A stretch of DNA of 64,000 nt from an uncultured Gemmatimonadales bacterium (GTDB lineage Bacteria; Gemmatimonadota; Gemmatimonadetes; Gemmatimonadales; GWC2-71-9). The translations under genes and the position numbers were made by a program. The notes beneath the pieces were generated by a model, which was given only the letters and a program-made list of their open reading frames with translations, did not search any database and was not told the DNA's origin. Positions within the stretch are counted from its first letter, which is position 1. Each line of letters starts with the position of its first letter. Below, one piece after another: positions 1 to 64,000 of the stretch. The DNA is taken from positions 2,521,338 through 2,585,337 of the forward strand of contig CAVUAK010000001.1 in NCBI GenBank assembly GCA_963739455.1, written 5' to 3'.

Positions 1-35
1 GCCTGACGCGTGAAGCCGCGCCCGATATTGGCCAC
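1..35 (-). CDS. 5' end of a cassette ORF, truncated by window edge
   Basis: AGGAG RBS then GTG at 35 just after the GTTATGC core. Confidence 0.5.
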   Translation of the reverse strand, partial: MANIGRGFTRQ

Positions 36-65
36 AGATCTCCTACCGTTCAGGGGCTTGCTGCT

Positions 66-137
66 GCATAACGCGTTGCACGTGTGCTGCGGCCGCAGGA
101 TTACCCGCGGCCTGCAGCCACTATGTGCTTGTTAGGC
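66..137 (-). repeat. attC site, internally deleted (72 bp)
   Basis: GCATAAC...GTTAGGC ends and outer stem kept; inner hairpin missing. Confidence 0.85.
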
Positions 138-154
138 GACACTGGGATGAGGAG

Positions 155-919
155 CTACGGCAATGGCAGCGCGCCAAGCGACTCATACTGCGCCCACAGA
201 GGCGTTTCTTCGAGCGGCCGACGCTCAAAGTTCTGCCCTCCCCGCCTCATATCTACCAATGCCCCGGTGGGCGCGACGAGCCACCAATCTTTCGAGCCAT
301 CCGGATCCGTGAGCTCATACAGCTTACCCTTACCGCGCGCAGACGCGGTAACCGTGACAAGGTCCCATTTTGCCGCAAACGGCCTGTAGATCAGGACCCG
401 CCACGGCTGTGGCGCCCCGTTGAGTGACGCCAATACGGGCACCAGGAGATCCTCCATGCCGTAGTCGGCGACTCCCCACGGTTCTTTCGGAATGGGATAT
501 GCAGCGCGGGTTGTTCCCGTAATGCGGATAGAGTCGGCGGATGCTGTGATGACCACTTGGGTTTCCACGCTGTCGCCCGATGTCCAGAGCGCCTGCGCTT
601 GGGTTGGGCGGCCGCCATCTAGGCGCACTGCCGAGGTGCCCAGGTAGGCTTCCCCGCGAACCATTGCCGCCGACACTTGATTCTGGGACCGCTGTACGAG
701 ATGAAGCAGGATCGGACGCCCATCGTACCACGACACAAGGGTATCACCGGAGGCGAGCTGCCTGGACGCGTGAGCCGCGATAAAGGCCGCGAGTAGGTCG
801 TGCGTTTGGTGAGCCGTGGGGGCCTGTGCCGCCGTGGGCCCGGGGAGCAATAGGCTGCCGGCACCGACACAGGCGAGCACGCGGCAAATGATGAGTTGAA
901 GCAAAAGCAGATTCCCCAT
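155..919 (-). CDS. Cassette-encoded exported hypothetical protein (254 aa)
   Basis: ORF between attC 66 and attC 929; hydrophobic N-terminus; ORF-track extension upstream of 919 lies inside attC. Confidence 0.75.
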   Translation of the reverse strand: MGNLLLLQLIICRVLACVGAGSLLLPGPTAAQAPTAHQTHDLLAAFIAAHASRQLASGDTLVSWYDGRPILLHLVQRSQNQVSAAMVRGEAYLGTSAVRLDGGRPTQAQALWTSGDSVETQVVITASADSIRITGTTRAAYPIPKEPWGVADYGMEDLLVPVLASLNGAPQPWRVLIYRPFAAKWDLVTVTASARGKGKLYELTDPDGSKDWWLVAPTGALVDMRRGGQNFERRPLEETPLWAQYESLGALPLP

Positions 920-928
920 TGTGGTGCC

Positions 929-1059
929 GCCCAACGCGTTGCACATGTGCTGCGGCCGCGGTGGCGGCGCGAGCGCGGCGGCTGAACAGGCTCCTAGCAC
1001 AGGCCGCGCTCGTGCCGCACGAACTACCAGCGGCCGGCGGCACCATGCGCGTGTTAGGT
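929..1059 (-). repeat. attC site
   Basis: GCCCAAC-gcgttgcacatgtgctgcggccgcgg...caccatgcgcgt-GTTAGGT, 131 bp. Confidence 0.93.
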
Positions 1060-1107
1060 GGCTCCCGAACCCGTTTCGGGGTCGGTGCCCCTTACCCCCG
1101 GATCGTA

Positions 1108-1659
1108 TTACTGGTGCTCAGACCAGTGGCCGTCGCTGCGACGAACCCTAAGCACAGCCTGGGCGCGCGGGTCGTGCTCCAGTGCCCCGATGTTCCACCC
1201 GACTTGGACGGCGAATAGCTGTGTCCAGAGACGCGTGCCGGCGTGTGAGAGCAGGTGAGATTCCTCGTTAACCTTCAGCAATATCATCGACGTGGCCGTT
1301 AGGCCAAGCGTGTTGCTCAACTCGTCGAAGATCACAGTGGCGTTACTGAGAATCTTCTCTGCGCCCCGCCGACGGTCACCACTTAGCTCATGCACGAGCG
1401 TGAGCGCGATGATGCCGCGGGTGGTGGTTGGAGACAGGAGCGCCGGCGATGGAAGCCTTGCTAGGAACGCCTCAACCTCCGCTGGAGCCACCCTGCGCAG
1501 CGACGGTGTGAATAGGTAGGGATCGACGCCAATGGCATGCACACCGGATGCGGGGGGCGGCCCAAGGGGCGCAACCTGCTCCTCAAAGCGAATGAGTGCG
1601 AACGCTATGCGCGCCGCCTCCAGTCTGAGATCATCAGGCATCGATGCAATCGCCGTCAT
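1108..1659 (-). CDS. Cassette-encoded hypothetical protein
   Basis: GGAGG RBS, ATG at 1659, fills the cassette. Confidence 0.7.
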   Translation of the reverse strand: MTAIASMPDDLRLEAARIAFALIRFEEQVAPLGPPPASGVHAIGVDPYLFTPSLRRVAPAEVEAFLARLPSPALLSPTTTRGIIALTLVHELSGDRRRGAEKILSNATVIFDELSNTLGLTATSMILLKVNEESHLLSHAGTRLWTQLFAVQVGWNIGALEHDPRAQAVLRVRRSDGHWSEHQ

Positions 1660-1680
1660 ATCGTGTCCTCCGCTGTAGCC

Positions 1681-1811
1681 ACCTAACGCGTTGCACATGC
1701 GCTGCGGCCGCGGTGGCGGCGCGAGCGCGGCGGCTCAACAGGCTCCCAGCACTGGCCGCGCTCGTGCCGCATCAAGGCCCGCGGCCGACGGCCACCATGT
1801 GCTTGTTAGGC
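1681..1811 (-). repeat. attC site
   Basis: 131-bp copy. Confidence 0.93.
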
Positions 1812-1823
1812 GGCAACGGACAC

Positions 1824-2387
1824 TTAGTTGCCCGCAACGACCCCACGCTCATTGAATTGCACCTTGCCGACCCGCCGAGAGCCCAGATCAATCTCGGCAC
1901 CGAAGTACGACGCACCGCCATCACAAGTCCGTACTGCGCGATCAGCGAAGCTCTGTAGCAGGCCCCCGAGGCCGTGCGTACTGTGACCGCCGGCGGGTGC
2001 GAGCTGCTGGCGTAGCGTGTCCTGCTGCGCCGGCGTCAGATAGGCGCCATTTGCATACAGGACGCGCTTGCCATTGATAACAAGGCCGCCGTACTGTCGT
2101 GCATAGTTGCCTACGAGTAGCGACATACCTGGCTCCTTTGGCGCGCGTGGTAACGCCGCCGCGAGTGCCTGCGCCAACAGCGAATCAGCCAGCGCCATCT
2201 CTGCCGTGCTCGGCCGCCAAAAGGACTCGGCCTTCAAAGGACCGACTCTCGTGCACGGGTCTAGGAGACCTGGCATTGCGGAGTCGGGAAGCGCGACGGC
2301 CAAGGCGGGATCAAAGACCTGTGATCCCTGGGTATGGGCTAGGGCGGCCACTCCCAATGCTATCGTGACGACATGGGCTAGTTGCAA
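1824..2387 (-). CDS. Cassette-encoded exported hypothetical protein
   Basis: Signal-peptide-like N-terminus; YARQYGG and CDGGASYFG motifs; fills the cassette. Confidence 0.75.
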   Translation of the reverse strand: MQLAHVVTIALGVAALAHTQGSQVFDPALAVALPDSAMPGLLDPCTRVGPLKAESFWRPSTAEMALADSLLAQALAAALPRAPKEPGMSLLVGNYARQYGGLVINGKRVLYANGAYLTPAQQDTLRQQLAPAGGHSTHGLGGLLQSFADRAVRTCDGGASYFGAEIDLGSRRVGKVQFNERGVVAGN

Positions 2388-2407
2388 AGCATGCGCTCCT
2401 CATTGGC

Positions 2408-2538
2408 GCCTAACGCGTTGCACATGTGCTGCGGCCGCGGTCGCGGCGCGAGCGCGGCGACTCAACAGGCTCTCAGCACTGGCCGCGCTCGTGCCGCACC
2501 AATACCCGCGGCTGACAGCCACCATGTGCTTGTTAGGC
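2408..2538 (-). repeat. attC site (identical to copy at 33113 from TAAC onward)
   Basis: 131-bp copy. Confidence 0.93.
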
Positions 2539-2787
2539 CGCCGTCCCAGCCAAGCGGTTGCGGTGGTACCGCCAGGCCATGACCAGTACTGATAGCGTCA
2601 GCACGATGCTGACGGCGTCGACCAGTCGACTATCGCCGAGTCGACTCACCTGTGCGGTGGCAACTGCGGCGGCCAAAAGCAGAAGCACCCGCGCGCGGTC
2701 CTTCAGGCCGCGCCGATAATAGATGCCGGCGACCACCGCAAACGTGATCGGAACGATTGCGAAGGCGGCGATACCGATTAGCTGCAT
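2533..2787 (-). CDS. Cassette-encoded small 3-TM membrane protein (84 aa), copy 1
   Basis: Identical to 33238-33492; TAA stop lies within the attC R'' box. Confidence 0.85.
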   Translation of the reverse strand: MQLIGIAAFAIVPITFAVVAGIYYRRGLKDRARVLLLLAAAVATAQVSRLGDSRLVDAVSIVLTLSVLVMAWRYHRNRLAGTAA

Positions 2788-2809
2788 GGCGCCTCCAAGG
2801 TCGTATGCG

Positions 2810-2840
2810 GCCTAACTCTGACATCTGCTGCGGGGGCCAG
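2810..2840 (-). other. Recombination core / half attC-like site at the right boundary of the left cassette run
   Basis: Minus strand reads CCCCCGCAGCAGATGTCAGA-GTTAGGC; no partner half found nearby. Confidence 0.55.
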
Positions 2841-2897
2841 CTTGCCGCCATCGCATTGACCTGAGTAAGCCTAGCCGTCGGTACGTCAGTGGGCAGG

Positions 2898-2968
2898 ATG
2901 GGACGATCGTCCCATGCCTCCCCCCCCCGTTCCCTGCGCTTGCGACGCTGGTGCCCAGACGGTACTTT
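2898..2968 (+). promoter_or_regulatory. 18-bp palindrome plus sigma70-like promoter
   Basis: ATGGGACGATCGTCCCAT (2898-2915), then TTGCGA-N17-TACTTT (2940-2968) upstream of the ORF at 3016. Confidence 0.5.
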
Positions 2969-3015
2969 ATGATGCAAAGTCGTTTGCGACGGTCGTGAAG
3001 CTTCTGGAGGGTCTC

Positions 3016-3600
3016 ATGACTGACGACAAGTCCCGCCGGCTGCGGGCCACTTTCTGGAACGCCGCGGCATGGAGTGCCGCCTGGGCCATCGCCGGCGGCG
3101 CAATCGTCACCCTCGCCGCCCTGTTCAATCCCGATCCCGCCATCGAGTCCCTCGCTGAGCGCGTCGGCATGGCGCTCTTTGCCGGGGTCACCTTTGGCTT
3201 CAGGTTCGCCATTGCGGGCGCTGTCATTGGAACCCTCTTCTCGGCCATCATCCGCTGGGGCTACCGCGGCAAGCGCCTGGCTGACATCAGTCCCGTGAGG
3301 TTCGGGATCCTTGGCGCCGTCGTCGGCGGGGTAGGAGTGCCGCTGTTCCTGCAGCTCATGAACGTGCTGTCCGGCGACGGGCCGATCGCTTGGGGCCTGG
3401 TCCTGGATGACGGTCCCTGGGCCGCCGTCTTTGGCGCTGCCGTTGCCGCTGGTTCCATTCTGGTCGCGCGCCGTGCCACCGCACTGTCGCACGAGTCACC
3501 CGCGCAGCAGCTCGAACGTGGAGACGACTACGGCGACCAGCTAGGTGACGATGCGGTCAGGAGCACGAAGGTGAAAACCCACCGCACGGATAATACTTGA
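3016..3600 (+). CDS. Membrane protein, hypothetical
   Basis: GGAGG RBS, ATG at 3016, four hydrophobic segments. Confidence 0.75.
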   Translation: MTDDKSRRLRATFWNAAAWSAAWAIAGGAIVTLAALFNPDPAIESLAERVGMALFAGVTFGFRFAIAGAVIGTLFSAIIRWGYRGKRLADISPVRFGILGAVVGGVGVPLFLQLMNVLSGDGPIAWGLVLDDGPWAAVFGAAVAAGSILVARRATALSHESPAQQLERGDDYGDQLGDDAVRSTKVKTHRTDNT

Positions 3601-3659
3601 GGCATGGCATCATCCTTTTCTCAGGCGCACCTGCAGCGCGGCAACCCGGAGCCAACGAC

Positions 3660-4067
3660 ATGACGCTTTTCCGCGATCTTCTCGCGAAACCCGCCAGCTT
3701 GTCCGCTGCATCGAAATACTCAGTCATGAATGGGTTTGTCTACCTTGCGCTCGGCGCCCTGTTCATTGTCTGGCCCGGCTCGGTACAAGCCATCTTCATG
3801 GATGCGCCATTCGTCGGCCACGAGAGTGCACTGTTCCGGGTTGTTGGCTTGACGATAGCCGTGATTGGCTGGCTCTACCTGTTCGGCGGGCGTTCTGGCG
3901 CGCGGCAATTCGGTCCCGCATCCGTGCTCGATCGCGTGGTGCTCGTTCCCGCAGTGCTCGTACCCCTGGTGTTGGCCGGCGTCTTCCCTCATACGCTGGG
4001 AGCATTTGCGATTCTCGACCCGGCACTCGGCGTGGGTGCCTGGGTACTCCATCACCGCGCGAAGTGA
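3660..4067 (+). CDS. Membrane protein, hypothetical (4 TM)
   Basis: GGAG RBS, hydrophobic ORF. Confidence 0.75.
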   Translation: MTLFRDLLAKPASLSAASKYSVMNGFVYLALGALFIVWPGSVQAIFMDAPFVGHESALFRVVGLTIAVIGWLYLFGGRSGARQFGPASVLDRVVLVPAVLVPLVLAGVFPHTLGAFAILDPALGVGAWVLHHRAK

Positions 4068-4124
4068 AAGATCTCGACATCGCGCCCATTGTTCTCGTCA
4101 TCACTGGGAGGCGAAGGTGAAGTT

Positions 4125-4958
4125 CTAGGCGGCGCGCCCGATGACCCGAGCCGTCCCCATCAGCACCACCAGGCCAATGATCGCGACGACGACGACCATG
4201 ACGACCACGTTCGGGTCGCTGAAGGCCTGTCCCGCAACCACCAGCGCCGCAGCGATGTTGCGTTGGGCAGTCCCCAGTGCAAGCACTTGCCGCGTACCGC
4301 GCGCTGGACCGCCGAGCACCCAACCGGTGCCGAGGCCGGCGACGAGGAAGAGCAGGCCGGCAAGGATTCCGCCGGTTCCGAGCACGGCGAGGACGCTCGT
4401 GAAGTTCACCACGAGCAGCAAGATGAAGAGGAGCGCCAGGCTCAGGCTCGAGATGCGATTGAGCACGGCCCTGCCACGCTCGGCCGCAGCCGGAAACCGG
4501 GCATTCACGACCAGCGCAAGGCCCAGCGGAAGCAGCATCAGGAGGAGCAGGGAGCGGGCGATGGCCCATGAGTTGACCGAGACACCGGGCAGCATGAGCG
4601 GTAGCACCAGCGGGAGGTAGCCGATGGTGATGACCATCAGCAGCACCATCAATCCGACGGCGAACCCGATGTCGGCCTTGGCAAGCTGGGCGAGCTTTGG
4701 CAGGAACGGGGCGCCGGCCGATGTGCCCAGCAGGAGCAGCCCGACTGCCAGCGGTTCATCCAGGTGCAGCAGGCGGCCGAGCCCCATCGCGACCAATGGA
4801 ATCACCACGAAGTTCGCGAGCAGGGCGCGGGCCACGAGCGAGTAGTTTCGAAGCGGTGTGACGATCTGGCGAACCGTGAGACCCAGGCCCATCGCCAGCA
4901 TGCTGGAGATGACGAACGCCAGCATGGCAAAGGGGACCGCCTTCTTCAGCAGCTCCAT
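4125..4958 (-). CDS. Bile acid:sodium symporter (BASS/SBF) family transporter
   Basis: MLAMGLGL, LLANFVVIPL, AGAPFLPKLA and GTAQRNIAAA motifs; multiple TM segments. Confidence 0.88.
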   Translation of the reverse strand: MELLKKAVPFAMLAFVISSMLAMGLGLTVRQIVTPLRNYSLVARALLANFVVIPLVAMGLGRLLHLDEPLAVGLLLLGTSAGAPFLPKLAQLAKADIGFAVGLMVLLMVITIGYLPLVLPLMLPGVSVNSWAIARSLLLLMLLPLGLALVVNARFPAAAERGRAVLNRISSLSLALLFILLLVVNFTSVLAVLGTGGILAGLLFLVAGLGTGWVLGGPARGTRQVLALGTAQRNIAAALVVAGQAFSDPNVVVMVVVVAIIGLVVLMGTARVIGRAA

Positions 4959-4986
4959 AGTGGCGCCTCCTCGGCGCGAACGCATG

Positions 4987-6006
4987 CTACATCGCGGCGA
5001 GGTTCCGCCAGAAGTGAGTCAGGCTGTCGGTTCCCCCGAACAACGTCGTGAAGATCGTCGAGTCCGCCAGGACAACCTGGCCGCCACGCGACGTCGTCGG
5101 CGGCATCCAGAGACACGAATTGAACTCCCGCTCACCGGCATTGGTGAATGGATGCGGACGGGAAAGGTCGATCGGCTGGCGGGCCAGGACATGGATGAGC
5201 TTCTCGTCCGCTGTCGTAACCGCGTAGTGGGGCAGGTGCATGTGGAAGTTGAAGGTGGTCACGCCCTTGAGAAGGCCGTGCGTGTCGAGGTCCCGGTTGA
5301 TGGACAGCGGCGTAATCTGGTCCGGGTGTCCCTCGACCGTCGCCGGGCGCAGGCCGAACTGGTTCATCACCGGGACGTCGAGGCCCTTCATGAGGGACCG
5401 GGTGTACTGGCCGAAGCGCTGCTGCCGGGGAACCAGCTCGTCACCGTGGTGCTTGTACTCCATTTGTCGCTGCTTGAAGTCTGAGGTCAGTCCCACGTCG
5501 TGATGCGGCGCCAGGATCAGGCAGGTGCCCTCGCGCTGCAGCCATGCGCGGATGGCATCGATCTCCTCCTGCGTCGCCTCCTGTTCCGACACCAGGTGAT
5601 CCAGGCCGAACACCATCAGGGTATCGGTATCGTCCAGGATCCGCTCATCGATCGGCAGCTTGAATCCCGCCTGGTCGATGCGCTGGTAGACCGCAACCGG
5701 CTGGCCTGTCGCCTCACCCACGATCTCCTGGAAGCTGAGGATGCTCCGGTGGAACAGCTCCAGTGTTCCCGCGATCCCCTGGAGGAAATTCATCTTGTCC
5801 CACTCAGTTGCCTCGAACCCCGGCCATCCGACCCTGCGCACTTCGGTCATGGTGGAGAACCGGTTGTCCAGCTCGACCGTGTCCCGGTTGGCTTCCCAGG
5901 GATAGCTCCAGGTCCAGTAGACGCTGAAGCGACGCTGCCCCGCTCGGTGAGGCCGCGGGACGTGATCCTGGTTGTAGGTCCGGCCAGTGCGCTTTCGGCT
6001 AGCCAT
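4987..6006 (-). CDS. Hypothetical protein coupled to the Dyp peroxidase (possible GATase/ThuA-like fold)
   Basis: 339-aa ORF overlapping the Dyp stop; LMVFGLDH...CLILAPHHD segment. Confidence 0.75.
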   Translation of the reverse strand: MASRKRTGRTYNQDHVPRPHRAGQRRFSVYWTWSYPWEANRDTVELDNRFSTMTEVRRVGWPGFEATEWDKMNFLQGIAGTLELFHRSILSFQEIVGEATGQPVAVYQRIDQAGFKLPIDERILDDTDTLMVFGLDHLVSEQEATQEEIDAIRAWLQREGTCLILAPHHDVGLTSDFKQRQMEYKHHGDELVPRQQRFGQYTRSLMKGLDVPVMNQFGLRPATVEGHPDQITPLSINRDLDTHGLLKGVTTFNFHMHLPHYAVTTADEKLIHVLARQPIDLSRPHPFTNAGEREFNSCLWMPPTTSRGGQVVLADSTIFTTLFGGTDSLTHFWRNLAAM

Positions 6007-7371
6007 GTCGATCGTCCTTTCCGTCGCCTTCCAGTGCCGCCAGATATCGAAGTGCCTTGAGCCCCGGGCAGGAAGAAGTAGGCGCCGCCGCGCACCGTCG
6101 TGAACGCCGGCAGGCCGGTGATCTTCCTTCGAATGGGCCGTTTCGGGATCTTGAACTCGAGGGTCCCGTCCTGGTTGCCGATGATCGGGTCCCGTTCGTT
6201 CCCGAGCTCGTGAAAATTCTTGTCGTTGACCCACACGTTCTGCGCGAATTCGAACTGGCGTACGAGGCTGGCACAGATCACGAATGCAGCGATGCCGCGC
6301 TCGACGCCGTCATCGGGCGAGCCCTCCGGCAGCGCTGGCCCGTAGGTGGCGCCCCGCCGAATCATCCTGCGGCGGTTCATGTTGGCCCCCGTATCCCGGG
6401 GATTCATTCGCCGGATGTGTGAGCCGAGCGGCACGGCGTACCCGTGCGGGTCGGCCTTGGCGTAGTTGAAGTCGTTGTTGCGCTGCTGTGTCCGCGGCGA
6501 GGGCAGGATCGTCCTTGTCCGGTGCCAGCACCAGCGGCGCTCCACTGCGCCAGCGTCCCATCAGCTTCGCCGCCACCAGTTCCTGTTCCTCGGGCGTCGC
6601 ACCGTTCTGGCGCAGGAACTCGCGGAAGGCACCGACGTGTTCCTCCAGGCGCCGGTAGGCCAGGAAGCTGCCGTTCCGCGACAGCACCGTCGGGCTGCGG
6701 CAACCGCTGCGGCGGGCCCTCCTCGTCAGGATATCCCAGGATGAACTCGCCGGCCTTGAGCGGCGCACCGGTGCCGGGCGTCGGTGTCTCGCCCGATCCC
6801 TCCATCGCCGGCTGCGACATGCGGTCGCGGTAGCCGAAGTGATCGTGCGCGTAGTCGAACGGTGGCGTCGCCTCGAGGTCCAGCGTGGACAGCACCTCGA
6901 CGCCCTCACAGCCGGCGACGACATCCTCGTGCATGGCCCGGCACCGTTCCCGTTCGGCCGCATCACGGGCGAACAGGATGACGATCGCGTGCAGCTCCGG
7001 GCTCGCCAAGCCCTCCCACCCAGTGCTCCGGATGATTGGCGCCGGTATCGCCGAGCATCTCGGCCCGGGCCGCCATGCCCTGCCTGAACTCCTCGGGAAA
7101 AGTGGCCAGCGACGCCTCGTCCACGCCGAGCGCCCGGAGCCCGTTCCAGGTGAACGCGACACTCACCCAGCGCTTGTTGCTGTCGAGCGTCTCGCGGGCG
7201 GCCTGGGCCGACTGCACCGTGTCCAGCATGCGCGCCAGCCACTCCCGCCCGCGCGGCGGCGTTCGAAAGCGAGAGGAACTCGTACCGCCCGGTGAGCGCC
7301 GGCGCGCGCGTCAGCAGGATGTGCTGGATATCGTCGAATTCGAGCGCCGCAGGCTGGTCCGTCGGGCTCAT
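5999..7371 (-). CDS. Dyp-type (dye-decolorizing) peroxidase, split by several frameshifts
   Basis: DDIQ, HFGYRDRMSQP, GEFILGYPDE, NGSFLAYRRLEEHV, AKLMGRWRSGAPL, GSHIRRMNPRD, MIRRGATYGP, RQFEFAQ and TVRGGAYFFLPG pieces across frames. Confidence 0.88.
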
Positions 7372-7934
7372 TGCATCTGGTCGAGCATGTCGGAAAACGC
7401 CGCCTTGAGCCGAAGCGCCTTCTTGATCTCCTCGGCGCTCACAAACGGGTATTCGCCATACTCCAGGAAGCTCGGCCGCTGGTGGTCGCGCACAAACTTG
7501 ATGAACGCGGGCGCGTTGGTCTTCCAGTCCTCCGGAAAGCCCTCGAGGTTCTCGAAGACGGTGTTGACCCCCAGCGAGTTGAACAGGCCGACGGCGTCCT
7601 CGGTGTACTTGTCGAAGTCGGTATCGAAGATCCCCTGGTACATGAAGTACGTGTCCTTGCCGATATCGAAGAGCACCCAGCGCAGGTAGTGGAGCTTGAG
7701 CACGGCGAGGGCGTCCGGCAACGCGCCCACGGCGGTCTCGATCGTCTTGCCGTACTCGCGGATCACGGCCTCACGACCCGGCTTGATCTTCGCGATGATC
7801 GTGAACCCGTAGTTGGCCGGGGTCTTCGGGAAGACCGGACCGTAGCGGCCCTGCTGCGGCTCGAAGTAGCCCTCCTTCGGGATGGCCATGGCGGAGGGCT
7901 TGGACCAGTCGGCTGGCTTGGCGGTGTCTGTCAT
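7368..7934 (-). CDS. Hypothetical protein upstream of Dyp
   Basis: 188 aa with LHYLRWVLFD and FDTDFDKYTED; ATGA-coupled to Dyp. Confidence 0.8.
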   Translation of the reverse strand: MTDTAKPADWSKPSAMAIPKEGYFEPQQGRYGPVFPKTPANYGFTIIAKIKPGREAVIREYGKTIETAVGALPDALAVLKLHYLRWVLFDIGKDTYFMYQGIFDTDFDKYTEDAVGLFNSLGVNTVFENLEGFPEDWKTNAPAFIKFVRDHQRPSFLEYGEYPFVSAEEIKKALRLKAAFSDMLDQMQ

Positions 7935-7968
7935 ACGTTCCTCGTACAGGTGAGGGTCCGGAGCGGAC

Positions 7969-8901
7969 CTAGAAGTGAATGGCGACGGAAATCTGGAGTG
8001 AAACTCCTTCGTAGGTCGATCGGCCCCCGAACTCATCGACAACCTTGATCCCCGTGCTTACCTGACGTGCCGGGAGGAACAGGTTGCACGCGAGACCGAG
8101 CCCGTAGACCCGGTAACGTGCCGCGATCTCCTCGGGTGTCAAGTCGGGCCCGGTCCTGGCGGTGGTTTGCCAGAGAGCGTATCCGACCGGCCCCACCTGG
8201 AGTTGGAGATCGTTCCCAAGCTGAAACCGCTGCGTCACTGAATAGTCGAGATTGAGGTTCTGGCCCGGGTGAATCCCGGTGCCCTCCTGGGTGCCATGGA
8301 CCTCGTACATCAGGAATGCCGAGACGGCCGTCGCGCGGCTGCGGTTCAGGTATACCGTCTGCCCAGTCGACGCGACCCAGGTCCAGTATCCGGAACCGAC
8401 GTTGTCGTTCCGGCCAGCGGTGTAGCGGCCAGTGGGTGCCAGGAAGCCCAGGGCGACGCGACTATCGAGACGTGTCAACCGCCAGGCCAGAATGAGCGGC
8501 TGAAAAAACGAGTCGCCGAAGCCACTGCCCCCACTCACCGCTCCCAGGTCATCCGACGTGAGCGAATTGGCGGCGATCGGCAGCGTGGCCGTGGCCGAGA
8601 CGTACGCTCCGCCGAGAAAGTGTGTCTGCCGGCTTACCCAAGCCACCGTGTTCATGTCCAGGAGGACCGCCTGCTGTCCGGTGGCGAGAACCTCGCCGTC
8701 TGGGCCCTTCGACTTGTCCCGCGAGTAGTAGAGGAACTGGTTGATGTAGCTCCATCCCGACGGCGGAGTCACGCCGGCGTTGACGGCGTTCATGCCGAGC
8801 GGATAGACGCCCCGTACCTGGGCGAGCAGCTGTCGGGGCCCAACGAACCATCCCAGCACTGCCAACAGGCCCGCTGGCCCCCAGCGCCTAGTCCAGTTCA
8901 T
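7969..8901 (-). CDS. Outer-membrane channel, SphA/Phenol_MetA_deg (COG4313-like) family
   Basis: Signal peptide; SGFGDSFFQP, APTGRY and NVGSGYWT motifs; C-terminal Phe. Confidence 0.8.
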   Translation of the reverse strand: MNWTRRWGPAGLLAVLGWFVGPRQLLAQVRGVYPLGMNAVNAGVTPPSGWSYINQFLYYSRDKSKGPDGEVLATGQQAVLLDMNTVAWVSRQTHFLGGAYVSATATLPIAANSLTSDDLGAVSGGSGFGDSFFQPLILAWRLTRLDSRVALGFLAPTGRYTAGRNDNVGSGYWTWVASTGQTVYLNRSRATAVSAFLMYEVHGTQEGTGIHPGQNLNLDYSVTQRFQLGNDLQLQVGPVGYALWQTTARTGPDLTPEEIAARYRVYGLGLACNLFLPARQVSTGIKVVDEFGGRSTYEGVSLQISVAIHF

Positions 8902-8929
8902 TGTCGGCTCTTGGCATGTGCAGCAGGGA

Positions 8930-9415
8930 CTACAGGCGGAGGAACCGCTTCAACCAGGCGGTCCACGGTTCCCTGACGCTGGGAAGCTGGTGCTCCGGAT
9001 ACCCTGTTCCCGTCACGTGAACTTGGTAGAGGACGGAGGCCTCGCCTGCAGGAACAGGGAATGCGACGGGCTGATGAAGCAGAAGGCCGCGGATCAGGAA
9101 GTCGAGCAGTGCGACCTCGTCCTGGTCTGTGCCCCGGCGGTAGTGAAACGAACCAGCCGTTACGACTGCGCGGGTCACTTCGAGCTGGTTCCCGGCTCGG
9201 CGGAAATCTACCTGATAAACACCTTGCCCCGTCCAGCTGCGGTGAAAGAACAAGGAATCGCTTTCCCAGAAGATGAACCACTTGTCTTCCATCTCTCCGG
9301 GGACGAGCCCTTTGCGGAGGAGGTCGGCCTCGTCGGCCGAAAACGTGGCGGCGTAGGTGAGCGGAACCGTCGAGCCGAGGGGCACGCTTTTCCAGGAGTC
9401 GCGGGTTGCGGTCAT
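8930..9415 (-). CDS. Hypothetical protein with MEDKW...FHRSWTG motif
   Basis: GAGGA RBS; GLVPGEMEDKWFIFWESDSLFFHRSWTG. Confidence 0.75.
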   Translation of the reverse strand: MTATRDSWKSVPLGSTVPLTYAATFSADEADLLRKGLVPGEMEDKWFIFWESDSLFFHRSWTGQGVYQVDFRRAGNQLEVTRAVVTAGSFHYRRGTDQDEVALLDFLIRGLLLHQPVAFPVPAGEASVLYQVHVTGTGYPEHQLPSVREPWTAWLKRFLRL

Positions 9416-9450
9416 TGAGTCCTCGAGCTCGCTCCTCCGGGGTGACCGAT

Positions 9451-10047
9451 TTAAGAATGCAGTCTGACGCGCCGTCGCTCCGCAAGGGACGCCAGGACAG
9501 GGTGAAATGCGGCCTCGCCTTGTGGGCTGAGGTCGCGCTCTGACGGAGGCGACCGAAGGACGTCTTCCAACTCGGCAATCGAGGCCGGCCAGCGGCCCAG
9601 TGCCGCCCGGCGCTCCTCTATGGCGCGATTCCATCCCCACATTTCGTAAGCCAGCAAGAACCGCGATCGCAGCGAGTTCTCGATTGTCGCATGGTCGCCT
9701 CGTGAGGCGCGCTCGCCCGAAGGGAGGTTTCTCAGGAGCTCCACCATGTCGGCGCGCTCACACATCCAGGACTCAAACCTGTTCTGGGCGTCGAAACGAT
9801 CTTCCAGCACCGCCATGCCGCCCCCTGCGAAATCTGTCCAGCCCCGCTGGCGCTGCGCGGCGCTGTCCACGACAAATACCGGGTTGTACAGCCATCCCAA
9901 TGAGCTGCCCTCAATCGAACCGAGGAGCGCGAGTGTCGCCTGGAGAGGCGCGCCATCCGCAAGGACACACCTGCGCTTGTGGGCGTCGCAAAGCATCCGC
10001 GGCTCAGGGCCGGTCGGAGCCTCTGGCAGGCACGCAAAGCAATACAT
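9451..10047 (-). CDS. Hypothetical protein
   Basis: Open frame between neighbours; start uncertain (MYCFAC). Confidence 0.45.
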   Translation of the reverse strand: MYCFACLPEAPTGPEPRMLCDAHKRRCVLADGAPLQATLALLGSIEGSSLGWLYNPVFVVDSAAQRQRGWTDFAGGGMAVLEDRFDAQNRFESWMCERADMVELLRNLPSGERASRGDHATIENSLRSRFLLAYEMWGWNRAIEERRAALGRWPASIAELEDVLRSPPSERDLSPQGEAAFHPVLASLAERRRVRLHS

Positions 10048-10051
10048 CTCG

Positions 10052-10429
10052 TTAATCCTGACTCGCACCCTCGCGCCGCTGTGCGATATGCCAAAGTACC
10101 CCGGAGGGATCCACCACGTACGAGACCTGCAGGCCCCACGGTTGCATCGCTGGAGCGCGTGGAGCAGGCACTCCAAACTGTCCACGCAAATCAAGACCCT
10201 CGATGTGCGCCCACCACGCGGTCAGGTCATCCACCATCAGCTGCATCATGATCTTCCCGTCCAGGTCGTCGTGATAGGAGTCTGTGAGGAGGAAGCCGCC
10301 AGAGCCACCGGCGAAGATCGTGACGTCGTCACCGTCCACGAGCTTTCTGAAGCCAAGTGCTTCATAGAACCGGGCTGAGAGCACACGGTCCTTGCAGGGA
10401 AGAAAGGGACGAATGAGCTCTGATCCCAT
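10052..10429 (-). CDS. VOC/glyoxalase family protein
   Basis: RPFLPCKD...SARFYEALGF, QPWG and VDPSGVLWHI motifs. Confidence 0.85.
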   Translation of the reverse strand: MGSELIRPFLPCKDRVLSARFYEALGFRKLVDGDDVTIFAGGSGGFLLTDSYHDDLDGKIMMQLMVDDLTAWWAHIEGLDLRGQFGVPAPRAPAMQPWGLQVSYVVDPSGVLWHIAQRREGASQD

Positions 10430-10489
10430 ACGGTGCTCCGTGGTGTGGTCAACAACTGACTGCGATCACATCGACTTCGATCAGGTAGC

Positions 10490-13272
10490 CTACTGCTTCA
10501 GCTTCGCCCGCACCTCCGTCGAACAACCCTTGCACGACCACGAGTGTCGGGGTGCCGGCCATCTCCTTCCACATGTAGTTGCGCACCATGAGAAACTGCC
10601 GGTCGTCAGGCGTGATCGCAAAAGTGCCCCCGATCGCCGATCCCGCGCGGATTCCGTCTGGGATCGTGAACAAGACCCGCGGTGGTTCAGCCGTGAAGCG
10701 CGGACCCGGATGGATCGTCACCACATTCATTTTTCCGTTCGCTACGTAGAACAACTCGCGCCCATTGTGCGCCCACAGTGGAGCGCTGCCTCCGCCGCTC
10801 GAGACTTGCCACTTGCCACCGCTCACATCCGGAAACGGGCGGACGAACACCTCGTTCGCACCCTGTTCGTTCGAGACGTAGGCGATCCAGCGGGAATCCG
10901 GCGACAGCGCCGCGCCCGACGCATCGGATCCCGCCGGCACGATCCTGCGCGCCAGGCTGTCCACACCCGGTTGTGCCGCGAGAAGTTCCCTCTGTGCCGG
11001 GGCCTCTTTCTGCCTGGTTGCGCCGAGCAGGAGCCAGTGCCCGTCAGGACTCAAGGACGCGTCGGTCGGGTTGTCCTTTCCCCAGAGGAGCCGGGGTTCG
11101 CCGGCGCCGTCAATCGCCTGCTCCCAGACGTTGAACGTGTTCACCTTCCCAGTCGATTCGCTCGAGATGGGCCGGTCGGACAGAAACGTGACCGCACGGC
11201 CGTCGGGCGTCCACGCGGGCGATCGGTCCGCGCCGGCATACAGTGTGAGCCGCGACAGCGGTCCCGCGGGGACCTGCTTGATCCAGATATCGGTACCACG
11301 ATCCGTCAACAGGGTGAGCGCGATGCGACGTCCGTCCGGCGACAGTGCCAGTCCCCACTCAGTCTCCATATCCATGGGCCCGTAGCTGCCGCCCGTATTC
11401 ACCTGCCACGTGGAATCCACCGGCTCGACGTGCCCGGTGCGATCCACCCACACGACAACCGCATTGGGCAGTGGGCCCGGCGCGAATTCCGGGCGCCCGA
11501 GGAGGTAGTACGCGGTTCCTTCGTGAGAGACGAGGAACCCCGGAGCCTGAATCCCGTCCAGGATGGGCACCGGTCGCCCCGCGGGGGCGAGCGCCGAGTT
11601 GTCCCATGGCGCGGCCATGAGAGTGCCAGCGCTGGTCAGGTAGAGCAGGTGTCCGGTGGGGATGTACCAGGCGCCGACGGCGTCCTCTACGATCAAGCGA
11701 ACAGTATCCTGCCGCGCGTCGTACACGTACGCGCGGCTCGGACGACAGCTGACCGCTCCCACGCACTGCGTGAGATGGGCCGTGAACAGGACGCCGCGGG
11801 AGGAAGGAAGCGGCGAGGGTAACCACGGGAATCGCCCGTCAAGCGTCGCGGGTGACGCGATGACCTTCGATGTGACGTCTCCGGCCCCGAGGCGGCGAAG
11901 CGCGTGGATCGAGATGTCGTAGTAGACGATCGAACCGTCTTCCAGCCATGCCCCGCGGTTGAAAAATGCGTTGACGGAATCGGCCAGCTTGAGGGAGGTG
12001 CCGCCCGTGCTTGGGATGCGCCGCAGTTGTCCGTTTGCAACGAATCCGATCCATGCTCCGTCGGGGGAGAAGAAAGGTCCCGAGCCACCTTCCGTGCCGG
12101 CCAGCGGTCGCGCGACGACCTCGTCACGGCGCTTGACGTAGAGTTGGCCAGGCCCCGTCAGCGGGCTGCGGAACACCAGGGACGCTCCGTCGGGTGAGAG
12201 CGCCGCCTCGACTGCCAGCGTAAGTCCATCGAGGGCACCGGACGCGCCAAGCGTCGTCGGATAGCGAGCGACGGACGTCGTGCGACCCGGGCGAAGCCAG
12301 CCCCAGGCGGCCAGCACGACGGTCAGCAGGGTGACGGCCAGCAGGGCAGGCAAGGCGACCCGTCGGGACGCCCCGCCGGCAGTACCCATGGCGGTGGCCG
12401 TCGCGGGCCAGGTGAAGGCCGGATTGCGAAGCGCTTCGGCAAGCGCCTTCGCGCTGTCAAAGCGGTCGGCCGGGATCTTCTCCAATGCCCTGGCGACCGC
12501 TGCCGCGACATGCGGCGGCACCGCCTTGCGCAACTCCCTGATCGGTCGGGCCACGTCCGACACGATCTTCAGGATGATCGCCTGCACCGACGGACCGGTG
12601 TGCGGAGGGTCACCCATCAGCATTTCGTACAGGACAGCGCCGAGCGAGTAGATGTCGGAGCGGTTGGTGATATGCGTGTCCGCCGTCGCCTGCTCGGGTG
12701 ACATGTAGTGCGGCGTGCCCAGCGACAACCCCGTCTCCGTCATCCGGCCGCCGGCCGCGGCGCTCACCGCCAGCGCAATGCCGAAGTCCGCGACGATACG
12801 CGCGACCGTTGCGCAGGAGGATGTTCTCGGGCTTGATGTCCCGGTGGATGACACCCTGGTCGTGCGCGTACTGCAATGCGTCCGCGACCTCGGTGGCAAT
12901 GTTCACCGCCTCGTCGACGCCGAGCTGCTGCTCGCGATCGAGCTTCTCCCTGAGCGTCTCCCCTTCCACGTACGGCATGACGTAGTACAGGAGTCCCGCA
13001 CCGCCGCGTCTGCCGCGGCCGTGCTGCCGCTGTCGTACAACGGCAGAATGTGCGGGTGCTGGAGTCGCGCGGTGGTCTTGATCTCCTGCAGGAACCGGTC
13101 GGCGCCGATCACGGACCCCGAGTTCGGGCCGCAGCACCTTCAGCGCCACCTTGCGGTCGTGCTTCAGGTCCTCGGCGAGGTAGACGGTGGCCATGCCGCC
13201 TTCGCCAAGGCGGCGCTCGATGCGGTAACGGTCGACGAGGGCAGCGGAGAGGCGGTCGGTGATGTCAGCCAT
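10490..13272 (-). CDS. Ser/Thr protein kinase with TM segment and PD40/WD40-like propeller, frameshifted
   Basis: GEGGMATVY, HRDIKPEN, DFG, GTPHYMSPEQ and repeated SPDG motifs across three or more frames. Confidence 0.9.
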
Positions 13273-13316
13273 CGTTGACCAAATATTCAGCTCGCCTACC
13301 CATGCAGATCCATCTT

Positions 13317-14108
13317 CTATTCGGCTCCGAGAAAGCGCTCGACGATCTCCGGCAGCATCGGATCGACCGCGAGCGTGTAGTGGGTGGTACCCGGCACGAT
13401 GGCGAGCTGGCTTGCCGGCCTGAGTGAGCCATCGAGCCCGGCATCGCGCTGGCCACCGCCCAACGCCTTCCAGAACTCGACCATGTGTTCCGGCCGCATG
13501 GCGTCAGCGTCCGCAAAGACCAGCAGTGTGCGAGCCTGAACCTTGGCGACGTCGGCGCTCCAATCATAGGGGCGGCTGGTCATTTCACCGACCTTGCTGA
13601 AAAGGTTCGTCCAATCGACATCGGGATAGGCCTGGCCCAGCGGCGATGCCTTGACGCCCGGCCCGTACGTGGCGGCGTTGGCCTGCAGCTGATCGAAGGC
13701 CGCCTGCCCCTCGGGATAGAAGCCCCCCTTGCTCATCGCCCCGGACACGAGCACCAGCCGGTCCACCACGTCCGGATGGCGGATGGCCGTCTGCAGCGCG
13801 ACACCGGAGCCCAGCGAGAAGCCCATGACATCGGCCTTGCCGAGGTTGAGATGGCCGATCAAAATGGCCACATCGTCACCCAGCGTTTCAGAACGTAGTG
13901 GCCTGTCGGTATCTGGCGTCCGCCCGTGCGCCTGGAGATGGACGGCGATCACCTGCCGGCCCCTGGCCAGTGCGTCCCGGTTGTCCCCGAAGCTGTCCGG
14001 GGTGATGCCCCCGTGAAGGAGAATCAGCGGCTTGCCGGCGCCGTGCACGCTGTAGAAGATGTGCTGGCCATTGACGTCGGCAAAAGTCGCATTCGATATC
14101 GCGCTCAC
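13317..14108 (-). CDS. Alpha/beta hydrolase
   Basis: LILLHGG, GFSLG nucleophile elbow, C-terminal TTHY. Confidence 0.9.
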   Translation of the reverse strand: MSAISNATFADVNGQHIFYSVHGAGKPLILLHGGITPDSFGDNRDALARGRQVIAVHLQAHGRTPDTDRPLRSETLGDDVAILIGHLNLGKADVMGFSLGSGVALQTAIRHPDVVDRLVLVSGAMSKGGFYPEGQAAFDQLQANAATYGPGVKASPLGQAYPDVDWTNLFSKVGEMTSRPYDWSADVAKVQARTLLVFADADAMRPEHMVEFWKALGGGQRDAGLDGSLRPASQLAIVPGTTHYTLAVDPMLPEIVERFLGAE

Positions 14109-14605
14109 GTCGCGCCCAGGGTGGCGAGAAGCTCGTCCAGTTGCTCGTACGTCTGTGCCATCGCATCCGACGCCCCGTCGCCGGCGTCGAGCGCTTCCTT
14201 CGAGGGATACATCTGGCGCATGACCAGCAGCGTCTTGCCGCCCGTTTCCGCGAAGGTCACGGTCGTGATGGGGCCCTCGTCACTTTCCGCATTGGTCCAG
14301 ACGAGGCGCGAGTGCGGCACTACCTCCGTGTACGTGCCGAAGAACGCCATCGTTGAGTCCCCGTGTGCGAACACCAGGCGGTATGTGCCCCCCACACGAA
14401 CATCCAGTTCGCATGAAAGCAGGGACATTCCCATCCACTTCGGCACCCACCACTGCCGGAACAGCTCGGCCTTGGTCCACGCCTCCCACACGAGGCGCGC
14501 CGGCCCGTTGACAGTCCGCGTCACCACGACTTCACGCTCGGACGTCCGCTCCACCGTCGTGCGATTCTTCATCGGGGCAACCTCAGTCTCTCTTCTTGCG
14601 TCCAT
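14105..14605 (-). CDS. SRPBCC/AHSA1-like domain protein
   Basis: VWEAWT, DVRVGGTY and HSRLVWT motifs. Confidence 0.9.
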   Translation of the reverse strand: MDARRETEVAPMKNRTTVERTSEREVVVTRTVNGPARLVWEAWTKAELFRQWWVPKWMGMSLLSCELDVRVGGTYRLVFAHGDSTMAFFGTYTEVVPHSRLVWTNAESDEGPITTVTFAETGGKTLLVMRQMYPSKEALDAGDGASDAMAQTYEQLDELLATLGAT

Positions 14606-14948
14606 GGACCTTCTCCTTCCGTTTTAGCTCCTCAACCACCTTGTCCAGCTCGTCGAAGCGCGCGTCCCAGAGCCGGCGGTATCTCTCGAGCCATGCAGCT
14701 TCCTCCTCCAGTCGCCGCGGGCCGAGCCGGCAGGTCCGGACGCGCCCGACCTTCTCCGTGCTGACCAGCCCCGCCTGCTCCAGGACGCCGACATGCTTCT
14801 TCATGCCCGTGAGGGTCATGCGGAATTTGTCGGCAAGGTCCGTGATTGAGGCGTCTGAACGCCCGAGCTGCTCCAGGACCCCACGACGGGTGGCATCGGA
14901 GAGCGCGGCGAACGAGCCATCGAAGCGGGTCTGTGTATACTGAACCAT
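14583..14948 (-). CDS. ArsR/SmtB family transcriptional regulator
   Basis: FAALSDATRRGVL, KHVGVLEQAGLV and KVGRVR motifs. Confidence 0.92.
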   Translation of the reverse strand: MVQYTQTRFDGSFAALSDATRRGVLEQLGRSDASITDLADKFRMTLTGMKKHVGVLEQAGLVSTEKVGRVRTCRLGPRRLEEEAAWLERYRRLWDARFDELDKVVEELKRKEKVHGRKKRD

Positions 14949-14964
14949 ATGGTTCAGTATACAC
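14933..14964. promoter_or_regulatory. Perfect 32-bp palindrome over the ArsR start codon (probable autoregulatory operator)
   Basis: GTGTATACTGAACCAT|ATGGTTCAGTATACAC. Confidence 0.8.
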
Positions 14965-15010
14965 GCGCCGAAGTAGCACGCAAGGGGGAAGGGGGGCGCT
15001 GGCGGAAACG

Positions 15011-15658
15011 CTAAAGCCTGGTATTACCCGCCTGCCACTTCACGGACAGTTCTATCCCGTTGCCGATGGGCAGCAGGGACGTCTGCATCCCGGGCAACTC
15101 CCGGACGGCGGCGCGATAACGCCTGATCTCATCGCGCCACACCGCAGGCTCGATCATGTTGTCGGCGACGAGGATGCCTTCATCTGCCAGCTTCGGATAG
15201 ACAGCTTTCAGGCAAGGCACATACAGATCCTTCCAGATGTCCAGCAGCACCACGTCAAAGGAGCCGGGGTCGGCAGGGATCATTTCGACCGCATCGCCCA
15301 ATCGAAAGTCAACAACGCTCGACAGTCCCGCCCGCTCGATCGCCTTCCTGGCGTAGGCTTGCTTGTAGTCGGCCAGTTCCATCGTGACGAGCGACGCGCC
15401 CACCTGCCTGGCCGCATCAGCAAGAAATAGCGTTGAGTACCCGTAGCTCGTACCGAGCTCGAGGATCCGGCGTGGGCGCTTGGCAGCGACCAGGCTGTGC
15501 AGGAAGGCTCCAACTTCCGGGCCGACCGCCAGCAGGAATTCGTCGATCCGCCCGAAGAAGGCATCTCCAAGGGCTTTCGCTTTCTCCTCCTCCTCCGCCA
15601 TGCGACGTTCGTAGTCAGCAAAGACCTGGGCAACAACGGAATCGGAGAAGACGGTCAC
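15011..15658 (-). CDS. O-methyltransferase (SAM-dependent)
   Basis: ILELGTSYGYST, FDVVLLD and LVADN motifs. Confidence 0.9.
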   Translation of the reverse strand: MTVFSDSVVAQVFADYERRMAEEEEKAKALGDAFFGRIDEFLLAVGPEVGAFLHSLVAAKRPRRILELGTSYGYSTLFLADAARQVGASLVTMELADYKQAYARKAIERAGLSSVVDFRLGDAVEMIPADPGSFDVVLLDIWKDLYVPCLKAVYPKLADEGILVADNMIEPAVWRDEIRRYRAAVRELPGMQTSLLPIGNGIELSVKWQAGNTRL

Positions 15659-16320
15659 GTGGGAATCCTTTCGTGGAGAGCGATCGCTGGATTCTCGATG
15701 AGGTTCAACCCGGGCCTGTCCTCCGCGGCGGCGGCCACGAGTGCCGCTGCCACGTCCCGCGCGTGCACCGGCCGATACTTGCGCGGGAAGGCCCAGGACA
15801 ACCGCTTGGCCAATTCCTCCGTCAACCGAAATTCCTTCCGGTCACCCAGCAGCAGCGACGGACGCACGACGGTGACGGAGCGGAAGCCGAGGCCCTCGAT
15901 GGCGACCTCGAGTTCGCCCTTCACCCGCAGGTAGAAACTGCGCGACGCAGGGTTGGCGTCGACGCTGCTGACCAGGAGGAAGTGGCGTACGCCGGCGGCC
16001 AGGGCGAGTTCCGCCGCGCGCAAGGGGTACTCAAAGTCGACCTGGCGGAAGCGGTCCTGGCTGCCGGCCTGCTTGATGGTGGTGCCCAGGGCGCAGAACA
16101 GGTGGGTGGCCTGGAAGACGTCCGGCCGGGCATCAAGCCGGTCGAAGTCGACCAGCTCCGTCTTCACCTTCGCGGCCACAAGGTCGGAGGGGAGCGCTCG
16201 GCGGGCCAGCGCGGTGACGCGCTCAAACCCTGGATGTGCCGCGAGCTGCCGGATACACTCGCCGCCCACCAACCCGGTAGCACCGATGACGATGGCGGAG
16301 CTTCCTCCTGGCACGACCAT
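15655..16320 (-). CDS. NAD(P)-binding oxidoreductase, TIP30/YraR-like atypical SDR
   Basis: GATGLVG, FCALGTT, YLRVKGELE and RPSLLLG motifs. Confidence 0.88.
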   Translation of the reverse strand: MVVPGGSSAIVIGATGLVGGECIRQLAAHPGFERVTALARRALPSDLVAAKVKTELVDFDRLDARPDVFQATHLFCALGTTIKQAGSQDRFRQVDFEYPLRAAELALAAGVRHFLLVSSVDANPASRSFYLRVKGELEVAIEGLGFRSVTVVRPSLLLGDRKEFRLTEELAKRLSWAFPRKYRPVHARDVAAALVAAAAEDRPGLNLIENPAIALHERIPT

Positions 16321-16401
16321 GTGTATTCCTCTGCGCTCCATCGAGGTTGAACTCCGCGGTATCGGGAACGTAACTTAGACACTCACATCTTCCCGGCGCC
16401 C

Positions 16402-18285
16402 ATGGTCTCCCGACGCGACTTGCTCCGCGTCCTCGCCGCTGTGCCGCTGCTTCGGCTGCCGGCCTGGCGTCCTGGCGCTCCCCCCGCCGCGCTCAGCGCA
16501 TCGCCCTTTCCGCTCGGACAGGTGCGACTCGGCGCCGGTGAATGGGCCGATGCGCTCGACGTCAACCGCCGCTATCTCCTCTCACTCGACCCCGACCGCC
16601 TGCTCTACAGCTTCCGCACCACCGCGGGCCTGAGTACCAGCGCAATACCCTACGGCGGTTGGGAGGCCCCCGACAATGAGCTCCGCGGCCACTTCGTCGG
16701 GCACTATCTCTCGGCCTGTGCCCTCCTGGGGTCGCGCACCGGCGAGCAGGACGTTGCCGCGCGCGGGGCGCTCATGGTGTCCGGACTGGCCACCTGCCAG
16801 CAGGCCAACGGCGACGGCTACCTCAGCGCCTTTCCCGTGGCGTTCTTCGACCGCCTCCGTAACTCCGGCCGTGTGTGGGCGCCGTTTTACACCTGGCACA
16901 AGCTGATGGCCGGCATGCTCGACTCCTACACCCTCACGGGTAACCGCACGGCGCTCGGCGTGGCGGAGGGGATGGCGGGGTGGACCAGTCGCTGGATGGC
17001 GACCCTGGATGCCACGGCGCAGCAGAAGATGCTCAACGTTGAGCACGGCGGCATGGTGGCCACGCTCTACGACCTGGGCGACGCCACCGGCAAGACGGAG
17101 TACTACGCGCTGGGCGACCAGTTCCGGCACCAGCGCATCCTGGCGCCGATGGCGGCAGGGCGCGACGAACTGGCGGGCGTCCACGGCAACACGACGATCC
17201 CCAAGGTCATCGGCGAGGGTTGTCGCTACGATGCGATCGGCGACGCCGAGTCGCGGCGAATCTGCGAGTACTTCTGGGAGGATGTAGCGCAGCACCGGTC
17301 GTACGCCACCGGCGGAACGACCTCGGGCGAGGGATGGGTGGGCAAGCCGGACGAGCTGGCGGCCTCGCTCAGCCAGGAGACCGAGGAGACCTGCGTGAGC
17401 TACAACATGCTCAAGCTCACGCGGCAGCTCTTCGGCTGGTCGCCCGATGCGCGCTACGCCGATTTCTACGAGCGACTGCTGCTCAACGGCATCCTGGGTA
17501 CCCAGCACCCGGCGGACGGCCAGAAGCTCTATTACCTGCCCCTGGCCTCGGGCTACTGGAAGCTCTTCGGCACGCCGGGCCAGGACTTCTGGTGTTGCCA
17601 CGGCACCGGGGTGGAGAACTTCGCCAAGGCGGGCGACAGCATCTACTTCCACGACGACGCGGGCCTCTGGGTCAATCTCTACATCCCCTCGGAGCTGCGC
17701 TGGCCCGAGCGCGGACTCACGCTCACGCAAACGACCGGCTTCCCGGAGCTCGACCACATCACGCTCACCGTGCAGGCGCCGACCCCGGTGCGGCTCGCGC
17801 TGCGGCTCCGGATCCCGTATTGGGCCGCCGGAGCGACGGTGGAACTGAACGGCCGGCCAGTGCCGGGTCCGCACCAGCCGGCGAGCTACACCGTGATCGA
17901 CCGCACCTGGCGCACCGGCGACCGGGTGGAGTTGCGGCTCCCCATGGCGCTCCACTCGGCGCCGATGCCGGACGATCCCTCGCTGCTCGCGATCATGTAC
18001 GGCCCGCTGGTGCTCGCCGGCCGGCTGGGGACCGCCGGGATCACCGAGGCCAATCGCCGCGCCGGCCCGACGGCGCCGTATACCGTGCCCGAGTTCCGCG
18101 ATCCCGACCTCCCGCCGGCGCCGGTGCTGCGCGGCGATGCCGGGAACCTCGCGCGCTGGATCCGGCCGACCGGCCGGCCGCTCGAATTCCAGGTCACGGG
18201 ACAGGAGACCGACTACACCCTTGTCCCGTTCTCCCGTCTGTTCGATGAGCGCTACGCCGTGTACTGGACTGTCCGCCCCGCCTGA
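16402..18285 (+). CDS. Tat-exported GH127/GH146 beta-L-arabinofuranosidase-like glycoside hydrolase
   Basis: SRRDLL twin-arginine signal; GGWE, LRGHFVGHYLSA, ETCVSYNMLK and FWCCHGTG motifs. Confidence 0.88.
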   Translation: MVSRRDLLRVLAAVPLLRLPAWRPGAPPAALSASPFPLGQVRLGAGEWADALDVNRRYLLSLDPDRLLYSFRTTAGLSTSAIPYGGWEAPDNELRGHFVGHYLSACALLGSRTGEQDVAARGALMVSGLATCQQANGDGYLSAFPVAFFDRLRNSGRVWAPFYTWHKLMAGMLDSYTLTGNRTALGVAEGMAGWTSRWMATLDATAQQKMLNVEHGGMVATLYDLGDATGKTEYYALGDQFRHQRILAPMAAGRDELAGVHGNTTIPKVIGEGCRYDAIGDAESRRICEYFWEDVAQHRSYATGGTTSGEGWVGKPDELAASLSQETEETCVSYNMLKLTRQLFGWSPDARYADFYERLLLNGILGTQHPADGQKLYYLPLASGYWKLFGTPGQDFWCCHGTGVENFAKAGDSIYFHDDAGLWVNLYIPSELRWPERGLTLTQTTGFPELDHITLTVQAPTPVRLALRLRIPYWAAGATVELNGRPVPGPHQPASYTVIDRTWRTGDRVELRLPMALHSAPMPDDPSLLAIMYGPLVLAGRLGTAGITEANRRAGPTAPYTVPEFRDPDLPPAPVLRGDAGNLARWIRPTGRPLEFQVTGQETDYTLVPFSRLFDERYAVYWTVRPA

Positions 18286-18310
18286 TCTTCCCGCATCACC
18301 GGAGTGCACC

Positions 18311-19975
18311 GTGGCCGACGGAACCATCACACCGCTCCGCTCGACCGATGACGTCTTCCTGCCGCCCCGCGGCAACGAGTTCATGAAGTTCAGCTTCGGC
18401 TTCCCGGAGCCATCGGTGGAGTTTGCCGGCTATCGCTTCGGGTTCCTCGTCTTCAGCGACGAGAACACCTACGGCCTCCAAGCCGACGCGATGACCGTGA
18501 CTCCGGTGGCCGGCGGGCTGCAGCTGCACTGCAGCCGCTTCGTCTGGGCCGGCGGCCAGGAAACGGCGCCCGGCAGCCTCACGGTGACGTTCCACCGCGA
18601 GGGAAACGCCATCGAGTGGGACATCGTTGCCATGATGGACCGCCCGGTGAAGACGGTCACGACGGTCATCCGCGGCATCCCCCGCGGGCTGGTCTCGCTC
18701 GGCGCGGGTGACGCCCGGGACCGGAAGGACGACGAGATCCTCGCCGGGTATCCCTTTGCCGCCGGTGACCTGCACGGTCCCGGAGCTGCCGAGGTGATCA
18801 GCACCCCGGTCATGGCGGTGCAGGGGGAGAATGGAAGCGTTGTCGCGGTATCGTCGCTCGACTCGCGCGTGCGGCCCAAGCGATTCTATCTGCAGCCGGG
18901 GGCGGAGGGCTACCGGGTCGAGGCGATCTACGAGCACGACGCCTGGCGCAACGATCACCAGGTGCCGGTGCCCCGCTGGCGGCTGGTCCGCGCCCCGACC
19001 ATGGACGATGCGCTCGCACCGCATTTCACCTTCCTGCAACAGGCCTTCCAGCTCGTTCCGTGGAGCGAGCGCGCCGACCTGCCGGCCTGGGCCCGGGACA
19101 TCGCCCTGGTCGTCACGCTCCACGGCATGCACTACACCGGCTACATGTTCAACGACTACGCCGGCATGTTGGAAATCCTGCGGTGGATGGCGACGCTGAT
19201 CGCGCCGTCACGCGTGCTGGTCTTTCTTCCCGCCTGGGACGGCCGGTACTACTACGACTATCCCACCTATCACACCGCCGAGCGGATGGGTGGGGAAGCG
19301 GGCTTCCGCCAGCTCGTCACCGAGGCGCGGCGCCTCGGCTATCACGTGGCACCGATGTTCGGGCTCAACGCGGCCAACCGGCGGCTCCCCAGCTGGCCCG
19401 CCATTCAGGGCGGGGCGGTGACCAAGGTCGACGGCGACGTATACAATCTCAATTGGGTGGACTGGAACAACGACCGGCACCAGGATGGATGGCTCGCGTA
19501 CATGAACGTGGGTGAGGTCAGTTGGCGCGAGTATCTCCTTGCCCGGATCGATGAGGTGATCGTCCGCTATGGCGTCGACGCCTACTTCCTCGACATTTCC
19601 GCCGGGCACGTGAATGCGCGCAACGGCGACATGCACCTCGGTACACGCCAGCTGGTGCAGGAGCTCCGCCTCCGCCATCCCGATGTGCTCTGCATCGGCG
19701 AATTTCCCTACGACGCCCTCCACGGTTTCATCCCGATGTTCCAGGTGGGGCTCGGCCCGCGCTGGCAGGTGTACTCCCGCAACTTCCAGCATCTCAGCAG
19801 CCCTGCGCCCGGCCTCGGCTCCAGCGGCGTGCACGAGCAGGGGTTCGGTCATTTCGATCCGGCGACGTACAATCTTTCGCCGGGCACGATCCCGACGCTG
19901 CAGGTGGTGGACGACACGTTCGGGACGCAGCGGGAGGCGATGGAGAGCATCATTCGAGCGGCGGCGCGGCGGTGA
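18311..19975 (+). CDS. Hypothetical protein, possibly a TIM-barrel glycoside hydrolase
   Basis: Long ORF after GH127; WDGRYY and YGVDAYFLD motifs. Confidence 0.7.
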   Translation: MADGTITPLRSTDDVFLPPRGNEFMKFSFGFPEPSVEFAGYRFGFLVFSDENTYGLQADAMTVTPVAGGLQLHCSRFVWAGGQETAPGSLTVTFHREGNAIEWDIVAMMDRPVKTVTTVIRGIPRGLVSLGAGDARDRKDDEILAGYPFAAGDLHGPGAAEVISTPVMAVQGENGSVVAVSSLDSRVRPKRFYLQPGAEGYRVEAIYEHDAWRNDHQVPVPRWRLVRAPTMDDALAPHFTFLQQAFQLVPWSERADLPAWARDIALVVTLHGMHYTGYMFNDYAGMLEILRWMATLIAPSRVLVFLPAWDGRYYYDYPTYHTAERMGGEAGFRQLVTEARRLGYHVAPMFGLNAANRRLPSWPAIQGGAVTKVDGDVYNLNWVDWNNDRHQDGWLAYMNVGEVSWREYLLARIDEVIVRYGVDAYFLDISAGHVNARNGDMHLGTRQLVQELRLRHPDVLCIGEFPYDALHGFIPMFQVGLGPRWQVYSRNFQHLSSPAPGLGSSGVHEQGFGHFDPATYNLSPGTIPTLQVVDDTFGTQREAMESIIRAAARR

Positions 19976-20006
19976 GTCGATTCAGGAGCGCACAATATAC
20001 GGACGT

Positions 20007-20420
20007 CTAGTCTTCAATTATTGGAGCGCCGTTCTTCAAGGCCAGGTCGATTTGTTCTCTAGCCGCTTTGATCTCGTCAGGAGGATGTCCCTCCCAATCC
20101 TTTACTTCAGCCACCACCTTGAAACCCTTCTGTGCTCGAAAGGAGTTCGTCGGATTGCCGGGAAACTTCTTGTCGGTAAGGTTCGGATCGTTCTCAATCG
20201 TACCCATGGGCTCAACGACGTAGATCCTGCCGGGCCCATCGCCTACAGCCAGTTCCGCTCCCCAAATTGCCACATTCAAGTTCGACGACGCATAAACAAA
20301 CTTTGCCTTCCGTTCGCCGTAATTGGCATCATTTCCGGGGACGATAAGATCTCCGATGCCGAGATGGCATTTGGTGCCGTGAAAATAGCTTTGAATGAAA
20401 TTGGGATGTTGGTCTGTCAC
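20007..20420 (-). CDS. arr: NAD(+)-rifampin ADP-ribosyltransferase
   Basis: YFHGTK, AIWGAELAVGDGPGRIYVVEP, ENDPNLTDKKFPGNPTNSFR and WEGH motifs; GTG start at 20420. Confidence 0.9.
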   Translation of the reverse strand: MTDQHPNFIQSYFHGTKCHLGIGDLIVPGNDANYGERKAKFVYASSNLNVAIWGAELAVGDGPGRIYVVEPMGTIENDPNLTDKKFPGNPTNSFRAQKGFKVVAEVKDWEGHPPDEIKAAREQIDLALKNGAPIIED

Positions 20421-20429
20421 GTTGTCACC

Positions 20430-20515
20430 CTGAAGACAAAATTGGGCCAGCCCGGGCGCGCGAGGGTCCGGTGGGACCCCGATTCGCGCTTGATGCTCCA
20501 GCCGAGCCGCAACCG
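20430..20515 (-). pseudogene. hicA: Internal hicA fragment
   Basis: RLGWSIKRESGSHRTLARPGWPNFVF, near-identical to the intact hicA at about 23055-23135. Confidence 0.8.
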
Positions 20516-20700
20516 CCAAGAGCGCCGCCATCTCTCCCGGACCCGACTGGCGTGCCAACGAAACGTCAATGATCCAGGTGGGCGGCTCGGTGTGTGCCGC
20601 GATGGCCACATCAGCCCACTCCACCGCGCGGCTCACGGGTATCCAGCCCCATCGAATGCCGAGGTGTAGCTGAGCTGGCTCGGACTTGAGCGAGTCTGCT
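20515..20700 (-). pseudogene. Remnant of an unrelated hypothetical ORF
   Basis: LHLGIRWGWIPVSRAVEWADVAIAAHTEPPTWIIDVSLA, truncated by the hicA fragment. Confidence 0.45.
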
Positions 20701-20721
20701 GCACTGCCAGGTGAGTCGACC

Positions 20722-21513
20722 TCAGCGTTGTGCCGGTGGCGAAACCAGTAGTGTGTCCGGGTGCCGGAGATCAACGACGCCGTTGAATATCACTAGTGCT
20801 TCGGCAACGCCGCGAGGGTCACTGACCTGGCGCACATTGAGTGTATAGATCCCGGGCTGCAGGCTCGGCATCTGAGCCTCCCATTCGACACAGGCGGTGA
20901 TCATTACGACGATGTCCTGCTGCTGGGGAATGACATCCAACACGATCCCCGAGCCATCTCGATAGGCACGGGCATGGAGGTCCAGTGGCGCATTCGCGCT
21001 GCCCGTGAACCCCGTGACCCGAATTGACGTTGCCGTCGTCTCGACTAGGTACACGCCGCTACAAAGACCGGTGTGTGATTCGGGCATCGTGCGAAAGCGC
21101 AGCTTCAGTGCTGACGCATCGCGCTCTCCTGGTGCCCGACCAACCTCCTGCAGCACGAGCGGAGCTGACCGCAGCGTCACTGCGATAGTCTCGGTACGGC
21201 CTTCGCGCACGACGATCGTGTCGGTGCGGCGACTGTTCCCGATCAGCGCGACCGCGACGGCGTATGTGCCGGCCGGAAGTGAGTCCGCGCGGAATGCGCC
21301 CACACTGTTGGTCACAAGGGTCTGAAGGGGCAGTTCCGGGCCGGGCACAGCATAGATCTGAACTAGCGCAGTGGCCAGGGCCACTCCTGTGGAATCGCGG
21401 ACAATTCCTACAATGCCCCCAGGACCTGTGCCGGGGCCTGCACTTTGTGCCGCGGCAGCGTGGCCGACGGCAAGCGCGACGGCGACCGAAGCGGACATGA
21501 CAAAGGTGACCAT
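20722..21513 (-). CDS. Cassette-encoded exported protein with carboxypeptidase-regulatory-like (Cna B-type) domain
   Basis: Signal peptide; GIVGIVRDSTG...TNSVGAF...LPAGTY. Confidence 0.8.
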   Translation of the reverse strand: MVTFVMSASVAVALAVGHAAAAQSAGPGTGPGGIVGIVRDSTGVALATALVQIYAVPGPELPLQTLVTNSVGAFRADSLPAGTYAVAVALIGNSRRTDTIVVREGRTETIAVTLRSAPLVLQEVGRAPGERDASALKLRFRTMPESHTGLCSGVYLVETTATSIRVTGFTGSANAPLDLHARAYRDGSGIVLDVIPQQQDIVVMITACVEWEAQMPSLQPGIYTLNVRQVSDPRGVAEALVIFNGVVDLRHPDTLLVSPPAQR

Positions 21514-21532
21514 ACGACGAACCTCGCTTGCA

Positions 21533-21665
21533 GCATAACGCGTTGCACATGTGCTGCGGCCGCGGTCGCGGCGCGAGCGCGGCGGCTCAACAAGCTGCTG
21601 GCACGGGCCGCGCTCGTGCCGCACAAGCCGCCCGCGGCCGAGAGCTCACCATGTGCGTGTTATGC
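21533..21665 (-). repeat. attC site
   Basis: 133-bp copy. Confidence 0.93.
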
Positions 21666-21959
21666 CTCACGTCGTCGGATCCAGCGGCGCGGATGGCGCC
21701 GGGAATGCGCCACCGCCACGAGGCGGACCCGATCTGAGTCCACGTGGAAGTAGATGCCGAACGGGTAGCTCGGAAGCAGGGCGCGCCGGAGTGTGTCATG
21801 GACGCGGACAATGAACTCCGGTCGCTCGCGAATCGCCGTGAGCGTGACTTCAACCGTATCAAGAAAACGCGCCGCAGCTTGGGGAGAGCGTGCGGCGTAC
21901 CAGGCGTGTGCTTCGTCGATGTCCGCCTCGGCGATGGGGCGGATCACGAGGCGCCGCAC
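21660..21959 (-). CDS. RelE/ParE family toxin
   Basis: AEADIDEAHAWY, YPFGIYF and AVAHSRRHP motifs. Confidence 0.88.
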   Translation of the reverse strand: MRRLVIRPIAEADIDEAHAWYAARSPQAAARFLDTVEVTLTAIRERPEFIVRVHDTLRRALLPSYPFGIYFHVDSDRVRLVAVAHSRRHPRRWIRRREA

Positions 21960-22180
21960 TAGCGCCTGCGCTGCTCGATGCGCGCCCGGACGTCTTCCCA
22001 AGGTGACCCGGCATCCGGATCCCGCTCCATTTCGGCAAGTCGACGATCAAGCTCCGCGGCTAGTGCAGGCGAGATCGGAGCAGCCGCGCCTTCGGAAGCG
22101 AGGCTGTCCCAAAGCTCCTCGAGCAACGCGAGCCGCTCGGATACACTCAGGCGGGACAGGTCCACGGGCGAAGAGGCCAT
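21959..22180 (-). CDS. Addiction-module antitoxin (TIGR02574-like)
   Basis: LSVSERLALLEELWDSL...ELDRR...SPWEDV. Confidence 0.88.
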   Translation of the reverse strand: MASSPVDLSRLSVSERLALLEELWDSLASEGAAAPISPALAAELDRRLAEMERDPDAGSPWEDVRARIEQRRR

Positions 22181-22226
22181 GGCTGAATCCTAGGATCTCA
22201 AAGGTGAACGGGCAACTGTCCGTGAG

Positions 22227-22267
22227 GCATAACGCGTTGCCGACAGCTCACCATGTGCTTGTTATGC
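22227..22267 (-). repeat. Collapsed attC (41 bp), probably non-functional
   Basis: GCATAACGCGTTGC joined directly to CGACAGCTCACCATGTGCTTGTTATGC. Confidence 0.85.
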
Positions 22268-22561
22268 CTCACTCCGACGGATCCAGCGGCGTGGATGCCG
22301 ACGGCCGTGGACCACGCCGAGAATGCTGATGACCTTCGGAAAGATCCGGTAGTAGACGCCGTACGGAAAGTGCATCACGGCAGCCCGACGCAGCTCACCC
22401 CGGACGAGCGGCCACGCCTCAGGATTCTCCTCAATGCGGACCATGGTCGCGTCGAGCTCATCAAGAAAACGCGCGGCCACATCCGGTGACCGCGCTGCAT
22501 ACCACTCGAAGGCTTGTGCGAGCTCAGCGCTCGCCACCGACCGAACCGCCAGGCGACGCAC
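22262..22561 (-). CDS. RelE/ParE family toxin (paralog of 21660)
   Basis: AFEWY, FPYGVYY and HGRRHPRRWIRR motifs. Confidence 0.88.
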   Translation of the reverse strand: MRRLAVRSVASAELAQAFEWYAARSPDVAARFLDELDATMVRIEENPEAWPLVRGELRRAAVMHFPYGVYYRIFPKVISILGVVHGRRHPRRWIRRSEA

Positions 22562-22777
22562 CTACAGGCGGCGGCGCAACTCGTCCCGAACTTCAGCCCA
22601 AGAGCGGCCAGCGTCCGGGTCCTGCTCCGCTTCCGCCGAACGCCGGTCAAGCTCCGCCGCAACGTCGGGCGTCAGTTCGTGGGTCCGCGTCGGGTCCAAG
22701 CTATCCCAGAGCTCGCCAATAAGCTCCAGGCGCTGATCCGGCGTCAGATGCGAAAAGTCCACGAGTGGTGCCGACAT
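22562..22777 (-). CDS. Addiction-module antitoxin (TIGR02574-like)
   Basis: LTPDQRLELIGELWDSL...AELDRR...SWAEV. Confidence 0.88.
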   Translation of the reverse strand: MSAPLVDFSHLTPDQRLELIGELWDSLDPTRTHELTPDVAAELDRRSAEAEQDPDAGRSWAEVRDELRRRL

Positions 22778-22828
22778 GTTTGCAATCTGCTAAAGGAGCC
22801 CTGCGCAGGCAAGGAAGACCGTGGTGAG

Positions 22829-22961
22829 GCATAACGCGTTGCACATGTGCTTCGGCCGCGGTACGCGGCGCCAGCGACGCGACTGACCAGGCTCCTAGGA
22901 CAGGCGGCGCTGGCGCCGCATCAACGCCCGCGGCCGACAGCTCACCATGTGCGTGTTATAC
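22829..22961 (-). repeat. attC site (inner-stem variant B)
   Basis: 133-bp copy. Confidence 0.93.
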
Positions 22962-22971
22962 AGCACGGACG

Positions 22972-23185
22972 CTAGAGGTCGCTTGGGGTCAGGCCGGTAT
23001 GCATTGGCGATGCGCGCCAGCATGCGCGGGCCAATCTCATCAGTGTCGTGAAAGGCGAATACGAAATCGGGCCAGTCTGGGTGTGCGAGGGTCCGGTGGG
23101 ACCCTGATTCGCGCTTGATGCTCCAGCCGAGCCGCACCAACGCGGCGAAGACGCGGCGCGCCTTGGCGGCGCCCCACGTGCTCAT
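22972..23185 (-). CDS. hicA: HicA toxin (one extra base near the 3' end)
   Basis: GWSIKRESGSHRTL...HDTDEIGPRML; removing one T gives AKHTGLTPSDL-stop. Confidence 0.85.
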
Positions 23186-23388
23186 GCGGCCAGGAAGGAC
23201 ACCGTGAGGAGTTCGGGCACGGCTTCGCCGGCTTCCATGCGTTCAGCCAAGGCGTGCAGCGCCAGGGCCTGAACCTTGGCCACAGCATCCGTACGGGTCA
23301 CGCCGTAAGTCATAACCCCCGGCATCTCGGGCACTTCGGCGATCCAGCGACCGTCGGCTTCCTGGTCGATTTCGATATTGAACGTCAT
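23182..23388 (-). CDS. hicB: HicB antitoxin
   Basis: QEADGRWIAEVPEMPGVMTYG. Confidence 0.9.
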   Translation of the reverse strand: MTFNIEIDQEADGRWIAEVPEMPGVMTYGVTRTDAVAKVQALALHALAERMEAGEAVPELLTVSFLAA

Positions 23389-23446
23389 GGGGCCCTCTGG
23401 GAGAGTGGCAGACCCTAGGAATCTAGCCCCGCCACCCCGTCGTGCT

Positions 23447-23578
23447 GTATAACGCGTTGCACATGCGCTGCGGCCGCGGTGGCGGCGCGAGCGCGGCGGC
23501 TCAACAGGCTCTCAGCACAGGCCGCGCTCGTGCCGCACCAAGACCCGCGGCCGACAGCTCACCATGTGCTTGTTATGC
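23447..23578 (-). repeat. attC site
   Basis: 132-bp copy. Confidence 0.93.
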
Positions 23579-23593
23579 TGCAGGGCCGCGGGA

Positions 23594-23929
23594 CTAGCCC
23601 AGCAACTGTATAAGGCGTGCGCGAACGTCGTCGCGGAATAAGGCCTCGACTGCTACAATGCGGCCTCCGGCGACATCGACATTGAGCATGCCGGAGGCTA
23701 CTTCGTCCAACGCAAGGGTCTCGTGATCCGGGCCCCACGCACCATCCGATCGCGCTTTCGCGTAGAAAGTCGCGCAAAAGTCGTCCCCGCACCTGCAGCG
23801 ATCTACGATTCGAAGAGACGAGAGCTGATCCGCAAGCTCGGGGCGATTCTCTGCGCGAAGGAGCCTATCCAACTCGCCTGAGAGCTGAGGCAGTGCTTCC
23901 GAAAGCAGGAGCGGTGAGCTCGATTTCAT
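23594..23929 (-). CDS. Cassette-encoded hypothetical protein (RCRCGDDFCATFY motif)
   Basis: Fills the cassette. Confidence 0.8.
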   Translation of the reverse strand: MKSSSPLLLSEALPQLSGELDRLLRAENRPELADQLSSLRIVDRCRCGDDFCATFYAKARSDGAWGPDHETLALDEVASGMLNVDVAGGRIVAVEALFRDDVRARLIQLLG

Positions 23930-23945
23930 TGAGATCCTAGTTGCA

Positions 23946-24077
23946 GCATAACGCGTTGCCCATGTGCTGCGGCCGCGGTGGCGGCGCGAGCGCGGCGGCT
24001 CAATAGGCTTCTAGCACAGGCCGCGCTCGTGCCGCACCAGAATCCGCGGCCGACAGCTCACCATGTGCGTGTTATGC
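23946..24077 (-). repeat. attC site
   Basis: 132-bp copy. Confidence 0.93.
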
Positions 24078-24614
24078 AGCAACAGTTTCAGGTGTGTCGA
24101 GTAGCTCAACCTGACCCACATGCCTCCTTACGAGCGCTCGCAACGGGGCAAGATCGACATCCGGAACCATTCGCCGCGGTATGAAATACGCGCACTTTGC
24201 AGTATAGAAGAACAAGAAGAACTCTTCGGTCTCAACGACGCGCTCGATGGCCCGCCATTCGAACTTCGCTGACGTCCCATCATCGCGGCATTCTAAGCCT
24301 TGCGCAGTTACTTCGCGCGTGATCTGGCCACGTAACCGATGATTCTGCTTCATGGCCCGTTTGATCGACCAGCGCGTGATCCACGGAATGCCGAAGTACG
24401 TGAACAGCGGAAAGAAGAACCAAGGCCAGATGAGAACACGATCCCATCGGACATGCCCTTGCAGGAGGCCGCCGAGGAACAAGGAGAAGAGCGTCAAGCC
24501 AAGCGGAAACCCGAACGCAAGCAGGAGCGTGAGCTTATTGCCTCCGCAAACGCGCTGAACGGCCCGGTGTGCCCGGAGGTACTCAGCTTCGTCAAACGGC
24601 GCCTGAAATTGCAT
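24072..24614 (-). CDS. YcxB family membrane protein
   Basis: Two TM segments then FEWRAIERVVETEEFFLFF...AYFIPRR. Confidence 0.85.
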   Translation of the reverse strand: MQFQAPFDEAEYLRAHRAVQRVCGGNKLTLLLAFGFPLGLTLFSLFLGGLLQGHVRWDRVLIWPWFFFPLFTYFGIPWITRWSIKRAMKQNHRLRGQITREVTAQGLECRDDGTSAKFEWRAIERVVETEEFFLFFYTAKCAYFIPRRMVPDVDLAPLRALVRRHVGQVELLDTPETVAA

Positions 24615-24646
24615 TTACTCCGCTTTCGAGAATGTTTGGCATTGCT

Positions 24647-24778
24647 GCATAACGCGTTGCACATGTGCTGCGGCCGCGGTGGCGGCGCGAGCGCGGCGAC
24701 TGAACAGGCTCTTGGCACGGGCCGCGCTCGTGCCGCATCAACAACCCGCGGCCGACAGCCACCATGTGCGTGTTATGC
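24647..24778 (-). repeat. attC site
   Basis: 132-bp copy. Confidence 0.93.
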
Positions 24779-24824
24779 GTCAGGCCCGCACCAGCATAGA
24801 TTCCACTGGTCCTAAGGAGGCCAT

Positions 24825-25046
24825 ATGCAAATTCAGTTCACGGCAGTCTTCCGCAAAGTCCCGGAAGGGTATGTCGGCTTCGTTGAGGAGCTGCCCGGCG
24901 CCAATACGCAGGGAGCTACCCTGGATGAGGCACGCGTGAACCTGCAGGAAGCCGTCGAGCTGGTGCTCGAAGCGAACCGCGCCCTGGCCGAGCTGGAGCT
25001 TGGCACGGCGGATGTGATTCGCGAGCCGCTCCGCCTCACGGCGTGA
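24825..25046 (+). CDS. hicB: HicB antitoxin (inverted relative to the array)
   Basis: GYVGFVEELPGANTQGATLDEARVNLQEA; AAGGAGG RBS. Confidence 0.9.
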   Translation: MQIQFTAVFRKVPEGYVGFVEELPGANTQGATLDEARVNLQEAVELVLEANRALAELELGTADVIREPLRLTA

Positions 25047-25228
25047 AGCGCGTTGATCTCGTGCGCCACCTGCTGGCGCACGGCTGTGAACTTCTTCGAG
25101 AAGGTGGCAACCACTCGGTTTTCTTGAACCGGGCAGCGCGTAGAGTGACCACCGTACCCCGCCATCGCGAGATCAATGAATTGCTCGCGCGCAAGATCTG
25201 CAAGGATCTCGACGTACCCCCGTCCTGA
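25043..25228 (+). CDS. hicA: HicA toxin (inverted relative to the array)
   Basis: LLREGGNHSVF...VPRHREI...KICKDL. Confidence 0.9.
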   Translation: MKRVDLVRHLLAHGCELLREGGNHSVFLNRAARRVTTVPRHREINELLARKICKDLDVPPS

Positions 25229-25229
25229 C

Positions 25230-25361
25230 GCATAACGCGTTGCACATGTGCTGCGGCCGCGGTGCGCGGCGCCGGCGACGCGACTGAACGAGCTCCTAGC
25301 ACGGGTGGCGCCGGCGCCGCAGAATCACCCGCGGCCGAAAGCCACCATGTGCTTGTTAGGC
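25230..25361 (-). repeat. attC site (variant B)
   Basis: 132-bp copy. Confidence 0.93.
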
Positions 25362-25396
25362 CGCAACTGCACAAAGAGCTCGCAGGTCCGCAGGCG

Positions 25397-25957
25397 CTAT
25401 GGCTGATCTATTGGAGCCTGGACAAGTACCCAGTCCTGAGGACCGTCCTTCACTAGACGCCAGCCATCGAAGCCACCTGGCCGCAAGAGCATTGCTTGTT
25501 CTTCCATGAACATTGTGCGGAAGTTGCTCGCCCACGCAATGTCCCGAATGGCGCTTGAGCGGGAGGCAAGTGCTGCGGTGACGCCGATGCCAATAGCTAT
25601 GAGGAAGAACATTGCGACCGAGCCCACGCTAATGTCGCTGCCATCACGCCAGATCGTGGAGCCAACGACGTGCCAGCCAACAACTAGTACGGCGGCCCAA
25701 GCCGCAATGTTCTTGAGGCCGTACGTCCACATGAAATGCCAGAAGCGTGTTGGTTGGTAGCGCTGCATCTGCTCAGCCCGCCGCATGCGGCGCGCCTGCC
25801 AACGATAGGAGCGCACAGCGCGCCCGTCGTCACCGATGGACCCGCCGTCCTCGGCATGCTGCGCGAGGTCGTGGGCAAGTTCTGAGAAGCTTGGCGGGCC
25901 ATTGAGATAGACCCGACCAAAGAAGCCAAGCTGCTGTGCCGGAGCGCTGCGCATCAT
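25397..25957 (-). CDS. Cassette-encoded 2-TM hypothetical protein (start uncertain)
   Basis: Longest ORF in the cassette. Confidence 0.6.
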   Translation of the reverse strand: MMRSAPAQQLGFFGRVYLNGPPSFSELAHDLAQHAEDGGSIGDDGRAVRSYRWQARRMRRAEQMQRYQPTRFWHFMWTYGLKNIAAWAAVLVVGWHVVGSTIWRDGSDISVGSVAMFFLIAIGIGVTAALASRSSAIRDIAWASNFRTMFMEEQAMLLRPGGFDGWRLVKDGPQDWVLVQAPIDQP

Positions 25958-26039
25958 CTATGAAAGGCAATTCCCGTCATGGAAGACTGCAGCAGGGCTG
26001 CGCCTATCTCCGTCTTGTCTTCGCAAGCGGTTGCCTGCG

Positions 26040-26171
26040 GCCTAACGCGTTGCACATGTGCTGCCGCCGCGGTCGCGGCGCGAGCGCGGCGGCTCAACAG
26101 GCTCCTAGCACGGGCCGCGCTCGTGCCGCATCAATACCCGCGGCCGACAGCTCACCATGTGCTTGTTAGGC
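26040..26171 (-). repeat. attC site
   Basis: 132-bp copy. Confidence 0.93.
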
Positions 26172-26396
26172 TGCGCCGGACCGGACGGGGCGCCAGTGCA
26201 TGGCCAGCTTCCGCCCCTGCGCGGCGCAATCCCGCAGGTACAGGTTAATGAGCGTCTGGTACGGGATCTCGGTGTCCGTGGCCAAGGCCTTGAAGTAGGC
26301 AATGGTGGCCTCATCGAGCCGGATCGTCACCGACCGCTTGAGGCGCTTGGCGTAGACGTTCCGCCCGCCCTTCGAGAAATCGTATTCCTTCCTCAT
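26166..26396 (-). CDS. BrnA-type (RHH) antitoxin
   Basis: MRKEYDFSKG...VTIRLDE...YFK...IPYQTLINLYLRDC. Confidence 0.88.
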   Translation of the reverse strand: MRKEYDFSKGGRNVYAKRLKRSVTIRLDEATIAYFKALATDTEIPYQTLINLYLRDCAAQGRKLAMHWRPVRSGAA

Positions 26397-26701
26397 GATT
26401 CCCACCGTGCGCCGTATTGCGTGAGCTCTGAACGGGTTGCTTTACGTGCCGAGATGAGCCGAATCGTGTCGTCGCGCTCCCGGTAGACATGGACCACGAC
26501 CAGGAGCCGGGTCAGTGCACTCAGGCCGAGGAGGATGAACCGCTCCTCGCGAGCCGAGTGATCTGGATCCTCGATCAGGATCGCCGCCTCGTTGAACCGC
26601 TGCGCCATCCACTCGCCGTACTGCGCGGAGTCGCGTGCGATGTACTCGCGAATGGCTTGAACGTCGTCGAGCGCCTGAGGGGTCCACTCAACCGGGGTCA
26701 T
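26393..26701 (-). CDS. Chimeric toxin: RelE/ParE N-terminus fused to BrnT C-terminus
   Basis: WTPQALDDVQAIREYIARDS followed by DPDHSAREERFILLG...LLVVVH...IRLISARKAT. Confidence 0.8.
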   Translation of the reverse strand: MTPVEWTPQALDDVQAIREYIARDSAQYGEWMAQRFNEAAILIEDPDHSAREERFILLGLSALTRLLVVVHVYRERDDTIRLISARKATRSELTQYGARWES

Positions 26702-26881
26702 CCCAGGAGCCGGCGCTTCGCTTCCTCATGGGGAATCAGTCTGGCCGGCGTCGGCCTGGGCCAAGCCGCGCTCGACTTTGGCAAGGAATAGGAGGCGCTC
26801 GATGGCATCCTCGACGGTCGCGTCCGGCGGCAGCTGCCGCACGGCATCGAGGATCTTGTCAGGGGTGGTCGAAGCTGCCAT
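26698..26881 (-). CDS. Antitoxin of the RelE/ParE module (one extra base)
   Basis: VRQLPPDATVEDAIERLLFLAKVERGLAQADAG; removing one A gives LIPHEEAKRRLLG-stop, ATGA-coupled to the toxin. Confidence 0.8.
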
Positions 26882-26959
26882 GAACCCTCTCTTGGGGCAG
26901 GTTCCAGAATCTATGAGACGCCGCGTGGATCACAAATGCCGGCCGCCGCAGATAGAGCG

Positions 26960-26990
26960 GGGCCTCGTCAGCTGCATGCGCTAGTTAAGC
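26960..26990 (-). repeat. R''/L'' half of a different attC type
   Basis: Minus strand GCTTAAC-TAGCG-CATGCAGCTGACGAGG; matching L'/R' half absent. Confidence 0.75.
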
Positions 26991-27539
26991 CGCAGGGCGG
27001 TGGAACCCAGGCGCGCGCGAGCCTGCAAGGCGTTTTAGCACCCAGGCCGCGGTCAGCCAGAGGACGACCGCTGCTCCAGCACTGACGAGGGTGATGCGCG
27101 CGTCCAAGTCGATGATGCCCAAGCCGACGAGCCCCAGTCCCATGAGGGCAGCGGCAGTGGCGTAGTATGCCGGTGCCAGTAGCCCACGCGCGAGTGGCAC
27201 GAAGTGGGCTCCGACGATGAGGGCAACCGCCGACACTGTAAGGTCTCGGTGTCCGGTGCTCGGGAGCAGCACGCCAGCAACGAAGAAGAGTGCGAGGCCC
27301 TCCAACGCGCTCGCCCACGCGACTAGCTTGTCTCGTCGCGCGTGTTCGTTTGCGTCGACGGTAGCCTCCGGCGTCGCTTGCTGGCGGTGCACCAGGCGCC
27401 AGGCGACACCAGCGAGCGCGACTGCGGCAAGAAGCGGCAGGGGGTACACCAGCGCTGGGCTGTGGTCAGCGATCTGCAGGCCGACGATCCACCAGATGGT
27501 GGCGAAGAATCCTAGGATCAACGCGCCAGTGATGCTCAC
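26985..27539 (-). CDS. Cassette-encoded multi-TM membrane protein
   Basis: Six hydrophobic segments, LIVGAHFVPLA motif; stop in R''. Confidence 0.8.
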   Translation of the reverse strand: MSITGALILGFFATIWWIVGLQIADHSPALVYPLPLLAAVALAGVAWRLVHRQQATPEATVDANEHARRDKLVAWASALEGLALFFVAGVLLPSTGHRDLTVSAVALIVGAHFVPLARGLLAPAYYATAAALMGLGLVGLGIIDLDARITLVSAGAAVVLWLTAAWVLKRLAGSRAPGFHRPAA

Positions 27540-27575
27540 GCAATCTCCGACCGTGCAAAGTGAAGCATGGTTGCG

Positions 27576-27708
27576 GCCTAACGCGTTGCACATGTGCTGC
27601 GGCCGCGGTGCGCGGCGCCAGTGACGCGACTGAAAGAGCACCTAGCACAGGCGGCGCTGGCGCCGCACCAAGGTCCGCGGCCGACAGCTCACCATGTGCT
27701 TGTTATGT
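27576..27708 (-). repeat. attC site (variant B)
   Basis: 133-bp copy. Confidence 0.93.
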
Positions 27709-27712
27709 GGCG

Positions 27713-27982
27713 CTAAAGTCGCCTCAACAGCTGATCGTACTCCGCATGCGAGCCGATCCAAAACCACACCAGGTCCTCGCCCTCACGCACGGCGAGCGCC
27801 CGATACCCGAGGCCGACGCGCGCCGAGTAGATCGGACGCTGCGCGTGGACCTGCTTGAACCGCAAGGCGGGATGACTGGGATCGCGGGCGAATGTTTGAT
27901 AGGCGAGGCGCGCCTGAGCCCGGACGTGAATAGGCAACGCCGCCAGCGCCTCGCGGAACCGACGGGTGGTGCGCGAGGTCAA
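27713..27982 (-). CDS. RelE/ParE-superfamily toxin
   Basis: DPSHPALRFKQV...YSARVGLGYRAL...WFWIGSHAEYD. Confidence 0.85.
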   Translation of the reverse strand: MTSRTTRRFREALAALPIHVRAQARLAYQTFARDPSHPALRFKQVHAQRPIYSARVGLGYRALAVREGEDLVWFWIGSHAEYDQLLRRL

Positions 27983-28197
27983 AGCCGGTCGGGATCGAGC
28001 GGCTGGGTCTGTCCGCCACGCAATTCTCCGAGGGCTTCATCCGCGAGCTTTGCCAAGGCATCCGGACGACGACGGAAACTGTCATCCCAGAGCGGCTCGG
28101 TGGCGACCTCATCGAGGATCGCGGCCGCGAGCGCATCCTGGGCCTCGGCAGGGAGTTTGGCCGCTTCGGCGAATGCCTTCTCGAGCAGTTTGGTCAT
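27979..28197 (-). CDS. Cognate antitoxin
   Basis: MTKLLEKAFAEAAKLPAEAQDALA...WDDSF...LADEAL; overlaps toxin start. Confidence 0.82.
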   Translation of the reverse strand: MTKLLEKAFAEAAKLPAEAQDALAAAILDEVATEPLWDDSFRRRPDALAKLADEALGELRGGQTQPLDPDRL

Positions 28198-28255
28198 GGT
28201 AGCCTCCTAGCCCAAATCTAGCCCAGCCCCCACCCGCGACGGAAACCCGATTGCC

Positions 28256-28387
28256 ACATAACGCGTTGCACATGTGCTGCGGCCGCGGTGCGCGGCGCCA
28301 GCGACGCGACTCAACAGGCTGTCAGCACTGGCGGCGCTGGCGCCGCAGAACCGCCCGCGGCCGCCAGCCACCATGTGCGTGTTATAC
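28256..28387 (-). repeat. attC site (variant B)
   Basis: 132-bp copy. Confidence 0.93.
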
Positions 28388-28393
28388 CGCACA

Positions 28394-28855
28394 CTAGTCG
28401 CAGCCAGCTTGCACCGGAGTGCTACCCAGCACCGTTAGGCTGCCTGGAGCACCGAGCGCCACACGCCACCGGTCGATGCCCACAGGATCACAATGCGTGT
28501 TGACCGCCTCGATGGTGAGGATCCACCGCTTGTCTTCCCGCACGAGAACCGGGTTGACGAGATGGACGCCTCCACCGGTGGTCTCCGTGAGCGGCGCGGT
28601 TGCTAGAAGGCGCGACGGTGTATCGGACTCCGTTGGCTCCGCCACCCATTCCACACGGGCCTCCGAAATAAGGTGCTCAAAGCCACCGGTTTCGATGATG
28701 ACTCGAAACGAGCCATGCGCTGAATCGTCAACCTGCCAGTAGCCGCCCGAGATGACTGTCTCGACATCTAGCGGCACCTGGCCGTCCGTTTGAGCGGCAG
28801 CGGTCGATGCGACACACAGCACAGAGGCGACGCTCAACGGAATCCTGCCACGCAA
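28394..28855 (-). CDS. Cassette-encoded exported hypothetical protein
   Basis: GGAGG RBS, signal peptide ending AAA-Q. Confidence 0.8.
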   Translation of the reverse strand: MRGRIPLSVASVLCVASTAAAQTDGQVPLDVETVISGGYWQVDDSAHGSFRVIIETGGFEHLISEARVEWVAEPTESDTPSRLLATAPLTETTGGGVHLVNPVLVREDKRWILTIEAVNTHCDPVGIDRWRVALGAPGSLTVLGSTPVQAGCD

Positions 28856-28874
28856 ATGGACCTCCGTCTGTGCG

Positions 28875-29005
28875 GTATAACGCGTTGCACATGTGCTGCG
28901 GCCGCGGTGGCGGCGCGAGCGCGGCGACTGAACAGGCTTCTAGCACAGGCCGCGCTCGTGCCGCAAGAGTACCCGCGGCCGCCAGCCACCATGTGCTTGT
29001 TATGC
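28875..29005 (-). repeat. attC site
   Basis: 131-bp copy. Confidence 0.93.
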
Positions 29006-29022
29006 CGCCCCCATGACCGATC

Positions 29023-29511
29023 CTAGTATATGGCGCCATCGAGGGACGCGCTCTGCGTCCAGCCCTCCGGGCCACGCACAAACAAATCGAGGGAACTCTG
29101 ACCGCACTTCGGGCCACAGAGCACCGAGACTTCAATCAGGGCGGAGTCCTGGGCGCCATTGAAGGCGGCGCGAGACAAGTAGATGCGATTCTGCCCTGCC
29201 GCCTTCGGTAGTGCAGCCTCGGTGAGACGCACCTGCTTGCCGGAAACAGCGAATTCAACGGGGAAACGGGCTCGCTGCTGATTGGAAGCCCAGAAGCTGC
29301 CGAGCAGCTCGGCGCTCACGCCATTGTTGCTATGATCGCGACACCATGTCACCGAGTCCGCGCCGAGGGCGGGGAGACGAGTGAGAGCCGCGACTTCAAG
29401 TGACTCCGCGGGCTGCGCGCTGAGCACGTCGCGGGCAAGCGTGAGCTCGGCCGTATCGGGCGCCGCAGTGCAGGCGGTAACGAACCAGACTAGGACCCAT
29501 GGTCGCTTCAT
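29023..29511 (-). CDS. Cassette-encoded putative lipoprotein
   Basis: VTAC lipobox; LSRAAFN and CGPKCG motifs. Confidence 0.8.
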   Translation of the reverse strand: MKRPWVLVWFVTACTAAPDTAELTLARDVLSAQPAESLEVAALTRLPALGADSVTWCRDHSNNGVSAELLGSFWASNQQRARFPVEFAVSGKQVRLTEAALPKAAGQNRIYLSRAAFNGAQDSALIEVSVLCGPKCGQSSLDLFVRGPEGWTQSASLDGAIY

Positions 29512-29527
29512 TCGATCTCACTTGGCG

Positions 29528-29657
29528 GCATAACGCGTTGCACATGTGTTGCGGCCGCGGTGGCGGCGCCAGCGACGCGGCTGAAAGAGCTGGTAGCACG
29601 GGCGGCGCTGGCGCCGCAAAACCACCCGCGGCCGACAACACCATGTGCGTGTTATGT
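29528..29657 (-). repeat. attC site (variant B)
   Basis: 130-bp copy. Confidence 0.93.
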
Positions 29658-29983
29658 TCGCGGCGCGATCGACCGTGAGATAGCTACGGAACCTGACCGC
29701 TCATGCTGCTTGGCTCGCATTTCTGATAGTGACGCTGGAGATGCCAGGAACGGCACCAACGCGCCGCTACCTACGTCCCGATGCTTGAGCTCTTGCGAGG
29801 AACCAGGCAACCAATCATGCCAGCTACCAATGGTGCCAGTGCTCGAGCTCGTTGATGCCTGCGTTGTCGTGATGGTTGATGGTACTGTGCCGGACGGGAC
29901 TCCCGCCACTAGAGCCAGACACATAGGACGTTTGTCCTAGGGGTCAGACGTTCAACAGCTGTTCGCCTTCACGGCCGGCCGCG
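29658..29983 (-). other. ORF-poor cassette carrying a palindrome and a -10-like hexamer
   Basis: Only a low-complexity 90-codon frame without RBS; TAGGAC-GTTT-GTCCTA at 29924-29939. Confidence 0.55.
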
Positions 29984-30113
29984 ACATAACGCGTTGCACA
30001 TGTGCTGCGGCCGCGGTGGCGGCGCGAGCGCGGCGACTCAACAGGCTCTTAGCACAGGCCGCGCTCGTGCCGCACGAGTACCCGCGGCCGGCAGCACCAT
30101 GTGCGTGTTATAC
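29984..30113 (-). repeat. attC site
   Basis: 130-bp copy. Confidence 0.93.
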
Positions 30114-30659
30114 GGCACGCCCATCGATCTCCGAGGGCAGAGCCGCGCTGGTACCATCAACGGCGGACAGTTCCCGATCGATACGCGCGACCAGTCGCTG
30201 ACGATCGTATTGACTCAACCCGCTCTGCTCCAGCTCCGCGCGCAGTCGACGCAGGTACGGTACCCGGCGCCGTTTGTCCTGCACGGTGATGCTGCGGAGT
30301 TCAGGGGCGACTTCCTCGCCTGGCTTTCCCCACAGGCCGAAGCGATCAAAGAGCATCCGATCAATAGTCGCTGCACTTGTAGTCCTGATGCCCGGACTAA
30401 CGTTACACTTGCGGCAAGCGGGGAGCGGCGCCACGTACTCCCAGAAGTTCTGAGTAAACCGCGTCCCGCAGAGCCGGCAGCGCATCCAGCTGGCGTACGA
30501 GAGAAGCCATGAACCGCCGAATATCACTCCCCAGCGTGCCACCCCAGCGAGGAATGCACCTTCCACACCGGGTGCGAGCTGTCGCACTCCTAGGCCACTC
30601 GTCACGCCCACGACGAGTGTGAGGCCATAGGTGAGGGCAGAGCGCGCACGGATCGTCAA
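30108..30659 (-). CDS. Cassette-encoded 2-TM protein with CxxC...CxxC Zn-ribbon
   Basis: CRLC and CRKC motifs; stop in R''. Confidence 0.7.
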   Translation of the reverse strand: MTIRARSALTYGLTLVVGVTSGLGVRQLAPGVEGAFLAGVARWGVIFGGSWLLSYASWMRCRLCGTRFTQNFWEYVAPLPACRKCNVSPGIRTTSAATIDRMLFDRFGLWGKPGEEVAPELRSITVQDKRRRVPYLRRLRAELEQSGLSQYDRQRLVARIDRELSAVDGTSAALPSEIDGRAV

Positions 30660-30693
30660 AGGACGCGTAACATCACTCCGGTCTCGTTGTGCC

Positions 30694-30824
30694 GAATAAC
30701 GCGTTGCACATGTGCTGCGGTCGCGGTGGCGGCGCGAGCGCGGCGGCTCAACAGGCTTCTAGCACAGGCCGCGCTCGTGCCGCATCAGTACCCGCGGCCG
30801 ACAGCCACCATGTGCGTGTTATAC
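30694..30824 (-). repeat. attC site
   Basis: 131-bp copy. Confidence 0.93.
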
Positions 30825-31424
30825 CGCAGCGGCCATCGACGCGAGATGCTGCACTTCTGCGCCTTCGATAAGCTCTGGTCGCAGCGCGGATACCAGACGC
30901 CGCGGGACGTAGGTTGCCGCCCAGAAGGCGGGCAGAGCGACAGGCAAGACACGCAGCGCTTCTGGCCAGCGCCAAGCGCTCGTCACTTCCGACACCCCTG
31001 CGAATGATGCCACTACTGCCAGGGTACCGGGCAAAGCGAGCGCCAATGCCAAGCCCGCCAGCCATGTGCGGCTGGGGCGAACCGGCGCGAAGCGTGGCGC
31101 GTACTTAACGTAGAGGCAGTAGGCCAGGATGTAGCCTGGAGCTAGTAGCAGGATGACAAAGCCCGCGAAGTATGCCGAGGTCAGCAGGCATGCGCCGAGA
31201 AATCTCAGCTCGAGCAATCCCTGGCCCTGGAGTAGCACTCCGACAGTGCACGCCAGGACGGTCCACACCAGAAGGCCGGTCAGCGCGGAAAGCGTAGACC
31301 ACACCAGTGCCGCTCGGATTCGGGGCTCGTGCACCAGGGCCGCCGCGCCCGGTGCCAGACTTCTAAGCAGCAGCGCGCTCGCTCCGAGTGTCGACGTTAC
31401 ATAGACCCAGAACCAAGCGCCCAT
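30819..31424 (-). CDS. Cassette-encoded multi-TM membrane protein
   Basis: AAGGAG RBS; about five hydrophobic segments. Confidence 0.8.
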   Translation of the reverse strand: MGAWFWVYVTSTLGASALLLRSLAPGAAALVHEPRIRAALVWSTLSALTGLLVWTVLACTVGVLLQGQGLLELRFLGACLLTSAYFAGFVILLLAPGYILAYCLYVKYAPRFAPVRPSRTWLAGLALALALPGTLAVVASFAGVSEVTSAWRWPEALRVLPVALPAFWAATYVPRRLVSALRPELIEGAEVQHLASMAAAV

Positions 31425-31441
31425 CGATTCTCCTTACTGCG

Positions 31442-31572
31442 GTATAACGCGTTGCACATGTGCTGCGGCCGCGGTCGCGGCGCGAGCGCGGCGACTGAAC
31501 AGGCTTTTAGCACAGGCCGTGCTCGTGCCGCAAGAGTACCCGCGGCTGACAGCCACCATGTGCTTGTTAGGC
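31442..31572 (-). repeat. attC site
   Basis: 131-bp copy. Confidence 0.93.
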
Positions 31573-31578
31573 AGCGCC

Positions 31579-31968
31579 CTAGTGGGGCTTTGGTGCCCCA
31601 TCCATACTCACAGTGAACTCGATACGCTGCTGGACCAGGACGCGCACTGGTGCTCCATCATAGCTGCTGCGAGAGAAGACAGCCTTCCGCACCAGGTCGC
31701 TGGCCGCCCGCGCGTAGCCGGTGTCAGTGGCGGAGATAATTCGCACGGAGCTCGGTTCGACCGCACCTGACGTATCAATGATATAGGTCAGTACCACCTC
31801 AGCCGGCCCACCGCGCCGATAGTTCATTTGAGGCTTGTTCAAGCGAGTCGGTTGCACCGCTAGTGCTGCGAGCGGAACAACCCGAACGCTGTCTGACTGC
31901 GCGCGAAGTGGCATGGCCGCTCCGGCGAGAACCAGAAGCCCGCTCAGGAGACATGGAGTTCTGATCAC
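31579..31968 (-). CDS. Exported TonB C-terminal domain protein
   Basis: VVLTYIIDTSGAVEPSSVRII...DGAPVRVLVQQRIEF. Confidence 0.82.
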   Translation of the reverse strand: MIRTPCLLSGLLVLAGAAMPLRAQSDSVRVVPLAALAVQPTRLNKPQMNYRRGGPAEVVLTYIIDTSGAVEPSSVRIISATDTGYARAASDLVRKAVFSRSSYDGAPVRVLVQQRIEFTVSMDGAPKPH

Positions 31969-32004
31969 AGTCCTCCCTTAGACAAGTCGCGCCCCTTGCG
32001 CGCT

Positions 32005-32135
32005 GCCTAACGCGTTGCACATGTGCTGCGGCCGCGGTGGCGGCGCGAGCGCGGCGACTCAACAGGCTTCTAGCACAGGCCGCGCTCGTGCCGCACCAAG
32101 GTCCGCGGCCGGCAGCCACCATGTGCTTGTTATGC
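32005..32135 (-). repeat. attC site
   Basis: 131-bp copy. Confidence 0.93.
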
Positions 32136-32167
32136 GGCAGAGAGCCTGGAGCTCTGAGCACGACAAC

Positions 32168-32449
32168 TTAGCGAAACCGATACCCAGAGAGGCGTGCTAG
32201 GACGGCCGGGTCCGATCCGCCGTACCGCACGGCGTCGCAGCACGCAACGGCCACCGCCGCGATCGCATGCGATAGCTCCTCCTCCGTGGCCGGCTGCCGG
32301 TGGAAATAGCAGGTGCCCGCGTGATCGTCGAACGCCATCAGTTCCGGGGCCTCAGCCTCAGGAGCTAGGCAAGCAATGCACTGATCCTTGAGGACGAAGA
32401 ACGGGCCTGGGGCGTTGAGTGGCGTGCGCTCGGCTCGATCTTGCTCCAT
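32168..32449 (-). CDS. Single-cluster ferredoxin-like protein
   Basis: NAPGPFFV..DQCIACLAP..EAP...RQP...ACCDAVR; GGAGG RBS. Confidence 0.8.
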   Translation of the reverse strand: MEQDRAERTPLNAPGPFFVLKDQCIACLAPEAEAPELMAFDDHAGTCYFHRQPATEEELSHAIAAVAVACCDAVRYGGSDPAVLARLSGYRFR

Positions 32450-32466
32450 GTCTCCTCCGTGTTGCC

Positions 32467-32597
32467 GCATAACGCGTGGCACATGTGCTGCGGCCGCGGT
32501 GGCGGCGCGAGCGCGGCGGCTGAAAGAGCGGTCAGCACAGGCCGCGCTCGTGCCGCACCTATACCCGCGGCCGCCAGCCACCATGTGCGTGTTATGC
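32467..32597 (-). repeat. attC site
   Basis: 131-bp copy. Confidence 0.93.
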
Positions 32598-32645
32598 AGC
32601 AAGTGGACGGCGCTCAGTCGTTTTTGCAACATACAGAGGATGCCG

Positions 32646-33092
32646 TTACGGATCTCTGAGTGCCCTCTCTACGTACGCGACGATCTCGGCCACCGGAATG
32701 GTGAACACCCCCCCTCGCGCCCTCACCCACTCTTGATAGCCGGCCTCGTAGTCCGGTAGACGAACGGAAACGGTCGCTAGAGTTGTCAGGCTGGCAAGGA
32801 GGGCTGTTCTGGAGATCGGGGCATGAGGCAACTCCGTACTCTCCCCGTCCGGGCGCCGAGGATTGTTGATGTGAAGACCATGAACCGCAATATGAACGAC
32901 CGCGCCAAGGGAGGAGTCAGCCTCTATCCGCAGTATGACGAGCGTTGAAGAGTCTTCGCCAGGCCGCGTGTGATAGTGCCATTCCTGCCCGGCTGCGAGT
33001 GGGGGCGTTAGCGGCTTAATCCCAGCTGACTGAGAGAGCGCCTCCCGAGGGAGCGTCGAGGCCATCGCCAACCACAGCACTAGGCTCCGCAA
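32646..33092 (-). CDS. Cassette-encoded exported hypothetical protein
   Basis: GGAGG RBS with TTG start; GQEWHYHTRPGE, HAPIS and GGVFTIPV motifs. Confidence 0.8.
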   Translation of the reverse strand: MRSLVLWLAMASTLPREALSQSAGIKPLTPPLAAGQEWHYHTRPGEDSSTLVILRIEADSSLGAVVHIAVHGLHINNPRRPDGESTELPHAPISRTALLASLTTLATVSVRLPDYEAGYQEWVRARGGVFTIPVAEIVAYVERALRDP

Positions 33093-33112
33093 TGAGCAGA
33101 CCTCCGGATGCT

Positions 33113-33243
33113 GCATAACGCGTTGCACATGTGCTGCGGCCGCGGTCGCGGCGCGAGCGCGGCGACTCAACAGGCTCTCAGCACTGGCCGCGCTCGTGCC
33201 GCACCAATACCCGCGGCTGACAGCCACCATGTGCTTGTTAGGC
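33113..33243 (-). repeat. attC site
   Basis: 131-bp copy. Confidence 0.93.
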
Positions 33244-33492
33244 CGCCGTCCCAGCCAAGCGGTTGCGGTGGTACCGCCAGGCCATGACCAGTACTGATAG
33301 CGTCAGCACGATGCTGACGGCGTCGACCAGTCGACTATCGCCGAGTCGACTCACCTGTGCGGTGGCAACTGCGGCGGCCAAAAGCAGAAGCACCCGCGCG
33401 CGGTCCTTCAGGCCGCGCCGATAATAGATGCCGGCGACCACCGCAAACGTGATCGGAACGATTGCGAAGGCGGCGATACCGATTAGCTGCAT
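33238..33492 (-). CDS. First cassette: small 3-TM membrane protein (84 aa), copy 2
   Basis: Identical to 2533-2787. Confidence 0.85.
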   Translation of the reverse strand: MQLIGIAAFAIVPITFAVVAGIYYRRGLKDRARVLLLLAAAVATAQVSRLGDSRLVDAVSIVLTLSVLVMAWRYHRNRLAGTAA

Positions 33493-33514
33493 GGCGCCTC
33501 CAAGGTCGTATGCG

Positions 33515-33580
33515 GCCTAACTATCACATGTACTGCGTTTGTTTGTGCCGCACTCAACAGCAGAAGCGTCTTCGTTACAT
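33515..33580 (-). other. Putative attI site
   Basis: Minus strand CAGTACATGTGATA-GTTAGGC: core plus the attC L-box motif, no attC hairpin, AT-richer spacer up to the intI stop. Confidence 0.7.
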
Positions 33581-33693
33581 ATCGCTCCCGAACAACGCGA
33601 AGCATCTCCCCACCCACATTGATGTTACGCACCGGTACTACGATCTGCCAGAACGGCGCTGCATCGGCAGTGCTGTAGTATGGGTCGATTGAC

Positions 33694-34537
33694 CTATCTC
33701 CGATCCAGCGGACTACGCACCCCCAACCCACCCCGATTGAGCACGTGAGTGTAGATCATCGTGGTCGTCACACTCCGATGTCCAAGCAGTTCCTGCACCG
33801 TCCTGATGTCCTAACCATCCTCCAGGAGGTGCGTCGCGAATGAGTGCCGGAAGGTATGACACGTCACCCGGTGCGGCAGGCCCGACACTTGCCCTGCCTG
33901 GGTCACTGCGCGCTGGATGACGGTCGGGTGCAGGTACATGCGCCACTGCCTGGCGTGAGCTCTTCCCCCAGGCACGTATCGGCGCCCCGCCGGAAGCACC
34001 CACCACCAGGGCCACGCCGTCGCCGCACCCTTTCCCTTCCGCTCCATCGCCTCCGGCAACGGGACCGCGACCCCACGCGCAACATCGGCCAGGTGCTGCT
34101 CCTTCACGACCGCGAGATGCTCCCGCAGCGCCGGCTGCATCACCCTCGGCAGCATCGTCACCCGGTCCTTCGCTCCCTTCCCCCTGCGGCGTGAGCTGGC
34201 CCCTCTCGAAGTCAACGTCCTTCACGCGGAGAGTAAGGCATTCCATGAGCCGAAGGCCACTGCCATAGAGCAGCTCCGCCGCCAGCCGGCTGGCGCCGTT
34301 CATGGCGTCGAGCACGACGCCCACCTCATCGCGCGTGAGGACGACGGGCAACCGCTCCGGTGCCTTGGCCCTGACAAGACCATCGAGCCACCCGACGTCG
34401 CGGCGGAGTACCGCGCGGTAGAGGAAGAGGATCCCGCTCAGCGCCTGGGTCTGGGTGGACTCGCTGACCCGACCACGTTCAGCGAGGTCAGTCAAGAATG
34501 CAGTGATCTCCTGGGGGCCAAGCTCTCCGTCATCCAA
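33694..34537 (-). pseudogene. intI: Integron integrase, 5'-truncated, frameshifted and with an internal stop
   Basis: STQTQALSGILFLY, LPVVLTRDEV, LLYGSGLRLMEC, GKGAKDR, IntI insertion (VPLPEAMERK...WPWWWVLPA), [26 protein letters not shown]...TTMIYTHV. Confidence 0.92.
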
Positions 34538-34557
34538 TCGCCGCAGGGCCGAACGAC

Positions 34558-35022
34558 TTATTGCGACCGGCCCCGCAACAACCGCGTCAACGCACGATCC
34601 AGCGCCCCCGCAAATGCCTGCTTGTCCCCCGCACCGAACGGCGCCGGACCACCCGTCACCATTCCCGCGATCCGCGCCTGCTCCATGAAGTCCCGCACCG
34701 ACAACCGCTCACCGATCGTCTCACTCGTGTGCTCCTCCCCCCGCGGGTCCAGCACCGTCACTCCCTTCGGCACCAGCAGCGCCGCAAGCGGCACATCCTG
34801 CGTCACCACCAGGTCGCCCGGCACCGCTTCCGCCACGATATGCTGGTCCGCTACGTCCGCCCCGCCATCGACCCACACCGCCGTCACCAGCGGATTGTTC
34901 GCCGGCGGCCGCAGCTGCTGGTTCGCCACCAGTACCGTCGGTACCCCAAGTCGCTTTGCCGCCCGGAACACGATCTCCTTCACGTCCCGCGGCGTCGCGT
35001 CTGCATCGATCCAGATTTTCAG
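34558..35022 (-). CDS. yaiI: YaiI/YqxD (DUF188) family protein
   Basis: [29 protein letters not shown] and ERLSVRDFM motifs; apparent CTG start. Confidence 0.88.
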
Positions 35023-35432
35023 GATGTCTCCTCGAGGACGTTACCGGGTCTTTGGCGCCCCTGCACAAACTCCTGCTGGCCAATCGTCTCATAGTAGTAG
35101 GACTCCGCATCCGAGCCTCGGCGAATCACCGCCACCGTATACGCCGTGCCCGGTACCAGCGGTTGCGCTGCGCTCCCGGTTGCACCCGGCGGCAGCTCGC
35201 CGTACCGCACGCCGGAAGACACTGAACCCTCGGTCCACCAGGTCACAGTTTCGCTGCCAGTGGGATATACCTCCAGCCGATATGCAATGCAGTTGGGCGA
35301 CCAGGTGAACCGCGGAGCCACGTCGGGGCTCGCCACCACCTCCACCCGCTCGCCCGGGGCGCAGGAAGCCGTCGGCTCGCTCGCCGACGAACACGCAGTA
35401 GCCGCGAGCAGGAACAGGGCATTCACTCGCAT
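35019..35432 (-). CDS. Putative lipoprotein
   Basis: GGAGG RBS; ATAC lipobox. Confidence 0.75.
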
Positions 35433-35541
35433 CGTAACCTCCGGGGTGTGGGTGATGACACACCCCATTCTCCGGCCCGCCCCTCAAGCACCAGTCAAGC
35501 AGCGCTGGGCTTCACGCGCCCCCTCATATAGACTCCGCGCC

Positions 35542-36138
35542 ATGCCGCGCGCCCTCCTCGCCCCCATCGCCCTCCTCACCTGGGCGCTGCTGTCGACCCA
35601 ACCGGCGCCACTCGCGGCACAGGATTCCGTCACCGTCGCCCCGGCCACCGATTCCATCGCCGCCGACACCGTGGCTGCCATCTCCCCCTCCGACACCTCA
35701 AGTCCTCACGTCATCACGTCCTCACGTCCTGAGGCGCCCTCGAGCCTCACTGACTCACTCGCGACGCTCCCAAAGAAGGCGCCGATAGGCCCGAGCGGTG
35801 CCCTCTGGCGCTCCCTCCTCGTGCCCGGATGGGGTCAGGCCAAGCTCGGCCGCGGCGTCGCCGCCGGCATCTTCATCGCCGTCGAGGGCGTTTCCCTCGG
35901 CATGGTCCTCAAGACCAACAGCGAGCTCCAGTACACTCGCGCCACCGATACCACCGCCGTGCACGACAAGTCCCAGGAACGCGAGGATTGGATCGTCATC
36001 CTCGCGCTCAATCACCTGCTCGCCGGGCTCGAGGCCTACGTCTCCGCCCACCTCTGGGATTTCCCCGGCGATCTCGCCCTCAAGCCCACGCACGGCGGCG
36101 TCGCCGCCAGCGTCTCTTTCCCCGTGCGGGTACCGTGA
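35542..36138 (+). CDS. Exported hypothetical protein (DUF5683-like)
   Basis: ALWRSLLVPGWGQ and EAYVSAHLWDF motifs. Confidence 0.75.
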   Translation: MPRALLAPIALLTWALLSTQPAPLAAQDSVTVAPATDSIAADTVAAISPSDTSSPHVITSSRPEAPSSLTDSLATLPKKAPIGPSGALWRSLLVPGWGQAKLGRGVAAGIFIAVEGVSLGMVLKTNSELQYTRATDTTAVHDKSQEREDWIVILALNHLLAGLEAYVSAHLWDFPGDLALKPTHGGVAASVSFPVRVP

Positions 36139-36938
36139 ACGATCTCCCCATCGGCGTCTTCGACTCCGGCCTCGGCGGCCTCACCGTCGTGCACGCCATC
36201 TACCAGCGCCTGCCCGCCGAGTCCACCATCTACTTCGGTGACACCGCGCGCGTCCCCTACGGTCCCAAGTCGCCCGAGACCGTGCAGCGCTACAGCCTCG
36301 AGATCCTCCACTGGCTTCTCGCGCAGGACGTGAAGGCCGTCGTGATCGCCTGCAACACCAGCACCGCGCACGCCCTCGACGCGCTGCGCGCCGAGTCACC
36401 GGTGCCGGTCATAGGCGTCATCGAGCCCGGTGCCCGCGCCGCCGTGCGCGCAGCAGCAGGGCGGGGCATTGGCGTCATCGGCACCGCCGGCACCGTTGCG
36501 AGCGGTGCCTACGTGCGCGCCATCCACGCGCTGGCGCCCGCCACGCAGGTCATTCAGCGTGCCTGCCCGCTGTTTGTGCCATTGGTCGAGGAGGGCTGGT
36601 TCGATCATCGTGCGACGGAACTGATTGCGGAGGAATACCTGGCACCAGTGCGTGACGCCGGCGTCGGGGCACTCGTGCTCGGCTGTACTCACTATCCGCT
36701 GCTCGCCCCCATGCTGCAGCGGGTGATGGGTCCGGACGTGACGCTTATCGACAGCGCCGCCGAGACGGCGCGTGCCCTTGCTGACGCGTTGACAGGGCAG
36801 GGAATTGAGGCGCCCGCGGCAGGGAAACCCACTCACCGGTTTGCCGTGAGTGACGACGCGCCCCGCTTCCTCGCTGTGGGTGGGCGCTTCCTCGGTGACC
36901 GCCTCGGCGCCGCCGAGGTGGTGGACCTCACCCCGTGA
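36135..36938 (+). CDS. murI: Glutamate racemase
   Basis: IGVFDSGLGGL, GDTARVPYG, IACNT and LGCTHYP motifs. Confidence 0.96.
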   Translation: MNDLPIGVFDSGLGGLTVVHAIYQRLPAESTIYFGDTARVPYGPKSPETVQRYSLEILHWLLAQDVKAVVIACNTSTAHALDALRAESPVPVIGVIEPGARAAVRAAAGRGIGVIGTAGTVASGAYVRAIHALAPATQVIQRACPLFVPLVEEGWFDHRATELIAEEYLAPVRDAGVGALVLGCTHYPLLAPMLQRVMGPDVTLIDSAAETARALADALTGQGIEAPAAGKPTHRFAVSDDAPRFLAVGGRFLGDRLGAAEVVDLTP

Positions 36939-37659
36939 AGCTCTTGAGCTCCGCAGTGTTCTCCGTCGCCACCGCATAGCGGAAGCCGTCGAACCACGCA
37001 CCGGGGTTGAGGTACTGCTGGGTGGGTGACAACTGCGCGACGGCGGCGTGGTGCGTGTGCGCCATGATCAGGAGACCGATCTCCGCCCCGCGCCCCAGCC
37101 GGCCCCGCGCCCACGCCTCCTGCTGCGCGAACGCCTTTGCCCGCGCCGATGCGCCCCGGTCATTCTCGCCCATCATTGGCTGCATGCCGAGTACCAGCCG
37201 GTGCGCCAGGTCGGGATGCAGCAGCCGGAAGAGCTTGAGCGCCGCGTCGCTTCCCAGGATCGTGTTGAGCACCCGCGCCGAGCGGCGCGTGTCGGTCAGG
37301 CCATCGCCGTGGATCGCCAGCGTCTCGCGCGATCCGATCTTGAAGCGGAGTTCCCGCGGATGGTACAGTGCCCCCAGGTCGCGCTCCCAGAAGTCGTCGC
37401 CCCAGCGATCGTGGTTGCCACCCACAATCGCGATCGGCACTCGCTTCCTCAGCTCGGACAGGGCGGCCGCCACCCGGAAGCCATGCCTCGGCATGACGTG
37501 CCGGTAGCAGAACCAGAAGTCGAACAGGTCGCCGTTGATCAGCAGCGCATCCCCCAGCGACGGCACCGCCTCGAGGAACCGGAGGAAGGCGTCGGTTACC
37601 TCGGGCGGGGCCGCACCCAGGTGCGCGTCGGCGACGGTGACTACAGTGGTCCCCAGCAC
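36928..37659 (-). CDS. UDP-2,3-diacylglucosamine diphosphatase-like metallophosphoesterase (LpxH family)
   Basis: DAHLG, GDLFDFW, GNHD, HGD, HTH and NPGAW motifs. Confidence 0.85.
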   Translation of the reverse strand: MLGTTVVTVADAHLGAAPPEVTDAFLRFLEAVPSLGDALLINGDLFDFWFCYRHVMPRHGFRVAAALSELRKRVPIAIVGGNHDRWGDDFWERDLGALYHPRELRFKIGSRETLAIHGDGLTDTRRSARVLNTILGSDAALKLFRLLHPDLAHRLVLGMQPMMGENDRGASARAKAFAQQEAWARGRLGRGAEIGLLIMAHTHHAAVAQLSPTQQYLNPGAWFDGFRYAVATENTAELKSFTG

Positions 37660-37719
37660 GCGACAAAGATAGTGTTAGGTCACCCAACTCCTAACGCCCA
37701 ACGCCTAACGCCTAACGCC

Positions 37720-38145
37720 TTGCCCCCCATCTCCGAGACCCTGCATCGAGTGAATTACAGCGAAATCGACCAGATGGGCGTGGTCTACCATGCCCGCTAT
37801 CTCGTCTGGCTCGACGTCGCGCGCACTGAGCACCTGCGCCTGGCCGGCATGAGCTATCGGGAGCTGGAGGAGCGTGGATTCCGCATGGTCGTGGCCGAGC
37901 TGGGCGTGCGCTACCTCCGCGGCGCCCGCTATGATGACGAGGTCCGGGTGCGCTGCTGGGTGCGCGAGATCGCCTCCCGCAAGGTCGTCTTTGGCTACGC
38001 CCTGGATCGGGTGGCGGACGGCGAGTTGCTGGTAACCGCCACCACCACCATGTTCGTCCTCGACGCCTCCATGCGCCCAGCCCGGTTGCCCAACGATGTG
38101 GCCTCCTGGCTGGCAGTCACCCCCGACCCGGTCCGGATATCCTGA
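37720..38145 (+). CDS. Acyl-CoA thioesterase, YbgC/FadM family
   Basis: RVNYSEIDQMGVVYHARYL. Confidence 0.9.
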   Translation: MPPISETLHRVNYSEIDQMGVVYHARYLVWLDVARTEHLRLAGMSYRELEERGFRMVVAELGVRYLRGARYDDEVRVRCWVREIASRKVVFGYALDRVADGELLVTATTTMFVLDASMRPARLPNDVASWLAVTPDPVRIS

Positions 38146-40238
38146 TGCACCCGTCCTCCCCGCCATCCCCGCCCTCCCCGCCGCACCATCCGCGCGCGAA
38201 GGGCCGCCGGCGCCTGCTCGGGCTCATTGCTATCACTACAGGCGTTTTCGCGCCGGCGGGACTGAGCGCGCAGGATGGTGCAAGCGTCGAAGCCCTCGCT
38301 CCCGTCCTTGCCGCCCAGGACGCTCGCCAGTGGAATGACGCCGTGCTCCGTCGCGGCATCACCTTCGCCGACACCGTCGTCCGCTCCCGGACCGCGCTCG
38401 CCATCGGTCGTATCGGGGACCCGCAGGGACTTCCGCTCCTGGTCGACCTGCTCGACGATCCCGAGGCCAACGTCCGCCCCTCCGCCGCGTTTGCCATGGG
38501 CCTGATGCGCGACACCAATGCCGTCGCCCCGCTCATCACGGCGCTGACGACGGCACCCGGTCAGGACCTCGTCACTACTCGTGAGATCATCACCGCGCTC
38601 ACGCGTATCGGTGGCCGCGATGCCGCTGAGTTCATTGCCGATATCCTGGCTGGTCGCGCCGCGATCATCACTGTCGACACCCTGCTCGCCGTGCGCCACG
38701 CCGTCTTCGAGTCCTGGCGCCTGGGGCCGGACGCCCCGATCAAGGAAATCGTCCCCTACGTTTCCGACAGTAGCGGTGACGCTCGCTGGCGGGCCATCTA
38801 CGCGGTGGGACGCCTCAGCAAGGCCGCTCGGCCCGCTGGTGTCTCCGTCACCCGCGGCCTCTCTGACAAGATGCCCCTGGTGCGCAGCATGGCCGCGCGC
38901 ACCCTCACCAAGACCTGGATCGACTACGCCGGCCTCGACGTCATCGCCACCGCCGACCTCCTCGCCCGCGACCTCAGCGATGACGATCCCGCCGTGCGGA
39001 CCTACGCGCTCCGCTCGCTTGCCAGCCTCAAGGTGTCCCAGTACTCCGGCAAGGTCATTCCCCTGCTGAGCGACCCGCTTCCCAACGTCGCGATCGAGGC
39101 GGTCACCACACTCGGCGTGTTCGGTGGGCACAAGGCGGTCGAGGCACTGGTGCAGACCCTCGACACGAAGAAGGGCTTCGCCATGCGGCGCGAGGCCCTC
39201 CTCGCACTCGCCCGCGCCGACCCGAAGGCGCTGCAGCAGGCATTGCCCCCGTTCGCCACCGCGAACGACTGGCGCGAGCGCGCCGTCGCCGCGGAGGCCG
39301 CAGCCATCGCGTCGCCCGCCGATGGGGCGCTGCCATTCCTCACCGATACCGACCCGCGTGTAGTGGCGGCAGCACTCCAGGCCTGGAATGCCTATGCCCC
39401 GGCCGAGGACACTAGCATCGTGGCGAAGGCTCGGCCGCTGCTCCAGGACAGTGACTTCATGGTGCGCGCCGCGGCGGCGCAGGCGCTGCTGCGGACGGCC
39501 AATCCCGCGGACGCACCCGCGCTCACCATGATGTACCGGCAGGCCCAGGCCGATTCCACCACCGACGCCGCCCTTGCCGCACTCGATGCCCTCGTGGCCA
39601 TCACCAACGGGTCCGGCCCCGGCCGCTCCACCGTTCAGGCCGACTTCATCAAGGCATTCCCCAGCCAGCCCAACTATCAGCTGCGCGCCTGGGCGGAAGA
39701 CAACTGGCCCGCCGTCGCCGCCGTCTGGGGACCCGTCGCACCCATCAACACCGGCCGGACGCCACAGGACTACCGCGACATCGTCCGGCGCTTCGTGCTG
39801 CCCATGAGCCCCGACCGCCTCCCGCACGTCTTCATTGAGGTGGACCAGAAGGGCACCATCGAGCTCGAGCTCTTCGCCTCCGATGCGCCCCTGACCGTCG
39901 CCAACTACCTCCGCCTCGTCCAGGCCCGCTTCTTCGACCAGAAGCGCTTTCACCGGGTCGTTCCCAACTTCGCCATCATGGACGGCGACCCCCGCGGCGA
40001 CGGTAACGGTGGCCCCGCCTACGCCATCCGCGACGAGATCAACATGAATCGCTACATGACGGCCACCATCGGCATGTCGCTCTCTGGTCCCGACACCGGC
40101 GGCTCCCAGTGGTTCATCAACCTCACCCCGCAGCCACACCTCGACGGCACCTACACCGCGTTCGGGCGCATGGTGAACGGACAGGGCACGCTCCAGCGCG
40201 TTGTGCAGGGCGACTTGATCCGTTCCGTGCATCAGTGA
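38145..40238 (+). CDS. HEAT-repeat protein with C-terminal cyclophilin PPIase
   Basis: HEAT repeats; APLTVANY, FHRVVPNF, DTGGSQWFI and HLDGTYTAFG motifs. Confidence 0.92.
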   Translation: MHPSSPPSPPSPPHHPRAKGRRRLLGLIAITTGVFAPAGLSAQDGASVEALAPVLAAQDARQWNDAVLRRGITFADTVVRSRTALAIGRIGDPQGLPLLVDLLDDPEANVRPSAAFAMGLMRDTNAVAPLITALTTAPGQDLVTTREIITALTRIGGRDAAEFIADILAGRAAIITVDTLLAVRHAVFESWRLGPDAPIKEIVPYVSDSSGDARWRAIYAVGRLSKAARPAGVSVTRGLSDKMPLVRSMAARTLTKTWIDYAGLDVIATADLLARDLSDDDPAVRTYALRSLASLKVSQYSGKVIPLLSDPLPNVAIEAVTTLGVFGGHKAVEALVQTLDTKKGFAMRREALLALARADPKALQQALPPFATANDWRERAVAAEAAAIASPADGALPFLTDTDPRVVAAALQAWNAYAPAEDTSIVAKARPLLQDSDFMVRAAAAQALLRTANPADAPALTMMYRQAQADSTTDAALAALDALVAITNGSGPGRSTVQADFIKAFPSQPNYQLRAWAEDNWPAVAAVWGPVAPINTGRTPQDYRDIVRRFVLPMSPDRLPHVFIEVDQKGTIELELFASDAPLTVANYLRLVQARFFDQKRFHRVVPNFAIMDGDPRGDGNGGPAYAIRDEINMNRYMTATIGMSLSGPDTGGSQWFINLTPQPHLDGTYTAFGRMVNGQGTLQRVVQGDLIRSVHQ

Positions 40239-40354
40239 TGGGTCGTCAGTCGTCAGTCGTCAGTCGTCAGAAAGTCGTCAGTCGACTGCCGACTGACTGC
40301 CGACGGCCGACTGCCGACTGCCGGCACTCAGTCACACGCGTTGGCCCATAAATC

Positions 40355-41080
40355 ATGCTCCCACAACGGTTTCCGCTTGACCGCCTCGCCCTCCTTCTCT
40401 ATCTTGCCGTCATTGTCGGCGGCTGTGCCGGCAGTGGGGTGGGCAAGGTGGCGCCGTCAGTGCTTCCGGTCGGCATGGCTCCAGCCACTGCGGAGCAGGT
40501 CGCCGGTTACGTGGCGGCCAATGCGCCGAACGGCAATCGCCACCTCAAGTTCAAGTTCAAGTTCAAGGATCCGAAGGGAAAGGTCGGTGGGCGCGGCGCT
40601 GCACGCATCGCCAGCCCTGATTCCCTGCGGCTCGACATGCAGGGCCCCTTCGGTCTGGGGAAGGGCGCGGCCATGGTCGTCAACGACTCCACCGAGTGGG
40701 TGCGCGGTCCCGACGCCATCAAGCGCATCGTCCCCGACTTCAGGCTCATGTGGAGCATGCTCGGCTTTACCCGCCCGCCACCCGAGGGGGCTGTGCTGGC
40801 GGCGTCGCAGTCGGGAGACGTCACCGCCTGGTCGTACGCCACCGGGGCAGACACCGTGGAGTACGTGCGCACCGGCGGCGCTACCCCGAGCCTCGTGGCA
40901 CTGGTGCGGAAGGACGGCGCGGTGCTGGGCCGGAGCGAAACCACTTTTGGTCCCGATGGCGCCCCGCTCAAGGCGCAGTTGATCGTCCCGGGCACGTCCG
41001 CCCGGCTCGACCTTACCTTCACGGAAAGCACTGCTCCTGCGACCTTCAAGCCCGATACGTGGGTTCGCGGCGAGTCTTAG
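40355..41080 (+). CDS. Putative lipoprotein
   Basis: VGGC lipobox; PDSLRLD motif. Confidence 0.75.
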   Translation: MLPQRFPLDRLALLLYLAVIVGGCAGSGVGKVAPSVLPVGMAPATAEQVAGYVAANAPNGNRHLKFKFKFKDPKGKVGGRGAARIASPDSLRLDMQGPFGLGKGAAMVVNDSTEWVRGPDAIKRIVPDFRLMWSMLGFTRPPPEGAVLAASQSGDVTAWSYATGADTVEYVRTGGATPSLVALVRKDGAVLGRSETTFGPDGAPLKAQLIVPGTSARLDLTFTESTAPATFKPDTWVRGES

Positions 41081-41552
41081 CCTTCTGGCGCTGGTGGGAT
41101 GCTACGGATTCGCCGGCGGAGGGCTCCCCCCGGGAATCAAGACGGTGGCCGTCATTCCGTTCGACAACCTGACGTCCGAGCCGGCACTGCAGAACCAGGT
41201 CTACGAGGCGGTGCGCGAGGCGGTCACCAACCGCCTTGGTTTGCTCGAGGCCTCGGAGTCGCAGGCCGATGCCGTGGTCCGCGGTACCATTACGCGGTAC
41301 GAGCCCGATCTCCCGGTCGCATTTCAGGGGAACGACAACCCGCAGGATCGCACCGTCGTCGTTACTCGGCGCCTGGTTCAGTTGACGGTGAATGTGGAGA
41401 TCATCAATCAGCACACGGAAAAGCCCCTCTGGCAGCGACAGGGCCTGACCACCGAGGGTGATTATGATCCGGGCAATGAACTTGCTGGCCGTGCGAGGGC
41501 GTTGGATCGACTCACGGTGAATATCGTCGAGGGAGCGCAGTCGCAATGGTGA
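41031..41552 (+). CDS. lptE: LPS-assembly lipoprotein LptE-like
   Basis: LVGC-YGF lipobox, IKTVAVIPFDNLT, ADAVVRGTITRY; start uncertain. Confidence 0.75.
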   Translation: MLLRPSSPIRGFAASLSLLALVGCYGFAGGGLPPGIKTVAVIPFDNLTSEPALQNQVYEAVREAVTNRLGLLEASESQADAVVRGTITRYEPDLPVAFQGNDNPQDRTVVVTRRLVQLTVNVEIINQHTEKPLWQRQGLTTEGDYDPGNELAGRARALDRLTVNIVEGAQSQW

Positions 41553-41911
41553 CGCTGCTCAGGAACCGTCGTGGTGCCGGCACTCTCGGGTGCCTTTTCT
41601 CCCTGCTGATCTTCGCGGGCATGCTCTACTACGGCTATCACGTGGGGCAGGTCTACTGGAAGTTCTACCAGCTCCAGGACGCCATGAAGTCGCAGGCCCG
41701 GCTCGCACCGAGCCTCGCCGACGACGTCATTCGCCGGCGGCTCAACGAGAGCGCCGACGACATCTACCCCGACGTGAAGTTCAAGTTCAACATTACGCGC
41801 GGCGGACGGCCCCGGAAGATCATCATCGTCACCGAGTACGCCGACAGCGTCGACCTTCCGCTCCTCAAGCACACCTTCCCCCTGACGGCCCGGGCCGAAG
41901 AGGGCATCTGA
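41546..41911 (+). CDS. Hypothetical protein with pilin-like N-terminal TM
   Basis: [16 protein letters not shown]. Confidence 0.7.
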
Positions 41912-41939
41912 CCTCGCCCGGTGGGCACCGGGGATCGCA

Positions 41940-42416
41940 ATGGATACTGCCGTAAAGCAGATGACCCGCTCCGAGGCCCGTGCGTGGCGCGAAGCGCAGC
42001 AGGGTCCCGTCGTCTTCACCAATGGCGTCTTCGATCTGCTCCATCCCGGTCACGTTACCCTGCTCGAGACGGCACGCGCCCTGGGCAATGCGCTCATCGT
42101 CGGCCTCAACACCGACGCGTCCGTGCGCCGCCTGGGGAAGGGAAGCGATCGCCCCGTCAATGCCGAGGGCGCCCGCGCCCGGTTGCTCGCCGGCCTTGCC
42201 GCGGTGGACGTAGTGGTGCTGTTCGATGAGGACACCCCGCGCGACCTGGTCGTCGAACTCGCCCCCGACGTCCTGGTGAAGGGTGCCGACTATCCCCGCG
42301 AGCACATTGTCGGCGCCGACTTCGTGGAGGCCCGCGGCGGCCGCGTGGTTCGCGTCCCGATCATTCCTGGCTATTCAACCACCCAACTGCTGGAGCGTGT
42401 GCGTGCCTCGTCCTGA
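41940..42416 (+). CDS. rfaE2: D-glycero-beta-D-manno-heptose 1-phosphate adenylyltransferase
   Basis: [33 protein letters not shown] and GYSTT motifs. Confidence 0.92.
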
Positions 42417-43113
42417 TGGCCGGTCGAACAATCAGCTGCGTCCCGTCGCCCTCGAGCGGGGAGCCAATCCCTACGCTGAGGGCTCCTGCCTCATTCGCAT
42501 GGGCGGTACCCTCGTCCATTGCACCGCGTCCGTGGAAACCGGCGCACCGCCGCACAAGCGCGGCTCCGGCGAGGGTTGGGTGACAGCCGAGTACTCCATG
42601 CTTCCCCGTGCCACCGTCGAGCGCACCAGCCGTGAGCGCCAGGGCCCCGGGGGGCGCACCCAGGAAATCCAGCGCCTCATCGGGCGTTCCCTGCGCGCGG
42701 CCATGGGCACCTTCGCCTTCGGCGAGTTCACCATCAAGGTCGACTGTGACGTGCTCCAGGCCGACGGCGGCACCCGCACCGCGAGCATCACCGGTGGCTG
42801 CGTCGCCCTCGCCGATGCCTGCGCCTGGCTCGCCGCTCGGCACTCGGTCGCCAATCCGTTCGGTACCCTGGTCGCTGCCGTTTCCGTTGGTATTTGTGAG
42901 GGAGAGCCGAGACTCGATCTCGCCTACCTCGAGGACCGTGACGCCGGCGTCGACGCCAATGTCGTCCTCCTCGAGCCCAATCGCTTCGTGGAACTTCAGG
43001 GCACCGCCGAGCACGGTAGCTTCTCCCGCGCCGAGCTCGACCTGCTTCTTGGCCACGCCGAGCGCGGCATTACCGAGTTGTTCGGCGCGCAGCGCAAGGC
43101 TCTCGGCTGGTGA
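42403..43113 (+). CDS. rph: Ribonuclease PH
   Basis: [26 protein letters not shown] and [16 protein letters not shown] motifs. Confidence 0.97.
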
Positions 43114-43732
43114 GGCTCCTCGCCGCCACCCGCAGCAAGGGCAAGCAGGTCGAGTTCCGCCGCTTGCTCGAAGCCGCGGGACATGAAGTGATTTTTCCTG
43201 ACGACGCCGGAATTCCCCTTCGCGAGGAACTGGAAGACGGGCTCGAGGTCGAATCGTCGTTTGAGGGGAATGCGCGACGGAAGGCGGAATACTTCGCGAA
43301 GCTGAGCGGCATGCCCGTCATCGCCGATGACTCGGGACTCGAGGTCATCTCGCTCGGCGGTGCCCCTGGCGTGCGCTCCAAGCGCTGGTCGGGTGTTGAT
43401 GGTACTGAGGCCGAGGTCACCGCAGCCAACAACGCCGAGTTGCTCCGCCGTCTCGCCGGCGCGCCCGCCACGAAGCGCACCGCACGCTACCGCTGTGTCA
43501 TTGTCTATCTCGCCTCCCCCACCGCGGCGCCACTGTATTCGAGGGAACCTGCCCCGGAAGGATTCTCGAGGAAGCCGATGGCGAAGGTGGTTTCGGCTAC
43601 GACCCGTTGTTTCTCAGTGCGGAACTCGGCAAGTCCTTCGGCTCTGCCTCCCCAGAAGAGAAGGATGCCATCAGCCACCGCGGCAAGGCCCTGCAAGCGT
43701 TCATTGGTTCCCTCCTAACGCCCAACGCCTAA
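43110..43732 (+). CDS. rdgB: Non-canonical purine NTP pyrophosphatase (one frameshift near 43537)
   Basis: ADDSGL and GAPGVRS; GGFGYDP and SHRGKA in the shifted frame. Confidence 0.92.
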
Positions 43733-43804
43733 CGCCTGCCCCCTCACCCCTCACGCTGTTTCAGTTCCTCCTCACGCAGTCGCGGTTCCTCCTCACGCTG
43801 TTCC

Positions 43805-45287
43805 TCACAACGGATACGACAGCGTTCTACCGAGGACCGTCACCAGAATCATGACCACCGGGAAAAGGACCACAAATACAGTGAAGGTCACCCCCATCAC
43901 GTCCCTCGCCCTGAGTCCCAGCAGCGCCAGCACCGGCAGCATCCAGAACGGCTGCACCAGGTTCGCCAGTGCCTCACCCAGGTCATAGACCGCGACGGTC
44001 CATCCCAGGTGCACCTGCAGGTTGTGCGCGGCCTGCATGACGTACGGTGCCTCCAGCACCCACTTGGAGCCGCCCGACGGCACGAACACGCCCAGCAGTG
44101 CGCTGTAGGCCGCAATCAGGGCAGGGAAGGTGGCCTGCGTGGCGACGGCGGTGAACGCTCCTGCGATCTTCGCATTCAGGTGCGTATCGGTGATGATCGT
44201 CGCGATCGCGCCATAAAACGGGAATTGAAGAATGACGCCCCACGTCGGCGGCACCGCGTCCCGGAACGCCCGCATCAGCCGCGCTGGCGTCTTGTGCAGT
44301 GCGAACCCCAGGGTGAGGAAGAAGAGGTTCAGCCGGTCCAGCGTGATGGCACTGGTGATGCTCGTCGCATCCCGCACCGACAGCAGCAGGTACGCCCCAG
44401 CCAGCACCACCACGATTGCGTTGACCCACCACTGATGCTCCAGCCACTCCCCCGGAGTCCGTATTGCTGGGAGCACCCCCTCACCCCTCACCCCTGACCC
44501 CTCACCGACATCAATCCCAAGCTGGCTCGCCGTCCTGATCCTGTTCCCGGTCGGAACAATCATCCCGATAAGGACCGCGACAACAACGATCTCGATCCCA
44601 ACGGATATCAAGGACTGCCACAGAAAAATCGTATGCGTCAGTGGAATAATCCCGTCCGCCAGTCCCGTCATCCCCGCCGTGCCCCGCCGTCCCCGCCGTC
44701 CCCGCCCTCCCCGCCGCCCCACCACCCGCTACTATCTCCCGGATCCCATCCGGCAGCATCCCCGGCGTCGCCATCTGTAGTGCCGCCGACCCGCTCAGTC
44801 CCTGTGCCCACACGCTTCCGAGACCGAGCAGCGAGCACGCCGCCAGCGTCCGGTAATCCACCGACGGGAGCCGCCGCGCCACTGCCCGCACCAGCACCGC
44901 CGAGAACACCAGGCTGAATCCCCAGTTGAACCACGACGTCACCATCGAAATCACCGCGACGAACACCACCGCCGAACGATTGCTCTGCGGAATACCCGCG
45001 ATCCGGTCGATGAACCGCTGCACCGGTGCCGCCGTCGCCACCACCGTACCGGTGATCACGATCAGCGCCATCTGCATCGTGAACGGGATCAGCGACCAGA
45101 ATCCCTTCCCCCACGCCATCGCGATCCCACGCGGGCTGGCGCCACCCGCCGTGAGCCCCGCGATCACCACCACCACCGTCGCCATCAGGGCGAAGATGAA
45201 CGCGTCCGGCAGCCACCGTTCGCTCAGGTCCGTGAACCTGAGCGCGACCCGCTCGAGCGGTCGTGGTCGGTCGCCGTCAGTTGTCAT
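43805..45287 (-). CDS. atoE: Short-chain fatty acid transporter (AtoE family), frameshift inside a 9-mer repeat
   Basis: ERWLPDAFIFA, FTMQM, ILQFPFY, FVPSGGSKW and NLVQPFWMLP motifs. Confidence 0.88.
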
Positions 45288-46233
45288 GGTGGTGCGCCGG
45301 CACGGCGGCGCCGGCCGGGGGCATCCAGTCATCGTTCACGCGCGCCACCATGATCCCCCACTGGCTGGTGATCGTCTTGATCCGCTCGGCGAGGGGCAGG
45401 GGAGAGATCTCCACCGGGGATCCGGTGAGTGGTGCATGCATCAGGTGCAGCTCACCGTCCTTCCAGATAGCAAACCCCGTGTGCGAGACGTCGAGGCCCG
45501 CTACCGTGCTCGCGGCGGCGATGATGTCTCCATCTCGGATGCCATTCACCACGCCGCCGATCGCATCCTTGGGAATGACGTAGCGCGTCTCCCCGGCGTT
45601 GAGCCGGCTCTCTGCCTGCTGGATGGTGATGAGGGTGCTGCTGTCCTGCAGGGCGGGATATGACGCGGCGTGGCCCGTCATGAAAGTGATCGGTCGCAGG
45701 TCGGGCACCCCGCCCAGCTGCGCGGTGATGACGGTGATGTGCCCCGCGCCCGCATTGGTGGCGAGCCAGTCCGAGAAGTAGTGCAGCCGGCTGGCATAGC
45801 CGGCGATGGTGCCCGCCCGGTAGCGGATATCGCGCAGGTAACCTTCATACTTCGCCCGGGCGGCAAGCGAGTCGCCCAGCGCCGCCACGCCGTCCTGCCG
45901 CGCGAACTTCGTCAGTGCGAGCACCGTCTCCACGAACGTCACGCAGTCGAGCTCATGCAGGTTGACGATGAGGTGCTCCGGCCCCGGCGCCTCCAGCGTG
46001 GCTGCCCTGTAGGGCGTGCCCACGAAGCTCTCTCCCATGAGTACGATGGCGTCACCGGCCGGGATCGTCTCCAGTCCCTGTGCAACCGCCCACCGCACTT
46101 TCTCCTGGAAAAGTTTCCAGTCCTCTGCACTCCACACCGTGGCGGTACTGTCGGGAAGGCTGGTAGCCGAAGCGCCCTGTGCTGTGAGCATCATGCACAG
46201 GAAGACGGCAAGGAAGTGGCGGCGAGTCGTCAC
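45277..46233 (-). CDS. DUF1460 / AmiA-like amidase
   Basis: FVGTPY, LDCVTFVE, RLHYFSDW, GLDVSHTG and MHA motifs. Confidence 0.85.
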   Translation of the reverse strand: MTTRRHFLAVFLCMMLTAQGASATSLPDSTATVWSAEDWKLFQEKVRWAVAQGLETIPAGDAIVLMGESFVGTPYRAATLEAPGPEHLIVNLHELDCVTFVETVLALTKFARQDGVAALGDSLAARAKYEGYLRDIRYRAGTIAGYASRLHYFSDWLATNAGAGHITVITAQLGGVPDLRPITFMTGHAASYPALQDSSTLITIQQAESRLNAGETRYVIPKDAIGGVVNGIRDGDIIAAASTVAGLDVSHTGFAIWKDGELHLMHAPLTGSPVEISPLPLAERIKTITSQWGIMVARVNDDWMPPAGAAVPAHHHDN

Positions 46234-46307
46234 CGCACTAACTTAACGCACGAGCGCGCTGACGACTCACTGCCGACTGCCGACTGACGACTGACAACGA
46301 TCATCCA

Positions 46308-46691
46308 ATGAGCACCGTTCCCGTCACACTCGTTTCATGGTCCGGCGGCCCCACCACCGCCGCCACCGCCAGCGTCACCCAGTCCACTCTGGGCGCGCGC
46401 GCCTTCTCCGCCGTCAAGACCATCGGACTCGGCCTTGTCGTGGCCGTCGTGCTCCTGCCGGTGCCGGTCATTCACCTCGCCGGCATCGGGTTCCTCATAG
46501 CCTGTATCGGCCTGGCCACCTGGCAGCTCCGCCCCGGTCCCCGCGTCCGCACCGTCGAGGGACCCTGTCCCCATTGCGGGCACGTGCAGCGCTACTGGCT
46601 CGGCCTCAACGTGGGACCGATGCACCTGCCGAAGGACACTTCCTGCGAGAAGTGCGCGAAGACACTGACCATCGCGGAGGAGGGAACGTGA
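46308..46691 (+). CDS. 2-TM protein with Zn-ribbon
   Basis: CPHC and CEKC motifs. Confidence 0.75.
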   Translation: MSTVPVTLVSWSGGPTTAATASVTQSTLGARAFSAVKTIGLGLVVAVVLLPVPVIHLAGIGFLIACIGLATWQLRPGPRVRTVEGPCPHCGHVQRYWLGLNVGPMHLPKDTSCEKCAKTLTIAEEGT

Positions 46692-47059
46692 GGGCCCCAT
46701 GGCTGCTGGTGCTGGGACTCTGTGCCTGTGGTGTGGATCCGGCGCCGCCCGACCTGCCTCCCGGACTGCTCTACGGCACCTATCACGTCGTGCTGTATAC
46801 CATGTCCAACTGCGAGCAGTTGTCCGTCACCATGAGCGGGGCGTGGTCCGGCTGCAGTCTCGGGGGCACCACCGTCCAGACCAGTCCGGAGCGAATCGAA
46901 CTGCGCAACGAGGGCGGATACGCAGAGTTCATCTTCAGCGGCTTCTCGGGCTCCCCTGAGGCGGCACGCGCACCGGTGCAGGGCTTGTGCATTCCGGTTT
47001 CCGGGGGCGCCTGCCGGCGGGAGGGCGGCTCCTCCAGCTGGACGCAGGAGAGCTTCTAG
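46688..47059 (+). CDS. Putative lipoprotein
   Basis: LCAC lipobox; GTGA overlap with the upstream gene. Confidence 0.7.
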   Translation: MRAPWLLVLGLCACGVDPAPPDLPPGLLYGTYHVVLYTMSNCEQLSVTMSGAWSGCSLGGTTVQTSPERIELRNEGGYAEFIFSGFSGSPEAARAPVQGLCIPVSGGACRREGGSSSWTQESF

Positions 47060-47208
47060 CGATTCCAGCGACAATCGTGAAGGAACCTGCAGGATTCCTT
47101 CATGTCCCGATTATGCCATAGGTAGCATGGTCCTCATGGCCCACGAGCCACAGGATTTCTTGTGGGTCTTCAAGCCGTTGAGCCCAGGCGCCGAAAGGGA
47201 GGGGCCTC

Positions 47209-63961: not shown

Positions 63962-63994
63962 GAAGCCCGGGATCCCTAAAGGATGCCGGGCTTC
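63962..63994 (+). terminator. Hairpin after 5S (probable terminator)
   Basis: GAAGCCCGG...CCGGGCTTC. Confidence 0.6.
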
Positions 63995-64000
63995 TCCATT

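Follow-up and report, generated by a model that had tools for sequence, protein, structure and literature searches.

Whether a row of repeats and small genes lying behind a broken integrase gene that reads into them is an integron, and if so what might control the expression of its captured genes, is the question raised by positions 20722-34537 of a 64,000-nucleotide stretch of DNA (the window) from an uncultured bacterium. A first-pass annotation had taken this host for a probable member of the Gemmatimonadota, and named records confirm it as one of the Gemmatimonadales. In integrons the integrase IntI recombines the folded bottom strand of attC sites with attI, inserting circular cassettes. 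The locus is almost certainly a genuine integron, a gene-capture array of this kind. The intI gene lies on the minus strand and reads into an array with 18 attC sites, the cassette ORFs are co-oriented with it (in 17 of 19 segments the longest ORF is a minus-strand one) and the crossover point of attI, after 33521, is 173 nt beyond the intI stop codon. The earlier description of a minus-strand intI and nearly all cassette ORFs on that strand, with the array starting about 170 bp past the 3' end of the gene in an inverted-integrase layout, is thus upheld. The attI itself (33515-33544, minus strand), recognised beside intI by sequence conservation, consists of a motif conserved in congeners (33544-33533), an L-like box (33533-33527) and a GTTRRRY core (33521-33515), and the first cassette opens at the conserved G/TT. 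The congeners G202 and G215 have intI, spacer and attI in this order too, with a spacer homologous to the one here, which argues against a misassembly or an inversion in the interval 33521-33694, named beforehand as a possible flaw.

The main array (21533-33243, minus strand) holds 17 full-length attC sites of 130-133 nt with an 8-nt spacer between L' and R', at 33113-33243, 32467-32597, 32005-32135, 31442-31572, 30694-30824, 29984-30113, 29528-29657, 28875-29005, 28256-28387, 27576-27708, 26040-26171, 25230-25361, 24647-24778, 23946-24077, 23447-23578, 22829-22961 and 21533-21665. The eighteenth (22227-22267, minus strand) has been internally deleted to 41 nt, having lost its hairpin and L' box, and folds no better than shuffled sequence. 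Three further full-length sites and one of 72 nt lie at 66-2538, one is just outside the window and two are 115 kb off, so the reported size of the repeats stands whilst the reported twenty copies are reached only by adding a cluster 19 kb away. The repeats are, as had been noticed, highly similar, with a mean pairwise identity of 88% (range 77-100%, 21 copies of 130-133 nt), and the suspicion of a lineage-specific family was correct, as this homogeneous family is confined to part of one genus. They carry the R''/R' cores, L boxes, extrahelical bases and bottom-strand hairpin that IntI would need to insert circular cassettes at attI; the bottom-strand folds have z-scores of -5.3 and -6.1, and compensatory changes occur in 5 of 44 consensus pairs. 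The 8-nt spacer on one arm and a C as the first extrahelical base are oddities, and an Rfam search gave no match inside the array; the 16S was located as well.

The cassettes behave as mobile units, having complementary ends, one identical duplicate, and content that differs between congeners with some cassettes shared. The two ends of one cassette match over 8.0 of 9 nt, and ends taken from different cassettes over 5.6, a difference reached in 0 of 20000 permutations. Cassette 1 (33113-33521, minus strand) comprises an 84-aa membrane-type ORF (33238-33492) and the attC at 33113-33243, and a 100% identical copy heads a second array. Toxin-antitoxin genes, all on the minus strand, recur further along, with a BrnT/BrnA pair at 26166-26701, a HicA toxin cassette at 22895-23288 whose upstream ORF is HicB-like by position with no Pfam match, and a ParE toxin with a small upstream ORF at 21660-22180, which has a homologue in G240; such cassettes may in part hold the array together. 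The attC expected between BrnT/BrnA and the preceding DUF7010-like gene is absent, the pair being a separate cassette in G215. The last cassette-like unit (20722-21539, minus strand), with a carboxypeptidase regulatory-like domain, has a GTT core at its start and no attC of its own. Within the 17-kb stretch between the arrays a decayed ex-cassette (8930-9470, minus strand), with a degenerate core and no attC, shares 82% identity with a G329 cassette that has an attC. Anti-phage defence as a function of the cassettes was rejected, PADLOC matching 0 of 26 proteins.

The layout had been thought rare, and in this order the opposite is the case. Among 60 related intI loci at least two co-oriented attC sites lie 3' of intI in 37, one in 4 and none in 19, and the canonical layout was seen at 0 of the 60 with a home-made attC detector that, at two control loci of the canonical kind, did pick up the upstream attC. 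Of 122 intI genes, 21 have their 3' end no more than 500 nt from a contig start, and none has its 5' end there. Integrons of the Gemmatimonadales as a rule have the inverted layout. Nor are integrons new to the phylum: Tables S1 and S3 of Neron 2022 (PMC9024848), as far as available, list, with no orientation given, an integron with 79 attC in Gemmatirosa, a locus (L078) found to be co-oriented in the present scan, and one with 3 attC in Gemmatimonas aurantiaca. The integrons of the phylum in these IntegronFinder 2 tables come from the same taxonomic order and from another family; compared with the present array they have shorter attC, a 5-7-nt spacer as a rule and no palindrome. The inverted group of Treponema denticola is similar in that intI reads toward attI in the direction of the cassettes, on a chromosome and with genus-typical attC, but it belongs to a different phylum (Cury 2016, PMC4889954; Wu 2013, PMC3607928, in the parts available), and the inverted integron-integrases are described as paraphyletic in the accessible text of the former. 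Since both the layout and integrons in Gemmatimonadota are already on record, the integron as such adds little. What is new is a short palindrome before the captured genes, a candidate operator for a sensor protein found only in this genus.

With intI upstream in the same orientation, the promoter of the cassettes is expected in the 173-nt spacer. A candidate Pc (33622-33651, minus strand) has a -35-like hexamer at 33651-33646, an 18-nt spacer and a -10-like hexamer at 33627-33622; both hexamers are conserved in position in G202 and G215, and a strict sigma-70 scan did not detect this promoter. Upstream of it, overlapping the intI stop codon, is the 18-bp palindrome (33680-33697, consensus TRGGWCRATYGWCCYA), the best-scoring of 28 sites in the genome, compared with 0-4 in 10 column-shuffled controls, for a weight matrix trained on sites of this genome that included two from integron platforms. 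Another copy lies inside cassette 7 (29923-29940) and is identical in the homologous G215 cassette, which is 71% identical overall. The palindrome is present at 10 located platform heads in this genome, G202, G215, G240 and G329; in other genera none of 57 intI spacers has it, it is also missing from the located array head G328:C10 and the uncertain head G331:C13, and none was seen in the stretches G328:C12, G329:C6 or G331:C12. The pattern and a PAS-LuxR one-component regulator agree in 11 of 11 genomes of the genus; G325 has neither. The palindrome also lies upstream of the regulator gene itself in 7 of 9 copies in the genus, being degenerate in G202 and weak in G331, and in all 5 metagenomic copies whose match begins at the N-terminus; in the present genome this gene is at about 426330-426970 on contig C3. 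The fold of the regulator resembles those of EL222 and VqmA, its best structural matches, which share its domain layout with only 12-22% identity. The VqmA site is an 18-bp stretch containing a GG-N-CC palindrome (PMC8284805) and that of EL222 is the 12-bp RGNCYWWRGNCY (PMC10521638), both like the present palindrome in style but different in sequence.

With this co-occurrence, the self-site and the geometry as its basis, there is about an even chance that the palindrome, which occurs in all three attI spacers of the genome, is the site of this genus-specific regulator and that the putative operator controls transcription of the cassettes. A fuller proposal is more tentative: a PAS-LuxR protein sensing a small molecule would bind between intI and attI and switch the cassettes as a private regulon, with units of about 100 bp comprising operator, promoter and attI acting as landing pads filled in trans by one integrase. 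A little more doubtful again, though a real possibility, is that another genus-specific protein binds the palindrome, or that IntI or a nucleoid protein does so in an architectural role, and that the palindrome has no part in any control of cassette transcription by PAS-LuxR. The agreement of pattern and regulator may reflect a single gain in one subclade, outside which the IntI of G325 branches, and any protein specific to that subclade would then fit; the palindrome also precedes genes for a sigma-70 factor, an ECF sigma factor, a WYL protein and a restriction-type helicase, and its distance to attI ranges from about 60 to 160 nt. Against IntI, 25 of the 28 sites lie away from array heads and a GTTA core is found within 130 nt only at the two integrase-less platform sites; against other binders, the distance from the palindrome to the LuxR-type gene is fixed. 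The WYL protein is discordant as a binder, since 2 of the 3 genomes that lack the pattern have the candidate. A LexA (SOS) box was rejected, the palindrome being neither at lexA nor directly at recA (best scores of -5 and -11 at the respective promoters), as was the end of a small mobile element, the flanks sharing nothing but one 15-nt match. The -10-like hexamers cluster 22-28 nt from the palindrome (25 of 63, reached in 7 of 2000 rotations), and at the main platform the distance is 52 nt, outside this range. No RNA run containing this genome was found in a search of sequencing runs, where the best share was 0.09. Taken together, the reading of a co-oriented integron with a broken intI and a palindrome under PAS-LuxR control is likely.

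The intI gene (33694-34528, minus strand) is a pseudogene retaining profile positions 39-314 of 315. It matches TIGR02249 in two pieces of 135.9 and 183.4 bits, and this is the best family for all three intI pieces. The catalytic R, K, HxxR, H and Y and the IntI-specific insertion are kept. In the IntI tree it groups with the intact IntIs of congeners (support 100/99) and the Xer proteins stand apart, so that XerC/D identity is rejected, in agreement with the first reading of the gene as intI; genus-level clades are supported and the deeper structure of this tree, which includes no Treponema sequence, is mixed and weak. As a marker for a host tree, rpoB could be located in no more than 5 of the 12 genomes of the genus. 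The first ~38 codons are absent, a frameshift lies near 34189 and an in-frame stop at 33811-33813, and no second IntI is found in the assembly, whose completeness is 84%. As the 5' end of intI is lost, the array would now be frozen, and with attC deletions and attC-less ex-cassettes it is probably decaying. That these lesions come from errors or a chimeric join in the assembly, the real chromosome having an intact integrase, is unlikely. The assembly is rich in indels, with 7 of 31 other conserved genes changing frame, and the frameshift in intI may be such an error; the duplicated cassette is 100% identical, the assembly has no other IntI, and intI is intact in G202, G215, G240, G325 and on a metagenomic contig that is 95% alike. 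Nevertheless the lesions are three and separate, one being a base substitution, more than 100 nt have been lost and are found nowhere in the genome, a broken intI also lies beside an array in G328, and intI inactivation is reported as common in chromosomal integrons in the available part of 10.1101/2025.06.18.660453. The yaiI-intI junction is spanned by no contig of four sequencing runs, which contain relatives only and so speak neither for nor against the lesions.

Besides the main one the genome has two attI platforms without an integrase, both with the palindrome. The one in the window (2810-2915, minus strand) has a perfect palindrome at 2898-2915, a -10-like hexamer at 2873-2868 and an attI-like site with crossover after 2816, and heads a second array (66-2816, minus strand) with attC at 2408-2538, 1681-1811 and 929-1059 and the shortened 72-nt one at 66-138, running past the window start. 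The 100% identical first cassette at this second attI points to recent integrase activity in trans. These platforms, the duplicated cassette, the operator-like palindrome and the 5' truncation of intI had all escaped the first-pass annotation. That the arrays arose instead by off-target insertion at chance attG sites is quite improbable; such insertion needs only GWT, according to the available part of 10.1101/2022.09.11.507474, and no intI remnant adjoins either array, but a pattern modelled on the attI-like sequences of the three heads matches the genome at just 4 places, 3 being these heads (a partly circular comparison), both platforms have the palindrome at 60-80 nt, and the main attI of G240 has a nearly identical counterpart without an integrase in that genome.

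The array is chromosomal and its homogeneous attC exceed 10, the threshold for a sedentary integron taken from PMC9024848, and no locus conserved across the lineage was found. The yaiI gene (DUF188, 34558-34983, minus strand), outside the integron, abuts the truncated intI here only. The earlier picture of a superintegron of the sedentary kind, tied to yaiI and marking the lineage, is highly improbable, since despite the chromosomal setting, the homogeneous attC, the toxin-antitoxin cassettes and a locus common to G202 and G215, yaiI neighbours none of the 60 other intI loci, congeners carry the integron at at least two other loci, and the genes that follow yaiI in G202 and G215 map ~40 kb further on here. 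Anchoring at yaiI is contradicted for the genus and could hold only for strains of one species. None of the ORFs of window positions 34540-48000 (yaiI, murI and beyond) has a match at any of the 60 loci, and in G215 yaiI is 1.5 Mb from intI. The G202 and G215 loci share another neighbour, whose orthologue here is at 927 kb on contig C1. A single inversion joining yaiI to the G215 intI locus was rejected, as neither the post-yaiI genes of G215 nor the lost 5' part of intI is found at the 927-kb locus. Here the platform lies in a variable island of ~40 kb after yaiI; in the genus it is inherited with the lineage and not fixed to one locus.

The integrons of Vibrio (VCR) and Xanthomonas are comparable in their long homogeneous attC, toxin-antitoxin cassettes, distant integrase-less clusters and frequent intI inactivation, but are anchored at a single locus (ilvD in Xanthomonas) and have a divergent intI. 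In Vibrio, Pc is under the global regulator CRP (PMC8876359, in the part available), whereas the candidate here is restricted to a genus. A literature search found no paper on the architecture of Gemmatimonadota integrons, on LuxR-type control of a cassette promoter at attI or on a Gemmatimonad LuxR regulon with a binding motif, nor a description of the location and control of Pc in inverted integrons; the available text of PMC4889954 and PMC3607928 describes no operator or promoter for the inverted layout.

Of 301 Gemmatimonadota genomes sampled, 124 have an IntI above the family cut-off, and 80 of 125 genomes of the host's family have a match; the former share exceeds the 20% quoted for Gammaproteobacteria, a figure that counts complete integrons in complete genomes. 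Arrays with the long 8-nt attC spacer may be an under-counted reservoir of soil cassettes. Integrase-less clusters (CALINs) are usually taken for debris or off-target insertions, yet here several open with a complete attI and the same operator-like palindrome, and one shares a cassette with the main array. If the proposed control is true, the inverted layout would allow a private regulon by freeing Pc from the integrase promoter, and the genus offers a concrete candidate promoter, operator and regulator for inverted integrons.

The intI remnant at 33694-34528 (minus strand) matches TIGR02249 in two frames, over positions 39-151 and 153-314 of 315, and both pieces score highest against the integron-integrase family. 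Read with X at the breaks, the repaired protein retains the catalytic residues and the IntI insertion, and clusters with the intact IntIs of the congeners G202 and G215 (support 100/99), far from the genome's own Xer proteins, bearing out its first identification as IntI rather than XerC/D. The gene is damaged in three places: ~38 codons are lost from its start, and this 5' part is not found anywhere else in the assembly; the frame shifts near 34189; and a stop interrupts it at 33811-33813. Indels are frequent in this assembly, frame changes affecting 7 of the 31 other conserved genes compared, and the frameshift could therefore be an assembly error; an error accounts less readily for the truncation and the stop, and a search of sequencing runs found none that contains this strain. 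The integron is probably inactivated. Elsewhere, a gene at 53453-54706 (minus strand), which we take to be isocitrate-dehydrogenase-like, is broken across several frames, a sign of assembly indel errors.

A profile made from the window's own repeats finds 18 sites within 21533-33243, all on the minus strand, 17 being of 130-133 nt and one shortened to 41 nt. The 20 full copies that the first-pass annotation placed at 20722-34537 are a true count for the whole window only, because three full copies fall in a second cluster at 66-2538, along with one of 72 nt; further sites on the contig lie immediately before the window start (one) and 115 kb off (two, plus strand). The repeats are attC sites. 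They have RYYYAAC and GTTRRRY cores and a mean identity of 88% among full copies (n=21), and in the two copies folded the bottom strand gives z of -5.3 and -6.1 with the R box paired, whilst the top strand leaves it unpaired; the consensus structure (19 copies) has 44 pairs, with compensatory change in 5. Across 23 cassettes the 9 nt 3' of GTT match the other end of their own cassette at 8.0 of 9 positions and the ends of different cassettes at 5.6, a contrast reached in 0 of 20000 permutations, as is expected of units that circularise. All 17 window copies and 122 of 171 family sites have an L'-R' spacer of 8 nt, in contrast to the five to six nt described as usual (PMC5027507). A two-gene cassette at 22262-22777 (minus strand), which has a likely toxin frame, resembles the adjoining ParE cassette, with ends 83% alike.

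The inverted layout is confirmed here but its supposed rarity is not. Of 301 Gemmatimonadota genomes sampled, 124 score above the TIGR02249 cut-off and 142 have a match (one of them the unpublished genome G157); within the window's family 80 of 125 genomes match. Sixty intI loci, picked for long contigs, were scanned with a home-made attC detector that recovers canonical upstream attC in two control loci, one class 1 and one cyanobacterial; 37 have at least two co-oriented attC 3' of intI, 4 have one, 19 have none (many of these stopping at a contig break), and none is canonical. Among 122 near-full-length intI matches a contig starts no more than 500 nt from the 3' end in 21 and from the 5' end in 0, and from the locus scan and this independent count the inverted layout is the rule in this order. 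The supplementary tree of Cury may mark Gemmatimonas as inverted. The IntI of locus L084 (G097:C4), from another family, groups with IntI1 and one cyanobacterial IntI; its contig stops where the 5' end of intI lies, and this locus may therefore be canonical. Co-oriented integrases are described as a paraphyletic group (PMC4889954; PMC3607928). Nor are integrons new to the phylum: Gemmatimonadota are counted among integron-bearing phyla (PMC8618304) and a 79-attC Gemmatirosa integron is tabulated by Neron 2022 (PMC9024848), whilst the accessible text of Ghaly 2021 gives no attC model for the phylum (PMC8352920). The window integron is a genuine but ordinary example of the inverted-integrase type.

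The proposed anchorage beside yaiI does not hold. ORFs of 34540-48000 have no match at any of the 60 intI loci, where upstream neighbours are common only to small groups. In G202 and G215 intI adjoins genes with orthologues at C1:917-927 kb of the window's genome, and in the congener G240 it is at a third location; yaiI and intI are 1.5 Mb apart in G215, and the genes after yaiI in G215 and G202 correspond to positions ~40 kb further along in the window's genome. The integron belongs to a ~40-kb variable island. Within the genus the attC family has a partial distribution (at E 1e-6, 5 of 11 congeners; G240 has a 74% version), and in a search of 185,579 species genomes an exact attC pattern matched five stretches, every one of them labelled as Gemmatimonadota or Gemmatimonadales. 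Xanthomonas provides a described precedent for inactivated intI with distant clusters, but its integrons keep one anchor locus, unlike those here (10.1101/2025.06.18.660453). A complete rRNA operon lies at 59052-63958 (plus strand), at the contig end.

The second array is headed by an attI-like site at 2816. Its leading cassette, together with the attC, is a 100% identical copy of the main array's cassette 1; a third platform head lies at C1:2404543. A pattern derived from the three heads matches the genome at 4 positions, of which the heads themselves make up 3. Insertion at attG is described as an alternative origin of integrase-less clusters (10.1101/2022.09.11.507474); the simplest reading of these sequences is that a single integrase would have served all three platforms until recently. 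Decay is visible in attC shortened to 72, 41 and 19 nt, in the absence of attC ahead of BrnT/BrnA, and in genes without attC whose congener counterparts are cassettes. Between the arrays are 17 kb of accessory genes (2950-20000), mostly on the minus strand, including GH127, a methyltransferase, a hydrolase, a split Ser/Thr kinase and a bile-acid symporter, at least one gene being a decayed cassette. Immediately after the last cassette, without attC, is an arr (rifampin ADP-ribosyltransferase) homologue at 20007-20419 (minus strand; 171.5 bits, above the NCBIfam cut-off), and the 80-nt piece before it (20432-20511) is 90% identical to 23057-23136 of the HicB/HicA cassette. In the congener locus L164 (G328:C12) an unrelated gene block interrupts intI after two thirds, and the array behind mixes 131-nt attC with shorter types.

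All three platforms have an 18-bp palindrome in the spacer, at the main platform overlapping the intI stop (33680-33697). A matrix trained on sites of this genome finds 28 genomic sites, against 0-4 with column-shuffled matrices. The intI spacers of G202, G215 and G240 contain the palindrome, as against 0 of 57 such spacers from other genera, and so do two integrase-less or partial platforms each in G240 and G329; one located G328 head and one uncertain G331 head are without it. At locus L162 (G329:C4), with no intI within 10 kb, two near-identical units of palindrome, -10-like element and attI stand 2 kb apart with different cassettes behind each. Matches to the exact pattern number 12-13 per strand in the window's genome; 8 of 11 congeners have it too, and of 80 genomes from other genera 3 have it, each at one site. 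It is not a LexA box, being absent at lexA and at the recA start. One copy (52774-52791), kept in G202, G215 and G330, adjoins a tRNA gene and a short ORF with what is presumably a PEP-CTERM-like tail. The most conserved site (C1:1460625, L127; kept in six congeners) has an alternative sigma-70 gene on one side and, on the other, a divergent gene that we take to be dehydroquinate-synthase-like; given the sigma-70 neighbour, a sigma factor may mediate the regulon's action.

A further site is directly ahead of a LuxR-type gene, whose modelled protein combines a PAS-like domain with a helix-turn-helix, with EL222 and VqmA as top matches (pLDDT 78). Its orthologue is found in exactly the 8 pattern-bearing congeners, and not in the other 3 (89, 99 and 83% complete) nor among 147 genomes from the family's other genera; in G325, which lacks the regulator, intI is intact and its spacer has no palindrome. 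The palindrome precedes 7 of 9 genus copies and, among the metagenomic copies, all 5 whose match begins at the N-terminus. It is absent ahead of one close but partial match and ahead of 9 distant homologues, with 11 of this survey's 27 loci lying outside the palindrome scan. TANNNT hexamers stand 22-28 nt from the palindrome in 25 of 63 cases (130 dereplicated flanks), a peak reached in 7 of 2000 rotations, and such spacing is the geometry of an activator adjoining the -35 region in LuxR-type promoters. We infer that this candidate regulator would bind the palindrome and control the cassettes, although the co-occurrence may be one evolutionary gain, the matrix comes from the genome's own sites, and the candidate -10 of the main platform is 52 nt from the palindrome. 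In V. cholerae Pc is described as being under the transcription factor CRP, and the accessible text of the same review on Pc control has no mention of LuxR (PMC8876359); our search, which covered literature outside subscription papers, found no paper that brings a LuxR regulator together with an integron's cassette promoter and attI, nor one treating a LuxR binding motif and regulon in Gemmatimonads. The candidate operator, the candidate regulator and the integrase-less landing platforms together make a testable variant.
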